A DNA stretch of 64,000 nt from Eggerthellaceae bacterium (GTDB lineage: Bacteria; Actinomycetota; Coriobacteriia; Coriobacteriales; Eggerthellaceae), in contig JAFSHA010000017.1 of assembly GCA_017440565.1 (NCBI GenBank), positions 695 through 64,694 on the forward strand, written 5' to 3'. How positions within the stretch are numbered: the first letter of the stretch is position 1; every line of letters starts with the position of its first letter. The translations under genes and the position numbers were made by a program. Positions 1-64,000 of this stretch are shown here, in pieces. The notes beneath the pieces are model-generated. The model was not told where the DNA came from and made no database searches. It was given only the letters and a program-made list of their open reading frames with translations.

Positions 1-553
1 GCAAGTGCAGCGTTTTGCCCACGTGGGAAAGAATCTGCGGGCAGCGCCCACCCGCCGCCATGAACTCGAGCGCATCGAGGACAAACGACGCATGAACGCG
101 CGGCTTAAGAGCCTCGAGGGCTGCAACGATATCGGTCGCTTCCATGCCCTCCTCGATCATACGAGCAGCGCGAATGACGAGCTGGCCGGTGCCGGTAGAC
201 AGATTGCAGCTATCAACCACGTGCACTCCAGGAACCTCACGTGCGGCGAGGCAAGCGTGGTCATATGAGCTGGAAAGTGCGCCGCCCAAGTTGAGGTGAA
301 TGACCTCGTCGCCCTCTTCGAGAAGGCTGCGGAAGTAGTCGACGTATTCCTGCACGTTGATGGCGGAGGTTTTCGGAAGGCTTCCGTCTTCATAATAGCC
401 CGCGTAAAGCACTTCGGGCGTGATGTCGACGTTGTCCAGGTAGCTGTGCCCGCGAAACTCGATGTGATAGGGATAATAGTGAACCCGGCACTGCGCCTTG
501 AGTTCATCGCCGAGATCGCACGTGCTGTCGGCGCTGAGGATGATCTTGCCCAT
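1..553 (-). CDS. DegV family (fatty-acid-binding) protein; C-terminal part runs off the left edge
   Basis: Stop-free minus-strand frame from ATG at 551-553 to the window edge. It is absent from the ORF track because no stop lies in the window. Translation MGKIILSADSTCDLGDEL...LNLGGALSSSYDHA...VVDSCNLSTGTGQLV...FVLDALEFMAAGGRC fits DegV signatures. Confidence 0.8.
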   Translation of the reverse strand, partial: MGKIILSADSTCDLGDELKAQCRVHYYPYHIEFRGHSYLDNVDITPEVLYAGYYEDGSLPKTSAINVQEYVDYFRSLLEEGDEVIHLNLGGALSSSYDHACLAAREVPGVHVVDSCNLSTGTGQLVIRAARMIEEGMEATDIVAALEALKPRVHASFVLDALEFMAAGGRCPQILSHVGKTLHL

Positions 554-760
554 GCTTGATAACCTTACCGCTTGAAATGCTGATTTTTGATTCTAAGTGT
601 ATGCAATTGATAGGCTGGAAACTGCTCCGCTAAGCAAAAGCACCTTTGCTTCAAAGAAAGAACATGCAGCATGTCGTGTTGTTCCACAAAGGCGTCGATT
701 CTGGGTAGAACGAGGTAAAGAGAACACTAGCCCATATCATCAAAGGCATGAGGAGCACAG

Positions 761-1010
761 GTGCGGGCCAACGTCGCCGGAGTCGCGAGGCATGGATGCG
801 AGCCAACGTCGCCGGAGTCGCGAGGCACAGGTGCGGGGCAAACATCGCCGAAGGCGCGAAGCGTGGGTGCAAGCCAATATCGCCGGCGTCAAGAGGCACG
901 GGTGCGAGCCGACGTCGCCGGAGGGCGAGGCACAGGCGCGAGGCAAACATCGCCGGAGGCGCGAGGCGCGGCAGGTAGTTGATGTGGCCGGAGGCGCGAG
1001 GCGCGGCGCT
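761..1010. repeat. Degenerate ~35-bp GC-rich tandem repeat, about 7 copies
   Basis: Head-to-tail units of 34-39 bp, roughly GTGCGRGCCAACGTCGCCGGAGKCGCGAGGCACAG. They fill the spacer from the ppsR-like stop (1009) toward the degV start (553). There are no unique spacers between units. Confidence 0.85.
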
Positions 1011-1893
1011 AGCTGATATCGTCGGAGAAGTGGGGGTGCGAACGCTCGTAGTAGCGCAGGATCTCCTGCGCCGTCTCCTCGACGGCACGGTTCTCGGTAT
1101 GCACGACGATGCAGCCAAGCTTGCGCATGAGCGCACGCGATTTCTCGAGATCCTCGTAAACGTACTCGGGATCGGCATAGCGCGGGGCAATGTGCGCAGC
1201 AGTGCCGATACGCCGCTTGCGAATGCCGATGAGCACTTCCGGACTGGTCATAAGCCCGAACAGGCGCGTACGGTCAACTTGGAACACCTCACGCGGAGGC
1301 TCGGTGGAAGGATCGAGCGGAATGTTGGCCACCTTGTATCCCTGCTGGGACAGATAGATGGAAAGAGGCGTCTTGGACGTGCGCGAAACGCCGACGAGCA
1401 CGATGTCGGCGCGCGTAAGGTCCTGAGGGTTGCGGCCGTCGTCATGGGCGATGGTGAACTCGACTGCGTCGATGCGACGGTAGTAATTCTCGTCAGGCGC
1501 GCGCAGGCTGCCCGGCTCGTGCAAGGGGGTAAGCCCCGAAGCGCGCTCGATGGCGCAAATGGCGTTGGTCACGAGATCGACGGCGATGATGGTGGGGTGC
1601 TCGGTCAGGTACTGCTCGAACTGCGCACGCAGAATCGGATTCACCAGCGTGTAGAAGACGAGTATCTGGTCGTTGCCGTAACGCTCGAGGTACTGGGCAC
1701 GCCGACCGTCGAGGAAGGAACGAATGGCCTCGAAGTCTTTGACGCCCGAAAGAAGGCGAATCTTGGGATCGGTTACGCCGAACTGGGCGGTGGCAGCACG
1801 CACCACGCCCTGAGCCGTGACGCCAGTGGAATCGCTCACGACGTGAATCGTGGGTACAACACCTCGTTGAGCTGCGGAAACGACGCCTTCCAT
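1009..1893 (-). CDS. PEP synthase / pyruvate,phosphate dikinase regulatory protein (PpsR/DUF299 family kinase-pyrophosphorylase)
   Basis: ORF 1009..2025 trimmed to ATG 1891-1893, preceded by GAGGAGGG. Motifs: TIHVVSDSTGVTA, IVLVGVSRTSKTPLSIYL, ENRAVEETA. Confidence 0.85.
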   Translation of the reverse strand: MEGVVSAAQRGVVPTIHVVSDSTGVTAQGVVRAATAQFGVTDPKIRLLSGVKDFEAIRSFLDGRRAQYLERYGNDQILVFYTLVNPILRAQFEQYLTEHPTIIAVDLVTNAICAIERASGLTPLHEPGSLRAPDENYYRRIDAVEFTIAHDDGRNPQDLTRADIVLVGVSRTSKTPLSIYLSQQGYKVANIPLDPSTEPPREVFQVDRTRLFGLMTSPEVLIGIRKRRIGTAAHIAPRYADPEYVYEDLEKSRALMRKLGCIVVHTENRAVEETAQEILRYYERSHPHFSDDIS

Positions 1894-1950
1894 GGCATTA
1901 CCCTCCTCGAAGCGCCCCATCGGGGAAAGAAAGCGGAGTGAAATGAAAAC

Positions 1951-1978
1951 GGGGAGGAAGGCCACAGGCCCCCTCCCC
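1951..1978 (-). terminator. Putative intrinsic terminator after glyS
   Basis: Minus strand GGGGAGG-N14-CCTCCCC followed by GTTTTCATTT, 13 nt after the glyS stop. Confidence 0.5.
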
Positions 1979-1990
1979 ATAAAAGCGCGA

Positions 1991-4075
1991 TTACTTCGCC
2001 TTGGCCATCTTGCCGAAGTCGGCAACGCCGGCGAACACGGCGACCATGCGGTTCAGGATCTTCATGCGGTTGGCACGTACGGCAAGGTCCTCGTCCATGA
2101 TCATGGTGCGCTCGAAGAACAGGTCGATAGGCGCACGCAGAGCCGCAAGCTCAGCCAGGGCGGTGGCGTAGTCATCGGCCTCGAGGGCACGTGCGACGCG
2201 GCTCTCGGCCTGAACGATTGCGCTCGTAAGCGCATGCTCGACCTCGGAGAGCATAGCCTCGTCGAAATCGGCACCCGCATCGGCGTCGCGCAGGTTGTTG
2301 GCGCGCGCGTAAGCGGTGGCCAGGTTGTCGAAGGTCTCGGCCTCGCCGCTGCGAGCAGCCTCAAGCGCGCGGGCGCGCGTGATGAAGGTCGCCGGCTCTT
2401 CAACGCCAACGGCCAGCACGGCCTCGATGGTGTCAGGCGCGCAGCCGCCGTCCTTCAGAATGACCTTGGTACGCATGGTGAAGAAGTCGACGATCTCGGC
2501 GCGCACAGCGTCCATGTCGAAGGAAACCCCAGCTGCGGCGTACGTGACAAGAGAAGCGTCAATAGCCGCCACGAGCGAGACGGGCAGGCCAGCGTCGAGC
2601 ATGGCGATGATGCCGATAGCGCTGCGACGCAGGGCAAACGGGTCGGAAGAGCCCGTGGGGCCCTGACCTGCGGCGAACAGGCCGCAGATGGTATCGACCT
2701 TATCGGCCATGGCAACCACCTTGCCCACAGTGGAGGCGGGCAGGTCATCGCCCGCAAAACGCGGACGGTAGTGATCGGAAATGGCCTCGGCAACCTGGGC
2801 GGTCTCGCCAGAGGCGGCAGCGTAATAAGAGCCCATGATGCCCTGAACGGCCGTGAACTCGAACACGGCCTGCGTAGTGAGGTCGGCCTTGGCCAGATAG
2901 CCCGCACGCTTGGCGTCGACCACGTCGGCCTCAGGAAGGCCCGCCTCGACGGCAAGGTTGCCGGCAAGCTCGCTGATGCGCAGGGCCTTAGCCTTCATGG
3001 AGCCCAAAACCTCCTGGAAGGTCATTTCCTCAAGGCCGTCAACGTAAGCCTCGAGCGGCTTCTTCAGGTCCTCGTCATAGAAGAACTTGGCATCGTAGAG
3101 GCGAGCAGCCACGACGCGCTGGTTACCGTCGATGATGTTGGCCTCGAAAGCGGCATCGCCGTTGGAGGTGATGATGAACTTGTTGGCCAGGCTGCCATCG
3201 GCGTTAAACAGCGGGAAGTAACGCTGATGCACCAGCATGGCGTCGACCGTGATCTCCTTCGGGACGGCCAGGAACAGCTCGTCGAAGGTGCCCACCATGG
3301 CAGTGGGGTATTCGCAGAGGTTCACGACCTCTTCCATGGTCTTAGCGGGAAGGTCGGCCACCAGGCCCGACTTCGCCTCGATCTCGGCAACCTGCGCGCG
3401 GATGATGGCCTCGCGCTCGGCCTCGGAGGGAACGACGAAGTTGGCGCGCAGCGTCTCGATGAGCTTGCAGGCGCAGGGTACCTCGAAGGGACCCGGTGCC
3501 AGGAAGCGATGGCCGTGCGTGAGGTTGGAAGCCGTAAGCCCGGCGAACTGCACGGGCACGACCTCTTCGCCAAGCATGGCGAAAAGCCAGCGAACCGGGC
3601 GGCTGAACTGGTCGTTCAGGCTGCCCCAGCGTTGGGTCTTAGGCCAGGTGATGCCGGTAATGAGACCAGCGAGAAGCTCGGGAAGCAGGTCGGCAACGCG
3701 GCGTGCGGGCACGCTCTTGACGGCGTAGACGTACTCGACGCCGTTTTCGTCACGACGCTCAAGGGCGCTCGCATCGACGCCCTTGCCGCGGGCGAAGCCG
3801 AGCGCGGCCTTGGTGGGATTACCCTCGGCGTCGAAGGCGATCTTGGCGGCCGGGCCGCGGAAAACCTCCTCGAAAGCCTGGGTTTCCTCGGGAACGTCGG
3901 TTACCACGACAATGAGACGACGCGGAGTGGTGTAGACCTCGATGGAACCGTAGGTGATGTTGGCGGCGGCAAAGGCGGCCTCGGCGAGTTTGGGCAGCTG
4001 GCCGGTTGCGGCATGCAGATCGAACGCGGGCAGCTCCTCGGTGCCGATCTCAAAGGCGAGAATCTTGTTTGCCAT
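1991..4075 (-). CDS. glyS: Glycine--tRNA ligase beta subunit
   Basis: ORF 1991..4234 trimmed to ATG 4073-4075 (MANKILAFEIGTEELPAFD...), 1 nt after the glyQ stop. About 694 aa with GlyS-type sequence throughout. Confidence 0.95.
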   Translation of the reverse strand: MANKILAFEIGTEELPAFDLHAATGQLPKLAEAAFAAANITYGSIEVYTTPRRLIVVVTDVPEETQAFEEVFRGPAAKIAFDAEGNPTKAALGFARGKGVDASALERRDENGVEYVYAVKSVPARRVADLLPELLAGLITGITWPKTQRWGSLNDQFSRPVRWLFAMLGEEVVPVQFAGLTASNLTHGHRFLAPGPFEVPCACKLIETLRANFVVPSEAEREAIIRAQVAEIEAKSGLVADLPAKTMEEVVNLCEYPTAMVGTFDELFLAVPKEITVDAMLVHQRYFPLFNADGSLANKFIITSNGDAAFEANIIDGNQRVVAARLYDAKFFYDEDLKKPLEAYVDGLEEMTFQEVLGSMKAKALRISELAGNLAVEAGLPEADVVDAKRAGYLAKADLTTQAVFEFTAVQGIMGSYYAAASGETAQVAEAISDHYRPRFAGDDLPASTVGKVVAMADKVDTICGLFAAGQGPTGSSDPFALRRSAIGIIAMLDAGLPVSLVAAIDASLVTYAAAGVSFDMDAVRAEIVDFFTMRTKVILKDGGCAPDTIEAVLAVGVEEPATFITRARALEAARSGEAETFDNLATAYARANNLRDADAGADFDEAMLSEVEHALTSAIVQAESRVARALEADDYATALAELAALRAPIDLFFERTMIMDEDLAVRANRMKILNRMVAVFAGVADFGKMAKAK

Positions 4076-4076
4076 C

Positions 4077-5015
4077 TTAGGCCTCCTGTCCTTCCTCGAG
4101 CGCGGGCGCCTGACCCACGACGTGCTCCAGATAGCTGGCGCAGCACGCCTTGGCGATGGTGCGGACGCGCAGGATATAGCCCATGCGCTCGGTCTGCGAG
4201 ATGACGCCGCGCGCGTCAAGCAGGTTGAAGGCATGGCTGCACTTCAGTACGTAGTCGTACGCCGGAAGCGGAAGCCCCGCCTCAAGCACGCGGTTGCACT
4301 CGGCCTCATAGCGGTCGAACTCGCCGAACAGAAGGTCGGTGTCGGCCACCTCGAAGTTATAAGCCGAGAACTGACGCTCGTTCTCCAGGAACACGTCGCC
4401 GTAGGTGAACTCGACGCCGTCGTCGCCACGGCACCACACAATGTCGTAGACGCTGTCGACGCCCTGGATGTACATGGTCAGACGCTCAAGGCCGTAGGTG
4501 ATCTCGGCAGGAACGGGCCTGCACTCGAAACCGCCGACCTGCTGGAAGTACGTAAACTGGGTAACCTCCATGCCGTCGATCCACACTTCCCAGCCAAGGC
4601 CCCAGGCACCGAGCGTCGGGCTTTCCCAGTCGTCCTCGACGAAACGCACATCGTGCTCGTTCACGTCGATGCCGATGGCGCCGAGGCTCACGAGGTAAAG
4701 CTCCTGCACGTTGTCGGGCGAGGGCTTCAGAAGCACCTGGTACTGATAGTAGTGCTGCAGACGGTTGGGGTTCTCGCCGTAGCGGCCGTCGGTGGGGCGG
4801 CGGGACGGCTGGACGTAGGCAGTGCGCCACGTGTCGGGACCGAGTGCGCGCAGCGTGGTGGCGGTGTGGAACGTGCCAGCGCCCACCTCGTTGTCGTAAG
4901 GCTGCAGGATGACGCAGCCCTTGTCAGCCCAGAAGCGCTGCAGGTTCATGATGACGTCTTGGAACGTCGGCGGCAGGTTCTGCTGGCAAGCCGCATTCGT
5001 GGTTTCTGTTGACAT
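4077..5015 (-). CDS. glyQ: Glycine--tRNA ligase alpha subunit
   Basis: ORF 4077..5081 trimmed to ATG 5013-5015, preceded by AAGGAG. Motifs [24 protein letters not shown] and [16 protein letters not shown] are typical of GlyQ. Confidence 0.95.
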
Positions 5016-5093
5016 GGCTCTCCTTGTCTCTTCCCCTCTATGAACGCGCGCCAGCACGACGCTGCGCGCGAACGGTTCCAATACTTCGCTTCC

Positions 5094-5678
5094 CTACTTC
5101 AAAACCCCGATGCTCCCGATCGGCCAATACGTGAACACGGCCTTTCCCGAGACGTTTGACACGGGGACCGAGCCGAAGTAACGCGAGTCGCTTGAGCTGG
5201 TGCGATTGTCGCCCATGAGCCACAGCTCGCCTTCGGGCACGGTGTAGGGATATGTGATGTCAAGGCCGTAGGCGGGCACCAAAGGATAGCTGGGCTCGCC
5301 GTTGACGTAGGGTTCGTCGAGCGGCACGCCGTCCACCACGACCGCGCCGTCAACGAGATCGACCGTCTGGCCACCCGTTGCGATAACGCGCTTTATAAGC
5401 GTGCGGCCCTGGATTTCCGGGTCGTCGAACGTGACGATATCGCCCTGCTCAGGCTCACCCGCCACGTAGCTGATACGCTCGGCGAAAACGCGCTCACCAG
5501 GCATGATGGTGGTTTCCATAGACCCCGTGGGAATCTCGTAGGCGCCGAAGATGAAGGTGCGCATAACCCAAGACATGGCGATGACGAGCACGACCATGCC
5601 TACGAAGCTGAGCGCGCTGCGCAACAGGCGCCTCGCCGAGCCAGATGTTTCCGCATGTTCCCCGGAATACATGGGCAT
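5094..5678 (-). CDS. lepB: Signal peptidase I
   Basis: N-terminal TM segment, catalytic-box-like GSMETTIMPGERV, LIKRVIATGGQTV, LMGDNRTSSSDSRYFG. Confidence 0.9.
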   Translation of the reverse strand: MPMYSGEHAETSGSARRLLRSALSFVGMVVLVIAMSWVMRTFIFGAYEIPTGSMETTIMPGERVFAERISYVAGEPEQGDIVTFDDPEIQGRTLIKRVIATGGQTVDLVDGAVVVDGVPLDEPYVNGEPSYPLVPAYGLDITYPYTVPEGELWLMGDNRTSSSDSRYFGSVPVSNVSGKAVFTYWPIGSIGVLK

Positions 5679-5804
5679 GTGCTTCCTTCCCTGTCAAAAG
5701 ACCTCAAGACATACAAACGAATATGATACCGCTTTATGAGCCCGCTGAGTTGCTGGCAACAGAAATTGCAAACCGATCCGATATGCGGCGGGCCGTTGCG
5801 AAGC

Positions 5805-6587
5805 TTATGCGTCGAGGGCGTCGAGGAACTTTCTGTCGGCGGAAGTGAGCTCGAAGGATTCCAGAAGGTCGGGGCGAAGCTGCACGGTGCGCGCCAGGCT
5901 TTGCTCGCGGCGCCAACGCGCGATGGCTGCATGGTTGCCAGAGAGCAGGATGGGAGGCACGTCCTGGCCCCGGAAGCTGGCCGGACGCGTGTACTGCGGA
6001 TATTCCAGAAGGCCGCTCGTGAAGCTTTCGTCGACCGGCCCTTCCTCGGCGCCAAGCACGCCGGGCAGCTTGCGCACCACGGCATCGATGACCACCATGC
6101 TGGCAAGTTCGCCGCTGGTGAGCACGTAGTCACCCAGCGAGATGACGTGGTCGGCTAGGGCGTAGGCACGCTCGTCGATGCCTTCGTAATGGCCGCACAC
6201 GAACAGAAGGCGCTCCTCAGCGGCAAGTTCGGTAGCGTAGGCATCGTCGAAGCGACGGCCCTGAGGGGCAAGGAAGACAACCTTGGGCGCAACGGCGTCG
6301 CGGAAAGCGGGGGCAGGGCCTGTTTTCGGGCAGGCGGGAATGCGATCGGGCACGCTGATGCCCGCGATATCCTCATACGCCTCGAAGATAGGCTCGCACT
6401 TCATAACCAAGCCAGCGCCACCGCCATACGGGTCATCGTCGGTGCTGCGGTGGCGGTCGTACGTCCAATCTCGCAGGTCATAAGCGCAAAACGAGATGAT
6501 GCCCTTCTCTTGGGCAATACGCATCATGGAAGAACCCATGACGGAGTCGTACATATTCGGAAACGTGGAAAGCGTCTCGATGATCAT
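5805..6587 (-). CDS. trmD: tRNA (guanine37-N1)-methyltransferase
   Basis: MIIETLSTFPNMYDSV..., DDDPYGGGAGLVMK, VCGHYEGIDERA, ISLGDYVLTSGE. Confidence 0.95.
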   Translation of the reverse strand: MIIETLSTFPNMYDSVMGSSMMRIAQEKGIISFCAYDLRDWTYDRHRSTDDDPYGGGAGLVMKCEPIFEAYEDIAGISVPDRIPACPKTGPAPAFRDAVAPKVVFLAPQGRRFDDAYATELAAEERLLFVCGHYEGIDERAYALADHVISLGDYVLTSGELASMVVIDAVVRKLPGVLGAEEGPVDESFTSGLLEYPQYTRPASFRGQDVPPILLSGNHAAIARWRREQSLARTVQLRPDLLESFELTSADRKFLDALDA

Positions 6588-6596
6588 GGGCGCACG

Positions 6597-7121
6597 TTAC
6601 ATTTCAAGGAGGCCGGCGGGAAGACGCATGTCGAGGCGGCAAGCATCCTCGTCAAGGCCGACGATGAATTCCTCGACAAGCGGAATGAGGGCATCTTCGG
6701 CGCCTTCACGCGCCACGATAAGCAGCGGCTGAAGCGGGCGATCTTCGATGTCGAGCACCTCTCCCACGAAGCCTGCGGCTTCATCGAAAACCTGCCAACC
6801 TTCCCACGAGGGAAGGTCGAACTCAAGCTCGGCGAGCTCTTCGGCCACTTCAACGCGGCGCACCAGGCAATGGCAGCCCACCAGCATCTCGGCGGTGTTG
6901 GCGTCGGGCACTTCCTCGAAAAACACCACGGCCTCATGCGACCCGCGCATTTGCAGCGACTCGACCGTCACGCTACGCGGTGCGTCGAGCACCGGCGGGA
7001 CGAGGGCAACCTTCATGCCCTCAGACAGCAAAAACGGAAGGCCCGCAGCGCTGCGCGCGACGAGCCCCCCGTTTATGTTCTTGGTTTGCGCCAAGCAGGC
7101 GATGTCGATCCAAGTTCGCAT
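6597..7121 (-). CDS. rimM: 16S rRNA processing protein RimM
   Basis: 174 aa. Sits in the conserved rpsP-KH-rimM-trmD order, with a RimM/PRC-barrel-like sequence. Confidence 0.85.
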   Translation of the reverse strand: MRTWIDIACLAQTKNINGGLVARSAAGLPFLLSEGMKVALVPPVLDAPRSVTVESLQMRGSHEAVVFFEEVPDANTAEMLVGCHCLVRRVEVAEELAELEFDLPSWEGWQVFDEAAGFVGEVLDIEDRPLQPLLIVAREGAEDALIPLVEEFIVGLDEDACRLDMRLPAGLLEM

Positions 7122-7376
7122 CTAGTCAATAAGCTCCACTTCGACCTGGGCGCCCTCGCGCGAAGCAGCGGCGCGCGCAAGCGTGCGAATGGCCTTGATG
7201 ACGCGGCCCTGACGACCGATAACCTTGCCAGCGTCTTCCTCGTTGACGCGGATCTCGACTACGATCGCGTCGTCGTCCGTTTCAAAAGCGTCGATCTCAA
7301 GCTCCTCAGGAGCATCGACAAGCGGGCGTACGACCGATTCGACGAGACCGGCGAGGTCTTCCGTCAGATCAGCCAT
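7122..7376 (-). CDS. KH-domain RNA-binding protein (YlqC/UPF0109 family)
   Basis: 84 aa with GKVIGRQGRVIKAIRTL (GXXG KH motif), lying between rpsP and rimM. Confidence 0.85.
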   Translation of the reverse strand: MADLTEDLAGLVESVVRPLVDAPEELEIDAFETDDDAIVVEIRVNEEDAGKVIGRQGRVIKAIRTLARAAASREGAQVEVELID

Positions 7377-7380
7377 GGCT

Positions 7381-7623
7381 TTACGCGTTCTCGCGAGCGC
7401 TCTTCAGAAGGCGAGCAACGGTCTCGGTCGGCTGAGCGCCGTTGGCGATCCACTTGTCAACCTTCTCCATGTCGCACTTCACCATAGCCGGCTCGGTGCA
7501 GGGGTTGTAGCGGCCAACCTCCTCGATGAAACGACCGTCGCGACGAGCCTGAGCGTTGGCGACAACGATGCGATAGTACGGACGCTTCTTGGCGCCGTGA
7601 CGAGCAAGGCGAATCTTAATCAT
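7381..7623 (-). CDS. rpsP: 30S ribosomal protein S16
   Basis: ORF 7381..7650 trimmed to ATG 7621-7623 after AAGGAG. Starts [21 protein letters not shown]. Confidence 0.95.
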
Positions 7624-7826
7624 GAAGAAAAACTCCTTTTTGAATACCATTCATTCGTATATTGCGTACACTGCTCACGCAGTGCAGCGAAAACAGCAAT
7701 TGCTTATATTACCGTTGGATTACGGTTTGCGCAAGTGAAAAGCACTTTTTATTCATGATGCTTTCCGCGACTGGCGCTCGCATTCGCACCTGATGCCCTC
7801 CCCTTGCGGCCTTCGTGACGTCAAGG

Positions 7827-9275
7827 CTACTTCTGCTCCATCATCTTCTGAAGCTCACGCAAGTCGGACATGCTCATGCCTCCCATGCCGGGCATTCCAG
7901 CACCCATGCCGGGGATGCGCAGGCCACGCGACTTCTTGGAGCCCTTCTTGCCCTTCTTGCCTTTACGCGCTTGGTTCTGCTCCATCTGCGAGGTCATCTT
8001 ACGAACCATCTTCTTGGTTTCGTTGAACTTCTTGATGACCTGATTGACCTCCTGCACGGTGGTGCCCGCTCCCTTGGCGATGCGCGCACGGCGGCTGCCG
8101 TTTAAGATCTCGGGCTTGGCACGCTCGGCCTTGGTCATGGAATTGATGATGACCTCCATGCGGTCAAGCGCCTTTTCGTCAACCTGACCGCTTCCCATGG
8201 CCTTGTCGCCGCCGGGAAGCGCGCTGATGAGCTTGCTCACGCCGCCCATCTTCTGAATTTGGCGGTTCATGGTGATGAAGTCGTCGAAGGTGAGGTTTCC
8301 GCGCGCAACGCGCTCGGCCTCTTCGGCCTCCATGGCCTCTTCTTCCTGCTGAACGCGCACGGCGCTTTCGATGAGGCTCACCACATCGCCCATGCCGAGG
8401 ATGCGCTTGGCCATGCGGTCGGGGTGGAACTCCTCGAGAGAGTCGGGCTTTTCGCCCGAGCTGATGAACTTGATGGGCTTACCGGTGACCTCACGCACGG
8501 AAAGGGCGCCGCCGCCGCGGGCGTCGCCATCCATCTTCGACATGATGACGCCGTCAAAGTCCACGCGCTCGGCGAAGGCCTGCACCACGTTGACAATGTC
8601 CTGGCCGGTCATGGCATCGACCACCATGAGGATCTGGTCGGGTTTGACGGCAGCCTTGATGGCCTCGGCCTCGGCCATCATGTCCTCGTCGACGTGAAGG
8701 CGGCCGGCCGTGTCGATAATGACCACGTCACGCAGATGGTCGATGGCGTCCTGCACGCCCTCGCGCGCGATCTTCACCGGATCCCGGCCGTCGCCACGGT
8801 ACACGCGCACGCCTATTTCGCCGCCGAGCGTTTGCAACTGATCGGCTGCAGCGGGGCGATACACGTCGCAGGCAACCAAAAGCGGCGAATGGTTCTGCTG
8901 CTTCAGACGCCAGGCGAGCTTGGCGGCCGCAGTGGTCTTACCCGAACCCTGCAGGCCAACCAGCATGATGACGTTGGGGATGCGGCTTGAGAGCACGAGC
9001 TTGGAGGACGAAGTGCCCAGAAGGACGGTAAGTTCGTCAAGCACGATCTTGACGACGTTTTGCGCCGGGGTAAGCGAATCCATGACTTCGGCGGTAAGGC
9101 AGCGCTCCTTCGTGCGCGCGATGAAGGCCTTGACCACCTTGAAGTTGACGTCGGCCTCAAGCAGGGCCAGACGAATCTCGCGCATGGCGTCGTTGATGTC
9201 GCTTTCGGTGAGACGGCCCTTTGACTTCAGGCCGGAGAATATGTTCTGCAAGCGCTCGGAAAGGTTTTCAAGCAT
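7827..9275 (-). CDS. ffh: Signal recognition particle protein Ffh
   Basis: GLQGSGKTTAAAKLA, DTAGRLH and a Met-rich M-domain tail (GMGAGMPGMGGMSM). Confidence 0.95.
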   Translation of the reverse strand: MLENLSERLQNIFSGLKSKGRLTESDINDAMREIRLALLEADVNFKVVKAFIARTKERCLTAEVMDSLTPAQNVVKIVLDELTVLLGTSSSKLVLSSRIPNVIMLVGLQGSGKTTAAAKLAWRLKQQNHSPLLVACDVYRPAAADQLQTLGGEIGVRVYRGDGRDPVKIAREGVQDAIDHLRDVVIIDTAGRLHVDEDMMAEAEAIKAAVKPDQILMVVDAMTGQDIVNVVQAFAERVDFDGVIMSKMDGDARGGGALSVREVTGKPIKFISSGEKPDSLEEFHPDRMAKRILGMGDVVSLIESAVRVQQEEEAMEAEEAERVARGNLTFDDFITMNRQIQKMGGVSKLISALPGGDKAMGSGQVDEKALDRMEVIINSMTKAERAKPEILNGSRRARIAKGAGTTVQEVNQVIKKFNETKKMVRKMTSQMEQNQARKGKKGKKGSKKSRGLRIPGMGAGMPGMGGMSMSDLRELQKMMEQK

Positions 9276-9343
9276 GAATGTGAGCTCCCGTGTCGGATGA
9301 ATGCATACGAAAAGGCCGCGTTACGAATTTGCGCGACCCTAGA

Positions 9344-9349
9344 ATTATA
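9344..9349 (-). promoter_or_regulatory. Candidate -10 box (TATAAT) upstream of ffh
   Basis: Minus-strand TATAAT about 69 nt upstream of the ffh ATG, in otherwise GC-rich DNA. The possible -35 (TTCTGC at 17-nt spacing) is weak. Confidence 0.25.
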
Positions 9350-9375
9350 CTCGAAAGATGTTGCGTGCAGAAATG

Positions 9376-9936
9376 CTACTCGTATTTGCCCGCGGCAAAG
9401 CCAAAGACGATAAGGCCGACGCCACGCACGGCAACGACGACGGCAAGCATGGCGGAAAGCATGACAGGCACCATAAACAGCATCACGCCGCACATGACGT
9501 TCACGACGCCGGAAGCGCAGGCCCAGCTCCACGAGCTCACGCCCGCTTTACGTATCTTGAAAGCGGCGACCACCTCAAAGGCGCCAAAGGCAGCAAAGAA
9601 GGCCCCCACAAGCCAGGGGATAACGGAGGCGCTTACCAGAGGATGCAGAAGCATCATAAGTCCGATGAGAATGCCAAACGCCGCATACAGAAGCGACCAG
9701 AGCGAGCCGTTTCCGTTCTTGCGCAGCTTGAAGTAGGCAAGCACGTCTCCCACGCCCGAGACAAGATACGCCGCGCCCGCAAACGTAGCAATAACGACAA
9801 GCGTCAAACCCGGCAAAGAGGCGATGCCCACCGCACAAGCAGCCATAAAGATGCCGGCAATGATAAGAGACCAGTCGTACTTCTTCTCGATAGGCTTTTC
9901 GGCAGTGCGCTTTACTTTGTTCTTTTTCTTGCTCAT
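9376..9936 (-). CDS. HdeD/DUF308 family membrane protein
   Basis: 186 aa with repeated hydrophobic DUF308-like segments (GILIGLMMLLHP, VRGVGLIVFGF). Confidence 0.7.
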   Translation of the reverse strand: MSKKKNKVKRTAEKPIEKKYDWSLIIAGIFMAACAVGIASLPGLTLVVIATFAGAAYLVSGVGDVLAYFKLRKNGNGSLWSLLYAAFGILIGLMMLLHPLVSASVIPWLVGAFFAAFGAFEVVAAFKIRKAGVSSWSWACASGVVNVMCGVMLFMVPVMLSAMLAVVVAVRGVGLIVFGFAAGKYE

Positions 9937-9987
9937 TTCATCCCCCTTGCTTAATGATTGCTGCGAGGAATTATAGCGAAACGAACC

Positions 9988-11220
9988 CTAGCGGTACTTG
10001 CAAAGCATCATGCAGGCTGCGCCAATGAGGCCAATTACGAGCGAAACGATGGCGACCAGAGGCCAGTTCGACATGGCGGGACCAAGCAACGCGGGCACAC
10101 CGTAGTTGCCGATGGTCTGGCCGAGGCACTGCATGAGCTTCAGAACGCCCATACCCACGCCAAGCAGGGCGGGATCGTTCAAGATGCGCACGAAGGCCGT
10201 CGGGCACACGGCCGAGGCGCTCATGCCCAAGCAGCCCAGAAGAGCCGCGCCCACCCACATGCCGATACCCGTGGAGCTGGTAAGCAGGTAAGCCGCAGGC
10301 CCCATGGCAAGAAGCGCGATAACGTACAGCGGCTTACAGCGCCCGAATCGGTCGACCAGCATGCCGAAGATAATGCAGGACACCAGTGCCACGCCTACCG
10401 TCACGGTGATGACCATGCCCGACTGCGCAGCGCTCATGCCCTGAGACTGCATAAAGGTAGGGGAAAACGAAAGGGTCACGCCGATGAGCACGTTAAAGCA
10501 CACGTAAGGGAAAAGGAATAGCAGCATGTTGGGAGCGAAAAACGCGCGATAGCCGCCGAGGCCCGAACCCGCAGACTGTAGGTCATCGACGGCGGAAGAG
10601 TCCTCGGAATCACTTGGGACGACTGCCTTCGGAACGGGGATCTTAGAGGCTGCACCCTTCGGGTCCTTCACCAAAATGACGAAGAGCGCACCTGCCAACA
10701 GGGCAAATGCTGCATAAGCCAGCCAAAGTCCCGTGAATCCGGCAACTTCGTAAAGGGTCGGGGTCAGCGCGCCGGAAACCAGCGTGCCACCGCAACCGTA
10801 CGTGCCCCAGATACCCATGGCCGTGCCCAAGCGCACGGGAGCCACGTAACGTTCGATGGCAAGCGGACCACAGGTAATGATGATGATATAGGCCACGCCC
10901 TCGATGGCGCGCGACGCGATGAGCATGGCGCTTCCGCCCGCAAACGCGCCCACGAGCGAACCCGCGAGGATGAAGCCGACGCCCGCAAGCAGCATTTTGC
11001 GCGCGCCGAAACGCTTGGCGGCAAAGCCCACGGGCAGCGCCAGAATGAGGCCCACGAACGTGAACATCGACATGAGCAGCGAAACTTGCGTCTGCTCCAT
11101 GGCAAAGCGCTCGGTGAGGCTCGGCAAAATAGTGGTGAGCTTCATCTGCACCATGACGCTGGCAATGCCGATCAAAAGCAGCACGACAGACACCAGCAGG
11201 AAGTTCTGCCTCTTCGTCAT
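9988..11220 (-). CDS. MFS transporter
   Basis: 410 aa and about 12 TM. MFS loop motif GFAAKRFGARKMLL. RBS AGGGGGAA. Confidence 0.85.
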   Translation of the reverse strand: MTKRQNFLLVSVVLLLIGIASVMVQMKLTTILPSLTERFAMEQTQVSLLMSMFTFVGLILALPVGFAAKRFGARKMLLAGVGFILAGSLVGAFAGGSAMLIASRAIEGVAYIIIITCGPLAIERYVAPVRLGTAMGIWGTYGCGGTLVSGALTPTLYEVAGFTGLWLAYAAFALLAGALFVILVKDPKGAASKIPVPKAVVPSDSEDSSAVDDLQSAGSGLGGYRAFFAPNMLLFLFPYVCFNVLIGVTLSFSPTFMQSQGMSAAQSGMVITVTVGVALVSCIIFGMLVDRFGRCKPLYVIALLAMGPAAYLLTSSTGIGMWVGAALLGCLGMSASAVCPTAFVRILNDPALLGVGMGVLKLMQCLGQTIGNYGVPALLGPAMSNWPLVAIVSLVIGLIGAACMMLCKYR

Positions 11221-11290
11221 TCGTTCCCCCTAAAAACGACTAACGAGCACAGGTTAACACAGAGCAGGCTGCATGCGGCGGGACGGCGGA

Positions 11291-11352
11291 CAACGGGGAC
11301 GGAGGTTAGTGTCCGCGCCCACACGCACGGACACTAACCTCCGTCCCCGTTG
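11291..11352 (-). repeat. Perfect 25-bp inverted repeat (12-nt loop), extendable to ~31 bp
   Basis: CAACGGGGACGGAGGTTAGTGTCCG (11291-11315) is the exact reverse complement of 11328-11352. The extended stem touches the response-regulator stop at 11359. No U-tract follows. Confidence 0.9.
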
Positions 11353-11358
11353 TCCCGC

Positions 11359-12069
11359 CTACAGGCGATCAGCAAGCTTATAGCCTACACGCCACACGGT
11401 AATGAGGTAGCGCGGCTTGGAAGGATCGTCCTCGATCTTCTCGCGAATCTTGCGCACGAACACCGTAATCGAGTTGGGATCGGCAGCCTCCACGCTACCC
11501 CACACATGCTCGAGGATCTGATCGCGCGTGAACACGCTGCCCGGGTCGCTTGCCAACAGTTCGAGCAGCTCGAACTCGCGCGAGGAAAGCGACACCTGTT
11601 GCCCGCGTACGCGCACGTCGTACTTGCCGAAAACCAGTTCGAGATCGCCCACGGAATAGGTGCCCTCGCGCTTCACGCGGCCTTCATCGCTTGACTGGGT
11701 GCGCTGGCTCTGCCTGCGCAGATGAGCCTGCAGCCGAAGTGAAAGCTCTTCGGTCTGAAACGGCTTGACCAGGTAGTCGTCGGCGCCGGCCTTAAACCCG
11801 ATGCTCTTGTCGACGATGTCACCCTTTGCCGTGAGAAACATGATGGGAACCTGGCAGCCCTGGGCTCGCACGGTTTGGCAAATCTCGAAGCCGTTCACAT
11901 CGGGCAACATGACGTCGAGGATGAGGAAATCGGGTTGCTCTCGCTCAAGCATGGCCATACCCTCACGACCGTTTCCCGCGCAGCAAAAGTCGTAGCCATC
12001 TCGACGCACGATCTCGCCGATCAGCAGCTGCAGGCTCTCGTCATCGTCAATGAGCATCACCTTGGTCAT
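11359..12069 (-). CDS. OmpR/PhoB-family response regulator
   Basis: Receiver domain (LIDDDES, ILDVMLPDVNG, KPF) plus a winged-helix C-terminal domain (ITVWRVGYKL). Confidence 0.9.
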   Translation of the reverse strand: MTKVMLIDDDESLQLLIGEIVRRDGYDFCCAGNGREGMAMLEREQPDFLILDVMLPDVNGFEICQTVRAQGCQVPIMFLTAKGDIVDKSIGFKAGADDYLVKPFQTEELSLRLQAHLRRQSQRTQSSDEGRVKREGTYSVGDLELVFGKYDVRVRGQQVSLSSREFELLELLASDPGSVFTRDQILEHVWGSVEAADPNSITVFVRKIREKIEDDPSKPRYLITVWRVGYKLADRL

Positions 12070-12071
12070 GC

Positions 12072-13835
12072 TTACTCCCCTTCTCCTTCGTCGCCCTCGT
12101 CGCTATCGAGCACTTCCCCACCAGCACAGGGCGCGCTCACCGGCAGCGCCACCGTGAACGTCGATCCCTCACCCAGTTCGCTTTCCAAGCTCACGGCACC
12201 ACCGAGCATCGTCGTCAGATCCTTCACCAGCGAAAGGCCCAAACCGCTACCGCCATAGCGGCGTACCGTCGACATGTTCTCCTGCGTAAAGCGCTCGAAC
12301 ACAAGGTCGTGCTTGTCTTTCGGGATGCCGATGCCCGTGTCGGCCACGGCAACGACAACCCGATCGGCTAGCCTATCGTACGACACGCCCACATCGACGC
12401 GACCGCCCGCAGACGTGAATTTAACCGCATTGCTCACCAAATTCATGAGGATGCGTCGCACCTTTTCCCAGTCGCTCATGATGAGCGGAACATCGGGATC
12501 AACCGAGGTCTCGAGCATGACTCCCTTGCGTTCCGCAACTGGTTCGTTGGAGGAAGCGACCATGCCCACAATGTCCATCATGTCGATGAGCTCGAGGTTG
12601 ATATTCTCGGAGCCAGCTTGGAGGCGCGCTGTCTCAAGCACGTTGTCGACCATCTCCAGCAAAATGAGGCCGTTCTTGTGCACTTCCTCAAGCTGGCGCG
12701 TCGCGTTCTCGTTGGCGGGGTCGATGCTTTCGCTTAGAAGCTCGGTGAAAGCCAAGATGGACGTCAGCGGCGTGCGCAGCTCGTGGCTTACGATGGCAAG
12801 GAAGTCGCTCTTGTAGCGATTGTCGCTGGCCAGTCGCGCATTCACCTTCTCAACGTGGGCGCGCTGCCGCTCAAGCTCTTCGTTGGCCTCGCGCAGCTGA
12901 GCCGTGCGTTCAGAGACCTCTTGCTCGAGCGTGTTGTAGTAATTCGACAAGCTGCGCGCCATGGCGTCGAATTGCAGGAAGAGGTTGTCCACCTCGCGCG
13001 AGGAATAGAACTCGTCGCGCTCACCGCGCTTCTCGACAAGCTCGCCAAGCGTCTCAGAAGATGAACCCAATCGCGCGAACGAGGCCTCGAGCTTATTCAG
13101 CGGATCGGTGATCAAGCGCGAAAGCACCGAATAGATGGCGCCACCCGTCAGAAGCATGAGCAGCAGGAAGAACGCGACGTTATTGATCACCGAGGCGGTC
13201 ATGCCCTCAATGGCCGCGTCGGCAGGCATGACGACGCTCACCGCACCCGCAACATCACCCACGTCCCAGCCCTCTTTGGGAAAGCCGGTGGGATCAATCT
13301 CTCCCTTGGGCCCGCCATGGCATTCCACGCAGTTCTGCTCGACTTCCATGACGGCAACGTAGCGGAACACCTCTTGCCCATCCAGCTTTTCGAAGCCGTA
13401 ACGAGCGTCCTTGTCGCCTGCGTAAAACGCCTTAAGCGCCGCTTCCTCGTATTCATCGGGAGTGTTGTCGATGTTGCGCGGATCTTGGTTGGTGAAGCGG
13501 ATGGAGTAATCGTAATCGGATTCTTGCGAGAACAACGCGGCAACGGCCTTTCCCGCAATGGCACAATGCAGGCCCTTATAGTCGTATTCGCCATCCGAGG
13601 TGTAGTTGATAGTGTCCTGATTGATGGAGATGAACTCCCACACGGCATCCATTTCCGACACCATCACGCGTGCCTGCTCAAGCAACTCGCTTGTGGTACG
13701 AGAACGTTGGTCAATGTAGGTGTACGACGTGAACGCAACGCCGAGCAGCAAGGACACGCCCAGCAGCAGGCCGATGATCTTGGTGCGCAAGCCGACGGAA
13801 GTTCTCCTGCTCACGCGCTTCGCGCTCTTCGACAT
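12072..13835 (-). CDS. Sensor histidine kinase with extracytoplasmic CxxCH (Tll0287-like/DUF3365) domain
   Basis: ORF 12072..13919; the likely start is ATG 13833-13835. One TM, then a sensor domain with CVECH (codons at 13317-13331), a second TM/HAMP, the H-box SHELRTPL, and an HATPase domain (GGSGLGLS). Confidence 0.85.
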   Translation of the reverse strand: MSKSAKRVSRRTSVGLRTKIIGLLLGVSLLLGVAFTSYTYIDQRSRTTSELLEQARVMVSEMDAVWEFISINQDTINYTSDGEYDYKGLHCAIAGKAVAALFSQESDYDYSIRFTNQDPRNIDNTPDEYEEAALKAFYAGDKDARYGFEKLDGQEVFRYVAVMEVEQNCVECHGGPKGEIDPTGFPKEGWDVGDVAGAVSVVMPADAAIEGMTASVINNVAFFLLLMLLTGGAIYSVLSRLITDPLNKLEASFARLGSSSETLGELVEKRGERDEFYSSREVDNLFLQFDAMARSLSNYYNTLEQEVSERTAQLREANEELERQRAHVEKVNARLASDNRYKSDFLAIVSHELRTPLTSILAFTELLSESIDPANENATRQLEEVHKNGLILLEMVDNVLETARLQAGSENINLELIDMMDIVGMVASSNEPVAERKGVMLETSVDPDVPLIMSDWEKVRRILMNLVSNAVKFTSAGGRVDVGVSYDRLADRVVVAVADTGIGIPKDKHDLVFERFTQENMSTVRRYGGSGLGLSLVKDLTTMLGGAVSLESELGEGSTFTVALPVSAPCAGGEVLDSDEGDEGEGE

Positions 13836-13872
13836 GCCCGCCCCCTGTTTCTCATCCTGCATCAGCCGCACC

Positions 13873-13878
13873 ATTATA
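13873..13878 (-). promoter_or_regulatory. Candidate -10 box (TATAAT) for the kinase/regulator genes
   Basis: Minus-strand TATAAT about 40 nt upstream of the proposed kinase start, in the 99-nt gap after the chaperone gene. Confidence 0.25.
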
Positions 13879-13934
13879 CGGCCGCGCAACCGCGAAGGGC
13901 CTCGCAAGGCAAGACCCATGCGCGCACGGTGCGC

Positions 13935-14639
13935 CTATTCGACGTAGTAGCGCTCCTCGACAATGGATTCGACCGCTTGTGCGCCAAGGGCATCGGCGAG
14001 CGCGGCAAGCGTGCCCTCGGTAACGCCCGCGATAGCAGCATAGAAGGCCGACTTCGCGCGACGCTGCACGTTGCCCAAGTACATGGGAGCGAATACCAGC
14101 ACGTGATTGGAAAGGAAGTCGCGCAAGGCGGAAAGCGCCTCCTCAGCGGCCTTTGTATCACCTGCCTCATAGGCGGTGGCGGCGGCGTCAAGCAGGTGCG
14201 CCGCAAACGCAAGCTCGATGCCAATGTGATCGTCGGGCTCGGTTTCCGCACGGTCGAAGCGCAGACCGTGCGTACGATAGAAGGCACGCACCTCAAGCGT
14301 GGTAGGTCCAAATACGGTGGAATCATCCGTGCGGTAGACCGACTCGTAGGGCGAGGTGTGGCTTGCGCCGATCATGTAGAACAGGTAGGTGCAGTCAAGG
14401 TGCACCTCGCGCGCGAGGGTCGCGATCCCCTCTCCTTCGCCTGCAGCTAGCGCATCGTGGAAAAGGCGTGCAGCCTTAGGCGCCACCTGAGAAAACGGAG
14501 GGTCGAGAAACATGGCGCGGTCCGCCACGAAAGCCTCAAGCTGATCAGCCGGATCGGCGAAAAGACCCCATGAGCAAAACGAGCACAGCGCCTGATACGC
14601 CCGGCAACTCTCCGCAGTAAGTTCGATCGTCTCGTTCAT
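13935..14639 (-). CDS. TorD/DmsD-family redox enzyme maturation chaperone
   Basis: 234 aa. SPYESVY and EPDDHIGIELAFAAHL are typical of TorD-like chaperones. It lies downstream of dmsAB. Confidence 0.8.
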   Translation of the reverse strand: MNETIELTAESCRAYQALCSFCSWGLFADPADQLEAFVADRAMFLDPPFSQVAPKAARLFHDALAAGEGEGIATLAREVHLDCTYLFYMIGASHTSPYESVYRTDDSTVFGPTTLEVRAFYRTHGLRFDRAETEPDDHIGIELAFAAHLLDAAATAYEAGDTKAAEEALSALRDFLSNHVLVFAPMYLGNVQRRAKSAFYAAIAGVTEGTLAALADALGAQAVESIVEERYYVE

Positions 14640-14697
14640 AGGTTCTTCTTTCTTCGAGTAAGCGAAATTAAGACACGCAGGTTGGCGTTAGTAAGTC

Positions 14698-14734
14698 GAA
14701 ATGGGTCAACGAACCGGGCTCGTTGACCCATTTC
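14698..14734 (-). promoter_or_regulatory. Perfect 15-bp stem-loop between dmsB and the chaperone gene
   Basis: GAAATGGGTCAACGA / TCGTTGACCCATTTC with a 7-nt loop. A second 8-bp stem lies at 14739-14764, right after the dmsB stop. Confidence 0.7.
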
Positions 14735-14768
14735 AGGATTCCGGCGACCTGGCGGCCGCCGGAACTAA

Positions 14769-15377
14769 TTACTGCTCGTGGGAAACTTCCATCGGGTTCA
14801 GCAGCGTGCCGCCCTTCGCAGCGTCACGATGCAGGCCGAACACCACATGAGGCAACGTCTCGGCGGTCAGCTCGCCGATAACGGCAGCGTCGCCATGGGC
14901 TGCGCGCAGCTCCTCGATGTCGCCGAACTCCAGCGCGCGCACCGGGCAGGCCTTCGCACACGTGGGGTTGGGGGTGCCATCAGCGCTCTCGTCGCTGCAG
15001 AGGATGCACTTGTGAGACTTGCCATCGGAAAGCTGCACGGGATGACCGTAGGGGCAGCTCTTCTCGCAAGTCATGCAGCCGATGCAGGTTTCCTTGTCGT
15101 TGTTGACGATACCGGTAACCTCGTCCTTGGTCATAGCACCGGTCGGGCAGTTAGCCACGCAGGCCGGCTCTTCGCAATGACCGCAGGTCACGGATGCGTA
15201 GTAGGTGAACACGGTGTGGGCAAGCGCACCAGACTCGTTAGCAGTCCATTCGCCGCCGCCGAACTCGAACACCTTGCGGAACTTCGCAGGAACCTCAAGA
15301 TCGTTGCGATCCATGCAAGAGGTCATGCAGGCCTTGCAGCCAGTGCAGATGTCAGTGTTAACGTAAAAACCGTACAT
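14769..15377 (-). CDS. dmsB: DMSO reductase-type 4Fe-4S subunit (DmsB-like)
   Basis: Four Cys clusters: CTGCKACMTSC, CGHCEEPACVANCP, CIGCMTCEKSCP, CILC...C..CP. Confidence 0.9.
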   Translation of the reverse strand: MYGFYVNTDICTGCKACMTSCMDRNDLEVPAKFRKVFEFGGGEWTANESGALAHTVFTYYASVTCGHCEEPACVANCPTGAMTKDEVTGIVNNDKETCIGCMTCEKSCPYGHPVQLSDGKSHKCILCSDESADGTPNPTCAKACPVRALEFGDIEELRAAHGDAAVIGELTAETLPHVVFGLHRDAAKGGTLLNPMEVSHEQ

Positions 15378-15389
15378 TGCTTATCCCCC

Positions 15390-17996
15390 TTACGCCTTCT
15401 CGATCTTGCACAGGTTGGAGTGAACGCCGTTGCCCTTAGAGATGGGCGTCGGGCGGCTGGACGTCAGGACGGAAATGCATCCGCCGAGGTCAAGGACGTC
15501 CTTGCTGCCGATGGTAGCAGCATCGCGGGTCTCGGGCTCGTACCAAGCGCCCTGCGGGATGGACACAACGCCAGGCATGATACGCGGGGTGACGCGAGCC
15601 GGGAGCTTCGTCTTGCCGCGCTCGGTGGACACGATGACCATGTCGTCCTGAGCGATGCCAAGCTTCGCGGCGTCACCGTCGTTGATCCAGCACTGCTGCG
15701 GAGCCACGGACTTCATCCAGGCAACGTTGCCGTAAGAAGAGTGCGTACGGGTCTTGCCATGGTGGCCGATGAGCTGGAACGGGTACTCGGCCTGCAGCGG
15801 ATCGCCGTAGGTCTCGAAACCTTCGTACCAGATGGGCAGACCGGTGATCTGGTCGCGACCGTCGTCGGGCACGTAGCCGCCGCCGGTGAGGTCCCACTGC
15901 TTGGAGATGTTGTAAGCCTGCTTGGAGAACACCTCGTACTTGCCAGACGGCGTCGCGAGCGTCTCGGGCAGCGCGGCAACGGCCGGCTCGTGCTCGTCGG
16001 TTGCCTTGAACAGGCCGCCGGCACGGAACTCCTCGAAAGTAGCCGGGATATCGTCACCACCGGCAATGCCCTGATCGTAGCACCACTGGACCCAGTCGAG
16101 CTGGCTCTTGCCCTCGGTGAACTCGTCGGCAATGCCCAGCTTCTCGGCAATCAGCGTACAGATCTCGTAGACCGGCTTGCTCTCATACAGCGGAGAGATG
16201 GCAGCGGTCTCGCAGCACACGAAGCCCGTCCAAGCGTTGCCGCCGGTGCAGACGTCATCCTCCTCGAACGGAGTGGTGCAGGGCAGAATGTAGTCGGAAG
16301 CGAGCGCGGTGGGGGTCAGCCACGGATCAACCGTGACGACGCAACGCAGGCCGGAATCCTTCTCATCGGGAAGGTTGTAGATGCGCAGGGAGTCGTTGAT
16401 GTCGGCATGCTGGCCCATCATGACGTTGGAGCCGTAGTTCCACACGAACTTGATGGGGGCCTTCATCTTGATGGTGCCAGGCGCCTCGGCGTAGTGCAGC
16501 ACGCCGTTCTCGTCGTAGCGACGAACGCCCCAGGTGGTGTCGTCCATGACGGTATAGTCCTCGATGGCCTGATACCAGTCGAAGAAGGAGATGCAGTTCT
16601 CGACGCCGTTCTTCTCCGTGAAGCTGGGGATGGCGGTTGCCACAGCGTAGGCAACGCCGCCGGTGGCCTCGCGTGCGCCAGTGCCGCCGCCGGAAATGCC
16701 GACGTTCTTGGTGATAGCCGGGATCATGGCGATAGCGCGGGTGTTGTTGCCACCGTTGCTGTGACGCTGCGGGCCCCAGCCCTGGATGGTAGCGGTCGGA
16801 CCGTCAATGTAGAGGTCGGCCAGCTCGCGAATCTGATCGGCCGGAATGCCGCAGATGGCGGAAGCCCACTCGGGATCCTTCACGCCCGTGCCCTCATAGG
16901 CGCCGGTGCCGTTGAGGTAGGCCTCGTAGGACATGTCCTCAGAGATGGTCAGCTCACCGGTGGGATCGATGCCGAGGAACATGGTGTCCTTCGGCTCGGC
17001 GGCCACAACGTCGTCAGCGAAGCTGTCGGAGAAGAAGCCGACGAACTTCTCGCGGATGAAGTCGAGGTCGAGCTTGCCCTCGGAGTAGAGGTACTGAATC
17101 ATGCCGGCAACGAGCGCGACGTCGGTGCCGGGGCGGATGGCGATCCACTTGTTGGCCACGCCGATGGCGGTGTCGGTCAGATGCGGGTCGACCACGACGA
17201 TGGTGGCGTCGGGGCTCTGCAGGCGCACCTCGGTGAGCAGGTACTGCATGGCCGAGCCGCTCATGCGGGTATTGGCCGGGTTGTTGCCGAACAGCACGAT
17301 GTTCTTGGAGTTGACCAGGTCGGTCACCTCGTTGTTGGACCATGCGTCACCATTGAACAGCGGCATTTCCCAGGTGATCTGACCGGTGGAGTAGTCGGCG
17401 TACTGACGCAGGTAGCCGCCCCAGAGGTTCATAAGGCGGGCGAACATGGTGTTGTCGGGATGCCAGGACTTGGAAACGGTGCCGCCCAGCACGCCCGTGC
17501 CGTACTGGATATAGAAGGCGTCGTTGCCGTACTCATCCTTGATCTCCTGCATGACGGCGGCAATCTCCTCGATAGCCTGGTCCCAGGTGATCTCCTCGTA
17601 CAGGCCCTCGCCGCGCTTGGTGCCCTCGACGCGCTTCAGAGGCTTCTGAATACGCGTGTCGTTGTAGATGCGCTGACGGTTGGTGCGGCCACGCACGCAG
17701 GAACGCATTTGGTAGATCTGGCCCTTGCCGAAATCGTCGGTGCCCTCGTCATCGATGCCGATGCGCACGACGGTGCCGTCCTTCACGAACACCTTGAGCG
17801 GGCAGCGGCTGCCGCAGTTGACATGGCAGGCCGACCAGGTCATGGTGTCGTACTCAAAGCCGCCCTCGGTGCTGCCAGCCGGCTCTTCCGCCGGCTCGGA
17901 GCTGCAGCCCGCAAGCGCAAGACCTGCGCCAGCGAGGCCGGTGAGAGCAAGGAACGAACGCCTGGAAATGCCAGGCTGCAAGTTGGTAGTCGTCAT
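15390..17996 (-). CDS. dmsA: Anaerobic DMSO reductase-type molybdopterin (bis-PGD) catalytic subunit with Tat signal and lipobox
   Basis: ORF trimmed to ATG 17994-17996 after GAGGGAGAGGGAG. SRRSFLALTG...LAGC; SACHVNCGSRCPLKV; FGNNPANTRMSG; GWGPQRHSNG; the C-terminal VTPRIMPGVV...NLCKIEKA closely parallels E. coli DmsA as I recall it. Confidence 0.9.
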   Translation of the reverse strand: MTTTNLQPGISRRSFLALTGLAGAGLALAGCSSEPAEEPAGSTEGGFEYDTMTWSACHVNCGSRCPLKVFVKDGTVVRIGIDDEGTDDFGKGQIYQMRSCVRGRTNRQRIYNDTRIQKPLKRVEGTKRGEGLYEEITWDQAIEEIAAVMQEIKDEYGNDAFYIQYGTGVLGGTVSKSWHPDNTMFARLMNLWGGYLRQYADYSTGQITWEMPLFNGDAWSNNEVTDLVNSKNIVLFGNNPANTRMSGSAMQYLLTEVRLQSPDATIVVVDPHLTDTAIGVANKWIAIRPGTDVALVAGMIQYLYSEGKLDLDFIREKFVGFFSDSFADDVVAAEPKDTMFLGIDPTGELTISEDMSYEAYLNGTGAYEGTGVKDPEWASAICGIPADQIRELADLYIDGPTATIQGWGPQRHSNGGNNTRAIAMIPAITKNVGISGGGTGAREATGGVAYAVATAIPSFTEKNGVENCISFFDWYQAIEDYTVMDDTTWGVRRYDENGVLHYAEAPGTIKMKAPIKFVWNYGSNVMMGQHADINDSLRIYNLPDEKDSGLRCVVTVDPWLTPTALASDYILPCTTPFEEDDVCTGGNAWTGFVCCETAAISPLYESKPVYEICTLIAEKLGIADEFTEGKSQLDWVQWCYDQGIAGGDDIPATFEEFRAGGLFKATDEHEPAVAALPETLATPSGKYEVFSKQAYNISKQWDLTGGGYVPDDGRDQITGLPIWYEGFETYGDPLQAEYPFQLIGHHGKTRTHSSYGNVAWMKSVAPQQCWINDGDAAKLGIAQDDMVIVSTERGKTKLPARVTPRIMPGVVSIPQGAWYEPETRDAATIGSKDVLDLGGCISVLTSSRPTPISKGNGVHSNLCKIEKA

Positions 17997-18069
17997 GGAC
18001 TCCCTCTCCCTCGTCTTTCCCTTCTTTACGTTCAAAAACGGTTGCCTTTGCTTTTATGGCAAGATGCGA

Positions 18070-18102
18070 CCGCCCACGCAAAACCATACGGCGCGTGGGC
18101 GG
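18070..18102 (-). terminator. Putative terminator after ftsY
   Basis: CCGCCCACGC / GCGTGGGCGG, a 10-bp stem with a 13-nt loop. The trailing T-tract is weak. Confidence 0.4.
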
Positions 18103-18163
18103 CAGTTTCCATGGGCAATTAATTCATTTTTTATTATGGAATTATTAACGCGCAGGTCAGAGG

Positions 18164-19084
18164 CTAGTTTCGATCATCCATTTCCCCGACGAAACCGCGG
18201 GCAAACACATGCGCGTCGAAGTCGCGCAAATCCTCGATGCCCTCTCCCACGCCGATCTTGATGATGGGCAGCTCAAGCTCGTGGCTCACCGCAAGGGCGA
18301 TGCCACCCTTGGCGGTGCCATCGAGCTTGGTGACGATAAGCGCGTCGAGAGAGAGCGCCTTGTTGAACTCGCGTGCCTGCTGAAGGCCGTTTTGGCCTGT
18401 GGTGGCATCGATCACGAGCACGGTGTAGACCGGCAGCTTCGAGCGCTTGCGCACGACGCTGACCACCTTCTCAAGCTCGCGCATGAGGTCTGCCGAGGTG
18501 TGCAGACGACCGGCCGTGTCGATGAGCACCAGATCGGCACCCGTTTCCTCGGCGCGCTCGATGGTGGCGTAGCACACGCTGGCGGGATCGCTTCCCCGCT
18601 CGCGCGTGACCATCTCTACGCCTGCGCGCTTCGACCACACCTCGAGCTGCTCAATGGCGGCGGCGCGGAAGGTGTCAGCCGAACCGAGGATGACGTTGCG
18701 GCCTGCGTCGGTGGCTTCCTTGGCAATCTTTCCCACCGTAGTGGTCTTGCCGGTTCCGTTGATGCCAACGAAGAGCACGAGCGCTGGCTCGCCGCCGAGA
18801 ATTTCCTCGCCACCTTCGGTAAACGTACTTGCGATCTGGTCGTTGAGCATATCAAGCACCGCGTAGGCGTCAGGCAGGGCCTTGCGCTTCGCCTGGTCGC
18901 GCAGATTATCCACGATATCGCTTGCGGCCATGCCACCGATGTCGCTGAGAATGAGCGCCTCCTCGAGGCCGTCCCAGAAATCCTCGTCCAAGTCGGGCCC
19001 GCGGTCCAAAAGGACGTTCATCTGCTCCTTGAACTTCGTACGCGAACGCGTCAAGCCTTCGCTAATGCGATCGAAAAAACCCAC
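18164..19084 (-). CDS. ftsY: Signal recognition particle receptor FtsY
   Basis: GINGTGKTTTVGKIA, DTAGRLH, TKLDGTAKGG. Confidence 0.95.
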   Translation of the reverse strand: MGFFDRISEGLTRSRTKFKEQMNVLLDRGPDLDEDFWDGLEEALILSDIGGMAASDIVDNLRDQAKRKALPDAYAVLDMLNDQIASTFTEGGEEILGGEPALVLFVGINGTGKTTTVGKIAKEATDAGRNVILGSADTFRAAAIEQLEVWSKRAGVEMVTRERGSDPASVCYATIERAEETGADLVLIDTAGRLHTSADLMRELEKVVSVVRKRSKLPVYTVLVIDATTGQNGLQQAREFNKALSLDALIVTKLDGTAKGGIALAVSHELELPIIKIGVGEGIEDLRDFDAHVFARGFVGEMDDRN

Positions 19085-19207
19085 GCCGGGCTCCTAACTG
19101 CTAGAAATACGTGTAAGAAGACAGTTTAGCGCACGACGGCCGAAACGCAGTCAGGACGAAGGAGCCGTGCAGCTCAACTTTTAAAAGCCGGTACCCGCAG
19201 AAGGGCC

Positions 19208-22200
19208 CTACTCGGCGTGGCGCAGGGCAGCCTCAAGGCGCTGGCTGATGACCTTGGTCACACCATCGGCCTGCATGGAGACGCCGAACAGCACGTCGGC
19301 CATTTCCATGGTGCGCCTCTGGTGCGTGATCATGATGAGCTGGGTGGTGTGGCGCAGCTCGTCGATGTAGGCGCACAGGCGGCGCAGGTTGGTGTCGTCA
19401 AGCGCGGCCTCAACCTCGTCGAGGATGTAGAACGGCGTGGTGCGCGTGCGGTACACCGCGAACAGAAGCGCCAGCGCCGTGAGCGATTTCTCGCCGCCCG
19501 ACATGAGCATCATCTTGGTGATGCGCTTGCCTGCTGGCTGCGCGGCCACCTCGACGCCCGTGTTCTCAAGATCGTTCGGGTCAACCAGCGTAAGCTCGGC
19601 GGTACCACCGGGGAACAAGACGCCGAAGATCTCCTTGAAGTTGGCGTTGACCTGCTCGAACGTGCGGACGAAGTCCTCCTTCATGCGCGCGTCGATAACG
19701 CGATTGATCTTCGCGAGCGACTTGCGCGCCGAATCGAGATCGGCAAGCTGCGAGGCCAGATAGTCGTAGCGGGCCTTCAGCTCATCGTACTCGTGCGCGG
19801 CGTCGGGGTTGATGGCTCCCAAATTGCCGATGCGCTTCTTCAAGCGAGCGGCCTCTTCCTCCATGAGCGCACGGTCGGCCACCGGCGGAAGCTCGATAGC
19901 GCGCTCAAGCGGCGTGGCGCAGTCTTCGACAATGACCTTAACGGCAGCCTCAACCTTGATCTCCAGGCGGCCCTTCTCAACGCGCGCATTGGCAAGCGCC
20001 TCGTTGACCTCGTCATATGCCGAATGAGCCTCGCGCGCAGCGCCTCGCGCCTCGGAAACGGCGGCATGCAGCCCAGACGAAAGGTCCGAGGCGGCGCTCG
20101 CCTTTTCCTCGATATCCCGCATGCGGGCGCGCGCCATGCGAGCCAGTTCGTCGAAAATGGCCAAAACCGGCTCGATACGGCGCGCCGAAACGGTTTTCAC
20201 CGCAAGCGTCGCACGAGCCTCACGCTCCTGCACCTCGAGCTGCGTCAAATCACGGCGGCGCGTCTCGACGATGCGGTCGGTGTACACCTCGCGCTCGGCA
20301 AGCGTAGCTGCGGCGAGCTTCGCCTCGGAAAGCTGATCGCTTACCTTGTGAGCCTCGCGGCGAAGGGGCGCAAGCGCCTGCTGAGCGGCCTCGTTGTCAG
20401 CCTTGACCTGCACAAGTCGCTCGTCAAGCTCGATCTGCTGGCGTTCGTAGGCCTCGACGTTGGGGCGTGCGCTGGCGATAACGGCCTCGGCCTCAGCACG
20501 CTGACGCTGCACGCCCTCGAGCTCGCGACGCACGGCGGCGAGCTTCTCCTGAGCTCGGTCAGCCTCGGCGCGCATGGCCTCGTGCTTGCCGCGCAGCGAT
20601 GCAAGCTCCTGCGAAAGCCCCAAGCTTAAGGCCTGGGCCCCGCGCAAATCCTCTTCGCACGCATCGGCAGCTTCTTGCGCCTTGCCAGCAGCCGCCTCAG
20701 CCTCGATGCGAAGCCCGCGCAGCTCCTCAAGGTGCCTCACGCGTGCCAAGACGCCCTCTTCGCCCGCATCGACGGCGCTTCCAAGCGAAACCTTTCCCGA
20801 CGCCCACACAAGCGACCCATCTTCAGCTGCAAAACGCAAGCCCAGCTTGTCAGCCGCATGAGCGGCAAGCGCCTCCTTAAGCGTCGCGCACACGACGACG
20901 TCGCCCAACAGGGCCTCGATGGCACGCGCCGCACTGGCGGGATACGTAAGATCGTTCAGAAGCGCGCTTCCCGGCGCGGTAAGGGGGTGGCGAATGGCAC
21001 GCGGCTCGTCAGCCGCACCAGCACGCATGACGAAGGCAACGGCCCCCTCGCGCGCACCCTCCTTCAAAGAGCGGGCAACCGAGGATACGGAATCGGCATC
21101 ATCGATCAGAAGCGCGGCAAGATCATCGCCCAGCAAGCGCTCGACCAGGGCTTCTCGGCCCGAAGAAACCTGTATCGCATGGGAAAGAGGTTGCAGCGAA
21201 CCAGCCAACGCTCCTTCGTTTTCCATGATCCACGCACGGGCCGGACCTTCGGCAACCGCACTGGCACGCTCAATCTCTTCAAGGGCGCCGATGCGCGCAG
21301 CCAGGTCGCGCAGACGCTCGCGCGCTTCGTCGAAAGCGCGTCGCGCCTCGTCACGCGCGCGCAGGGCCTCGCCCACCTTCTGGCGCGCGGCAGCCTCTCG
21401 TTCGGCCAAGCCGGAAACCACGGCCTCATCAGCCTTTACCTGAGAGGCAAGCCCCTCGGCATCCGAAATGGCTCGCGCAAGCTGCAGCTCGAGCTCGGCC
21501 ACATGGCCCTCGATAACCTTGATGTGGGCCAAGCCGTTGGCCAAGACCTCCTGAGTCTCGGCGTGCTTGCGCCGCGCGACGTCTATCTTTCCCTCAAGAT
21601 CACGCATCTCGCGACTCGTCGCACCCACCGAACGTTCCAGCTCGCCGCGGCGAACGCCCAAGTCACGATAGGTTTCCTCGAGCGAGGCCTTGCGAGCCTC
21701 GGCACGCGTGCGCTCGGCACGCACCTCGGCAAGCTGCGCCTGCGCACTCTGAAGCTCCTCCTCGGCGGCCACCTTCTTGGCGGCGTTGGCCGCAAGCGCA
21801 ATCTCAAGCTCGCCGGCACGCGTAGCAGCCGAACGCTTCCGCTCGTGCATGAGAAGCGCCGTGGAATCGAAGCGCTCGACCGCCGCGGAAACGCGCGCAT
21901 GCTGGCGCGAAAGCGCACTCGCGTCGATGTTCTCGAGGCGGATCTTCTCCTGAAGCTCCTCGGCCCGCGCCTCAGCTTGGGCGATTTCCGCCTTGCGCGC
22001 CTCGATGGCCGCAAGCAGCTCTTCCTCACGCGCCTTCGAAGCGTCCCACTTGCCCTGCAGGACGCGCAGGTCATCCACGGCAAGCTGCAAAGCCAATGCG
22101 TCGAGCTCAACCTTAAGTTCCTGGTAGGTGCGCGCCTTCTTCGCCTTGCGCTCAAGCGGGCCCAGCTGACGCTCGACCTCGGCCACCACGTCGCGCACAC

Positions 22201-22768
22201 GCGTCATGTGCTGGTCCATGTTGGCCAGCTTGCGCTCGCTTTTCGCCTTACGTTGCTTGTGCTTGAGGACGCCAGCGGCCTCCTCAATGAGCGCGCGGCG
22301 GTCCTCGGGCTTCGACTGCAAAATGGCGTCAAGGTTGCCCTGCGAGATGATGGAGTGCGTGCCCGTGCCCAACCCCGAGTCATGCAGGATGTCGAGCACG
22401 TCCATGCGACGCACCACCGCGCCGTTGATGAGGTACTCGCTTTCGCCGCTGCGATACATGCGCCGCGCGATGACCACCTCGTCGAAGTCAACCGGCAGCG
22501 TGCCGTCGGAGTTGTCGAGCACGAGGTCGACCTCGGCCAACCCCACCGGCTTGCGCGCCGAAGAACCCGCGAAGATGACGTCTTCCATCGCCTGGCCGCG
22601 CAGGTTCTTGGCGTTGCGTTCGCCCAAAACCCACAGCACGGCATCGGATATGTTGGACTTACCCGAACCATTGGGGCCGACAACGGCCGTGATGCCCGGC
22701 TCGAGCGCAAGCGCGCTGCGGTCGGCAAACGACTTAAACCCCTTGAGGACCAGTGACTTCAGATACAT
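19208..22768 (-). CDS. smc: Chromosome segregation protein SMC
   Basis: 1186 aa. N-terminal Walker A GPNGSGKSN, long coiled coils, a hinge, and C-terminal LSGGEKSLTALALLFA / ILDEVEAALD. Confidence 0.95.
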   Translation of the reverse strand: MYLKSLVLKGFKSFADRSALALEPGITAVVGPNGSGKSNISDAVLWVLGERNAKNLRGQAMEDVIFAGSSARKPVGLAEVDLVLDNSDGTLPVDFDEVVIARRMYRSGESEYLINGAVVRRMDVLDILHDSGLGTGTHSIISQGNLDAILQSKPEDRRALIEEAAGVLKHKQRKAKSERKLANMDQHMTRVRDVVAEVERQLGPLERKAKKARTYQELKVELDALALQLAVDDLRVLQGKWDASKAREEELLAAIEARKAEIAQAEARAEELQEKIRLENIDASALSRQHARVSAAVERFDSTALLMHERKRSAATRAGELEIALAANAAKKVAAEEELQSAQAQLAEVRAERTRAEARKASLEETYRDLGVRRGELERSVGATSREMRDLEGKIDVARRKHAETQEVLANGLAHIKVIEGHVAELELQLARAISDAEGLASQVKADEAVVSGLAEREAAARQKVGEALRARDEARRAFDEARERLRDLAARIGALEEIERASAVAEGPARAWIMENEGALAGSLQPLSHAIQVSSGREALVERLLGDDLAALLIDDADSVSSVARSLKEGAREGAVAFVMRAGAADEPRAIRHPLTAPGSALLNDLTYPASAARAIEALLGDVVVCATLKEALAAHAADKLGLRFAAEDGSLVWASGKVSLGSAVDAGEEGVLARVRHLEELRGLRIEAEAAAGKAQEAADACEEDLRGAQALSLGLSQELASLRGKHEAMRAEADRAQEKLAAVRRELEGVQRQRAEAEAVIASARPNVEAYERQQIELDERLVQVKADNEAAQQALAPLRREAHKVSDQLSEAKLAAATLAEREVYTDRIVETRRRDLTQLEVQEREARATLAVKTVSARRIEPVLAIFDELARMARARMRDIEEKASAASDLSSGLHAAVSEARGAAREAHSAYDEVNEALANARVEKGRLEIKVEAAVKVIVEDCATPLERAIELPPVADRALMEEEAARLKKRIGNLGAINPDAAHEYDELKARYDYLASQLADLDSARKSLAKINRVIDARMKEDFVRTFEQVNANFKEIFGVLFPGGTAELTLVDPNDLENTGVEVAAQPAGKRITKMMLMSGGEKSLTALALLFAVYRTRTTPFYILDEVEAALDDTNLRRLCAYIDELRHTTQLIMITHQRRTMEMADVLFGVSMQADGVTKVISQRLEAALRHAE

Positions 22769-22777
22769 TGACGCGTG

Positions 22778-23632
22778 TTACTCCAGCTTCTTCTTCGCAG
22801 CCTCACGCTCGCGCTTCTTGCGAGCCTTCTGCTCTTCCTTCGCAGCCTTGGCAGCTGCCTTCTCGGCGGCTTTGGCGGCTGCCTTCTCGGCGGCCTTCTC
22901 GTTGTTCTTCTCGCCGATGCCCATGCCGCCGAAGAACTCGGAAAGGCGCGCGAGGGTGGAACGCGCCGCCTGGCTTTCGGCTTCCTTCTTCGTACGGCCG
23001 GTGCCGCGGGCAAGGCCCTGACTGCCAGCGTAGACCTGCGCGACGAACGTGCGGTCATGCGGCGGCCCCTGCGTCTCGACCAGCTTGTAGGTAGGCGTGA
23101 TGCCGCCCTCCTGCAGCTTCTCCTGCAAGGCGCTCTTGGGGTTCTCGGGCTCGCTTGCCATGTCAAGGGACATGCGCGGAATGAGCGTACGGGTTACGAA
23201 CTCGCGCGCAGCCTCAAGGCCGCCGTCCAGGTAAAGTGCGGCCACCGTAGCCTCGTAGACGTTCTCAAGCGCCGAATGGAGCCCGCGCTTGCCCGTTCCT
23301 GTTTCGGAAGAGCCGAACACGATGACGTCGGCGAAGCCCAGATGTTCGGCCACGTCGGCAAGCGACGTGCCCGAGACAAGCGCCACCTTGATGCGCGTGA
23401 GCCCGCCCTCGTCAAGGTCGTGGAAGCTGTGGAAGGCCGTGGACGCCACGATGGCGCCCAGGATGGAGTCGCCCAGAAACTCCAGGCGCTCGTAGGAGTA
23501 CTTGACCGCCTTGCCCTCGGTGGCCGACGGATGGGTGATAGCGGAAAGCAGCAGATTCTCGTTCTCGAACTTGTGCTCGATGATCTCTTGGGCGCGATCG
23601 AGCTTGCGCCTCTGCTCTTCGGAAAAGGTCAC
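22778..23632 (-). CDS. rnc: Ribonuclease III with ~48-aa Lys/Ala-rich C-terminal tail
   Basis: RNase III signature ERLEFLGDSILG, a dsRBD (KKEAESQAA), then EKAAEKAAAKAAEKAAAKAAKEEQKARKKRE. Confidence 0.9.
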   Translation of the reverse strand: MTFSEEQRRKLDRAQEIIEHKFENENLLLSAITHPSATEGKAVKYSYERLEFLGDSILGAIVASTAFHSFHDLDEGGLTRIKVALVSGTSLADVAEHLGFADVIVFGSSETGTGKRGLHSALENVYEATVAALYLDGGLEAAREFVTRTLIPRMSLDMASEPENPKSALQEKLQEGGITPTYKLVETQGPPHDRTFVAQVYAGSQGLARGTGRTKKEAESQAARSTLARLSEFFGGMGIGEKNNEKAAEKAAAKAAEKAAAKAAKEEQKARKKREREAAKKKLE

Positions 23633-23644
23633 GAAAACCGCCCC

Positions 23645-24664
23645 CTACTCCGCAGAAGGCGCCGCAGCGGCCGCAGAGGAGGCAACCGTGTCGGCGATGA
23701 CCTGCGCAACGTTGCTGCGTACCGTGGTGGCGGCAACCAGGATGCCGTTCTTGATGGCGGTGGCGTTAGACGAGCCGTGGCCCACAACGCAAGCGCCCTT
23801 CACGCCCAGAAGCGGCGTACCACCATAGGTTTCGGGGCTCACCTTCTTCTTAAGCTCGCCCAGCTCGGGCTTGACCAGCAGAGCGCCCACCTTGGTTTTC
23901 GTGGAGCTGTACAGGGCGTCTTTCAGGTACTTGAAAAGCACCTTGGCCGTACCCTCGAGCGTCTTAAGCGTCACGTTGCCGGTGAAGCCGTCGGTCACCA
24001 CGACGTCGAAGTCGCCCGCCAAAAGGTTGCCGCCCTCGCAGTTGCCCGCAAACTGGGGCACCTGCGCGCGCATGAGCTCGTATGTCTCCTGAGCGAAGAG
24101 GTCGCCCTTGGTTTCCTCCTCGCCGATGTTGAGAAGGCCGACACGCGGGTTTTCGACCCCCATGATCTTTTCCATGTAGATGGCGCCCATCTGGGCAAAC
24201 TGCACCAGGTACTCGGGCTTGCAGTCGGCGTTAGCGCCCACGTCCATGAGCAGCGTGGGATTGGCGTACGACGGAATGATCTGGCCGAGCGCCGGGCGCT
24301 TCACGCCCTTGATGCGCCCCATGACAAGCGTGCCCGCAGCCAAGCAGGCACCAGTAGAGCCGGCCGAGAAGAAGCCGTGGGCCTTACCTTCCTTGACCAG
24401 GCGACACCCCACCACAATGGAGGAGTCCTTCTTAGAGCGCACCGCGTTTGCCGGGTGCTCGCCCATTTCGATGACCTGCGTGGTAGGCTGCGCGATGCAG
24501 CGCTCGTGCGCGGCGGCGAAAGGCTCGACCTCTTCGGCCGGACCGCACAAGATGACCGTCAGGTCGGCGTCGGCGGCAAGCGCCTGCGCCGTTCCCTCGA
24601 GCACGACCGAGGGACCCGCGTCTCCGCCCATGGCGTCGACGGTGATGATTACTTTGTCTGCCAC
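23645..24664 (-). CDS. plsX: Phosphate acyltransferase PlsX
   Basis: ORF 23645..24781 trimmed to GTG 24662-24664, 5 nt after AAGGAG. VIITVDAMGGDAGP is typical of PlsX. Confidence 0.9.
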   Translation of the reverse strand: MADKVIITVDAMGGDAGPSVVLEGTAQALAADADLTVILCGPAEEVEPFAAAHERCIAQPTTQVIEMGEHPANAVRSKKDSSIVVGCRLVKEGKAHGFFSAGSTGACLAAGTLVMGRIKGVKRPALGQIIPSYANPTLLMDVGANADCKPEYLVQFAQMGAIYMEKIMGVENPRVGLLNIGEEETKGDLFAQETYELMRAQVPQFAGNCEGGNLLAGDFDVVVTDGFTGNVTLKTLEGTAKVLFKYLKDALYSSTKTKVGALLVKPELGELKKKVSPETYGGTPLLGVKGACVVGHGSSNATAIKNGILVAATTVRSNVAQVIADTVASSAAAAAPSAE

Positions 24665-24921
24665 ATGAACTCCTTGACAGGTGCATGGGCCCATGAGTCT
24701 GACCGCGACCTGGCGGGCAGAGACATGGGCGCAATGCCGCTTCGATTCTCTCTCCCATCCCCCGCCGGAATTGATGCCCATTCACGCCCCGTTTGAGGAA
24801 CACCGTCGGGGAATACACGAAAAGCCCCCTGGCAAGCCAGGCAAAAGCAAGGCATGCAAGGAGGCTTTACGAAACGCATGCGAAAACCCCGAAGGGGCCT
24901 TCGCATGGCACGTCGCGTAAT

Positions 24922-25101
24922 TTACTCGGTCTCGATGACCTCGCGGTTCTTGTAGAAACCGCAGCTCGGGCACACGCGATGCGGAAGCTTAGCCTCGCCG
25001 CACTGCGGGCACACAGAGCGAGAGGGGGCGGAAATGCGGTCGTTCGCGGAACGACGAGCATTGGTGCGGGCGCGGCCCGTTTTACGCTTAGGTACTGCCA
25101 T
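24922..25101 (-). CDS. rpmF: 50S ribosomal protein L32
   Basis: Below the ORF-track size cutoff, so translated by hand: MAVPKRKTGRARTNARRSANDRISAPSRSVCPQCGEAKLPHRVCPSCGFYKNREVIETE. RBS GAAGGAG. Confidence 0.9.
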   Translation of the reverse strand: MAVPKRKTGRARTNARRSANDRISAPSRSVCPQCGEAKLPHRVCPSCGFYKNREVIETE

Positions 25102-25173
25102 GATCGATCTCCTTCAAATAACACGAGCAAACAATGTTTCTCGTGGCTCGTTTCAGTAAACGCACGAAACGGT

Positions 25174-25202
25174 ATGATACCAAATTAGCTACCTTGACGC
25201 AA
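25174..25202 (-). promoter_or_regulatory. Candidate promoter for rpmF (TTGCGT-17 nt-TATCAT)
   Basis: Minus-strand -35/-10-like hexamers at 17-nt spacing, about 70 nt upstream of the rpmF ATG. Confidence 0.3.
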
Positions 25203-25205
25203 GGA

Positions 25206-25769
25206 CTAATTATCAAGCTTGAGGCCCTTCAGCACGGCGAAAGGATTGTCGGGACTTACGCCGTCGTCTTCCTCGTCCTGCTTCGGCGCACAGCCGCAAG
25301 GCCCCTCGTTGAGGTTGGATCCGCACTCGAGGCAAAGCCCCTTGCACTCCTCGTCGCACAGCGGCACAAGCGGGATGTCAAGCAGCAAGGCGGCCTTGAT
25401 GGGCACTTCGAGGTCGATCACCTCGTCCTCGCCGAGGACTTCGAATTCGTCGCCCTCCATGTCCTCCAGGTCCTCGGCCGATTCAGGCTCGATGAGGTAA
25501 TAGCCGTTGACCTCGCCGGAAAGCGGGATGGACACCTCTTCGAGGCAGCGACCGCACAGCGTGGTAGCCCGCCCCTCGACCGTTCCCATGACCAAGAAGG
25601 CCTCGCCGGTATTGGTTACATCAACTGACCAGGCCAAAGGCCCGTCGAACACGTACTCATCGGGGCCCACCTCAAGGCGCCCGATGTCATAGATTCCCTC
25701 AAAATGAGAGCTCTCCGCAGGCGCGAAGAGCTCGTTGGGGATTTGGATGCGAGTGGATTCCATCGTCAC
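25206..25769 (-). CDS. YceD/DUF177 family protein
   Basis: CGRCLEEV...CDEECKGLCLECGSNLN with an acidic tail, in the conserved position upstream of rpmF. Confidence 0.85.
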   Translation of the reverse strand: MTMESTRIQIPNELFAPAESSHFEGIYDIGRLEVGPDEYVFDGPLAWSVDVTNTGEAFLVMGTVEGRATTLCGRCLEEVSIPLSGEVNGYYLIEPESAEDLEDMEGDEFEVLGEDEVIDLEVPIKAALLLDIPLVPLCDEECKGLCLECGSNLNEGPCGCAPKQDEEDDGVSPDNPFAVLKGLKLDN

Positions 25770-25819
25770 CTCAAATCGTCGTGGCGGTTGGTCTTAGCGC
25801 AAAAACGCCTGCGAGACGC

Positions 25820-26290
25820 CTAGCGAACGTTGATGGAATTAGCGTTCAGGCGGTCGCGGCAGCGACGCACGTTGGCAAGCAGCGTGTCAAGGCTCTGCTC
25901 GACGTGACCGAAAACCTCGTCGGCGTAGTCCTCGGCGCCGGCGCGAGTCTGACGCTCGAGCTCGCGGGCATCAGCCATGATGGCGTCGGCCTGCTGCTGG
26001 GAGATGCGCACGATCTCCATTTCGCTGGCGATGGTCATAGCCTGGCTGCGCGCATCGTCGATCATGCGGTTGGCCTCGGCCTCGGCGTCATCAAGCAAGG
26101 CCTGGCGCTCGCGCACGATCTGGCGGGCCTGGGCAAATTCGCTGGGGAAGATGTCGCGAATCTCGTCGATGATCTCGAGAGCCGTGGCAATTTCAACCTG
26201 GCGAAGGTTGTTCTTGCCAAAGACCGGCTTGGAATCCTCAAGCAGGATGGAGAGCTCTTCAAGCAGGCCCAAGACTCCGGTATCGTCCAT
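25820..26290 (-). CDS. Hypothetical coiled-coil protein (ATPase-subunit-like helical protein)
   Basis: ORF trimmed to ATG 26288-26290 after GGAGGAAACATC. 156 aa, Glu/Ala/Arg-rich and helical. I did not recognise a family. Confidence 0.5.
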   Translation of the reverse strand: MDDTGVLGLLEELSILLEDSKPVFGKNNLRQVEIATALEIIDEIRDIFPSEFAQARQIVRERQALLDDAEAEANRMIDDARSQAMTIASEMEIVRISQQQADAIMADARELERQTRAGAEDYADEVFGHVEQSLDTLLANVRRCRDRLNANSINVR

Positions 26291-26448
26291 GATGTTTCCT
26301 CCGAATCGGCGGCGCCACGCGGCGCAACTTCGCGTATTCATTCGTTTCCGTGCACCCATTTTCGCACACGGGTTGCCCTATTCTAGCAGAACAAGGCAGC
26401 TGTGACCGAAACGATGCACAAACCGCGCATATTTCACGACAGAAGCAT

Positions 26449-27291
26449 CTAAATGCCACGCACGAAGTGGGAGCCGTCGGAAAGGCGCACGAAGGCAGCC
26501 CGGCCCGACGCCGCGTCGGGCGCGGGGATGCGAAGCTTGCCGCAGCGGAAGGCGCCGTCCGAAACCTCGCCCTCTACGACCATCGCCTCGCCGAAAGCGC
26601 GCGCGACGGCAGGTGAAGCCGGATTCAGGCACAGCTCGCCCGGCTCGGCAACTTGCTCGACGCGACCGTCAGATAGATACACGATGCGGTCGCTCATGAC
26701 AAGCGCCTCGGACACGTCATGCGTGACCATGATCGACGTGATGCCCGTCTCGGCCTGAAGCTCGAGCACCAGTTCCCGCATCTCGGCGCGCAAGGCCTCG
26801 TCAAGGCCGGAGAACGGCTCGTCCAGCAAGAGGGCCCGCGGGCGTCCGGCCAAGGCACGCGCCAACGCCACGCGTTGCTGCTGCCCGCCCGAAAGCTCGC
26901 CCACCGCGCGGCTGCCGTAGCCGGCAAGCTGCACGCGTTCAAGCATTTCCTCGGCCACCGCCATGCGCTCGGCTTTCTTCACGCCCTGCATCTTCAGGGG
27001 AAATGCCACGTTGGCCGCCACGTCCATGTTGGGAAACAGCCTGATGTCCTGGAACACGATGGCCGTCTGCCGCCTGTGCGTGGGGACTTCGTCAACCTGC
27101 TGGCCGTCAAAGAAGACCGCGCCTGCGTCCTGATACAAAAGCCCAGCGATGACTTTGAGCGTGGTGGACTTGCCCGCGCCGCTTTGCCCGAGCAGCGAGA
27201 GGAACTCGCCGTCGCGCACCGCGAAGCTCACATTGTCCAAAATGTGCTTTCCGCCGAGGTCGAGGGATATGCCGTCCAGCCTGATTTCCAT
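26449..27291 (-). CDS. ABC transporter ATP-binding protein
   Basis: Walker A GQSGAGKST, signature LSGGQQQRVALARAL, Walker B LLLDEP. Confidence 0.9.
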   Translation of the reverse strand: MEIRLDGISLDLGGKHILDNVSFAVRDGEFLSLLGQSGAGKSTTLKVIAGLLYQDAGAVFFDGQQVDEVPTHRRQTAIVFQDIRLFPNMDVAANVAFPLKMQGVKKAERMAVAEEMLERVQLAGYGSRAVGELSGGQQQRVALARALAGRPRALLLDEPFSGLDEALRAEMRELVLELQAETGITSIMVTHDVSEALVMSDRIVYLSDGRVEQVAEPGELCLNPASPAVARAFGEAMVVEGEVSDGAFRCGKLRIPAPDAASGRAAFVRLSDGSHFVRGI

Positions 27292-27303
27292 GAAGCCGCC
27301 TTG

Positions 27304-28125
27304 CTATTGTAGGTTGAAGAGGTCTTGCCCGGCGCGGAAGCCAAACTTCTTGAGCGCCCACTCCACCAGGAGAAACACCGCGAACGTGACAACGAGGAAC
27401 ACCACGCCGTAGGCGCTCGCGATGGTGCGGTCGCCCCCGGTGAGGTAGGGAAACATCTCGAGCGCGAACGTTTTCACCATGCCGCCGCCGATGAGCAGCG
27501 TGAGGAAGTACTGCGAGAAGCTGAGGATATAAGACATCGAAATGGACGACAAGATGCCGGGCGCAAGCTGCGGCAGGATGACGTGCACCAGGTTCTGCAG
27601 CGGGCGGGCGCCAAGGGAGCGCGCCGCCTCCTCAAGACGGCCTCCCGCCGCCGCAGTGACATCGGCCATGATGGTGACGGCATACGGCAGCGCTACGATG
27701 GAGTGCGCCAGGATGACGCCACCCACGGTGCGCGCAAACCCCATCTTCAGGAAGACAACCTGCACACCCATGGCGAACACCGTGGTGGGAATGAGGAAGG
27801 GCAGCACCGTAGCGAAGCGGAACAGCTCCTTCCCGCGGAAGTGATAGCGCGCGAGCGCACGCGAGCCCAGCGCGGCCACCGTGGTGGTCAAGACGGCCGT
27901 GGCAAGGGCTATCCCGACGCTTTGCGCAAGCACGGCGGCCCCGTTTGCGCCGCCGAACACCTCGGCGTAGCCCTTCAGGGAAAAGGCCTCGGGGATGAGG
28001 CTTGGCCACGGCCAGGAAGCCGTGAACGACCACATCACCATGACGAGGATCGGAACGGCTACCAACAGCAGGTGAAGGGCAAGAAACGCGCGCGGGAGCA
28101 CGCGCGCGGGCTTTCGGCGGCTCAC
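27304..28125 (-). CDS. ABC transporter permease (second)
   Basis: ORF 27304..28635 trimmed to GTG 28123-28125, which overlaps the upstream stop (GTGA) and follows GGGAGG. EAA-like loop EEAARSLGARPLQ. Confidence 0.85.
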   Translation of the reverse strand: MSRRKPARVLPRAFLALHLLLVAVPILVMVMWSFTASWPWPSLIPEAFSLKGYAEVFGGANGAAVLAQSVGIALATAVLTTTVAALGSRALARYHFRGKELFRFATVLPFLIPTTVFAMGVQVVFLKMGFARTVGGVILAHSIVALPYAVTIMADVTAAAGGRLEEAARSLGARPLQNLVHVILPQLAPGILSSISMSYILSFSQYFLTLLIGGGMVKTFALEMFPYLTGGDRTIASAYGVVFLVVTFAVFLLVEWALKKFGFRAGQDLFNLQ

Positions 28126-29000
28126 GAACGACCTCCCTTCCGCTCGCGCTGCAGCACGGCGAAGTACGCCGCCGCAAGCACGGTGCAGATAAGCGCCATG
28201 ATGCCGTTGAGAGCCATGGCATAACAGCGATTCATGAGGTCGGGGTCTTGGAATTCGATATAGGCAAGCACGGGCAGTGCCTTGGGAAGCGTCGGTCCCA
28301 AGAGGAAGGGAATCTCGTAAGACCCAAACGCGAAGGCGAACACGATGAGGAAGGCCTTCACGATGGCGCCCTTGCAAAGCGGAAGCGTAATGCCGAAGAA
28401 GGTGCGCGCAGGCGAGGCGCCCAGACCCGCAGCGGCCTCGCCGAACTTCTCGGAGATATTGGCCATGATGGTCACCGTACAGAAGGCGACGAAGGGGATT
28501 TCCTTCCACAGGTAGACGAAGATGATGCCCCAGCCCGACGCAGCGCCCACCACCGTGGGAAACGATTCCGCCAGCGTCGTGAGCCCGAGCGCCGCCAGGA
28601 TGCGCGGCACGAGACCCGAACCCGCGAACAAGCACACAGCCGCAATAGCCACGAGCATATGCGCCGTCGAGATGGGCACCTGCACGCCCAGAAGCTGGAA
28701 GAGACGCGAGGCTTTGGCCTGCGTGAGCGCGGCCGAGAGAACCACTCCGCCCACGACGGCAAGCGCCGAGGAAACGGCCGCCAGGTACAGGCTGTATTTA
28801 ATGGATGCGATAAGCTCAGGATGCGAAAGCGCCTGAGCGTAGTAGTCAAACGTCGGAGTGGTCATGCCCAGAAACGGCATGATGCCGAAACCCTGCACGA
28901 TGCCGTTGGCCACACCGTACAGAAACACGAGAAGCAAAACGCACGCTGGCGCAATGAGAACGTAGGGCGCAAGCGCGCGTTTTAGCTTCCTGTTGATCAT
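28122..29000 (-). CDS. ABC transporter permease (first)
   Basis: 292 aa and six TM. EAA-like loop GEAAAGLGASPARTF. Confidence 0.85.
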   Translation of the reverse strand: MINRKLKRALAPYVLIAPACVLLLVFLYGVANGIVQGFGIMPFLGMTTPTFDYYAQALSHPELIASIKYSLYLAAVSSALAVVGGVVLSAALTQAKASRLFQLLGVQVPISTAHMLVAIAAVCLFAGSGLVPRILAALGLTTLAESFPTVVGAASGWGIIFVYLWKEIPFVAFCTVTIMANISEKFGEAAAGLGASPARTFFGITLPLCKGAIVKAFLIVFAFAFGSYEIPFLLGPTLPKALPVLAYIEFQDPDLMNRCYAMALNGIMALICTVLAAAYFAVLQRERKGGRS

Positions 29001-29015
29001 AGTGTCATGAAGATA

Positions 29016-30323
29016 CTACTTCCCCACCACTTCGTCGAGCCACAGCTGCTCTATGACGGGAACCACCGGGCCGGCGGGCTCGGCGATGCGGTGCGTCAGA
29101 AGCTCAGTCATGGGCAGGTCGGCTGCGCCAAGTTCGACGCTGTCGAAGGCGGCGCGTTCGTCGGCCGAAAGCTTCTCAACATCGAGCACGCTCATGTTGC
29201 CGAGCACTTGGTACTGATCAAGCTGCATGGCCGGCGAGATAACCTCGTTGATGGCCACGAGCGCGGCGGCCTTGTGCGGGGCGTTCGCCGCAATGGCCAT
29301 GAAATTAGAATTGCCCACCGTGCCCGTCTCGAAGATGAACGAGCGCGTGGTTTCGGGCAGCGAGCCGTCGGCCACGAGCGCCTGCGGAGAGCCGTAGCCC
29401 ATGTTCATGAGCAACTCGCCGTCGGCGTACATGGTGGAAACGAGCGTCGAGTCGGCTGGGAAGGTCTTGCCCTGCTGCCACAGGTGCGGGTTAAGCTCGC
29501 GCAGATACGCGAGACCGGGATCGATGATGGCCTTCACCGCCTCGGGCGTGGCCTCGGCCTTGCTCATCATGGAAAGCTTCTCGAACTCTTCCTTGCCGAT
29601 GACGCCGGCAATGAGGCAGCAAACGAAAGCCGTTCCCGTGAAGTCGCCAGGCTCAGGATAGGTTACCTTGCCGGGGTTTTCCTTGCAGAAGGCAAGCAGC
29701 GCCTCGAGGGTGGTCGGCGGGTTGGGCACTTTCGCCGAGTCGACCCACATCTGCATCTGGGTTTTCCCGTAGGGGGTTTCGAAACCCTCGACCGGGCTTC
29801 CGAAATCGTAGGCAACTTCCGCATCTTCGGGGTCGATATAGGCGTTGAAGTTGGGCAGGTACTCGCAGAAGGGGCCCCACAGGTAGCCGTTTTCCTTGCA
29901 GGTGTAGAAGTTCTCGCCGTTGATCCAGATGAAGTCGATGGTGCCCTGCTCGACCTGGGCCTGCATCTCGCCGGAAAGCTGGGTGAGGATGTCGTTGATG
30001 TCCATGCCCACGAGGTCAAGCGTGATGTCGTACTTATCCTTGAGCGTAGGGGCGAGCACGTCCTCGATCCAGCTGTTGCGCGGCTCGCTGCCGCCCCAGC
30101 CGTACCAGGTAACCGTCTGACCCTTGGCGGCCTCAAGCACCGCATCCCAGTTGGCGTAGTCAACATCGGCCGCGACGGGCCCGCCCGCGCCACCTTCCGC
30201 CTCACCACCGACGCCGCTCGTGCACGCCGTAAGAGACCCCGCGGCAACGGCCGCACCAGCTGCCGCCGCCAGCGAGACAAAGCCGCGACGCGTCATTGCC
30301 GCCGCATTAGACCTATTGCTCAT
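29016..30323 (-). CDS. ABC transporter substrate-binding lipoprotein (Tat signal plus lipobox)
   Basis: Trimmed to ATG 30321-30323. MSNRSNAAAMTRRGFVSLAAAAG...SLTAC, followed by a family-1-type solute-binding body. Confidence 0.8.
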   Translation of the reverse strand: MSNRSNAAAMTRRGFVSLAAAAGAAVAAGSLTACTSGVGGEAEGGAGGPVAADVDYANWDAVLEAAKGQTVTWYGWGGSEPRNSWIEDVLAPTLKDKYDITLDLVGMDINDILTQLSGEMQAQVEQGTIDFIWINGENFYTCKENGYLWGPFCEYLPNFNAYIDPEDAEVAYDFGSPVEGFETPYGKTQMQMWVDSAKVPNPPTTLEALLAFCKENPGKVTYPEPGDFTGTAFVCCLIAGVIGKEEFEKLSMMSKAEATPEAVKAIIDPGLAYLRELNPHLWQQGKTFPADSTLVSTMYADGELLMNMGYGSPQALVADGSLPETTRSFIFETGTVGNSNFMAIAANAPHKAAALVAINEVISPAMQLDQYQVLGNMSVLDVEKLSADERAAFDSVELGAADLPMTELLTHRIAEPAGPVVPVIEQLWLDEVVGK

Positions 30324-30393
30324 TTGCATTCCTTCCCATTCGTCCAATTCCGCATCCTCGATCTTTTGTCGATCGCAGCAACTATAGGACTAG

Positions 30394-30419
30394 GTCTACT
30401 ATAGAATATCATCCAATAT
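30394..30419 (-). promoter_or_regulatory. Copy 1 of a duplicated 26-bp box upstream of the SBP gene
   Basis: GTCTACTATAGAATATCATCCAATAT versus GTCTACTATAAGATTATGTCCAATAC at 31620-31645. They share GTCTACTATA..AT....TCCAATA. The minus-strand reading contains TTGGAT/TATAGT promoter-like hexamers. Confidence 0.5.
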
Positions 30420-30531
30420 CGCGCAACGCAGTTTCGGGCGAAAGCGCGCGAATGGCCCCTTCCCCATCTTGGCGGCGGTCGGTGGTGCCTAGCGCTTGGC
30501 GTCTGGTGGTGCGCGGTGGAGTTTGGCGGCG

Positions 30532-31572
30532 CTAGAGGAAAAAGCGCTCGCGCGTGCTTTCGAGGAAGGCGTGGTCAACGTACTCCGCAAGCTTCTTGCG
30601 GGTTTTCTCGTTCTTGATGGGCACAGAAGGGTCGGCGTAGTCGACGATGGCCTTCGCGCTCCACGTGATGCCGCGTAGGCAATTCATCATGACGTAGGCA
30701 CCGAAGCGCTCCTCGAACGCGCCCACGCCGAAGCGTCCATCCACGGCACGCCAATACTCCCGCACGAACGCCTCGCGCTCGGCGTCATCGAAGATGAAGC
30801 GCGTGTCCCAAATGGTGGTTGTGGGGCTCAGGAAATACGCGACGTCTTGGGCCACCTCGCCCACGACGGCCTTCTCCCAGTCGAGGAAGCTCCCGGCATC
30901 GTCCGATCCCGTGAAGCGGAAGTGCGCCGCAATAGCCTCGGTGTTGAGGATGTGGCGGCAATCGGATGCGGGACAAGGCGTGTCGAGCGAACGGCGCGCC
31001 CGCGACAGCATGTCTTCCACGATGCTTAGCACGAACGGGTCGGCCCCAGCGAAGGTGCGGTAGCGCTCAAACATACCCGCGCATTCAAGATACTGCGCGT
31101 GAAGGGGATCATCAGGCTTGATAATGCCACTTTCAGGCGGCACCGAGACGGCGTGCACGTCGGCAAGAAGGCGAGCCGCACGCGTCACGTCGCGCAGCTT
31201 CAGGTAGTCAAGCCCTTCGCCATCGCAGAACGTGGTCACCAGAAGCGCTCGGTCGACTATCGTGCGCGACTCGTCCACGAACAGGGCCCGCGGGGTGCAC
31301 CCGCTTGACTCGAGGCCCTTGAGCACGTTGAACTCATACTCGGCCTGGCGAGGAAGGTTCATCTGACTAACGTAATTGACGCGCAGGACGAAGCGCTCAC
31401 CCGTTTCGGGGTGCGCAAACCAGAAGTTCGAGTTGTGCTCGCCTTGAGCAAGCGAACGAGCGGAAAGGGGCGCTTTCGCAGGGATGCCAAGCGCAGCGCG
31501 CAGTTCATCGGATGCGTCTAGATAGCGCTGGGCAACGCCGTGTCCGACCTGCTGGGTCCCCGCGTCCTGCAT
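30532..31572 (-). CDS. APH/choline-kinase-fold phosphotransferase
   Basis: 346 aa. LAQGEHNSNFWF (nucleotide-binding loop-like), HILNTEA, FLDWEKAVVGEVAQDVAYF (Brenner/APH-like). RBS GGGAGGA. Confidence 0.75.
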   Translation of the reverse strand: MQDAGTQQVGHGVAQRYLDASDELRAALGIPAKAPLSARSLAQGEHNSNFWFAHPETGERFVLRVNYVSQMNLPRQAEYEFNVLKGLESSGCTPRALFVDESRTIVDRALLVTTFCDGEGLDYLKLRDVTRAARLLADVHAVSVPPESGIIKPDDPLHAQYLECAGMFERYRTFAGADPFVLSIVEDMLSRARRSLDTPCPASDCRHILNTEAIAAHFRFTGSDDAGSFLDWEKAVVGEVAQDVAYFLSPTTTIWDTRFIFDDAEREAFVREYWRAVDGRFGVGAFEERFGAYVMMNCLRGITWSAKAIVDYADPSVPIKNEKTRKKLAEYVDHAFLESTRERFFL

Positions 31573-31619
31573 GCCATCCTCCCGCTTCGAAACGCACCTT
31601 CATTACCGGGCAATAATAC

Positions 31620-31645
31620 GTCTACTATAAGATTATGTCCAATAC
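31620..31645 (-). promoter_or_regulatory. Copy 2 of the duplicated 26-bp box, in the divergent kinase / nucleoside-hydrolase spacer
   Basis: See copy 1. The minus strand reads TTGGAC-18 nt-TATTAT, upstream of the kinase ATG (31572). Confidence 0.5.
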
Positions 31646-31716
31646 TGCAGTGAACCGGCCCGCCCAAAGGCTATCATGGGTACGCTACGGTATTTCGATT
31701 CGAATTCGGAGGGGCA

Positions 31717-32592
31717 ATGGGCAAGCGGGTTATCGTCGACTTTGACAACACGATGGGGGTTCGCGGATGCGACGTCGATGACGGGTTGGCGCTGCTGTAC
31801 TTGCTGGGATGCCCTGACGTGCAGGTGGAGGGCATTTGCACGACCTACGGCAACAACAAGCTGGATGTCGTGCATGCCAACACCTTGCATCTCGTTGAAG
31901 AATGGGGTCTTGACGTGCCCGTTTACCGCGGTGGCGAGTTTGGCAGCGCGCCCGAAGGCAACGAGGCAGCCCGCTTTATCGCCGACGCTACACGCAAGGA
32001 TCCCGAGCAGGTAAGTGTCATCGCCACCGGATCGATGACCAACCTCGGTTGCGCACGCGACCTTGACCCCGACGCGCTCAATCGTGCCGAAGGGCTCTAC
32101 CTCATGGGCGGCATCACGGAAAGCCTCGTTATCAACGGGCACATCATGGACGAGCTCAATCTCTCGTGCGATGCGCGCGCCGTGCGCGCGACCCTTTCCG
32201 CTGCCTGCCCCGTGCACGTAGCCACGGCGCAAAACTGCATGCCCGCGTTTTTCGGCAAGGACGACCTCGAGCGCACGTTCGGCTCCGACTCGTGGATGAC
32301 GCGTACCTGCGCGTACTGGTTTTCCGACATGGAGGACGCCTACCTATGGGACGGCTGGGTGTGCTGGGACGTGGTGACAGCAGCATATGCCGTGCACCCT
32401 GAGCTGTTCGAAGACGCGCCCTTTAACGTGACCCTCAACGAGACCCTCTTGGGTGTTGGATACCTGGAACGCGCCCGCGAAGGCGCCCCTGCCGCGCGCA
32501 TCAACGCCCCCGTCATCAAAAACCCCGCTGCCTTCAAGCAGAACGTGCTGACCGCCTGGAAGCGCGCAGTCGACAGGCTGGGGCTCGACTAG
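31717..32592 (+). CDS. Nucleoside hydrolase (IUNH family)
   Basis: N-terminal Asp cluster VIVDFDNTMGVRGCDVDDGLAL. 291 aa. RBS GGAGGGG. Confidence 0.8.
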   Translation: MGKRVIVDFDNTMGVRGCDVDDGLALLYLLGCPDVQVEGICTTYGNNKLDVVHANTLHLVEEWGLDVPVYRGGEFGSAPEGNEAARFIADATRKDPEQVSVIATGSMTNLGCARDLDPDALNRAEGLYLMGGITESLVINGHIMDELNLSCDARAVRATLSAACPVHVATAQNCMPAFFGKDDLERTFGSDSWMTRTCAYWFSDMEDAYLWDGWVCWDVVTAAYAVHPELFEDAPFNVTLNETLLGVGYLERAREGAPAARINAPVIKNPAAFKQNVLTAWKRAVDRLGLD

Positions 32593-32637
32593 CACAAGGC
32601 GGCCGCAAAGCGTGAAGCCTAGCTGTCCTAAAAGGGC

Positions 32638-33117
32638 CTATTCCGCAAACTTCTTCTCCAGGGCCTCGCGCACGCAGGCGGGCACAAAGGGCTCAAGCTC
32701 GCCGTGCATGCTGGCAATCTCGCGCACGATGGACGAGGACAGGTACATGTACTGCGGCGGCGACATGATGAAGATGGTCTCAAGGCCCGGGTCAAGCTGG
32801 TAGTTGAGCGCCGTCATCTGGAATTCGTACTCGAAATCGGTGATAGCGCGCAGGCCCTTGATGAGGATCTCGGCATCCATCTTGCGCGCGAAGTCGACCA
32901 GCAGCCCGTCGAAGGGCTCGACACGCACGTTGGGAAGGTGCGCGGTTGCCTGGCGCACCAGCTCGCAGCGCTCTTCAAGGGAAAACAGCGGCTTTTTCTT
33001 ATCGGACACGGCCACGGCAACGATGATCTCGTCAACCAGTTGCGCGGCGCGGCTGATGACGTCGAGGTGACCCTCGGTAATGGGGTCGAACGTTCCGGGA
33101 GTGAGGGCGCGAATCAT
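32638..33117 (-). CDS. coaD: Phosphopantetheine adenylyltransferase
   Basis: LTPGTFDPITEGHLDVISRA is typical of CoaD. 159 aa. Confidence 0.95.
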   Translation of the reverse strand: MIRALTPGTFDPITEGHLDVISRAAQLVDEIIVAVAVSDKKKPLFSLEERCELVRQATAHLPNVRVEPFDGLLVDFARKMDAEILIKGLRAITDFEYEFQMTALNYQLDPGLETIFIMSPPQYMYLSSSIVREIASMHGELEPFVPACVREALEKKFAE

Positions 33118-33153
33118 GAGCTTGATCCAATCTGTAAGGGCGGGCCAAACGGC

Positions 33154-33726
33154 CTATCGAACGAGAATGTCTATCACAGTATCGCCAAAGCCGCGACGAG
33201 AGGCAAGTTCGAAGGGGCCGTGCGATATGCACTCGTCGACGGCGGCATTCGCGTCGGAGGCGTGCTCGTAGCTGACAACCACCTCGGCGTCGAGCATGCC
33301 AGCTGCGTCAAGGCGCGCAAGCAGGGCGAACACGTCGGCTGCGGCAATGGCGTACGGCGGGTCGAGCAGCACGAGATCGTAAGGTGCGGACGCCGCGGGA
33401 ATGCTTCCCTTCAGCACGTCGGCGCGCTGCACGCGCGCACTTTCACGCCCATATCGCAGGGTTCGCACGTTCTCCTCGATGACTTTGAGGGCACCCGGGT
33501 CCTTCTCGCAAAAGCATGCGAAGGCGCCGCCCCGGCTCAAGACCTCAAGCCCCAAGCCGCCCGAACCCGCGAAGGCATCAAGCACCACGGCATCCTCGAA
33601 GCCGCCACGTGCGCTTGAAAGCGCGCTCATGAGGGACTCGCGCACGCGATCGGTAGTCGGGCGCGTGCCCATGCCCTTCGGCGCCTTAAGCGGCCTTCCC
33701 CTATGCTCACCTGCGATAATGCGCAT
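33154..33726 (-). CDS. rsmD: 16S rRNA (guanine966-N2)-methyltransferase RsmD
   Basis: MRIIAGEHRGRPLKAP...TRPTTDRVRE, LDAFAGSGGLGLE, LDPPY. Confidence 0.9.
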   Translation of the reverse strand: MRIIAGEHRGRPLKAPKGMGTRPTTDRVRESLMSALSSARGGFEDAVVLDAFAGSGGLGLEVLSRGGAFACFCEKDPGALKVIEENVRTLRYGRESARVQRADVLKGSIPAASAPYDLVLLDPPYAIAAADVFALLARLDAAGMLDAEVVVSYEHASDANAAVDECISHGPFELASRRGFGDTVIDILVR

Positions 33727-33765
33727 GGATTTCCCTTCTCGTGAAAACGCCGCCCCGAACGCGGC

Positions 33766-36030
33766 CTACATGTATATGTTACCTGACGACTGCGGAAACA
33801 GAATGCGCAGCTCGCGGGCGAGCGCCTGATGGTCGGGCGCCTCAAGCTGCGGATCGGCCTCAAGCAGAGCGGCCGCATCGGCATGCGCCGCCTCGATGAT
33901 GCGTCCGTCTCGCGCGACGTTGACCAGCTTGAGCACCGACGCGCCGTGCTGCCTGTTTCCCAAGATGTCGCCCTCGCGGCGCAGGGAAAGATCGAGCGTG
34001 GCCAGCTCGAAGCCGTCGTCGGTGGTCTCCATGGCGCGCAGGCGGGCAAGCGCCGCATCATGTTTCGACGCGGAAACCAGGTACACCTCGCCGGCAAGGC
34101 GCCCGCGCCCCACGCGCCCGCGCAGCTGATGCAGCTGCGAAAGCCCGAATCGGTCGGCGTCCTCGATGATCATCACCGTCGCGTTGGGAACGTCGACGCC
34201 CACCTCGATGACGGTGGTCGCCACGAGCACCTGCGTCTCGCCCGAGCGGAAGCGCTCCATGACGGCCTGCTTCTCAGCCGCACCCATCTTGCCGTGCAGA
34301 AGCTCCACCTTGTAGTCGATGAACACGGTTTCCTGAAGGATCTGCGCCTCACGGCTGGCAGCGGTCACATCGTCGTGGGCAAGGTCCCCATCGCCCTCGA
34401 TGGCAACGATAGGGCAAGCCCCCTCGGACTCCTCTTCGTCGCGACGGGCAACCGAGGCCGCATCGCGCTCGGCGCTGTCCTTTCCGACAAGTGGGCACAC
34501 CACGTAGGCCTGCTCGCCGCGCGCAAGTGCGGCAAGCGCCGCATCGTAGGCAATTCCGCGCTGGTCCTTGTGCACCACGCACGTGACGCGCGGGGCCGTC
34601 TGAAGGGGGCGCTGCTTGATGTAGGAAAGCGTCAGGTTGCCAAACAGCGCAAGCGCAAGCGAGCGCGGGATGGGCGTGGCCGTGAGGAAAAGCGCGTCGG
34701 GCGCCTCGCCCTTTCCCAGCAGCTTCGCGCGCTGGTCGACGCCGAATCGCTGCTGCTCGTCCACGACGGCAAGCGTGAGGTTTTTCGCCACCACGTCGTC
34801 TTCCAGAAGCGCGTGCGTGCCCAAAAGCACGTCGATCTCGCCCGCAGCGAAATCCGCCACCACCTGCGCGCGTTCGGAAGGCGGCGTCGAGCCCGTGAGC
34901 AGGGCGCACGTGATTCCCACCTGGCCAAGCAGATCGCCCAGGCCCTTCGCATGCTGGCGCGCCAGAACCTCGGTGGGCGCAAGCAGCATGGCCTGGCCAC
35001 CCGTGTCGACAGCCGCCGCCAGCGCGAATGCCGCGACCACGGTCTTTCCCGTGCCAACATCGCCGAGCAGCATGTGGTTGGCGGCCGTCGGCGCCGCCAT
35101 AACGCGGAATATGTCGGCACGTGCGGCCTTCTGCTCGTCGGTGAGCGCAAAGGGCAACACGGTGTCAAGCGCGGCGACGTAAAGCCCGTCGGTCACGTGC
35201 GCAGTGGCCTTCTTCCCCATGCCGCGAAGCGCGCCTTCCTGCATGAGGTGCAGCTCGAGCAAAAGGAGCTCCTCATACGCTAATCGACGGCGCGCCTGAC
35301 GCACCTCCTCCATCGAAAGCGGCTCGTGAATGCACGAGAGCGCCGAGGTGCGGCTCATGAGCCGGTATCTCAGACGCAAGTCGAGTGGCAGCGGATCATG
35401 CAGGCCGCTTACCGCCTCGAGGCCGTTTCCCACGATGCGGCGCATCCAAGCAGCGGAAACCTTCTCGCACGCAGGATGCACGGGCACCACCATGCCGCTT
35501 ACCTGCCCGGAAGCTTCGTCAAGCTCCTGCAGGAAGGGGCTCGTCATGCGCTTGAAGCCGTAGCTGAACTCCACCTTGCCGGCAACGGCCAGGCGATCGC
35601 CCTGCTTGATGGACTCGGCAAGCCACGGCTGGCGAAACATGGTGACAATAAGCACGCCCGTGCCGTCGACGATGCTTATCTCCACAAGCGAAAGGCGCGG
35701 GCGCGGCTTTTTCAGCGTTACCTCATGGACCGTGCCGGAAATGGTGCAGCTCTCCCCTATGCGCGCCTGCGCGATGCTTTTCACCGCCGAAAGGTCGATA
35801 TAGCGACGCGGGTAGTTTGCCAGGAGGTCTCGTATGGTGCGGATGCCCATCTTCTCGAGGGCCGCTGCACGCGCCGGGCTTACCTGCCGCACGCGCGAAA
35901 CCGGCTGCTCGAGTGCGAGCGTAGCTGCCAGCCTGTCAGGCGGAAGCGCGCTTTTGTTCTTCTCGACAGCCAATCGGCCCTCCTCACGAAACTTCATCGA
36001 ACACGCATTGTCTCGCAGCATCGACGACAC
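33766..36030 (-). CDS. recG: ATP-dependent DNA helicase RecG
   Basis: Wedge domain, Walker A GDVGTGKT, DEQQRFG, and helicase C motifs QLHQLRGRVGRG. The exact start is uncertain (several in-frame Met near 36030). Confidence 0.9.
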   Translation of the reverse strand: MSSMLRDNACSMKFREEGRLAVEKNKSALPPDRLAATLALEQPVSRVRQVSPARAAALEKMGIRTIRDLLANYPRRYIDLSAVKSIAQARIGESCTISGTVHEVTLKKPRPRLSLVEISIVDGTGVLIVTMFRQPWLAESIKQGDRLAVAGKVEFSYGFKRMTSPFLQELDEASGQVSGMVVPVHPACEKVSAAWMRRIVGNGLEAVSGLHDPLPLDLRLRYRLMSRTSALSCIHEPLSMEEVRQARRRLAYEELLLLELHLMQEGALRGMGKKATAHVTDGLYVAALDTVLPFALTDEQKAARADIFRVMAAPTAANHMLLGDVGTGKTVVAAFALAAAVDTGGQAMLLAPTEVLARQHAKGLGDLLGQVGITCALLTGSTPPSERAQVVADFAAGEIDVLLGTHALLEDDVVAKNLTLAVVDEQQRFGVDQRAKLLGKGEAPDALFLTATPIPRSLALALFGNLTLSYIKQRPLQTAPRVTCVVHKDQRGIAYDAALAALARGEQAYVVCPLVGKDSAERDAASVARRDEEESEGACPIVAIEGDGDLAHDDVTAASREAQILQETVFIDYKVELLHGKMGAAEKQAVMERFRSGETQVLVATTVIEVGVDVPNATVMIIEDADRFGLSQLHQLRGRVGRGRLAGEVYLVSASKHDAALARLRAMETTDDGFELATLDLSLRREGDILGNRQHGASVLKLVNVARDGRIIEAAHADAAALLEADPQLEAPDHQALARELRILFPQSSGNIYM

Positions 36031-36045
36031 GGCGCCCTAAACACG

Positions 36046-36068
36046 AAAAGCCCGCGATGCGGGCTTCC
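36046..36068 (-). terminator. Intrinsic terminator after rpmB
   Basis: Minus strand AAGCCCGC-ATC-GCGGGCTT followed by TTCGTGTTT. Confidence 0.6.
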
Positions 36069-36103
36069 CGAAAGATCTAACAGACCCTGAGGTCGAAGAG
36101 GAG

Positions 36104-36295
36104 TTAGGCGCGGTCGACCTTGCCAGCCTTCATGCAGCTGGTGCAGACGTTGGCGCGACGGACATGGCCGTTAGCCTCCTTGATGGTGATCTTCTGCACG
36201 TTCGGGCGGAACGTACGGTTGGAGACGCGGTGGGAGTGGCTGATGCTACGACCAGCAGAGGGTGCCTTACCGCAAACTTCGCAAACCTTGGACAT
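36104..36295 (-). CDS. rpmB: 50S ribosomal protein L28
   Basis: Trimmed to ATG 36293-36295. MSKVCEVCGKAPSAGRSISHSHRVSNRTFRPNVQK. Confidence 0.95.
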   Translation of the reverse strand: MSKVCEVCGKAPSAGRSISHSHRVSNRTFRPNVQKITIKEANGHVRRANVCTSCMKAGKVDRA

Positions 36296-36544
36296 GTCAA
36301 TCAACTCCATTTACTAACAATACTTATCGGCCCCCTTGCGCGAGCCGGTATCAACACAAAGCCTATCTATATTACCACACAGAACTGAAGTGGTTCAAGA
36401 ATTATTTGTGGAATATGCTTTGGCCATATAAGCACTTCCGTACGCGCGCAATTTGGCATGCGGTATACTATCCCGATGAGATCAAACGGCAGGTGAGAAT
36501 CTGCCTGAGAGGCCGCGATGCGCGGCCGCATGGAAAGGAGCATC

Positions 36545-36892
36545 ATGAGCACTGCGATCCCCGGCAACCTGCATGTCGCCAATGACGTGCTGGCCGACAT
36601 CGTCGGCAACGCCGCGATGGAATGCTACGGCGTGGTCGGCATGACCGCCCCTAGCGCCGCCGACGGCATTGCCAAGATCCTGCCCGCCTCGCGCCTGCGT
36701 CGCGGCGTGGTGGTCAACACCACCGAAGAAGGCGTGCACGTCGACCTTTACGTGGTCATCGAGTACGGCACCAACATCTCCACGGTGTCGCGCAACCTCG
36801 TCGACCAGGTCAGCTTCGCCCTCACCGAGTACGCACGCGTTCCGCTCGCGGGCGTCGAGGTTCACGTACAAGACGTCAAGGTGCGCCGCTAA
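36545..36892 (+). CDS. Asp23/Gls24 family envelope-stress protein
   Basis: Trimmed to ATG 36545 after AAGGAG. VANDVLADIVGNAAMECYGVVGM is typical of Asp23. It precedes yloV as in Firmicutes. Confidence 0.85.
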   Translation: MSTAIPGNLHVANDVLADIVGNAAMECYGVVGMTAPSAADGIAKILPASRLRRGVVVNTTEEGVHVDLYVVIEYGTNISTVSRNLVDQVSFALTEYARVPLAGVEVHVQDVKVRR

Positions 36893-36973
36893 GCGCATCC
36901 CCTATCAGCCGGCCGCGCTTAAGGCGCTCAAAGCGCCCGAGTGCCGCCTGCAATCAAGGAGAATTAAACCCGT

Positions 36974-38614
36974 ATGTCCACCTACACCACCAACGACATC
37001 CTCAACGCCATAGCCGTCGCAAGCCGCACGCTTGGCGAGCGCAAGGAAGAAGTCAACCGCCTCAACGTGTTCCCCGTGCCCGACGGCGACACCGGCACCA
37101 ACATGTCGCTTACCGTCGAAAGCGTCGTGAGCAACATTGCCAAGCTGCCCATCGGCGCTGACGGCGCGGCCGTTCGCAAGGCCATCACCACCGGCGCGCT
37201 CATGGGCGCACGCGGAAATTCCGGCGTCATCACCTCGCAGATCCTGCGCGGTCTGTGCGAGGGCAGCGTCGGCGCCGACGAGCTTTCCACCCACTACATC
37301 GCCAACGCCTTCGAGCGTGCCGTCGAGGTGGCATTCCAGGCCGTGCGCAAGCCGGTCGAGGGCACCATCCTCACCGTGCTGCGCGACAGCGCTACTGCCG
37401 CCGTGCAGGCCCGCAAGGACCGCCTCTCCACCGAGGAGGCGCTCGACGCCATCGTGAAGGAGGCGTACGCCTCGGTTCAGCGCACGCCCGAGTTCCTGCC
37501 CGTGCTGAAGGAAAACGGCGTGGTCGACGCAGGCGGATACGGCTTGGCCATCCTGTTCGACTCCTTCGTGGCCGCCATCACCGGCAAGGAAGGCACCATG
37601 GTCGACGAGCTTGCCTTCGCGCGCGCCGGCGCCGCCCCGAAGGTTGAGATCGAGCAGATCAACGACTGGGAGGGCTCGCAGTACCGCTACTGCAACGAGT
37701 TCCTGGTCGATTCCGACACGCTTGACCCCGAGGAGGCCCTCGAGTTTTTGGCCACCATGGGCGACTGCGAGCTGTGCGTGGGCTCCACCCCCAAATTCAA
37801 GGTCCACGTGCACTCCAACACCCCCGACAAGGTGCTGGCCTACTTCCTCGAGCGCGGCCAGATCTCCGAGGTGTTCATCCACAACATGCAGCTGCAAAGC
37901 GCCGAGCGCACCGAGAAGCTTGCCGCCGAGCAGGTCGAGGAAGCTGGCGAGCACAAGGCCATCGGCTTCGTCGCCGTGGCTGCAGGCGCCGGCAATGCCA
38001 ACATCCTGAAGAGCCTGGGCGTTGACGTGGTGGTTTCCGGCGGGCAGACCATGAACCCGTCGACGAAGGACCTGCTTGACGCCGTCGAGAAGGTAAACGC
38101 CGACGCCGTTATCATCCTTCCCAACAACTCCAACATCATCATGGCCGCCCAAAGCGCCTGCGGCCTGGCTGAGATCCCTTGCGGCGTGGTGCCCACCAAG
38201 AGCGTTCCGCAGGCTTTCGCCGCCATGTTCGTGGTTGACCAGGAGGCCAGCCTTGAAGACAACATCGCCGAGATGACCGAAGCCTACGCCGAGGTGAAGA
38301 CCGGCGAGGTGACCACCGCCATCAAGGACTCCAAGGACGCGCACGACAACCCCATCAAAAACGGCGACGTTATCGGCATTGCCGACGGCTCCATCGAGGC
38401 GGTCGACGAAACGGTTGAAGCCGTAGTCATGAAGCTTCTGGCCTACATGGAGGCGGAAGATGCCGACACGCTCACCCTCCTTGCTGGCGAGGACATGGAT
38501 GACGATGCCCTCGAGGCCTTGGTGGCCCAGATCGAAGAGGCCTACGACGATCTCGAAATCGACGCCCAGCGCGGCGAGCAGCCCCTCTACCCCATCATCC
38601 TGTCGGTCGAGTAA
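36974..38614 (+). CDS. DAK2-domain fusion protein YloV
   Basis: VFPVPDGDTGTNM (Dak2 phosphatase-like motif). 546 aa with the conserved asp23-yloV pairing. Confidence 0.9.
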   Translation: MSTYTTNDILNAIAVASRTLGERKEEVNRLNVFPVPDGDTGTNMSLTVESVVSNIAKLPIGADGAAVRKAITTGALMGARGNSGVITSQILRGLCEGSVGADELSTHYIANAFERAVEVAFQAVRKPVEGTILTVLRDSATAAVQARKDRLSTEEALDAIVKEAYASVQRTPEFLPVLKENGVVDAGGYGLAILFDSFVAAITGKEGTMVDELAFARAGAAPKVEIEQINDWEGSQYRYCNEFLVDSDTLDPEEALEFLATMGDCELCVGSTPKFKVHVHSNTPDKVLAYFLERGQISEVFIHNMQLQSAERTEKLAAEQVEEAGEHKAIGFVAVAAGAGNANILKSLGVDVVVSGGQTMNPSTKDLLDAVEKVNADAVIILPNNSNIIMAAQSACGLAEIPCGVVPTKSVPQAFAAMFVVDQEASLEDNIAEMTEAYAEVKTGEVTTAIKDSKDAHDNPIKNGDVIGIADGSIEAVDETVEAVVMKLLAYMEAEDADTLTLLAGEDMDDDALEALVAQIEEAYDDLEIDAQRGEQPLYPIILSVE

Positions 38615-38638
38615 GCGCCCACCGTATTCCAAGCACGA

Positions 38639-38665
38639 AAGAAGCCCGCATCCCGCGGGCTTCTT
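38639..38665 (+). terminator. Intrinsic terminator after yloV
   Basis: AAGAAGCCCGC-ATCCC-GCGGGCTTCTT (11-bp stem) followed by CTTTCATT. Confidence 0.7.
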
Positions 38666-38730
38666 CTTTCATTGGAACAGGGAGGGTAGCCCCACTCCAT
38701 CATCCTGCCCCAGCTCCCTCCCCTCATCCG

Positions 38731-38928
38731 TGGCAGAAACCGACGGTTTGTCTCGATCGGGGCCTTCCGTGGCACAAACTGACCGGTTGGACTACCCAAA
38801 CCGTCAGTTTGTGCCAGAAAATGGCAGGTTTTGACGGTTTTGATCAGTTTCGGGGCCTTCCGACTGCTCCAAACCGTCAGTTTCTGCCACGAGGAAGGCA
38901 AATCGAGACAAACCGTCAGTTCCTGCCA
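38731..38928. repeat. Cluster of at least 6 copies of a ~20-bp motif, TGGCA(G/C)AAAC(C/T)GAC(C)GGTTT, in both orientations
   Basis: Copies at 38731-50(+), 38770-88(+), 38797-816(-), 38822-42(+), 38870-89(-) and 38905-28(-). The outer copies extend to a 27-bp inverted repeat (TGGCAGRAACYGACGGTTTGTCTCGAT). GGGGCCTTCCG also occurs twice. Confidence 0.85.
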
Positions 38929-39002
38929 AAGCAAGCAAAGGCCCCGCTGATCGAATGACCGGTGGGGCCGTAAGGCGCAGCGAGAACTGGAGCAGTGGGC
39001 GG

Positions 39003-40103
39003 CTAGTATTTGTTGCGCACAGCCTCGGCAAAGCCGCGCAGGTTGCGTACCTCAAAGCGCGTGCCGTCATCAAGGATGACGAAGCCGTCGAACGTGCCGA
39101 ACACCTGGTGCTGGTCTGATATGACCAGCTTCACATCGGTGTAGTCGCAACGGTCGATGTCGGGCGTGAACGCAAGGTCGAGCCTGCCTTCATCATCGGT
39201 CAGATGCCAGGGCTTCATGAAATCGTAGCGATCCTTCAGAAGCTTCGCAGCTTGCGCACCCTCAAGCTCGGGGATGCCGAAGTCAAGCCTTCCAAGCTTA
39301 TGCGCCACTCCGTCGACGAACACCATGTTCTCGGAAGCCGCCGTGGTATCGCCGAAGCCATAGCCCAAGTTGAAGCCGAACACATGGCTTCCAGGCGCGT
39401 TGCCGCCCCGGCCGTCCTGCCAGCCCTGCGCCGCCGACCAGTACCACGTGTTGTCGCGCGTCCACACGCCGCGACCCCAGTCGAGCAGGCCGAACGAGTT
39501 CTCGGGCTTGAAATCATGCGTTACCGAGCCCTTCGCGAACGACCCCTCGGCGCGCATGCCGATGATCTTCTGGTTAAAGTAGAAGGCCGAAGGGTCCTCG
39601 GCCCAAGGCGTGGCTATGACCATGGAATCACGCGGCTCGCGATCGAGCACGATATCGAGGGAAAGCTCTTCATCACCGTCGAATTTCTTGAATGTGCACT
39701 CCAACCTGCGCGCACCGTTTGCAGCCTTCAGGCGCATGCGCACCTGCTTGTTCTCAAACTCGGAAACGCCGGAAACCGTCGTAGAAGGCATGTTGAACTT
39801 GCCCATCGGCAGGGGCGTGAGCACCGTGGAGGTCTTGAAGGCACCCGTGTTGAAGTCGAGGAACGAGGCCGAGATCATGCCAAGATATCCCATGTCGTTA
39901 AGCGTGAGGGCGATGGCGAAGTCGTCGTCGTTGACCAGGTAGTAGTCCCATTCCTTGATGCGCATCTTCGAGGCCTTGATGCGAGCTCGGTCATACGCGA
40001 TAAGCATTGACGTAGCATAGCCGCGGGCGTTCAGGCGGCCGTCCTCGTCGTGCAGTGCCACGGGCTCGTCGTAGCAAGTCTCGCCTCGAGCGTTGGTGAA
40101 CAT
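39003..40103 (-). CDS. DUF2804 family protein
   Basis: Trimmed to ATG 40101-40103 after AAGGAG. KEWDYYLV, LLDWGRGVW and NTWYWSAAQG fit my recollection of DUF2804. Confidence 0.65.
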   Translation of the reverse strand: MFTNARGETCYDEPVALHDEDGRLNARGYATSMLIAYDRARIKASKMRIKEWDYYLVNDDDFAIALTLNDMGYLGMISASFLDFNTGAFKTSTVLTPLPMGKFNMPSTTVSGVSEFENKQVRMRLKAANGARRLECTFKKFDGDEELSLDIVLDREPRDSMVIATPWAEDPSAFYFNQKIIGMRAEGSFAKGSVTHDFKPENSFGLLDWGRGVWTRDNTWYWSAAQGWQDGRGGNAPGSHVFGFNLGYGFGDTTAASENMVFVDGVAHKLGRLDFGIPELEGAQAAKLLKDRYDFMKPWHLTDDEGRLDLAFTPDIDRCDYTDVKLVISDQHQVFGTFDGFVILDDGTRFEVRNLRGFAEAVRNKY

Positions 40104-40143
40104 CGTCAGCTCCTTTTCCTTCAAAACGGTCGTTTAACCTGAA

Positions 40144-40174
40144 ACGAGCCGACAAGGCGCGCTCGTCGGCTCGT
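40144..40174 (-). terminator. Putative terminator after the Zn-ribbon gene
   Basis: ACGAGCCGAC / GTCGGCTCGT, a 10-bp stem. The minus strand continues with TTCAGGTT. Confidence 0.45.
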
Positions 40175-40193
40175 GCGTGAGGTCATAGCTCGG

Positions 40194-40913
40194 CTACTCA
40201 ATGATGAGCAGGCGTTTACAGTTCGGACAGGTGCCAAGTGGCGCCTGCGCCTTCAACTCGATGAGGCGCCCGCCCTCGATGCCGGTGCGGCACACGCCGC
40301 AGCGCGCGCCGTCAAGACGCCCGATGGCCACGCCGCCGGAACGCGCCGCCGCCTTCTGGTACGCGGAGACAACCTGCTTGCCCAAACCCGCGACCATGCG
40401 CTCGCGTTCGGCCTCCTGCTTCATGATGGCAAGCTTAAGCGCTCCGCCCTGCTCCTTAAACGACGCAACCGCAGCCTGCTCGCGCGCGTCAACATCTTCG
40501 AGCGCAAGGGCTATCTGAGCCTCGAGGTCCTCGATTTTAGCCAGTTCCTCAAGCACCTTGTCGAGGTCGGAGGCAATGTCCTCGCGCCGACGGGTAATGC
40601 TGGCAAGCTCTTTGGTGCGCGCCTCGACGTTGCGGTACTCGCCCTTTGCGGCGGCGATAGCCGCCTCGGTTCCCTGCTGCTTCTTCGCCAACGAGGAATC
40701 CTCGTCGTTGATGCGCGTCACCTTTCGCGAAACATCGCGCTTGAGGCCGGCAACCTTCGCCTGCTTCTCGGCGATAGCCGCCTTCTTCTGACGCGCCTCG
40801 AGAATCACCGCGCGCTGGGGAAGCTCGTCAAGCTCCTTCCTCTGGCGCATAAGCTCCAGGTCAAGCTGCTGAAGCTGAATCAAAGCGACGATGTCGTCAT
40901 GGGTGATGTCCAT
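40194..40913 (-). CDS. Coiled-coil C4 zinc-ribbon protein (COG1579/DUF164 type)
   Basis: Trimmed to ATG 40911-40913. Long coiled coil, then CGVC...CPNC. Conserved partner of Nif3-family genes. Confidence 0.8.
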   Translation of the reverse strand: MDITHDDIVALIQLQQLDLELMRQRKELDELPQRAVILEARQKKAAIAEKQAKVAGLKRDVSRKVTRINDEDSSLAKKQQGTEAAIAAAKGEYRNVEARTKELASITRRREDIASDLDKVLEELAKIEDLEAQIALALEDVDAREQAAVASFKEQGGALKLAIMKQEAERERMVAGLGKQVVSAYQKAAARSGGVAIGRLDGARCGVCRTGIEGGRLIELKAQAPLGTCPNCKRLLIIE

Positions 40914-40984
40914 AGTCCCTCGCTCTCGCATGAGGTGGCTTGAGACGCGCTCACGGCTGCGCCCCAGCGCACATGATACCCGAT

Positions 40985-41875
40985 CTAAAGCCTGATGGCC
41001 TCGGGAAGCCTCCAATTCGAAGCTTGGTCGATGACGACCACCCGATCCTCGTCAAGCCCGGCGGCAAGGGCCGTGCGCACGAGAAGGGCCACAAGCGGAA
41101 GCTCGCTCACGTCATGTCCGAGCTCGATGATGGCAAGACCGGCCTCGGAAAGGTCGAGAGCCTCGTGGTACTTGACCTCGCCGCAGATAAGGCAGTCGAC
41201 ACCCGCGGCAAGAGCTGCGCGCCCGCACCCGCCCGCAGAGCCCGTGGCGGTAACCGCCCGACGCACGACCCGGTCGAAGTCGCCCCATACGCGCGGCTGG
41301 CGTCCGAACACGGCCGTAACGCGCGCGGCAAGCGTCGCCAGCGTGACAGGCTCTTCACCGAAGCGCACATCGGAAAGCTGCCCGTAACCCTTCACGCCCT
41401 CACCTGTGTCGGTGCGTGCGGGCTCGATCACCTTGCCCGTAAACGAAAGCCCCAGCATGCCCGGCAACACGCGCGCTGCAGCAGGGCTCACGTCAAGGGC
41501 AGTGTGAAAGCACATGAGGGCCACGCCCTCGCGAATAGCGGCATACACGCCCGCACCGGGGCTTTGAGCCACCGAGTTCTCGGGCGCGAACGAATCGGGC
41601 GCGGAAAGGAAGGGCGGATGATGCGTGACGAGCACGTTGGCGCCCTGCGCCGCCGCCTCGCGGATGGCGCTCACCGTCGGATCGAGCGCGAAGGCCACCT
41701 TGGCAACCGGGCAGGCACGCTCGCCCACCACCAGACCCGTGCGATCCCACTCCTCGGCATCTCGCTCGGGGAACTCGCGCAGCAGCGCTTCTTCGAGCAG
41801 GCCCACCGTCCATGCGGGCCGCGCGTTCGAAAGGCTCGAAGGACCTCGCTTTGCCAGGGCTTCTTGCTTCTCCAT
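40985..41875 (-). CDS. Nif3-like dinuclear metal centre protein (YqfO/YbgI family)
   Basis: WDRTGLVVG, NVLVTHHPPF, CFHTALDV, ELGHDVSE. RBS AAAGGAG. Confidence 0.85.
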   Translation of the reverse strand: MEKQEALAKRGPSSLSNARPAWTVGLLEEALLREFPERDAEEWDRTGLVVGERACPVAKVAFALDPTVSAIREAAAQGANVLVTHHPPFLSAPDSFAPENSVAQSPGAGVYAAIREGVALMCFHTALDVSPAAARVLPGMLGLSFTGKVIEPARTDTGEGVKGYGQLSDVRFGEEPVTLATLAARVTAVFGRQPRVWGDFDRVVRRAVTATGSAGGCGRAALAAGVDCLICGEVKYHEALDLSEAGLAIIELGHDVSELPLVALLVRTALAAGLDEDRVVVIDQASNWRLPEAIRL

Positions 41876-41924
41876 CTCTCGCTCCTTTCAAATCCGTTTC
41901 GGAATGGGGTGATGGGTTGGTCGC

Positions 41925-42740
41925 TTAGCAAATGGTAATGGTTCTGCGATCCCCCGATGCCGTCGGGACGGTAACGACGCGGTAACCAGCTTCGTACATG
42001 AGGCGATACCCGCGCTCGATGTCGCGTGCGACGTTGACCGGGGCGTGGGAGTCGGCGCCTACCGTGCACGGCACGCCCGCGCGGCAAAACTCGCGCAGCA
42101 GCGCCGGAGCGGGAAACATCTCGGCACATGCGTAGTACGTGCCCGACGTGTTCACCTCGATCATGCGCCCGGAAGACGCCACCGCCTCGGCCGCCTCGCG
42201 ATACAACGGGGCCAGGTCGAAGCTGGGGTAATGATTGAATTTCTTCGCCAGATCGGGATGACTCATGACGTGGTACGGAAGCGCCTTATCGGAAGCGGCT
42301 TCGCACCACAACTCGAAGTAGCGCCGCCAAATGCAATCGGCCATACCCGGCTCCTCCCACTTCCCGCGCTGAGCGGGGTCGTCGAAGGGCCATTTGTCGA
42401 CGTAGTGCACCGAGCCCAAGATAAGCTCGAAGCGCTCGAGGTCACCCGGGGCGAACACGCGGTCTTCATCGGCTCCCAAGTAATCAAGCTCGCAACCGAC
42501 GATTATCTCGAGCTCGGGATGCGCCAAGCGCGCCGCCAGCACGTCTTCAATGTAAGTATCCACCTTCTCGATGGGCACCGAGACATAGGCCGTGGGGTCC
42601 ATGGCGTGTGAAAGCGGGTAATGGTCGGTAAAGGCCAGCGTGGTAAGCCCCGCCTCGAGCGCATGGGCAACGTACTCTTCCACCGCGCCCTCGGCATGTC
42701 CGTTGTAGCCGGTGTGACAATGCGTGTTTATGAGCTCCAT
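41925..42740 (-). CDS. PHP-domain histidinol-phosphatase family protein (HisJ/HisK type)
   Basis: MELINTHCHTGYNGHAEG, TDHYP, GSVHY, GADSH. Confidence 0.8.
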   Translation of the reverse strand: MELINTHCHTGYNGHAEGAVEEYVAHALEAGLTTLAFTDHYPLSHAMDPTAYVSVPIEKVDTYIEDVLAARLAHPELEIIVGCELDYLGADEDRVFAPGDLERFELILGSVHYVDKWPFDDPAQRGKWEEPGMADCIWRRYFELWCEAASDKALPYHVMSHPDLAKKFNHYPSFDLAPLYREAAEAVASSGRMIEVNTSGTYYACAEMFPAPALLREFCRAGVPCTVGADSHAPVNVARDIERGYRLMYEAGYRVVTVPTASGDRRTITIC

Positions 42741-42799
42741 TCGTCGTTTCTCCTTTTAAATGCAGTCCGCTCATGAGTTGCGCAACCCAGTTCGCTCAC

Positions 42800-44029
42800 T
42801 CATTTCAGGCAGGCTGCGAAGGCCTGCAGGAAGCGGTCGATGTGATCTTCGGTAGTGTAGCGGCCAAGCGAGATGCGAAGCGCGCCGAGTGCATCGTCCC
42901 GCGCAACGCCCATGGCGGTAAGCACATGGCTGGGATCCAGCGAGGCCGATGCGCAGGCAGAGCCGCCCGATACGGCAAAGCCCTTCGCGTCGAGGCGGAT
43001 GATGAGCGTCTCGCTTTCCATTCCGCGCACGAGCACATGCGCGATGTTTGGCAGGAATGATTCGGGTGCGCAGGCCGGGTCAGACGTGATGCGAACACGC
43101 TCGAACGTCGAAAGGCCCGCATACAGCCTATCGCGCAACGTGCGCAGGCGCGCGCTTTCCGCCTCGAGAAAGCCCGATTCGCAAACGGCCGCGCAAGCTG
43201 CGGCAAACCCGACGGCACCGCACACGTTCTGCGTGCCGCTGCGACGCCCCGCCTCCTGCCCACCGCCGAGCATCTGCGCCTCGAAGGGCGTGCGGGCGCG
43301 CAGATACAGGGCACCCACCCCTTTCGGGCCGCCCACTTTGTGGGCCGAGAAGCTGGCCGCATCGACCCCAAGAACCTCCAAACGCAGCGGCACCTTTCCC
43401 AGCGCCTGCACCGCATCGGTATGGAAAAGGGCGCCCGCCTCGTGGGCCGCACGCGCGAGCTCGGCTATGGGCTGGATGGCCCCCACCTCGGAGTTTGCCA
43501 TCTGCACCGAGACCAACACCGTGGTTTCAGAAAGCGCTGCGCGAAGGGCATCAAGCGCAATGAAACCCCGACGATCAGGGGCAAGACGCGTGACGCGAAA
43601 ACCCTGCGCTTCGAGGCGCTTGGCGGGTGCGAGCACCGCGTCGTGCTCGATGGCCGAGACGATGACGTGCGGCGCATTCGCGCGCGCATCGCATGTTGCA
43701 GATGGATCGGGCTTCAGGCGACGCCGGTTCGCTTCGGCGTTCGCGATTCCAAACAGGGCGGCGTTGTTCGCCTCGGTGGCTCCCGAGGTGAACGTAATCT
43801 CATCGGGACGTTTCGCGCCTAGGCTGCGAGCAAGGTTTCGGCGCGTTTGCTCAAGCGACTCGAAAGCCGCCCGGCCCGCCGAATGCAGCGAGTTGGCGTT
43901 GGCCGCATGCCCGATGGCGCCCGGCCCGGACGTGAGGAAATAGGACATAGCCGCTGCGGCTTCCTCACACAGCGGAGCAGTGGCGGCGTAGTCCAAGTAA
44001 ACGTATTCGGCTTTCCGATCAAGCGGCAT
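42800..44029 (-). CDS. Cysteine desulfurase (class V aminotransferase, NifS/IscS-like)
   Basis: PLP lysine context SAHKVGGPKGVGALYLR and active-site loop SGGSACAS. Confidence 0.9.
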   Translation of the reverse strand: MPLDRKAEYVYLDYAATAPLCEEAAAAMSYFLTSGPGAIGHAANANSLHSAGRAAFESLEQTRRNLARSLGAKRPDEITFTSGATEANNAALFGIANAEANRRRLKPDPSATCDARANAPHVIVSAIEHDAVLAPAKRLEAQGFRVTRLAPDRRGFIALDALRAALSETTVLVSVQMANSEVGAIQPIAELARAAHEAGALFHTDAVQALGKVPLRLEVLGVDAASFSAHKVGGPKGVGALYLRARTPFEAQMLGGGQEAGRRSGTQNVCGAVGFAAACAAVCESGFLEAESARLRTLRDRLYAGLSTFERVRITSDPACAPESFLPNIAHVLVRGMESETLIIRLDAKGFAVSGGSACASASLDPSHVLTAMGVARDDALGALRISLGRYTTEDHIDRFLQAFAACLK

Positions 44030-44035
44030 GGGCGC

Positions 44036-44740
44036 CTAGGCCCCCTGCTTCGCAAGCGCCGCCAGACGCGCCTCGTTAGCGGCATCTTCCACCGCGCGCA
44101 GCGCAGCTGCAGGGTCCTCCGCGGCGAACACGGCGTTTCCGCAGACCAGCACGTCGGCACCGGCAGCGGCCACCAAAGGAGCCGTCTTCACGCCGATACC
44201 GCCGTCAACCTGAATGAGCGGCTCATTACCCGCCTCACGCGCCATGGCAACCACCTGGGCGACCTTAACGTCGCTTCCCTCGATGTAGCTTTGACCCGAG
44301 AATCCCGGCTCGACGCTCATGACGAGCACCATGTCGACGTCGGCGATAACCGGACGAAGGACCTCAACGGGCGTCTTAGGCTTCACGCTCACGGCGGCCT
44401 TCACGCCCGCTTCGTGGATAAGGCGCACGGCCTCGACCATTTCCTCTTCCGTCACCGCCTCTGCGTGGAAAGTGATGATATCGGCACCTGCCGCAATAAA
44501 CCACGGGATCTGGACAAGCGGGTTGGAGATCATAAGGTGCACGTCCATAGGCACGTCGGTTGCCTTAGAAAGCTGCTTGAGCAGCGGCACGCCCATGGTG
44601 AGGTTGGGAACGAAATGGCCGTCCATGACGTCGACGTGCACATATCCCGCACCGGCTTTGGCGATGCGGTCGATGTCGGCCTCAAGGTTCATGAAGTTGG
44701 CGGACAGGATGGACGGGGCGATCTTCACCGGCTGAAACAT
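44036..44740 (-). CDS. rpe: Ribulose-phosphate 3-epimerase
   Basis: Trimmed to ATG 44738-44740 after GAGGAAGAGGAA. IAPSILSANF and HVDVMDGHFVPNLT. Confidence 0.95.
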   Translation of the reverse strand: MFQPVKIAPSILSANFMNLEADIDRIAKAGAGYVHVDVMDGHFVPNLTMGVPLLKQLSKATDVPMDVHLMISNPLVQIPWFIAAGADIITFHAEAVTEEEMVEAVRLIHEAGVKAAVSVKPKTPVEVLRPVIADVDMVLVMSVEPGFSGQSYIEGSDVKVAQVVAMAREAGNEPLIQVDGGIGVKTAPLVAAAGADVLVCGNAVFAAEDPAAALRAVEDAANEARLAALAKQGA

Positions 44741-44885
44741 TTCCTCTTCCTCACGCGCGGGCCGCCCCAATCGCAGCGCCGAGCGCCTATGGCGCCAAAC
44801 GTCGCGGCTTCGCCGAAGCGGCCAAGTGTAGTCTCTATTCGACCATTCTAGCACTGCCCGCGCGGGCTGCGCGGAAGTCCTCGCG

Positions 44886-44891
44886 TATAAT
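44886..44891 (+). promoter_or_regulatory. Candidate -10 box (TATAAT) upstream of the MGMT-like gene
   Basis: TATAAT 30 nt upstream of ATG 44921, in GC-rich DNA. Confidence 0.25.
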
Positions 44892-44920
44892 GGGCGCATC
44901 CCCCGAGGAAAGGGCCCCTC

Positions 44921-45394
44921 ATGGCACAGCTCGAGAGCACGTACTTCGCCTACCGAACCCCGCACGGTCCCATCACCATCGGCACGACGGACGGTGCCGT
45001 GAGCGCCGTGGCGTTAGGCGACGTCAAACTGCCGGGCGTCCACCGCCCCACCGAGCTATCCAACGCATGCGCAAACCAGCTGCTCGAGTACTTCGCAGGA
45101 AAACGCACCGCCTTCGACGTTCCCACCAATGCGCAGGGCACAGCTTTCCAGAAAGAGGTTTGGCGCGCCATCTCGGCCGTTCCCTACGGGCAAACCGTCA
45201 CCGCCGCCCAGATTGCCGAGCGCATCGGCAAGCCGGATTCGTTTCGCATGGTAGGCGCGGCAGTGAAGAAGAATCCGCTTGTCATCCTCATTCCCGCGCA
45301 TCGCGTAGTGGGCACCGGCGGCCGCGCCCTTGGAGCCGACGAGCAAGCCCGCCGTCGCCAGGCCTTCCTCGAGCTCGAGCGCCGCAACGCCTAG
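44921..45394 (+). CDS. Methylguanine-DNA methyltransferase homolog lacking the acceptor cysteine (PAHR instead of PCHR); alkyltransferase-like
   Basis: FQKEVWRAISAVPYGQTVTAAQIAERIG...NPLVILIPAHRVVG. The Ala codon GCG at 45296-45298 sits where MGMT/Ogt has Cys. Confidence 0.8.
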   Translation: MAQLESTYFAYRTPHGPITIGTTDGAVSAVALGDVKLPGVHRPTELSNACANQLLEYFAGKRTAFDVPTNAQGTAFQKEVWRAISAVPYGQTVTAAQIAERIGKPDSFRMVGAAVKKNPLVILIPAHRVVGTGGRALGADEQARRRQAFLELERRNA

Positions 45395-45542
45395 ATGCGC
45401 CCCACCCTTTCGCATCCCAACCGCCGACTTCGGCGCATCCGATTGCGCCTTTCGCGAGGTCTGGGCGCACGCTGATCGCAAAGCGGCCGTCCATGGTTGT
45501 GCTATTCTTCACAAGTTGCATTTTTAGGAGAAGGGAGCGCGC

Positions 45543-46265
45543 ATGCCCGGTTTGGGAACTGTCATCAACGTTGCCGCCATCGCGGCCGGCGGCATAGCGG
45601 GACTTGCCTTCGGGAAGCTTCTGAAGGAGGATCTGCGCGACGGCCTGACGAAGGCGTGCGGCGTGTGCGTGCTGTTCTTAGGGATAGCCAGCGCCATGGA
45701 AGGCATGCTCTCGGTTGGCGCGGACGGCACCCTGACCAGCGGAAATTCCCTTCTCATCATCGCCAGCATCGCGCTGGGCACGCTGCTGGGAGAGCTTCTG
45801 GGCATCGACGCGCTCATTACGCGCTTCGGAGAGTGGCTGAAGGCGAAGACGGGCAACGCGCGCGACAAGAACTTCGTCGAGGGCTTCGTGGTGACGTCCA
45901 TCACGGTATGCGTCGGGGCGATGGCCGTCATGGGCGCCATCGAGGACGGCCTATTCGGCGACATATCCATCCTGCAGGCAAAGGCCATTTTGGACTTCAT
46001 TATCGTCATGGTGCTGGCATGCTCGCTGGGAAAGGGCTGCGCGTTCTCGGCCATTCCCGTCGGCATCTTCCAGGGCAGCATCACCGCGCTTGCCGCGTTC
46101 ATCAAGCCCCTCATGACTGCGGCAGCACTCGCGAACCTCTCGCTCGTGGGGAGCATCCTTATTTTCTGCGTCGGCGTGAACCTGGTGTGGGGCAACAAGG
46201 TGCGCGTAGCCAACATGCTACCCGCCGTGCTCATAGCCCCCGCGCTGGCCTTCCTCCCGCTCTAG
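45543..46265 (+). CDS. DUF554 family membrane protein
   Basis: MPGLGTVINVAAIAAGG... 240 aa, multi-TM, YdfK/YqgA-like. Confidence 0.75.
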   Translation: MPGLGTVINVAAIAAGGIAGLAFGKLLKEDLRDGLTKACGVCVLFLGIASAMEGMLSVGADGTLTSGNSLLIIASIALGTLLGELLGIDALITRFGEWLKAKTGNARDKNFVEGFVVTSITVCVGAMAVMGAIEDGLFGDISILQAKAILDFIIVMVLACSLGKGCAFSAIPVGIFQGSITALAAFIKPLMTAAALANLSLVGSILIFCVGVNLVWGNKVRVANMLPAVLIAPALAFLPL

Positions 46266-46334
46266 CGCAGGCTGCGAGTCAGGTTAGAGACTCGTAATCA
46301 GCCCTCTTCCCCTCGCGAACGACATCGATTTCAC

Positions 46335-46664
46335 CTACCCCACGGCTATGACAGGAAGCGGCTCGATGGCCTCTATGGCGTCACGGTCGAGGTCGAGCGA
46401 ATCCCACAGGTCGACGCCGTGCTGCAAATTAAGCCAGTAACGGGGAGACGTTCCGAACAGGCGCGCCAGGCGAAGGGCCATGTCGGGGCTTACTCCCCGA
46501 CGTTCACGCACAAGCTCGTTGACGCTTTGGCGGGAAGTCGAGAGCAAGGTTGCCAGCTGCGCGACGGTAAGCCCGTAGTCGGGCATGAACTCCTCGCGCA
46601 GCACCTCGCCAGGATGCGTGGGCCTGCGGGAAACAAGAATCATATCGTCACGAACAGTTGCCAT
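46335..46664 (-). CDS. higA: HigA-family antitoxin (XRE HTH)
   Basis: THPGEVLREEFM...LTVAQLATLLSTSRQSVNELVRERRGVSPDMALRLARLFGTSPRYWLNLQ. Confidence 0.9.
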   Translation of the reverse strand: MATVRDDMILVSRRPTHPGEVLREEFMPDYGLTVAQLATLLSTSRQSVNELVRERRGVSPDMALRLARLFGTSPRYWLNLQHGVDLWDSLDLDRDAIEAIEPLPVIAVG

Positions 46665-46673
46665 GTCGCCACC

Positions 46674-46958
46674 TCATCGATGATAGTCGCACAGTTCGAC
46701 GTCGTAGGCATCGCAGCCGACGAACTTGAAGCAAATGCGCCATTGATCGTTCACGTAAATAGAATGCAGACCAAACCTGTCGCCCTGCAGCATGTGGAGT
46801 CGGTTTCCCGGAGGAACCCGCAAATCATCGAGGGAGGTTGCCGAGTCGAGCATGTCAAGCTTACGAAGCGCGCGCTTGAGCACATCTGCGGGAAGGCGCT
46901 TTGACTCGCCATCGCAAAAGAGAGCCTCGGTGTGTTTGTCGGCGAACGATTTGATCAT
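46674..46958 (-). CDS. higB: HigB-type (RelE superfamily) toxin
   Basis: This is the C-terminal part of ORF 46674..47675: MIKSFADKHTEALF...GDRFGLHSIYVNDQWRICFKF. An alternative ATG lies at 46964. TACAAT sits immediately upstream, so the mRNA may be leaderless. Confidence 0.85.
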   Translation of the reverse strand: MIKSFADKHTEALFCDGESKRLPADVLKRALRKLDMLDSATSLDDLRVPPGNRLHMLQGDRFGLHSIYVNDQWRICFKFVGCDAYDVELCDYHR

Positions 46959-47002
46959 GCCCATATTGTAACGTGTAACGTGATGCGTGACAAGCATGAT
47001 AA

Positions 47003-47037
47003 CAAAAAAGCCCTCCGCTAGCGAATTGCGGAGGGCT
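47003..47037 (-). terminator. Intrinsic terminator ending the second reductase operon
   Basis: Minus strand AGCCCTCCGC-AATTCGCTA-GCGGAGGGCT followed by TTTTTTG. Confidence 0.8.
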
Positions 47038-47068
47038 TGATGCGTCGCGAGAAAACCTCGAGCTTTCG

Positions 47069-47749
47069 CTAGGATGCAGCCTCGGCCTTGCGGTCGGCCG
47101 CGTGGCGCCACAGGCGCAGGGCCAGATAGGCCACGAACACAACCGAGTACACCGCGATGCCCACCATCGAGGACGCGCCGCCCGCAAGCGCCGAGGGCGC
47201 GAGCATGAACATGAGGTGCACGTAGGTGAGCAGGAAGAACGGGTAGGCCAAAAGCTGAACGCGCTTCCACGTGCGGGCGCGCATGTGCTTCTTCACGAAG
47301 TTGAAGGATGTAACGCCAAGCACGAGCAGCAGCGCGAACAGCACGAGGGCCACCGCGAACGACGCCATGACATGCCCTTCGAGCGAGCCCGAGAGGGCGC
47401 GCTGGCCGTAGGGCACGAGGTACATGCACATGTGACCCATGCACAGGATCCACGCGACGATGGACAGCTCGGCGCGAACCGAGCGCATGCGCAGGCCGAG
47501 CCTGGAGTCCTTCGGCAGCACGCCGATGAACATGACCACCGTAAACAGGGCGAGCGCCACCATGCAGCGACGCACGAGCAGGATGAGCGGCTTCCACCAG
47601 CCGCCGTCGATGACGTCGTACACGCCGGCGAACAGAACCGCCACCGCGACGACAGCCAGCACGTAGAACAGCCACGGCACTTTACGGATGGCGTCGGCCA
47701 GCGCCACGGAAAGCGCGGCGGTTACCGCCAGAATGAGTGCGAAGGTCAT
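47069..47749 (-). CDS. Six-to-seven-TM membrane protein resembling the ferric-reductase/MsrQ (YedZ) haem-b domain
   Basis: Trimmed to ATG 47747-47749 after GGGGAG, 8 nt after the chaperone stop. Intramembrane His in ILCMGHMCMY and LTYVHLMF. TSFNFVKKHMRARTWKRVQLLAYPFFLLTYVH parallels the MsrQ TS...W...Y......H pattern. Confidence 0.55.
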   Translation of the reverse strand: MTFALILAVTAALSVALADAIRKVPWLFYVLAVVAVAVLFAGVYDVIDGGWWKPLILLVRRCMVALALFTVVMFIGVLPKDSRLGLRMRSVRAELSIVAWILCMGHMCMYLVPYGQRALSGSLEGHVMASFAVALVLFALLLVLGVTSFNFVKKHMRARTWKRVQLLAYPFFLLTYVHLMFMLAPSALAGGASSMVGIAVYSVVFVAYLALRLWRHAADRKAEAAS

Positions 47750-47757
47750 TGTCTCCC

Positions 47758-48417
47758 CTATCTTGAGAGGGCTTGCTTGAGAAGGATGCCCGCAGCCTGG
47801 AAGAACGGGATGCGGGCGAGCTCGGCGAGCTGCCCGGCGAGCCACTCGGCGTACTCCGCGAAGTGCGTGGCGACGAACACGTCGTAGTCGCCCTCGACGA
47901 TCTGAGCGTTGGGCGGCGCCGCGACGGCGCGCGCGTTCACTAGGCAGAGGAACTTCAGGAACTCGCACACCGTGCCCACGTGGTCGACCGGGTCGTTCAC
48001 GTGCCCAGCCGAAAGGTCCTTTGCCACACCGCATCGCAGCATGAAGTGCTCGATCTCCACGGTGTCGCGCCCCACGAACAGCATGCCCTGCTGCCCGCGC
48101 TTCTCGGCCGCACGCACGCCGACGAAGGGCGTGATTGGCGGAAACTTCTCCCCAATGAAGAGATGGGTGTGCTCGCGACGAAGAGCATGGAAGACCTCAT
48201 CCGCATCGGATCCCTCATAGGGCAAAAGAAGGCTGCGAACCGCGCCCGTCACCTTGGGATCGCACCCAAGAGCACCGAAAGCCTCCTCGCAGGCGGCCGC
48301 GTACTCGCCGGCGGCGACGGCTTCGGCCAGCTCGCGCGTGGGCAGCAGAAACGCCAGGGACAGAAGCTCCCACGCCGTCGCGCGGCTCATCCACAGTTCG
48401 GGGGTGATTTCGTTCAT
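47758..48417 (-). CDS. TorD/DmsD-family chaperone (second copy)
   Basis: 219 aa. HTHLFIG, DPVDHVGTVCEFLKFL. Confidence 0.75.
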   Translation of the reverse strand: MNEITPELWMSRATAWELLSLAFLLPTRELAEAVAAGEYAAACEEAFGALGCDPKVTGAVRSLLLPYEGSDADEVFHALRREHTHLFIGEKFPPITPFVGVRAAEKRGQQGMLFVGRDTVEIEHFMLRCGVAKDLSAGHVNDPVDHVGTVCEFLKFLCLVNARAVAAPPNAQIVEGDYDVFVATHFAEYAEWLAGQLAELARIPFFQAAGILLKQALSR

Positions 48418-48443
48418 TTTCGGTTCCTCGCATTCATTGCAAA

Positions 48444-48470
48444 GGGGCTGGCGCCGCTAGCGCCAGCCCC
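48444..48470 (-). promoter_or_regulatory. Perfect 11-bp GC stem-loop between the FeS-subunit and chaperone genes
   Basis: GGGGCTGGCGC-5 nt-GCGCCAGCCCC. The minus strand follows with TTTGCAATG. Confidence 0.7.
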
Positions 48471-48493
48471 AAGTTTCAGCCTAAAGCAATTTC

Positions 48494-49120
48494 CTACTTC
48501 AGGAAGAAGACATTCGGGCCAGTTCCCTGGTCGGCCAGCAGCTGGTCGTACTCACGGGCAGCCAGCACCTTGGAGACCTCGGACTCGGGATCGTCCAGGT
48601 CGCCGAAATAGCGAGCCACTGCCGGGCAGAGGTCGGCGCACAAGGCACGCTCGCCGCGGTCAAGGCGCTCCACGCAGAAGGTGCACTTCTCCATAGTGGA
48701 AGGCTTGTGGTCGGGCACCGACCAGTCACCCATCTTGAAGTCAACGGGCCACGTAGGCTCCTCGGGAATGAGGGTACGCACGCCCTCGTACGGGCAGGCG
48801 GCAACGCAGGTCTCGCAACCGATGCACTTCTCAGCATCGATGAGAACCACGCCGTCAGCCTCGCGCTTGTACGCGGCGCCCGTCGGGCACACCTCGACGC
48901 AAGCAGGGTTATCGCAGTGCTGGCAAGCCAGCGTGTAGAACTTCATCACCACAGCGTCCGGGTAGGAGCCACCAGCCGTGCGGAAGTAATCGCCGCCCTC
49001 GGTAACGGCCCTGTTGTATGCGACGCCGTTGGGCAGGTTATGTTCGACGCGGCACGACATGGAGCACAGGTTGCAGCCCATGCAGCGCTTCGTGTCGATT
49101 GCCATCGCGTACTTAGTCAT
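48494..49120 (-). CDS. 4Fe-4S ferredoxin-type electron-transfer subunit (PsrB/NrfC/DmsB-like)
   Basis: CMGCNLCSMSC, CQHCDNPACVEVCP, CIGCETCVAACP, CTFC...C..CP. Confidence 0.9.
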   Translation of the reverse strand: MTKYAMAIDTKRCMGCNLCSMSCRVEHNLPNGVAYNRAVTEGGDYFRTAGGSYPDAVVMKFYTLACQHCDNPACVEVCPTGAAYKREADGVVLIDAEKCIGCETCVAACPYEGVRTLIPEEPTWPVDFKMGDWSVPDHKPSTMEKCTFCVERLDRGERALCADLCPAVARYFGDLDDPESEVSKVLAAREYDQLLADQGTGPNVFFLK

Positions 49121-49133
49121 CTCTCACGCCTCC

Positions 49134-51605
49134 CTAAATCTTCTCGACTTCGCAGATCCAGTCGTTGTAGTTCGAGTTGCTCGTAACCGGGTCGGGGCAC
49201 CAGCGGGTAAGCGCCTGCGCGAAGCCCTCGTCGAACTCGTCCCATGCGAAGCCGTGGGGCACCCAGACGGAGTCCTTGCGGATGCCCTCGGTAACCAGCG
49301 CCTTCAGCACGCACGTGCCGTTGTCGTTGTAGATGCGCACGGTGTCACCGGTCTTGATGCCGCGAGCGGCAGCGGCCTCGGTGTGGATGCGGCAGAACGG
49401 CTTGCCGTCGACGGTGCGGTAGTCGTCGAGCCACTGGTTGTGGATCCACAGGGACTGGCCGTGGTACAGGTCGTGGTTGGAGAAGCCGTAGAGCGGGTAC
49501 TTCTCGCGGTCCGGGTTGTCGGCGTAGGCCTCGATGGACTTCTTGTAGTACGGCAGGCGGTCCTGCAGCGGGAAGGTCTGGCCCCAGTTGTCACGCGGGG
49601 GCATGACCTCGAGGTAGAACTGGGTGCGGCCAAGGGCGTTGCTCTCCTGGCCCTGGTAGACGTTGATCTTGTAGTCGCCCATGATGACGCCGTTCTTGCT
49701 GTAGGCGTCGAAGCCGAGGCCGGCTTCGAGGTTCTCGGGGGTGTCGAGCATTGCGCGCAGATAGCCCTCGCCGTCCATGGGGAACAGGTCGGTCAGGCCG
49801 AGCTTGTTGGAAAGCTCGCGGATGATGTCGAAGTCAGCCTTGGCCTCGCCGATGGGCTCGATGGCCTTCTGGCCGTAGATGCCGCCCTGGGTGAACTCGA
49901 TGGATTCCCACGGCATGGCGGCGGGAAGCAGCAGGTCGGACCAGTGGGCGGAAGTGGTCATGATGGTGTCGACCGTGCAGATGAAGTCGATCTTCTCATA
50001 GGCCTCGAGCAGCTTCATCGGGCCGGAGAAGTTGTCGAGCGGGTTGCAGGTCTGGATGATGAGCACGCGGACCGGGTAGTCCTCGCCAGCCCACTTGCCG
50101 GTCTCCATGATCTCGACCAGGTAGTCGCCGGTGATGGTCTTGCAGGGCTTGGCGTCCTCGATGGCCAGGTTGGAGAGATCCAATTTGACGGGAGCCTTGA
50201 ACATGGTGGTGGTGGAGTGATCGAGGCTGATGCTGCCACGGTAGGAGCCGCCGGGGATGCCGACGCTGCCCGTGAGGGAGGCCAGAAGGGCCGCCGGGTA
50301 GTACACGCGCCAGGACTCGTAGGTGTGCTCGAGGCCGTAGTTGATGTAGTAGGTGGTGGGACCTTCGGTGGCACAGGTGCGCGCGAGGCGCTCGATCTGC
50401 TCGGCGGGGATGCCGCACTCCTCGGCTGCGAACTCAACGGTGAAAGGCGCGATGTTCTCAAGCGCAGCGTCAAAGACGGGGCGGACCTTGATGCCCTCGG
50501 CGTCGAAGGAGCCGCGGATGGCGGGGTTGGTGGACTCAGTGTGCAGGACGAAGTCCTGGGCATCCTCGTCCCAAACCAGCACGCCGTCGGCCTCGGAGCC
50601 GGCCTCGGCCTTGCCCAGGGTGGACAGGCGCAGATAAGCGCCGTTCTCGTCGATGAGCAGCGGGGCGACGGACTTGTTCTTCACGAACTCCCAATTGGCG
50701 AGATCGTTATCGACGATATAGTTCGCCATGGCGCACATGAGGGCCGAGTCGGTGCCGGTGCGTACGGGAACCCACTCGTCGGAATGGGCGGCGGTGGAGG
50801 TGTAGAGCGGATCGAGCGTGATGAGCTTGGCGCCGTTTTCCTCCTTGGCCTTGCTGATCCAATGCCACGCGCTGCGACAGAAGGACGCCTCGGCGGGGTT
50901 GGAGCCCCAGGAGAGGATGGTCTTGGCGTTGGCGATGTCCTCGAGCGCGTTGGTAGGGGTCTTCAACAGGATGAAGTTGAAGATGATACCCGCCATGTCG
51001 TCACCGACCGAAAGCATGGTGACGCCGAGCTTCTGGGCAAGGCGGGAGACGCCGAAGCCGCTCGAGAAGGATGTCGCGCTGTTCCAATAGATAACCGGCG
51101 CGTTGTTCAGGTACGAGTACATGTTGCCAGCACCAAGTTGCCAGCAGATGGACGGCGCGCCGTACTCGTCGATGGCAGCCTGCATCTTCTCAGCCAGCAT
51201 GTCGAGCGCCTCGTCCCAGGTGATGCGCTCCCACTCGCCGCTGCCGCGCTCGCCAACGCGCTTCATGGGATACTGAAGGCGGGCCGGGCCGTACAGACGC
51301 AGCGGATTGGTGACGCCCTTCATGCAGCCAACCTGCACGCCCTCATGCTCCTTGGGGAATACAAGCGGCATGGTGCTTACGATCTTGCCCTCGCGCACGG
51401 TGGCCTTAAGGGCGCACCTACCGCCGCAGTTGCCGCGGCAGGTGCTGATGTAGTACGACTCCTCGGGAGCGGGCGCGTTGTCGGCGGCGTCGCCGGACGT
51501 GTCGACGCTCGAGCAGCCAGCCGCCGAGGCGGCAGCCAGAGCGCCCGCAGCCAGAGCCGTGGTCGCAAGGAACGACCTTCGGGTCAGCTGTTTGGATTTC
51601 TCCAT
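49134..51605 (-). CDS. Molybdopterin (bis-PGD) oxidoreductase catalytic subunit, divergent DMSO-reductase-family member; Tat signal plus lipobox
   Basis: MEKSKQLTRRSFLATTALAAG...AAGC. FS0-type CRGNCGGRC...GC. 823 aa. It is clearly different from the DmsA paralog at 15390-17996. Confidence 0.85.
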   Translation of the reverse strand: MEKSKQLTRRSFLATTALAAGALAAASAAGCSSVDTSGDAADNAPAPEESYYISTCRGNCGGRCALKATVREGKIVSTMPLVFPKEHEGVQVGCMKGVTNPLRLYGPARLQYPMKRVGERGSGEWERITWDEALDMLAEKMQAAIDEYGAPSICWQLGAGNMYSYLNNAPVIYWNSATSFSSGFGVSRLAQKLGVTMLSVGDDMAGIIFNFILLKTPTNALEDIANAKTILSWGSNPAEASFCRSAWHWISKAKEENGAKLITLDPLYTSTAAHSDEWVPVRTGTDSALMCAMANYIVDNDLANWEFVKNKSVAPLLIDENGAYLRLSTLGKAEAGSEADGVLVWDEDAQDFVLHTESTNPAIRGSFDAEGIKVRPVFDAALENIAPFTVEFAAEECGIPAEQIERLARTCATEGPTTYYINYGLEHTYESWRVYYPAALLASLTGSVGIPGGSYRGSISLDHSTTTMFKAPVKLDLSNLAIEDAKPCKTITGDYLVEIMETGKWAGEDYPVRVLIIQTCNPLDNFSGPMKLLEAYEKIDFICTVDTIMTTSAHWSDLLLPAAMPWESIEFTQGGIYGQKAIEPIGEAKADFDIIRELSNKLGLTDLFPMDGEGYLRAMLDTPENLEAGLGFDAYSKNGVIMGDYKINVYQGQESNALGRTQFYLEVMPPRDNWGQTFPLQDRLPYYKKSIEAYADNPDREKYPLYGFSNHDLYHGQSLWIHNQWLDDYRTVDGKPFCRIHTEAAAARGIKTGDTVRIYNDNGTCVLKALVTEGIRKDSVWVPHGFAWDEFDEGFAQALTRWCPDPVTSNSNYNDWICEVEKI

Positions 51606-51740
51606 TCTCTCCTCCTTTTCCTATGCGGAGATGCGTCTGACGGGTCCGTCATTCGCCTCACCACACTCAGAGGGATCCTTGCCGCCACCCAAACGGGCTG
51701 CAAGGCCCTCCCCTCTCATTCGGGACCTCTCGACCCCTCA
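51606..51740 (-). promoter_or_regulatory. Highly structured 5' leader of the second reductase operon (candidate cis-regulatory RNA)
   Basis: Minus-strand elements: GGGGUC-GAGA-GGUCCC hairpin (51721-36); a 12-bp bulged hairpin GGAGGGCCUUGC...GCAAGG-AU-CCCUCU (51668-710); UGACG-GACC-CGUCA (51637-50); UCUCC can pair with the GGAGGAGA Shine-Dalgarno. Confidence 0.45.
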
Positions 51741-51762
51741 TGGCGCAGTATATCAAGCAATA

Positions 51763-51836
51763 CTAGGATTGAATAGGCTTAATCCGATATTAATACTGAG
51801 TAAGATAGGGTTAACTTGTAGGATTGTCTCAGGATT
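51763..51836 (-). promoter_or_regulatory. AT-richer promoter region with repeated CAATCCTA-type boxes
   Basis: Plus-strand TAGGATTG occurs at 51763-70 and 51818-25, and CAGGATTT at 51829-36. The same octamer recurs upstream of the nrfD-like gene. Confidence 0.4.
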
Positions 51837-52840
51837 TATCGCCCCATGCCGCGCTTCACCTCGTCGCCGAGCACGTCGCCGAAACCCTCGCTGAAGGAGC
51901 TGGGCACCACCACGGTGCCGCCGGTGTCGCGCACGCTCTCGTACAGCAGGTGCATCTGACGAAGGCGCAGCGCGGCATCGCCGCCGCCGTACACCTCCCC
52001 TATGTCGCCCACCATATCGGCGATGTCCTGCTCGGCCTCCATGAGGATGATGCGCGCCTTCCTGCGCTGCTCGGCCTGCGCCTCAAGGCTCATGGCGTCA
52101 CGCAGGTCGGGCGGCATCAGGATGTCGCGAATCTTCACCGACATCACGGCCACGCCCCATTCCGCCGCCACGTCCTCGAGCGCCTGCTTGATGTCCTCGT
52201 CAAGCTGCTCGCGGCGGATGGCCACCTCGGCCGCGGAAAGCCGGCCGATGGCATCGCGCAAGGCCGCCTGCGCGCTCAGGTCAACCGCGCGCGTAAAGTC
52301 GGCCACCTCGTTGCACGCCGCCTTCGCGTCGTACACCATCCACAGCAAAACGGCGCTCACGTCAAGCGGCACCAGGTCCGCCGTAAGCGTTTCCTCGGCT
52401 TCGATAGTGGTGGTGCGCACACGGCAGTCGACGCGCATGGCGTTCTGCTCAAAAAACGGAATGGTCCAGAAAATGCCCGGGCCACTCACGCGGTTGAACT
52501 TGCCCAGGCGCAGCACCACCACGCGTTCCCACTGCTGCGCGATATGCACGGTCATGGTGGCCAGCACCGCGAGAATGAACGACACCAGCGCACCCGCCAC
52601 GCCAAGCTTTCCCGTCGGCAGGATGCTCAGGCCCAAAAACGCCGCAAGCACCACCACGAACACGAGCGCGGAAAACAGGGGCACGCCCACGCTCGAGGAC
52701 CTCTCGCCCACCGGCTGGCTGGTATCAGCCGGCACCAGACGCGCCTTTCGCAAGGCGCCGCTTCCTACGCCGGGCACGCTCGCGACCATGGCAGCCGCCT
52801 CGTGGCCGCGCCTTCCGAAACCATGAGCCGAACGCGCCAT
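51836..52840 (-). CDS. SPFH/Band-7 (stomatin/prohibitin-like) membrane protein
   Basis: Trimmed to ATG 52838-52840 after GGAGG, 1 nt after the gntR stop. TM segments, then VVLRLGKFNRVSGPGIFWTIPF...AEQRRKARII. Confidence 0.85.
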   Translation of the reverse strand: MARSAHGFGRRGHEAAAMVASVPGVGSGALRKARLVPADTSQPVGERSSSVGVPLFSALVFVVVLAAFLGLSILPTGKLGVAGALVSFILAVLATMTVHIAQQWERVVVLRLGKFNRVSGPGIFWTIPFFEQNAMRVDCRVRTTTIEAEETLTADLVPLDVSAVLLWMVYDAKAACNEVADFTRAVDLSAQAALRDAIGRLSAAEVAIRREQLDEDIKQALEDVAAEWGVAVMSVKIRDILMPPDLRDAMSLEAQAEQRRKARIILMEAEQDIADMVGDIGEVYGGGDAALRLRQMHLLYESVRDTGGTVVVPSSFSEGFGDVLGDEVKRGMGR

Positions 52841-52841
52841 G

Positions 52842-53324
52842 CTAGGCCTCCTTCCGCGAATCATCCGCATCGCCTTCAGCACCTACCGCAATGATGTTCG
52901 TTCCCGGCACGCGCCTGGGCACCGATTCCATCATGCGCAGGTACTTCGCGCGCTGCGTCATGAGCGCCGCCGCATCCTCGAAGCCCACGCCCAGCTGCCG
53001 GCACGCGCGCAGGCAGTCGTCAAGGATAGCTTCGATGTCGCCCGACACATCCGCGTCGTTTTTCACCACGTCGGAAACGAACACGCCTTTCCCTCGCACG
53101 GAAACCACGTAGCCGTCTGACTGCAGGCTCAGATACGCCTTGTTCACCGTGTTGAAGTTGATGGAGATGTCGGCCGCCAACTCGCGAATCTTGGGAAGTT
53201 GATCGCCGGGCTTGAAGTACCCGGTCGAGATGAGATAGGCGATGCGCTTGCGCAGCTGCATCCACACCGCGACGTTCGAATCCTTGTCAACCTCGAAGGT
53301 AAAGCTTTTGGGATGCGATTCCAT
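52842..53324 (-). CDS. GntR-family transcriptional regulator, short (YtrA-like) type
   Basis: Trimmed to ATG 53322-53324 after AGGAGG. PGDQLPKIRELAADISINFNTVNKAYLSLQSDGYVVSVRGKGVFV. Only about 70 aa follow the wHTH. Confidence 0.85.
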   Translation of the reverse strand: MESHPKSFTFEVDKDSNVAVWMQLRKRIAYLISTGYFKPGDQLPKIRELAADISINFNTVNKAYLSLQSDGYVVSVRGKGVFVSDVVKNDADVSGDIEAILDDCLRACRQLGVGFEDAAALMTQRAKYLRMMESVPRRVPGTNIIAVGAEGDADDSRKEA

Positions 53325-53332
53325 TGTTCCTC

Positions 53333-54244
53333 CTAAAACCCCACAACGGGATGCATTCCCGCCATGACGACACAGTAACGAAGGCAAAATCCCCCGACGA
53401 AGGCGAAAAGAGCCGGTGCGAGGGCCTTGAGCGAATAAGGCGCAAGCGTGCGTTGAGAGCGAAGCAATGCAAGATCGAAGGCAAGCGGGACGGCGATGCC
53501 AAGAAGCGTGAAGCCCACCCACCAGGCGGCGGAGAGGTCACCCGAAAGAAGGCGGGCAGCCGAGGCTTGCGCCACCACGGCCGACCCGGTATCGGTTTGA
53601 AGGGCCACGAATACGAAGCCGACCGCGCACACCGCCTCGATAAGCAGGATCGCTCCGTCAAGCTGCACGAGCCTGCGCATCCAAGCGGAAAAGGCAGCTG
53701 AAAGGCCCAGCGCATTGCAAAGCGCCACGAAGGCAGACAGCGCGCACGAAGATGCCGAAGCCGCGAACAGGGCAACGAGCCACGGGGTGTTCCACAAGGG
53801 GACGGCAAACATGCTGGCCAAAAACAAGCCCGTGTACACCACGACAACGGCTCCAATAAGAGCCTCGAGTACAAGCAAGGCACGCATGAAGAGCACGCCT
53901 CGAGCGGGCTCGGGAGAGCGCCAACGTATGGCAAGGGCCAGACTGAGGAGGATGCCGGCGGCAATCGACCACGCGCCCAGAACAAGATAACCGGGATTCG
54001 GGGTGAGCACGAGGTATTTGAGCGCGGCCACGTTGCCGGCGTCGGCCATCAGGAACAACGCCGAGAGAAGCAGGCCGCCCGCACACGCCACAAATGACGC
54101 GCCCAGCAGACGCCGCTGCTCGAGAGCGAGACCCGCGCGAAGATAGCTGACGGGAATGCTCAGGGCGGAAGCAGCCGCGACCACGCACAAGCCACCGCTT
54201 AAACCACCCAGGAAAAGGTAGCAGATCACGGCAACGTCAAACAC
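53333..54244 (-). CDS. NrfD/PsrC-family polytopic membrane anchor
   Basis: GTG start after GGGAGGAGG. ICYLFLGGLSGG, VPLWNTPWL. About 8 TM, 303 aa. Confidence 0.75.
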   Translation of the reverse strand: MFDVAVICYLFLGGLSGGLCVVAAASALSIPVSYLRAGLALEQRRLLGASFVACAGGLLLSALFLMADAGNVAALKYLVLTPNPGYLVLGAWSIAAGILLSLALAIRWRSPEPARGVLFMRALLVLEALIGAVVVVYTGLFLASMFAVPLWNTPWLVALFAASASSCALSAFVALCNALGLSAAFSAWMRRLVQLDGAILLIEAVCAVGFVFVALQTDTGSAVVAQASAARLLSGDLSAAWWVGFTLLGIAVPLAFDLALLRSQRTLAPYSLKALAPALFAFVGGFCLRYCVVMAGMHPVVGF

Positions 54245-54263
54245 AAGCCACCTCCTCCCTCGA

Positions 54264-54310
54264 CAATCCTAAGCATAATAGGGGGATTGTAGCATTCTTT
54301 TCTTAGGATA
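54264..54310 (-). promoter_or_regulatory. Promoter region of the nrfD-like gene, with a CAATCCTA box and an 8-bp inverted repeat
   Basis: CAATCCTA at 54264-71. ATCCTAAG (54266-73) and CTTAGGAT (54302-09) are inverted repeats. Minus-strand TACAAT lies at 54287-92. Confidence 0.4.
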
Positions 54311-54545
54311 AGCCCTTCACACCGAGGCACCCTACGAAGTCGTGTTCAAAAAAGGACGTCGCCCTTCGGTTCGCGGTCGCGAGGCTACGAACACACTTCA
54401 TATCCAGGCGGCACGGGAGCAATCGATCGATGCCCCACGAACAACATGTCGGGCCCAGATGCCTTGCGCTCCGCAGCCGCAAACGCAGGGCTCTAGCCTT
54501 GAAAACACCTTCGCGCGCCCATTCAGCGAACCCTCAAAGTGCGCC

Positions 54546-54551
54546 TATAAT
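54546..54551 (+). promoter_or_regulatory. Candidate -10 box (TATAAT) for the 119-aa gene
   Basis: TATAAT 35 nt upstream of ATG 54587, with TTCAGC 18 nt further upstream. Confidence 0.3.
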
Positions 54552-54586
54552 AGACGAGACCGTCTGCATGACGAAAGGGAGGGGCA

Positions 54587-54946
54587 ATGGATTACGACTT
54601 TGTCTTCGATAGCGAAAAGAAGATATGGGGGCGCAACTACGAAGAAGTCGAAATCGACAGGGAAACAAAACCCAAAGTGAGCATCCTTTTCGAAAGAGAA
54701 GGAATTGTCCTCTGCGCCGACTGCGACGGCAACGCATTGTTCTGCGACCTTGACAACAACGTGATTCATGAGGGCAAAGTCGAGTCGAGCAATTATTTCT
54801 CACGCGTCCACGTGCGCGTATCCGAGGGAAAACCCATCGCGGAGTTTCCCATAACGAAGTGGATCGATCATTACCCCCACTGCGACGGGGAGCACGACCG
54901 CTGGTCCGAGATCACCATAGATACCGTCACCTTCCGCTGTCCTTAA
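54587..54946 (+). CDS. Hypothetical 119-aa protein (Cys/His-containing)
   Basis: Strong RBS GGGAGGGG and lower GC than the surroundings. CADCDGN...HYPHCDGEH. I did not recognise a family. Confidence 0.55.
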   Translation: MDYDFVFDSEKKIWGRNYEEVEIDRETKPKVSILFEREGIVLCADCDGNALFCDLDNNVIHEGKVESSNYFSRVHVRVSEGKPIAEFPITKWIDHYPHCDGEHDRWSEITIDTVTFRCP

Positions 54947-54973
54947 CGACAATTCGACGGCGCGAACGACTTC

Positions 54974-55128
54974 GTGTTCAAAATCGGCCTCCTTGTAGGC
55001 ATGATGAGGCTCTTTTCTCATGAAAAATAGCCTCCAGATGGAGTTGAAGGTCGTTTTTCTCCACGAATTTATTTCATCTGTGGATTATTTTTCGCATGAT
55101 TTTCTACAAGGAGGCCGATTTTTAACAC
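54974..55128. mobile_element. MITE-like element: 25-bp terminal inverted repeats flanking a ~105-bp AT-rich core
   Basis: GTGTTCAAAATCGGCCTCCTTGTAG (54974-98) versus the reverse complement of 55104-28 gives 24/25 matches. No ORF lies inside. Related GTGTTCAAAA copies sit at 54341-50 and 55161-70. Confidence 0.55.
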
Positions 55129-55188
55129 GGGGGGCCTCATCCCGCCGACAAGGATGCGTTTTTTGAACACAACTTCGCTTAGCGCCAA

Positions 55189-55422
55189 TCATTCGGACTT
55201 TGGCGCTCGATGCCAAGCGCTATGCGGTGACCGCTTAGGGCTAGGCGAGAAAATGCGCACATGGAACAGGGTAAACACAGCAAGCGCTCCCAAAACCAGA
55301 AGCGCAAGCAGCAATCCGGAATAGGCAGAAAGCGCGGCAACGCCGATAGCCGCCACGTTCACTCCGGCGATAAACCACACCACCCCGGCTACGATCAGCA
55401 GCTTCTCCTTCTGAATGCGCAT
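55189..55422 (-). CDS. Small two-TM membrane protein, possibly a truncated remnant
   Basis: ATG 55420-55422 after GAGGGGAAG. MRIQKEKLLIVAGVVWFIAGVNVAAIGV... The C-terminal 20 aa look out of character, and the ORF ends next to the MITE-like element. Confidence 0.35.
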   Translation of the reverse strand: MRIQKEKLLIVAGVVWFIAGVNVAAIGVAALSAYSGLLLALLVLGALAVFTLFHVRIFSPSPKRSPHSAWHRAPKSE

Positions 55423-55528
55423 CGCTTCCCCTCTCATTGCATGCAATCAAAATGTTAGTTAAATTGTATGCAATTTGCTAACAGGATCAAGGGGTGCGTC
55501 GAAAGTGGGGCAATTCTCCCATAAAAGC

Positions 55529-55822
55529 CTAGAAGGGGATGCCCGGGTAATCGCTTAAGTCGCTGGTCGCGGGCTTCGGCTCGTCGGCGGCGGTCCAGCC
55601 GGGCATCCAGTCCTCGAGCTTCTCGGGCAGCTTCCGATGCTCCCCGTAGTAGCGGGCGAGCTTGCGTGTCTGCTCCCATGCGTCCTGGTCTGTGTACATC
55701 CAGGCATCCGGCCCGACGTGGTACTCCTGGTGCACGTGGTCTATCAGCTCGTCGCACAATGGGAACTTGTTCCAGTAGAACATCTCTTCGATCTCGTCGC
55801 GCGTCATGGGGTTTTCCGCCAC
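55529..55822 (-). CDS. Hypothetical acidic/aromatic 97-aa protein
   Basis: GTG 55820-55822 lies 6 nt after AGGAGG. VAENPMTRDEIEEMFYWNKFPLCDELIDHV... The longer ORF to 56059 has an Arg-rich N-terminus that looks non-coding. Confidence 0.45.
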   Translation of the reverse strand: MAENPMTRDEIEEMFYWNKFPLCDELIDHVHQEYHVGPDAWMYTDQDAWEQTRKLARYYGEHRKLPEKLEDWMPGWTAADEPKPATSDLSDYPGIPF

Positions 55823-56035
55823 TTGCAACCTCCTGGATGAGCCGCGCCGAGATCGCATCGGTCTCGGCGGATGGCCTGCGTAGCCAAGGACACGATAGCG
55901 CACGGGAGGCGGCATGCGGGAAACGTTGAGCCAAAAGACCGGTTTGCATGGAAACACCACCTGGTATTGCAACCCGCCGTTCTGCCCGCGCTCGCCTCGA
56001 TGGCGGACTTCGACGTCGCGCCATGCCGCAGAGGT

Positions 56036-56041
56036 TATAAT
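56036..56041 (+). promoter_or_regulatory. Candidate -10 box (TATAAT) for the beta-helix lipoprotein gene
   Basis: TATAAT 46 nt upstream of ATG 56087. Confidence 0.25.
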
Positions 56042-56086
56042 CAGCTCGGACGTCCCCATGAGGGACTGGCGTTTGGCGAGAAAGGG

Positions 56087-58366
56087 ATGACCGTGAAGAT
56101 CCGCAAAGCGATGATCCTGCTGCTGGCTGCCGTGGTGGCGCTGGGGCTGCTGTCCGGCTGCGACGGGGAGACGGACTCCGCATCCACGTCAGTCGAGGCG
56201 TCGGGACAAGCCTCCGGCGCGCTTTCCGCAGAGGGCGACACCCTCGTGCCGGACGGGGAATACGAGCGGGCGATATGGTACGGCTTCGCCGATGACCGGA
56301 ATGATGCCGACGCCGCGACGACGGAAGCCGCATTCGTGGAGATGCTCTCCGCGATGATCCAAAAATTCGACTCCGACAGCTTGGCGGCGTTCGAGGGCGT
56401 TTCCTTCGTGCAAGATGCGGACCAGTCGCAGATCCCGCGCTTTTACGCTGCGATTCTCCTGCTGTACGCGGCGGAAGCGATGGACTGCGCCGCATTGCCC
56501 AACGGAACGTATCCGACCATGAATGCGGAGGCTGTCGACTGGGAAGCGTTCTGGGCCACGGATTGGGGCATGACGGACGGGTTGTCGGAGAGCGCCTTCG
56601 CGGAAAGCAGCGCCGCCATGACGGAGGCGTGGGGCGAGCCCATGAGCCATTATCACGGCGGGATCAACTTCGCGGTCAGCCGCCTCTCCCTCGCCAGCGG
56701 AAAGCCCCTGCTGGACGTGGACGACGAAAGCTACATGCGGCAGAACGAGTACTTGACGCACAGGGAGGCGGCGGTCGCGGTCGTGCGCCTGTTCGAGAGC
56801 AATTCGGAGACGATGGAGCTCTTCCCAGAAGACGCGACGGCTGCGGCCGTGGCGGAAGACATCCTGGCGAAGGCCGAGGAGCGCAGGCAGGCCATCCTGA
56901 ACAGCCCCACGGAGGTCTCGTACGCAGGTGCTGCCTACTACGTCTCCAACAGCGGGAAGGACAGCAACAGCGGAGAATCCCCCGAATCCCCTTGGGCGAC
57001 CATCGGCCGCGTCAACCAGGCCAGCTTGAAGGCCGGCGACGCGGTGTTCTTCGAGCGGGGCGGGACGTGGCGCGCGGAAACGCTGGACACGCAAGAGGGG
57101 GTGACCTACTCCGCCTACGGCGAAGGCGCGAAGCCCCGCCTCATCGCCTCGCCCGAAAACGGGGCGGATGCGGAAAAGTGGGCCCTCCTGGAGGGCACCG
57201 ACAACATCTGGGTCTACCATGAGGATATGTTGGACTGCGGCGTCGTAGTCTTGGACGGCAGCGTCGCCGCGCGGAAGGTCATCGGCTTCTGGGATGGCAG
57301 CCAATACCTCGAGTACGCGGGCCAGGGCGCGTCGGAGGAGGAGCTCCTCTCCGCCCCCGCGTTCGACGTGAAGAAGCAGCTGGACGAGGACCTGACGTTT
57401 TTCTCCCACGCCTCCGACGGGCTGCCCGCAGAGCTCCCCGCCTTCCTGGACGGGGCGATGTCGCAACACGACGGCACGCCTTTGACCTGCAGTACGAAAG
57501 GAAAGCTGTACCTCAGATGCGACGAGGGGAATCCGGGAGAGGTCTACGAAAGCATCGAGTTCGCGACCCCTCTGTCCGTTTTCGACGACCCGGTGGCGGA
57601 GGGCTGCACGCTGGACAACCTCTTCATCGGCTTCAGCGGAAGCGGGGTCAGCGTGGGCAACGCGGGCCTCACCATTCAGAACTGCGAGTTGGCTTGGATT
57701 GGCGGGTGCATCATCTCCTACTCCTTCGAGGACCACGACGGCAACCCCAGGGGAGCCCTTCGGGTGGGCGGCGCGGTCGGCTCCCACGCTGACGAGCTGA
57801 CGATATGCGGCAACTACATCCACGAGATCTACGAGGAGGCCGCACTCGTCGAGATCTTCGAAAGCCAGGAGGCGTATACGGAAGACCTCGTCATAGAGAA
57901 CGTCACCATGTCCGGGAACCTCGTCTACCACGTCGGCTCAGGCATCGGGTACTACAACTGGGATATGGAGCGGAACCCCGAGCACATGTTCAAGAGCTTC
58001 GCATTCGAGGACAACATGGTCCTCTTCACAGGCCTGAACGACTGGTTGAGCAAGCACATATCCTGCGCCTTCGTAGTTGATGGCGGCCCCAACCTCCAAG
58101 AGGAGGTCGTTGTCCGCGACAACGTGTTCTTCGCATCCAGGGACTGCCTGATCTTCATCAACCAGTATCACGCGGACACCGTCGCCGACTACGAGGGGAA
58201 CCAGTACGTCCAGTACGTCAGCTACCCGTTCCTCTTGCTGAACGAGGAGCAGCGCCGGCACTACGGCGACGAAGCAGAGTACGCGGTGCGCGAGCTGCTT
58301 GATGACCAGACGGGCTCCGTCACCACCTTGCGCTCCGCGAAATGGGACAAAAGCCTCGACTGGTAG
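56087..58366 (+). CDS. Large secreted lipoprotein with right-handed parallel beta-helix (pectate-lyase-like) region
   Basis: ORF 55871..58366 trimmed to ATG 56087. MTVKIRKAMILLLAAVVALGLLSGC lipobox. YYVSNSGKDSNSGESPESPWATIGRVNQASLKAGDAVFFERGGTW is typical of beta-helix proteins. Confidence 0.7.
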   Translation: MTVKIRKAMILLLAAVVALGLLSGCDGETDSASTSVEASGQASGALSAEGDTLVPDGEYERAIWYGFADDRNDADAATTEAAFVEMLSAMIQKFDSDSLAAFEGVSFVQDADQSQIPRFYAAILLLYAAEAMDCAALPNGTYPTMNAEAVDWEAFWATDWGMTDGLSESAFAESSAAMTEAWGEPMSHYHGGINFAVSRLSLASGKPLLDVDDESYMRQNEYLTHREAAVAVVRLFESNSETMELFPEDATAAAVAEDILAKAEERRQAILNSPTEVSYAGAAYYVSNSGKDSNSGESPESPWATIGRVNQASLKAGDAVFFERGGTWRAETLDTQEGVTYSAYGEGAKPRLIASPENGADAEKWALLEGTDNIWVYHEDMLDCGVVVLDGSVAARKVIGFWDGSQYLEYAGQGASEEELLSAPAFDVKKQLDEDLTFFSHASDGLPAELPAFLDGAMSQHDGTPLTCSTKGKLYLRCDEGNPGEVYESIEFATPLSVFDDPVAEGCTLDNLFIGFSGSGVSVGNAGLTIQNCELAWIGGCIISYSFEDHDGNPRGALRVGGAVGSHADELTICGNYIHEIYEEAALVEIFESQEAYTEDLVIENVTMSGNLVYHVGSGIGYYNWDMERNPEHMFKSFAFEDNMVLFTGLNDWLSKHISCAFVVDGGPNLQEEVVVRDNVFFASRDCLIFINQYHADTVADYEGNQYVQYVSYPFLLLNEEQRRHYGDEAEYAVRELLDDQTGSVTTLRSAKWDKSLDW

Positions 58367-58401
58367 CCGAGAAGCGCATTGGGTAAACACCGTAACCAAG
58401 A

Positions 58402-58439
58402 CGAAGGGGCCCGGCACTTGCCCGTGCCGAACCCCTTCG
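58402..58439. terminator. Bidirectional stem-loop between convergent genes
   Basis: CGAAGGGG...CCCCTTCG with a nested CGGCAC/GTGCCG stem. Confidence 0.55.
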
Positions 58440-58470
58440 CATAGGCGGTCGCTCTGCTTCGCCGCTCTCC

Positions 58471-59124
58471 CTACGCCTTGAAGGCGTAGACCACGAAGAC
58501 CTCCTCGCCGTTCTCCCACCAGCGGGCGACCGAGATGGAGTCGTACTCGGCGCTCGGGTCGATCTCGACGAAGGAGTCGCCGGCCTCGCTGAGGGTGAGC
58601 TCGCAGCCGTCGATGGTGTAGGTCTCGCCGTTGAACGTGACGCTGTCCATGCCGACGGCCACGATGGCGCCCATGGACTCGCCGGCGAGCTCGACCGGTA
58701 CGCCGAAGGTCAGCACCTTCGGCAGCGCGTCGTCGATGGTGGCCTCGGTCTCCTCGTGCAGCATCCACACGAAGGTGTCGGGCGCGAACTCGCAGCCGTC
58801 GGACACGATGATGCGGCTGCCGAAGGTGCCGTCGAGGTCGATGCCCTTCTCGAATCCGCAGTTCACGAAGTTGACGACGCCCGCGCCCTCGACGGTCAGG
58901 ATGTCGCCGTAGTACATGTTCTCGAACACGAGCTCCTCGCCCTCGCCCACGGTGATCGTGAGCTCGGTCGCGGCCTCGCGGCCCTCGGCCAGGGCAGAGG
59001 CCTCGGCGTCCTGCGATGCCTGGTCGCCCGATGCGGCGGGATCTTCGGCGGACGCGTCGGATCCGCAGCCGGCGAGGCACAGCGCCAACGCCAGAGCAGC
59101 CGCCATGGTTGCTACCTTCTTCAT
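58471..59124 (-). CDS. Hypothetical lipoprotein
   Basis: MKKVATMAAALALALCLAGC lipobox, an acidic linker, then 217 aa of beta-rich sequence. I did not recognise a family. Confidence 0.65.
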   Translation of the reverse strand: MKKVATMAAALALALCLAGCGSDASAEDPAASGDQASQDAEASALAEGREAATELTITVGEGEELVFENMYYGDILTVEGAGVVNFVNCGFEKGIDLDGTFGSRIIVSDGCEFAPDTFVWMLHEETEATIDDALPKVLTFGVPVELAGESMGAIVAVGMDSVTFNGETYTIDGCELTLSEAGDSFVEIDPSAEYDSISVARWWENGEEVFVVYAFKA

Positions 59125-59290
59125 TTCCTTCCCCTTTCGTTAGGATTCGCGCAGGTTGCGCTCCTCCTGATGGTAGCACCGTGAAGGGGCCGTCGGAGAC
59201 TGCGCAGGAGCCGGAAACCGTCAAAGGGCAGGACGCGCAAGGGAAAGCCAGTTGGAAGAACCGAACGACAAAAACAGCGGAGGTGTCGCA

Positions 59291-59665
59291 ATGGGCGCGA
59301 AAAGCTCATCATCACGGATCAAGGCAGTTCATCGGAAGAGGAAGGCGGACACTCGCGCAAGGGTTATGGGCGCGATTAGACTGCTTGAGGAAAAGGGCGA
59401 GCAGATCACGTTCGCCTCGGTGGCCGACATTGCCGGGGTCACACGGGCCACCCTCTACAACCATTCTGACCTGAAGACGATGATCGCCGACAAGAGGGCC
59501 GAGCAGCACAGCGCGCGACGACGGTACGGAAGCGCCATAGCCAAGCTGAAGACAGAGAACAGGAAACTCCGGAAGAAGGTCGAGAGCCAGCGGTCATGGA
59601 TCGAGGTCCTCAACGACACCGGGCCCGTCATGAGAGACGAAGACCTGGTCTCAAAACTGCGTTGA
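59291..59665 (+). CDS. Small HTH protein (TetR-like N-terminal HTH plus coiled coil; resembles recombinase-associated accessory proteins)
   Basis: Trimmed to ATG 59291 after GGAGG. ITFASVADIAGVTRATLYNHSDL HTH, followed by AKLKTENRKLRKKVESQ. Confidence 0.55.
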   Translation: MGAKSSSSRIKAVHRKRKADTRARVMGAIRLLEEKGEQITFASVADIAGVTRATLYNHSDLKTMIADKRAEQHSARRRYGSAIAKLKTENRKLRKKVESQRSWIEVLNDTGPVMRDEDLVSKLR

Positions 59666-59746
59666 AGATTATTTTATACATATAAAGAATGATAATTTAC
59701 TGTTTTAACTGGGGTTATCTACCAACTAGTACAGATAAAAAATCCC

Positions 59747-60277
59747 CTACTCAACCACGAACAACGAGTGAACCTCGGCGTCGCTTACCTTGGCGAGGGC
59801 TTCGCGCGGATTGAGGAAGGCCAGCTCCATGAAGAAGCCGAAGCCGACCACCTGCGCCCCCGCCTGCTCGGCCAGGCTCACCATGGCCTGCGCCGTTCCA
59901 CCCGTTGCCACCAAGTCGTCGATGATGAGCACCTTGTCGCCCGGAACAAGCGCGTCGCGATGAATCTCCAACGAATCGGTGCCGTACTCGAGCACGAACT
60001 CCTTGGAGTACGTCTCGCGCGGCAGCTTGCCCGGCTTGCGCGCGGGAACGAAACCAGCCTGCATGCGATACGCCAGCGCAGAGGCAACCATGAAGCCACG
60101 CGCCTCGGCGGCCACGATCTTGGTGATGCCCTTATCGGCGAAGCGGGATCCCAACTCGTCGATGATCGAGGCGAAAGCCTCAGCGTGCGCGAACACCGGC
60201 GTGATGTCCTTGAAAACGACGCCCGGCTTCGGGAAGTCGGGGATGCTGACGACTAGGCTCTCATAATCAAACGGCAT
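59747..60277 (-). CDS. apt: Adenine phosphoribosyltransferase
   Basis: IPDFPKPGVVFKDITP and the PRPP loop VLIIDDLVATGGTA. Confidence 0.95.
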   Translation of the reverse strand: MPFDYESLVVSIPDFPKPGVVFKDITPVFAHAEAFASIIDELGSRFADKGITKIVAAEARGFMVASALAYRMQAGFVPARKPGKLPRETYSKEFVLEYGTDSLEIHRDALVPGDKVLIIDDLVATGGTAQAMVSLAEQAGAQVVGFGFFMELAFLNPREALAKVSDAEVHSLFVVE

Positions 60278-60326
60278 GGATCCTCCTTAAGCGAAAACGA
60301 CACGAGGCTATGGTAGCACTGATCGA

Positions 60327-60842
60327 TTATCCCCGAGACTCAGCCGAACCCTGACGGCGAATATAGCGGATGGCGCAGCAGTCATCGCCGCGAGCGATGG
60401 TTTTCGGAAGGTCGAGCTCGACTCCAAACGACTCGCCAATGCCCCGATCACCGCACATGGCCAAGTCGCTCAGGCGCTCTATCTCCTCGTCTGAGCAACC
60501 TTGCTTTTGCCACGCCTTCACGAGCGGGCAGTAATGAAAATCGATCGAGAGCTTATCATCGGTGCATTCGACCACGTCCATCTCGAAGACAATCTGCGCG
60601 CTCTTGGTAAAGAGGACCTTCCTGAGGCCCTTCAGGCTGGTGGTCTTGCCTGCCGCGACGTGCAAGTCCCCGTGAATGTTGCCGCAACGTCTAATAGCGG
60701 CCTCCGCGAAGGAATCGTCAAGCCCGCGCTTTTTCGCCTCGTCAACCAGTAGGTACATCCACAACGCACGATGCTCCAACTGCTCGCGCACCTTCACGAA
60801 CAGCGGAAACTTGACCTTCGCCTCGTTTACTATCTTGCTCAT
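60327..60842 (-). CDS. Cys-rich protein of the L-2-amino-thiazoline-4-carboxylic acid hydrolase-like family
   Basis: 171 aa. FHYCPLVKAWQKQGCSDEE...MCGDRGIGESFG...GDDCCAIRY fits my recollection of that family. Confidence 0.45.
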   Translation of the reverse strand: MSKIVNEAKVKFPLFVKVREQLEHRALWMYLLVDEAKKRGLDDSFAEAAIRRCGNIHGDLHVAAGKTTSLKGLRKVLFTKSAQIVFEMDVVECTDDKLSIDFHYCPLVKAWQKQGCSDEEIERLSDLAMCGDRGIGESFGVELDLPKTIARGDDCCAIRYIRRQGSAESRG

Positions 60843-60873
60843 GGCTCCTCCTTACGCGCACGCAAAGCCCCGC

Positions 60874-61608
60874 CTACGCGGCTTTCTTCTTCTTGTCGCC
60901 AATGCGGCTTTCGGTACCGGCGCGCAGACGCGCGATGTTCTCGCGATGCGCCCATATAACGGTAATCGCTGCCAGCGTGCACAGCACAACGGCGAACCCA
61001 TTACCCCAGAAATAGTACAGCGCGAAGAATGGACACGCCGCCGCAGCGGCAATGGAACCCACAGAAACATAGCGCGTGACCAGCACCAATACGATGAAGA
61101 TAGCAAGTTCGAGCCACGCCCCCACGAAGCCGAAGGTCACGAAGAGGCAGCCCACCGCAACCGCGATGCCCTTCCCTCCTTTAAAGCCCAACCACGGGCT
61201 GAAAATATGCCCCCACACGCACGCCAAAAACGAAACCGAAAGGCATATCTGGCTGGCGGTCTCGATGGTGGAAAGATCCATCGCAAGCATCTTGTCGCCC
61301 GTCACGAAAGTCATAAGCGGCGTGATCCACGGAAGGTTGGTGGCAGGATTTTCGGTCACCAGGAAAGCCGCGACCGCCAGTCCCAGCGCCCCCGATGCCA
61401 GGCCCTTCAGGAAATCGAGCACGAACACCGACGCGCCGCCCACCTTGCCTAGCGAACGCATGGCATTGGTGGTGCCAATGTTGCCACTGCCGTGCTTGCG
61501 GATATCGGTTTTGAAGAACACCTTCGAGATGATGACGCCCCACGGAATCGATCCCAAAAGAAAGCACACGGCAAACAGCGCCACGATGATGAGCGAAGCT
61601 TTGACCAC
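60874..61608 (-). CDS. plsY: Glycerol-3-phosphate acyltransferase PlsY
   Basis: LLGSIPWG, HGSGNIGTTN, FKGGKGIA. Confidence 0.9.
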   Translation of the reverse strand: MVKASLIIVALFAVCFLLGSIPWGVIISKVFFKTDIRKHGSGNIGTTNAMRSLGKVGGASVFVLDFLKGLASGALGLAVAAFLVTENPATNLPWITPLMTFVTGDKMLAMDLSTIETASQICLSVSFLACVWGHIFSPWLGFKGGKGIAVAVGCLFVTFGFVGAWLELAIFIVLVLVTRYVSVGSIAAAAACPFFALYYFWGNGFAVVLCTLAAITVIWAHRENIARLRAGTESRIGDKKKKAA

Positions 61609-61611
61609 GGG

Positions 61612-62925
61612 CTAGTCCTTCTTCTTGAACTTGAGCTTGATGGGCGTGCCCACCAAATCGAAATGCTCGCGCAGGCGGTTTTCCAGGTAGCGCTCGTAGT
61701 TGTCGTCCACGATGTCGGGACGGTTGGCAAAGAAGGTGAACTGCGGCGGGCACGTGGCCGTCTGGGTCACGTACTTCATACGCAAAATGGCCTTGCCCTT
61801 GCTGATGGTATGGCCGCTCTCGCGAATCTGCGAGAGGAAGGTGTTCAGCTGGTTGGTGGGAATGACGCGCGAATAGGCCGCGTAAGCCTGGTCGATGACC
61901 TCCCACACGCGGTCGACCTTCTTGCCGGTAAGCGCGGAGATGGCCACCACCGGCGCATAGCCCACGAACGTCATGCGGTCGGCAATGCGCTCGCGAACCT
62001 CGGCCTTGGCCTCGGGACCCTCGACGATGTCCCACTTGTTCAGAAGGATGGCCATGGCGCAGCCGCGCTCGGCCGCGTAACCAGCCACGCGCTGGTCCTC
62101 GTTGGTAAGACCCAGCGTGCCGTCGATGACCAGAAGCGCCACGTCAGCGCGGTCGATGGCGCGCATGGCGCGCACGAAACCGTAGTACTCCACGTCCTCG
62201 TCAATCTGGCTCTTGCGGCGAAGACCCGCCGTGTCGACGATGCGGTAAAGCTGCCCTTCGTGTTCGACCACCGTGTCAACCGCATCGCGCGTGGTACCCG
62301 CCACGTCGCTCACGATGGAGCGCTCGTTGTTGGTCAGGCGGTTGGTGAGAGACGACTTGCCGGCGTTCGGACGGCCAATGATGGCCACGTTGATGCCCGG
62401 CTCTTCTTCCTCGAAGTCAACGTCGAGCTTGCGCAGCTCCCCCACGATCTCGTCGAGCAAGTCACCCGTGCCGTGCCCATGCGTCGCCGAAACCGGCCAC
62501 GGGTCGCCCAAGCCAAGCTGGTAGAACTCCCACAGCTCGTCCTCGCGGCCCGGGGTGTCCATCTTGTTCACCGCCAGAAAGATAGGCTTGTCGGACCTGC
62601 GCAGGATGCGCGCAACCTCTTCGTCATCGGCGTTGATGCCGGTCTTGCCGTCAACCAGAAACACGATGACGTCGGCTTCGCGCGCGGCCTCGAAGGCCTG
62701 GTTGCGAATGGAGCCCTGGAAGACATCCTCGTTGCCCATCTCGATGCCGCCCGTATCGATGAGCGTGAAATCCATGCCGTTCCAATCGGCCTTATGGTAG
62801 GAACGGTCGCGCGTGACGCCGCGCATCTCGTGGACGATGGCCTCGTCCACCTGGGCGATTCGGTTCACAAGCGTGGATTTACCCACATTGGGGCGGCCAA
62901 CGACCGCAACGATCGGCAATGCCAT
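61612..62925 (-). CDS. der: Ribosome-associated GTPase Der (EngA)
   Basis: Trimmed to ATG 62923-62925. Two G domains (GRPNVGKST, GRPNAGKSS) and a KH-like C-terminus. Confidence 0.95.
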   Translation of the reverse strand: MALPIVAVVGRPNVGKSTLVNRIAQVDEAIVHEMRGVTRDRSYHKADWNGMDFTLIDTGGIEMGNEDVFQGSIRNQAFEAAREADVIVFLVDGKTGINADDEEVARILRRSDKPIFLAVNKMDTPGREDELWEFYQLGLGDPWPVSATHGHGTGDLLDEIVGELRKLDVDFEEEEPGINVAIIGRPNAGKSSLTNRLTNNERSIVSDVAGTTRDAVDTVVEHEGQLYRIVDTAGLRRKSQIDEDVEYYGFVRAMRAIDRADVALLVIDGTLGLTNEDQRVAGYAAERGCAMAILLNKWDIVEGPEAKAEVRERIADRMTFVGYAPVVAISALTGKKVDRVWEVIDQAYAAYSRVIPTNQLNTFLSQIRESGHTISKGKAILRMKYVTQTATCPPQFTFFANRPDIVDDNYERYLENRLREHFDLVGTPIKLKFKKKD

Positions 62926-62994
62926 GTTCTCATTCCTTCTATTGAAAAGGGCGCCTCGCACATTGCGGATTCCTTCCGCAAGCACGGGCCGCGC

Positions 62995-64000
62995 TTACTT
63001 GATCAAGTCGATGATTTCACTCAGGAAATCAGACGGGTTACAGGATACCACGGCCACGCGCGCACCCGCCGCCTTTTCCACATCAGCAACACTCATGTCG
63101 TCAAGCGTCACGCCGTCGTCATTGAATACGACCGACGGAATGACGAAGAGAATCGAATGGCCGCCCTCGGAGGGGGCGGGGTATCCCGTGCTCAAACAGG
63201 CTTCGCTTTGTGAAACAGCCCACTGGGCTGTTTCAGTCGCTGCAGAACTGCGCGCGGGACACCCCGCCCCCTCCGAGGGCTGCCCCCCCACGCTTGCGAG
63301 AATAGCCTGAGAAATATCCTGACCAGTGAGCAGGCCCGTCACGTCAACGTTGCCGCCGAAGAAGCGGTTGGGCACCACGAGAGGCTCTAACTTGCCTTCA
63401 AGGCCGCATTCGGCGATGAGCTGGGACATGAAGGGCTCCATGGCCTGGCCCACCACGAAGCGAACGCAACCAACGCCACCTTCGTCAAGCGCGGCGGCAA
63501 AACGCTCAGTCAGGCCCTCTTCGCGTGCAGCGCGGAAGTCGTCAACATAGGAGCGAATGATGCCGATTCCGTCCTCAAACATGCTGAAGTCGCCGTAATG
63601 GCTGGTCGGAGGCAGGTTTTCCAGCAGCGCGTCACCGTAGGCGTTACGGTAGAACTCATCGGCTGCAAACACCCAAGGCGTCTCGCGTTCGGTCATGGCC
63701 CGCCTTTGGAAAGACTCGATGGCCTCGATGACGCTACGCGCTGCGTCGGGCTCATTGAAGCTGCGGGCAAAGTGCTTTTGGTGGCCCGTGTAGCCAAGCG
63801 GGACGATGCCGACATTCAGCACGCCGGGACGCGCATACGCCCACTCAAGCGTCTCGGCGAGCGCGTCGCCATCGTTAACGCCTGGCACCAGGACAATCTG
63901 CGCGTGAACCTCAATGCCCGCTGCCAGCAAGCGGTCAAGCGCCGCAAGGCCGTGTGCCGCATGGCGGCCTATGAGTGCGCGGCGAACATCTTCGCCCGCC
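62995..64000 (-). CDS. DUF512-domain protein (radical-SAM/PDZ-associated family); N-terminus off the right edge
   Basis: The frame stays open to the window end. QIVLVPGVNDG...GIVPLGYT...FFGGNVDVTGLLTGQDI, in the conserved position upstream of der. Confidence 0.7.
   Translation of the reverse strand, partial: AGEDVRRALIGRHAAHGLAALDRLLAAGIEVHAQIVLVPGVNDGDALAETLEWAYARPGVLNVGIVPLGYTGHQKHFARSFNEPDAARSVIEAIESFQRRAMTERETPWVFAADEFYRNAYGDALLENLPPTSHYGDFSMFEDGIGIIRSYVDDFRAAREEGLTERFAAALDEGGVGCVRFVVGQAMEPFMSQLIAECGLEGKLEPLVVPNRFFGGNVDVTGLLTGQDISQAILASVGGQPSEGAGCPARSSAATETAQWAVSQSEACLSTGYPAPSEGGHSILFVIPSVVFNDDGVTLDDMSVADVEKAAGARVAVVSCNPSDFLSEIIDLIK
63159..63284. repeat. 126-bp nested palindromic element lying in frame inside the DUF512 gene
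   Basis: 26-bp arms at 63163-88 and 63255-80 (25/26 complementary, about 30 bp with flanks) enclose a perfect 12-1-12 palindrome, TGAAACAGCCCA-C-TGGGCTGTTTCA (63211-35). The length is 42 codons. Confidence 0.85.

What the first reader, a model, noticed from the sequence alone, without database searches (positions are those of the whole stretch)
47069..54244. Atypically organised molybdopterin oxidoreductase locus: anchor gene split off by a regulator and an SPFH gene, plus a second MsrQ-like membrane partner
Minus-strand order is as follows. An NrfD/PsrC-like anchor (53333-54244) is followed after 8 nt by a short GntR (52842-53324), then after 1 nt by an SPFH/stomatin-like protein (51836-52840). 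Next comes a ~230-nt structured, AT-richer spacer. It is followed by a Tat/lipobox bis-PGD catalytic subunit (49134-51605), a four-cluster FeS subunit, a stem-loop, a TorD-like chaperone, and after 8 nt a 226-aa polytopic protein with an MsrQ/ferric-reductase-like His pattern. A strong terminator closes the locus. Canonical DmsABC/PsrABC/NrfBCD-type operons keep A, B and one anchor together. Here the NrfD-type anchor is transcriptionally joined to a regulator and a membrane-scaffold protein. A second, unrelated haem-b-type membrane protein sits at the operon end. MsrQ normally partners the sulfite-oxidase-fold enzyme MsrP, not bis-PGD enzymes. The catalytic subunit is not the housekeeping DmsA; that copy lies at 15390-17996. 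Its substrate is therefore unknown. In gut Coriobacteriia, this enzyme family has diversified into reductases and dehydroxylases for host and dietary metabolites.
Basis: partly seen in the sequence, partly recalled or inferred. Interest (0 to 1): 0.78.

Follow-up and report, generated by a model that had tools for sequence, protein, structure and literature searches.

The report
Repressor-controlled molybdenum reductase with unusual membrane partners
This gut-actinobacterial locus encodes an exported molybdenum reductase of unknown substrate whose membrane partner is a haem-b protein of the ferric-reductase type, and it sits beside a conserved three-gene cassette (membrane protein, small repressor, scaffold protein) that appears to switch it on and off and that has not turned up in the literature I could search.

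Summary
The seven genes, their spacings, the spacer, the stem-loop and the terminator are all present as described. The interpretation needs revising.

- **The NrfD-GntR-SPFH trio is a portable cassette, not this enzyme's split-off anchor.** It is Eggerthellaceae-wide. It sits beside molybdoenzyme operons of many catalytic clades (26-78% identity), several times per genome. It is often next to operons that carry their own canonical 400-aa NrfD anchor.
- **The GntR is a short YtrA-type regulator.** Its palindromic operator (AATCCTAGGATT) lies on the -35/spacer region of both the cassette promoter and the reductase promoter. This holds in about 13 independent loci, including loci where the two units converge. 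A second GntR clade uses TGTCATATGACA in the same positions.
- **The 226-aa protein is a ferric-reductase-fold membrane protein with one bis-His haem site.** It recurs as the last gene of A-B-TorD-FRD operons, including operons that lack the trio. It is therefore the likelier electron-entry subunit.
- **The catalytic subunit is a Tat lipoprotein with an invariant Asp at the predicted Mo-ligand position.** It belongs to no characterised clade, and its substrate is unknown.

Whether the NrfD-like protein acts as sensor, assembly factor or second anchor is unresolved. Verdict: a real feature and a new variant of known kinds, of moderate to high interest.

The parts
54263..54310 (-). Promoter and operator region of the cassette. 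It holds half-sites TATCCTAAG (54302-54310, at the -35 position), ACAATCC (54284-54290, overlapping the -10) and CTTAGGATTGT (54263-54273, about +10), plus an extended -10, TGCTACAAT (54286-54294).
   Evidence: Coordinates are. CAATCCTA occurs only 3 times in the 64-kb window, all in this locus's two promoter regions. The same motif lies 24-80 nt upstream of nrfD-like genes in related loci. Promoter and TSS positions are inferred.
53333..54244 (-). NrfD-like 8-TM membrane protein (303 aa), first gene of the cassette. It belongs to a short, divergent NrfD subfamily.
   Evidence: PF03916 gives 54 bits. The AF2 model has pLDDT 83, and Foldseek's top hits are PsrC 2vpw_C and ActC/ActF. It is homologous to but distant from canonical 400-aa anchors (hhalign probability 92%, 21% identity). 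The subfamily holds 486 clusters at 50% identity with E<=1e-30.
52842..53324 (-). Short YtrA-type GntR regulator (160 aa), the predicted repressor of both promoters.
   Evidence: Only the wHTH domain PF00392 hits, with no effector domain. The best NCBIfam hits include the short regulators PmtR and Rv1152. Operator palindromes co-vary with the GntR clade.
51836..52840 (-). SPFH/Band-7 (stomatin/HflK-like) membrane scaffold protein (334 aa).
   Evidence: PF01145 gives 126 bits. It is always co-linear with the NrfD-like and GntR genes.
51747..51836 (-). Reductase promoter region. It holds operator O1, AATCCTAGTATT (51759-51770), distal half-sites CAATCCTACAAG (51815-51826) and AATCCTGAG (51828-51836), and an extended -10, TGATATACT (51747-51755).
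   Evidence: The proximal operator lies 163-190 nt before the catalytic start codon and about 6-14 nt upstream of a TGnTAnnnT box in eight independent loci with catalytic identity 50-100% (WIN, L002/L004, L005, L012, L017, L018, L019, L033). L032 sits at 209 nt. GC here is 0.34.
51606..51746 (-). Predicted ~140-nt 5' leader with three hairpins separated by GGAGG-rich linkers. The first hairpin is GGGGUC-GAGA-GGUCCC (51722-51737).
   Evidence: The fold has z = -2.17. There is no Rfam match. A 5' hairpin at the same position is conserved in related loci, with consensus GAATyCGGCCGATTC in the second clade.
49134..51605 (-). Catalytic bis-MGD subunit (823 aa). It is a Tat-exported lipoprotein with an FS0 cluster and an invariant Asp203 at the predicted Mo-ligand position.
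   Evidence: Domain hits are. C56/C64/C94 and D203 are invariant in 115 homologues, and C60 is Cys in 114 of 115. D202/D203 align with EbdA Asp223 and the PcrA GD motif.
48494..49120 (-). Four-cluster [4Fe-4S] electron-transfer subunit (208 aa) with no signal peptide.
   Evidence: Domain hits are. The best NCBIfam hit is DsrO at 171.6 bits, below the 200 cut-off. The four complete Cys motifs were read from the sequence.
48444..48470 (-). 12-bp GC-rich intra-operon stem-loop between the FeS and chaperone genes.
   Evidence: z = -2.98. A strong hairpin at this position is conserved in related loci although its sequence differs.
47758..48417 (-). TorD/NarJ-family maturation chaperone (219 aa).
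   Evidence: PF02613 gives 50.9 bits.
47069..47749 (-). Ferric-reductase-fold polytopic membrane protein (226 aa) with one predicted bis-His haem b site (H106, H178). It is the likely electron-entry subunit.
   Evidence: PF01794 gives 30.1 bits. Only two His are invariant in 26 homologues. The AF2 model has pLDDT 90, and Foldseek's top hits are STEAP4/2/1 and NOX. It is the terminal gene of A-B-D-FRD operons with and without the trio.
47003..47038 (-). Intrinsic terminator closing the reductase operon.
   Evidence: It has an 11-bp stem plus a run of six U, with z = -3.23.

Best explanation
The locus is two functionally linked transcription units.

**Unit 1 (nrfD-like, gntR, SPFH)** is a portable control and accessory cassette.
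- Its YtrA-type GntR binds palindromic operators (consensus AATCCTAGGATT).
- The operators overlap the -35/spacer or -10 region of its own promoter and of the reductase promoter. It therefore represses both.
- This step rests on comparative footprinting. Actual binding is inferred.

**Unit 2 (A-B-TorD-FRD)** encodes an extracytoplasmic reductase.
- The Asp-type bis-MGD subunit matures with the TorD-like chaperone. It is exported by Tat together with the signal-less four-cluster FeS subunit, and it is lipid-anchored at Cys31. These steps are inferred from motifs and from established Tat and DmsAB biology.
- Electrons from the menaquinol pool most likely enter through the ferric-reductase-fold protein, which has a single bis-His haem b. 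They then pass along the four FeS clusters and FS0 to the Mo centre, where an unknown acceptor is reduced.
- The FRD gene occupies the place that NarI has in narGHJI.

**The NrfD-like protein and the SPFH protein** are probably not the primary anchor. More likely they form a membrane module that sets the activity of the effector-domain-less repressor, for example by sequestering it, and/or scaffolds assembly of the exported enzyme. This is the least certain step.

**Step confidences**
- The GntR controls both promoters: about 0.8.
- FRD is the operon's membrane redox subunit: about 0.65.
- NrfD-like/SPFH act in signalling or assembly and are not the main quinol oxidase: about 0.45.
For: **1. 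The trio is conserved as a unit.** It is intact in about 30 Eggerthellaceae loci. It lies next to catalytic subunits of 26-78% identity. It occurs more than once per genome, for example in OZ221973 (L018 + L026), CAJFUR (L019, L024 twice, L037) and CALBGP (L017 + L030).

**2. Many trio loci have their own canonical anchor.** In L021, L022, L025-27, L030-32, L035, L045 and L046 the FeS gene is followed directly by a ~400-aa NrfD with PF03916 at 140-163 bits. The trio protein scores only 54 bits.

**3. Operator evidence.**
- CAATCCTA occurs 3 times in the 64-kb window, all in the two promoter regions (expected 0.55).
- In 695 kb of related loci, 43 of 49 matches to AATCCTAGGATT (<=2 mismatches) lie upstream of an nrfD-like or a catalytic gene. 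This includes L005 and L033, where the two units are convergent.
- The position relative to a TGnTAnnnT box is fixed.
- A second GntR clade has TGTCATATGACA / ATTGTCTTATGATAAT at the same two places.

**4. The trio and the reductase recombine independently.** L013's trio is the closest to the window's (55/80/80%) but its catalytic subunit is only 51% identical. L002 shows the reverse (42/62/72% against 78%). L032 combines the class-I operator with a C400-type operon.

**5. A-B-TorD-FRD operons exist without the trio.** In Slackia heliotrinireducens (L051) the upstream neighbour, divergently transcribed, is a GerE/LuxR-type regulator gene. In a Gordonibacter-like contig (L052) a histidine kinase and a response regulator gene lie upstream. 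The regulatory link is inferred from adjacency only. Their FRD proteins are 55% identical to the window's although the catalytic subunits are only 30-33% identical.

**6. FRD fold and haem site**.

**7. Asp ligand, FS0, Tat signal and lipobox**.

**8. Precedent.** A YtrA-family repressor is switched by physical sequestration to its co-encoded membrane partner, and its regulon includes a flotillin (bioRxiv 10.64898/2026.02.18.706565).
Against: - **Some close loci have no other membrane subunit.** L018, L019 and L033 have A-B-TorD with neither FRD nor a 400-aa NrfD within the sequence held. There the NrfD-like protein is the only candidate membrane subunit.
- **The NrfD-like protein keeps a real PsrC/ActC fold**, so an electron-transfer role is not excluded.
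- **No binding, transcript or haem data exist.** The TSS and the promoter boxes are inferred from consensus only.
- **The match to E. coli MsrQ is weak** (hhalign E = 0.007, probability 5.5%). The Pfam FRD score is only just above threshold.
- **The Mo-ligand assignment is not exact.** The pairwise alignment with EbdA puts Asp223 opposite D202, while D203 is the invariant residue.
- **The closest catalytic orthologue lacks both features.** L001 (95% identity) has neither a trio nor this operator in the 8 kb upstream. The coupling can therefore be lost.
Confidence: 0.55

Rival explanations
1. The 303-aa NrfD-like protein is the true menaquinol-oxidising anchor on which the A-B module docks. It merely happens to be transcribed with a regulator and a scaffold protein. 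The FRD-like protein is an additional or alternative electron route.
For: - The protein has a genuine PsrC/ActC fold and a Pfam NrfD hit.
- It is always close to an A-B pair.
- Loci L018, L019 and L033 encode no other candidate membrane subunit.
Against: - At least 11 trio loci also encode a canonical 400-aa NrfD directly after the FeS gene.
- A-B-TorD-FRD operons function as stand-alone units without any trio.
- The NrfD-like protein is the fastest-evolving protein of the locus. Its relationships do not track those of the FeS subunit it would have to dock.
- In L008 and L037 the trio is not adjacent to an A-B operon.
Confidence: 0.25
2. Both membrane proteins are structural subunits of one larger complex, in the manner of DsrMKJOP or HmcABCDEF. 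Those complexes combine a periplasmic FeS protein, an NrfD-type subunit and a haem-b membrane subunit. Another parallel is the ActC/ActF pair of alternative complex III. In this model SPFH is the assembly scaffold and the GntR simply autoregulates.
For: - The FeS subunit's best NCBIfam hit is DsrO (171.6 bits against a 200 cut-off).
- The NrfD-like model superposes on both ActC and ActF.
- Class-II loci hold two NrfD-family genes. The window holds an NrfD-like gene plus a haem-b-type gene.
Against: - The partner membrane protein varies between loci: FRD, the 400-aa NrfD, DUF4405, or none. A fixed heteromer is therefore unlikely.
- The trio and the reductase units recombine freely and can be convergent.
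- No cytoplasmic DsrK/HmcF-like subunit is present.
Confidence: 0.15
3. The trio is a general envelope-stress or membrane-homeostasis module of the YtrA type. It is unrelated to the reductase, and the adjacency is fortuitous or reflects a shared genomic island.
For: - YtrA-type regulators classically control membrane and transport operons.
- A streptococcal YtrA-like regulon includes a flotillin.
- IS elements flank the trio in L002 and L005.
Against: - The same operator that precedes the trio also precedes the catalytic gene at a fixed distance in about 13 independent loci. This holds even when the two units are at opposite ends of the cluster.
- Adjacency to Mo-enzyme operons holds in nearly all loci with enough sequence.
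Confidence: 0.05

Closest known systems
PsrABC / DmsABC-type complex iron-sulfur molybdoenzymes
   Same: All have a Tat-exported bis-MGD catalytic subunit with an FS0 cluster and a four-[4Fe-4S] subunit that hitch-hikes on it. A TorD/DmsD-family chaperone matures the enzyme, and electrons come from the menaquinol pool through a membrane subunit.
   Different: - No NrfD/DmsC gene follows the FeS gene here.
- The operon's membrane gene is a ferric-reductase-fold protein.
- The predicted Mo ligand is Asp, not Ser or Cys.
- The catalytic subunit is a lipoprotein.
- TIGR02166 gives 294 bits against a 778 cut-off.
NarGHJI and type II DMSO-reductase-family operons (SerABDC, DdhABDC, ClrABDC, EbdABCD, PcrABCD)
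   Same: They share the gene order A-B-chaperone-haem-b subunit and an Asp at the Mo-ligand position. The closest solved structures are PcrA and EbdA.
   Different: - The catalytic subunit is much smaller (823 aa).
- The FeS subunit is short and DmsB/DsrO-like, with four complete Cys motifs and no 3Fe-4S signature.
- The haem-b partner is neither NarI nor a soluble EbdC-type protein. It is an FRD-fold membrane protein.
- TIGR03479 gives 290 bits against a 985 cut-off.
MsrPQ (YedYZ)
   Same: A ferric-reductase-domain membrane haem-b protein supplies electrons to a Tat-exported molybdoenzyme outside the cytoplasm. The TM3 and distal TM5 His residues are kept.
   Different: - The partner is a bis-MGD A-B module, not the sulfite-oxidase-fold MsrP.
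- The MsrQ His151 position is an invariant Gln.
- No NCBIfam MsrQ model hits the protein.
- The profile match to E. coli MsrQ is marginal.
YtrA-family repressor and membrane-partner modules (for example MbrR-MbrAB of Streptococcus salivarius; PmtR; B. subtilis YtrA)
   Same: All have a short GntR with no effector domain, encoded in an operon with membrane proteins. The regulator binds palindromes on promoters, including its own. In streptococci the regulon includes a flotillin, and the repressor is switched by sequestration to the membrane partner.
   Different: - The partner here is an NrfD-fold 8-TM protein plus an SPFH protein, not an ABC transporter.
- The regulated output is a respiratory-type reductase, not a defence system.
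- Sequestration is untested here.
10-12-TM LuxR-type regulators of Eggerthella lenta reductases (DadR, HcdR, CadR)
   Same: These are membrane-embedded regulatory devices encoded next to Coriobacteriia molybdenum and flavin reductases. They control the adjacent enzyme operon (PMC9734109; bioRxiv 10.1101/2022.12.26.521950).
   Different: - Those are single fused polypeptides with a LuxR HTH, and they act as activators.
- Here the membrane part and the GntR-type HTH are separate proteins.
- The operator position points to repression.

Membership tests
NrfD/PsrC membrane anchor family (303-aa protein) | Pfam PF03916 match above the gathering score | tested here: met
   54 bits against 25.8, covering residues 2-297.
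NrfD/PsrC membrane anchor family (303-aa protein) | Eight-helix PsrC-type fold | tested here: met
   The AF2 model has pLDDT 83. Foldseek finds PsrC 2vpw_C (TMt 0.71) and ActC 6lod_C/8k9e_C (TMq 0.74-0.77).
NrfD/PsrC membrane anchor family (303-aa protein) | Encoded as the C gene directly with its A and B partners, as the only NrfD-type subunit of the enzyme | tested here: not met
   It is separated from A-B by the GntR and SPFH genes and a promoter. In at least 11 related loci a canonical 400-aa NrfD follows the FeS gene as well.
NrfD/PsrC membrane anchor family (303-aa protein) | Quinol-binding site and docking surface for the FeS subunit | not testable with these tools
   There are no sequence-level hits to PsrC in the PDB.
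MsrQ (YedZ) | Ferric_reduct transmembrane domain | tested here: met
   PF01794 gives 30.1 bits against 28. Foldseek's top hits are STEAP4/2/1 and NOX, with probability 1.0.
MsrQ (YedZ) | Match to a curated MsrQ model, or clear homology to E. coli MsrQ | tested here: not met
   NCBIfam returns only MamZ at 20 bits. hhalign against E. coli MsrQ gives E = 0.007 and probability 5.5%.
MsrQ (YedZ) | Conserved His set (E. coli H91, H151, H164) | tested here: inconclusive
   Two invariant His (H106, H178) are present. The H151 position is an invariant Gln165. The TM3 register in the alignment is off by one helical turn.
MsrQ (YedZ) | Adjacent MsrP (sulfite-oxidase-fold) partner gene | tested here: not met
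   The neighbours are bis-MGD A, FeS B and TorD in every locus examined.
DmsA/YnfE subfamily | TIGR02166 score at or above cut-off, and a Ser Mo ligand | tested here: not met
   293.6 bits against 777.7, with partial coverage. An invariant Asp occupies the ligand position.
Type II DMSO reductase family | Asp Mo ligand | tested here: met
   D203 is invariant in 115 of 115 homologues. D202/D203 align to EbdA Asp223 and the PcrA GD motif. The assignment rests on alignment only.
Type II DMSO reductase family | TIGR03479/03478 scores at cut-off; beta subunit with a 3Fe-4S signature; soluble or NarI-type haem-b gamma subunit | tested here: not met
   Scores are 290 against 985 and 106 against 481. 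All four Cys groups are complete (sequence). The haem-b candidate has the FRD fold.
YtrA subfamily of GntR regulators | N-terminal GntR wHTH followed by a short (~50-70 aa) helical C-terminus with no FCD, UTRA or aminotransferase domain | tested here: met
   Only PF00392 hits, at residues 24-83 of 160. The best NCBIfam hits include the short regulators PmtR and Rv1152.
YtrA subfamily of GntR regulators | Palindromic operator on its own promoter (autoregulation) | tested here: met
   Conserved inverted repeats overlap the predicted promoter of the nrfD-like gene in the window and in about 13 related loci. Binding itself was not tested.
SPFH/Band 7 | PF01145 domain after an N-terminal membrane segment | tested here: met
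   126 bits over residues 100-270, with a hydrophobic stretch at about residues 60-95. No NfeD partner gene was seen.

The most novel reading that the evidence does not exclude
Eggerthellaceae possess an undescribed three-protein membrane-to-DNA signalling device dedicated to respiratory reductases.
- An NrfD-fold protein has been co-opted from quinol-oxidising anchor to sensor. It may sense the quinone pool, the electron acceptor, or the docking state of the exported enzyme.
- Together with an SPFH scaffold, it captures or releases a YtrA-type repressor that gates the neighbouring reductase operon.
- In parallel, ferric-reductase-fold mono-haem-b proteins form a new class of membrane electron-entry subunit for bis-MGD/FeS reductases, replacing NrfD/DmsC/NarI.
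Probability: 0.3. Interest if true: 0.8.

Novelty: new variant of a known kind. Interest (0 to 1): 0.62.

Why it matters
Eggerthellaceae carry tens of extracytoplasmic molybdenum reductases per genome. These enzymes transform dietary, host and drug molecules, and most have no known substrate. The regulation described so far for them is by transmembrane LuxR-type activators and two-component systems.

A second, repressor-based control cassette with readable operators would bring three practical gains:
- **Predicting regulons.** Units regulated together could be read directly from sequence.
- **Finding inducers.** Operator-reporter fusions, or gntR deletions that de-repress silent enzymes, offer a route to inducers and hence to substrates.
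- **Heterologous expression.** Knowing which membrane partner each enzyme needs addresses a known bottleneck in expressing these enzymes.

A ferric-reductase-fold haem-b protein serving a bis-MGD/FeS module would also add a new type of membrane subunit to the known set for complex iron-sulfur molybdoenzymes. It would link the MsrQ/STEAP/NOX superfamily to anaerobic respiration in Gram-positive bacteria.

Tried and rejected
- **Riboswitch in the spacer.** Rfam gave no match, neither on the whole window at gathering thresholds nor on the spacer at E<=10.
- **Leader alignment.** A MAFFT alignment of ten leaders (A3) was too poor for a covariation test. I did not build a covariance model, and I claim only positional conservation of the hairpins.
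- **Sequence searches of the PDB.** The NrfD-like protein, its profile and the FRD protein found nothing meaningful. Only fold comparison worked.
- **Word-indexed homologue search.** It returned just 20 NrfD-like proteins. The exhaustive profile search was needed to show the subfamily is large.
- **One shared anchor for all reductases of the genome.** Rejected, because several genomes carry two to four trios, each beside its own reductase.
- **Catechol dehydroxylase.** No evidence was found. E. lenta Hcdh, the one E. lenta catechol dehydroxylase whose length I found, is much longer (1193 aa). The Gordonibacter type lacks a Tat signal.
- **Literature searches.** Searches for Eggerthella + NrfD, Eggerthella + molybdopterin + ferric reductase, GntR + SPFH + NrfD, and YedZ + DMSO reductase + Coriobacteriia found no description of either feature.
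- **The operator within the window alone.** The full palindrome is not significant there (1 hit against 0.87 expected). Its significance comes from the half-site count and from positional conservation across loci.

Full report
**1. Observation**

Pfam assigns them as follows:
- NrfD (53333-54244; 54 bits)
- GntR wHTH only (52842-53324)
- Band_7/SPFH (51836-52840; 126 bits)
- Molybdopterin plus Molydop_binding (49134-51605)
- 4Fe-4S dicluster families (48494-49120)
- Nitrate_red_del/TorD (47758-48417)
- Ferric_reduct (47069-47749; 30.1 bits against a cut-off of 28)

Each gene has a Shine-Dalgarno sequence, and the short gaps (8, 1 and 8 nt) are as stated. The stem-loop at 48444-48470 and the terminator at 47003-47038 fold far better than shuffled sequence (z = -2.98 and -3.23). 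The 230-nt spacer has two parts. The first ~90 nt are AT-rich (GC 0.34). The remaining ~140 nt are GC-rich (0.62) and moderately structured (z = -2.17). No Rfam family matches.

**2. Organism and relatives**

The catalytic subunit's homologues are all from Eggerthellaceae: Raoultibacter 65-66%, Adlercreutzia equolifaciens 68%, and an unnamed assembly at 95%. The window therefore comes from an uncultured or poorly sampled member of that family.

**3. The trio is a conserved cassette, not a split-off anchor**

I looked at neighbourhoods of catalytic and NrfD homologues. I also scanned one genome per GTDB species with an NrfD-like profile and annotated all loci with the window's proteins. The NrfD-like, GntR and SPFH genes stay together in the same order down to 28-33% NrfD identity, almost exclusively in Eggerthellaceae.

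- **Position relative to the reductase.** The trio is normally followed on the same strand, after a gap of 0.25-1.5 kb, by a catalytic gene and an FeS gene. These catalytic subunits range from 26% to 78% identity to the window's.
- **Convergent cases.** In L005, L033 and L034 the trio converges on the reductase operon. In L005 an IS element lies between them.
- **Copy number.** Several genomes carry two to four trios.
- **Canonical anchors alongside.** In at least eleven loci the FeS gene is followed directly by a canonical ~400-aa NrfD (PF03916 at 140-163 bits) and then TorD. Those enzymes already have a standard anchor in addition to the trio's 300-aa protein.
- **Relationship of the two NrfD types.** They are homologous but distant (hhalign probability 92%, 21% identity over the 8-TM core).
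- **Size of the short subfamily.** It holds 486 clusters at 50% identity with E<=1e-30, all about 290-350 aa.
- **Fold.** An AF2 model (pLDDT 83) confirms a PsrC/ActC/ActF fold.

**4. The GntR and its operators**

The regulator has only a wHTH and a ~70-aa helical tail, which is the YtrA type.

- **Within the window.** The octamer CAATCCTA occurs three times in the whole 64-kb window. Two copies are in the spacer before the catalytic gene and one is upstream of the nrfD-like gene (expected 0.55).
- **Across loci.** The underlying element is the palindrome AATCCTAGGATT. Over 695 kb of related loci, 43 of 49 matches (<=2 mismatches) lie upstream of an nrfD-like gene or of a catalytic gene. For the nrfD-like gene most sites are 30-80 nt before the start. 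For the catalytic gene they are about 150-225 nt before the start, often as tandem sites 20 nt apart. This holds in L005 and L033, where the two promoters are at opposite ends of the cluster.
- **Position in the promoter.** The proximal site sits about 6-14 nt upstream of a TGnTAnnnT (extended -10) box, centred near -26. In the window's cassette promoter the half-sites straddle the -10 and the predicted start. This geometry suggests repression by occlusion.
- **A second operator class.** A second clade of trios (GntR about 52-54% identical) carries a different palindrome, TGTCATATGACA / ATTGTCTTATGATAAT, at the same two positions. The operator therefore co-varies with the regulator.

This is a phylogenetic footprint. 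Binding itself is untested.

**5. Modularity**

Trio and reductase histories are decoupled. L013 has the trio closest to the window's (55/80/80%) but a catalytic subunit only 51% identical. L002 shows the reverse. L032 combines the first operator class with a canonical A-B-C-D operon. The nearest catalytic orthologue (L001, 95%) follows plsY, with no trio and no such operator in the 8 kb upstream.

**6. The reductase operon**

- **Catalytic subunit.** It has a Tat motif and a lipobox Cys31, both common in the family. Three of the four FS0 cysteines are invariant and the fourth, C60, is Cys in 114 of 115. Asp203 is invariant. D202/D203 align with the Asp Mo ligand of ethylbenzene dehydrogenase and with the GD motif of perchlorate reductase.
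- **No characterised clade.** All curated models are missed by wide margins: TIGR02166 at 294 against 778, and TIGR03479 at 290 against 985. The best solved relatives score about 147 bits.
- **FeS subunit.** It has four complete cluster motifs and no signal peptide. Its best hit is DsrO, below cut-off.
- **Gene order.** A-B-chaperone-membrane haem protein is the order seen in narGHJI and in serABDC-type operons (established knowledge).

**7. The 226-aa protein**

- **Haem site.** In 26 homologues only two His are invariant: H106 in 'LGHM' and H178 in 'YVHL'. That fits a single bis-His haem.
- **Comparison with MsrQ.** In a marginal profile alignment to E. coli MsrQ, H178 matches H164. The H151 position is an invariant Gln.
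- **Fold.** An AF2 model (pLDDT 90) matches STEAP4/2/1 and bacterial and eukaryotic NOX membrane domains.
- **Distribution.** The family is abundant in Eggerthellaceae (401 hits).
- **Stand-alone operons.** A-B-TorD-FRD operons occur without any trio in Slackia heliotrinireducens, where the upstream neighbour is a divergently transcribed GerE/LuxR-type regulator gene. They also occur in a Gordonibacter-like contig, where a Tll0287-type histidine kinase and a response regulator gene lie upstream.
- **Conservation pattern.** Their FRD proteins are 55% identical to the window's although the catalytic subunits are only 30-33% identical. This is the pattern expected of a generic electron-transfer subunit, with the catalytic subunit diverging far more.

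The trio thus occupies the place that other regulators occupy at sister operons.

**8. Synthesis**

The best reading is two units under one YtrA-type repressor.
- **Unit 2** is an extracytoplasmic, lipid-anchored Asp-type bis-MGD reductase of unknown substrate. Its operon-encoded membrane partner is a mono-haem FRD-fold protein.
- **Unit 1** supplies the repressor plus two membrane proteins.

Their role is the weakest point. A recent preprint shows that YtrA-type repressors, which lack effector domains, can be switched by sequestration to their co-encoded membrane partner. That regulon even includes a flotillin. This makes a sensor or assembly role plausible for the NrfD-like/SPFH pair. Against it, L018, L019 and L033 encode no other membrane subunit within the sequence held. 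There the NrfD-like protein may serve as the anchor, or as one of two membrane subunits as in Dsr/Hmc complexes or alternative complex III.

**9. Novelty**

The regulators described for Coriobacteriia reductases are 10-12-TM LuxR-type activators, two-component systems and cytosolic HTH regulators. Catechol dehydroxylase papers mention only 'a membrane anchor'. My full-text searches found no description of the NrfD-GntR-SPFH cassette, nor of an FRD-type partner for a bis-MGD enzyme. The library does not cover most subscription-journal papers, so this is absence of evidence only. I rate the finding a new variant of known kinds: a YtrA repressor module, and a complex iron-sulfur molybdoenzyme.

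**10. Limits**

- All regulatory and electron-transfer steps are inferred from sequence, comparative position and predicted folds.
- Many loci come from MAGs, and some are near-duplicates. I count about 13 independent loci for the first operator class and about 10 for the second.
- The pattern-based genome scan could miss trios outside Eggerthellaceae.

Noticed in passing
window 11359-17996 (minus strand): This is a second molybdoenzyme locus. It has a DmsA/YnfE-like catalytic subunit (TIGR02166 767.8 bits against a 777.7 cut-off), an FeS subunit and a TorD-like chaperone, but no membrane-anchor gene. It is followed by a Tll0287-type histidine kinase and a response regulator. The same kind of two-component pair precedes a trio-less A-B-TorD-FRD operon in L052.
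   Followed up: partly
window 46335-46993 (minus strand): A HigB-like toxin (46674-46958; PF05015, 70 bits) and an HTH_3 antitoxin (46335-46664) lie directly after the reductase terminator. They have their own near-consensus promoter, TTGTCA-17-TACAAT, at 46993-46965.
   Followed up: partly
window 54245-55500 and 55871-58366: A low-GC stretch (0.52 against about 0.63) lies upstream of the cassette. It holds ORFs with no Pfam match. It is followed by an 831-codon ORF, also without any Pfam hit, that contains an internal lipoprotein-like signal (...LLSGC). This may be a recently acquired or rearranged segment next to the cassette.
   Followed up: no
window 51722-51737; L021 9264, L024 12956 and 20862, L025 6829, L030 12666, L031 13218, L032 8027, L035 4831, L038 6205: A conserved hairpin lies about 8-10 nt after the predicted -10 box of trio-associated reductase promoters. 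Its consensus is GAATyCGGCCGATTC. In the window it is GGGGUC-GAGA-GGUCCC with G-U pairs, which argues for an RNA-level element. The strict pattern matched nine times. Eight matches lie 130-190 nt upstream of a trio-associated catalytic gene on the sense strand. The ninth (L024 20862) follows the second trio near the locus end, where the downstream gene is not held. It was not seen upstream of catalytic genes that lack a trio. Purine-rich GGAGG linkers and two more hairpins follow it. It has no Rfam match.
   Followed up: partly
window 48444-48470; FeS-TorD gaps of L002, L005, L014, L017, L033, L034: A strong GC-rich hairpin between the FeS and chaperone genes is conserved in position but not in sequence, and it is often followed by a short U-rich run. 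It may be a partial terminator or an mRNA stabiliser that sets the ratio of A-B to chaperone and FRD.
   Followed up: partly
L001 7596-8000: The closest catalytic orthologue (95% identity, GCA_054285385.1) follows plsY. It has no trio and no AATCCTAGGATT site within 8 kb upstream. Instead a perfect 14-bp palindrome, CACTCGATCGAGTG, sits before a -10-like box. This looks like regulatory rewiring between close relatives. The contig ends soon after the FeS gene, so a downstream trio cannot be excluded.
   Followed up: partly
L005 12746-13907; L002 4279-5088: IS elements (rve/HTH_Tnp_1 transposase genes) lie between the FRD gene and the convergent trio in Adlercreutzia equolifaciens, and just upstream of the trio in L002. 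Transposition may drive the shuffling of the cassette.
   Followed up: no
L039, L042-L044, L047 (Hadza-gut Eggerthellaceae MAGs): This is a variant cassette. The order is NrfD-like, SPFH, then two tandem short GntR genes. It is placed at the end of a catalytic-FeS-NrfD(400 aa)-...-DUF4405-...-TorD cluster, not before the cluster.
   Followed up: no
L027 8553-9370; L046 16717-17514; L039 4784-5693: A further recurring membrane pair occurs in some reductase loci. It consists of a ~120-aa single-TM protein with a CxxC-like motif and a ~150-aa DUF4405 protein (PF14358; weak cytochrome b561 and ferric-reductase similarity). It is another candidate haem-b partner.
   Followed up: partly
L008-L011, L037: Here the trio is not followed by an A-B operon. 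It sits in a region with CitMHS transporters, ~796-aa catalytic subunits and small ~113-aa ferredoxins. That layout resembles the soluble Gordonibacter-type dehydroxylases described in PMC7028382.
   Followed up: no
GntR C-termini in WIN, L002, L013, L017, L018 and others: Beyond the YtrA-type helical tail, the GntR proteins share a short conserved C-terminal motif (...VPGxN[IV][IV]...). It could be a docking peptide for a partner protein.
   Followed up: no
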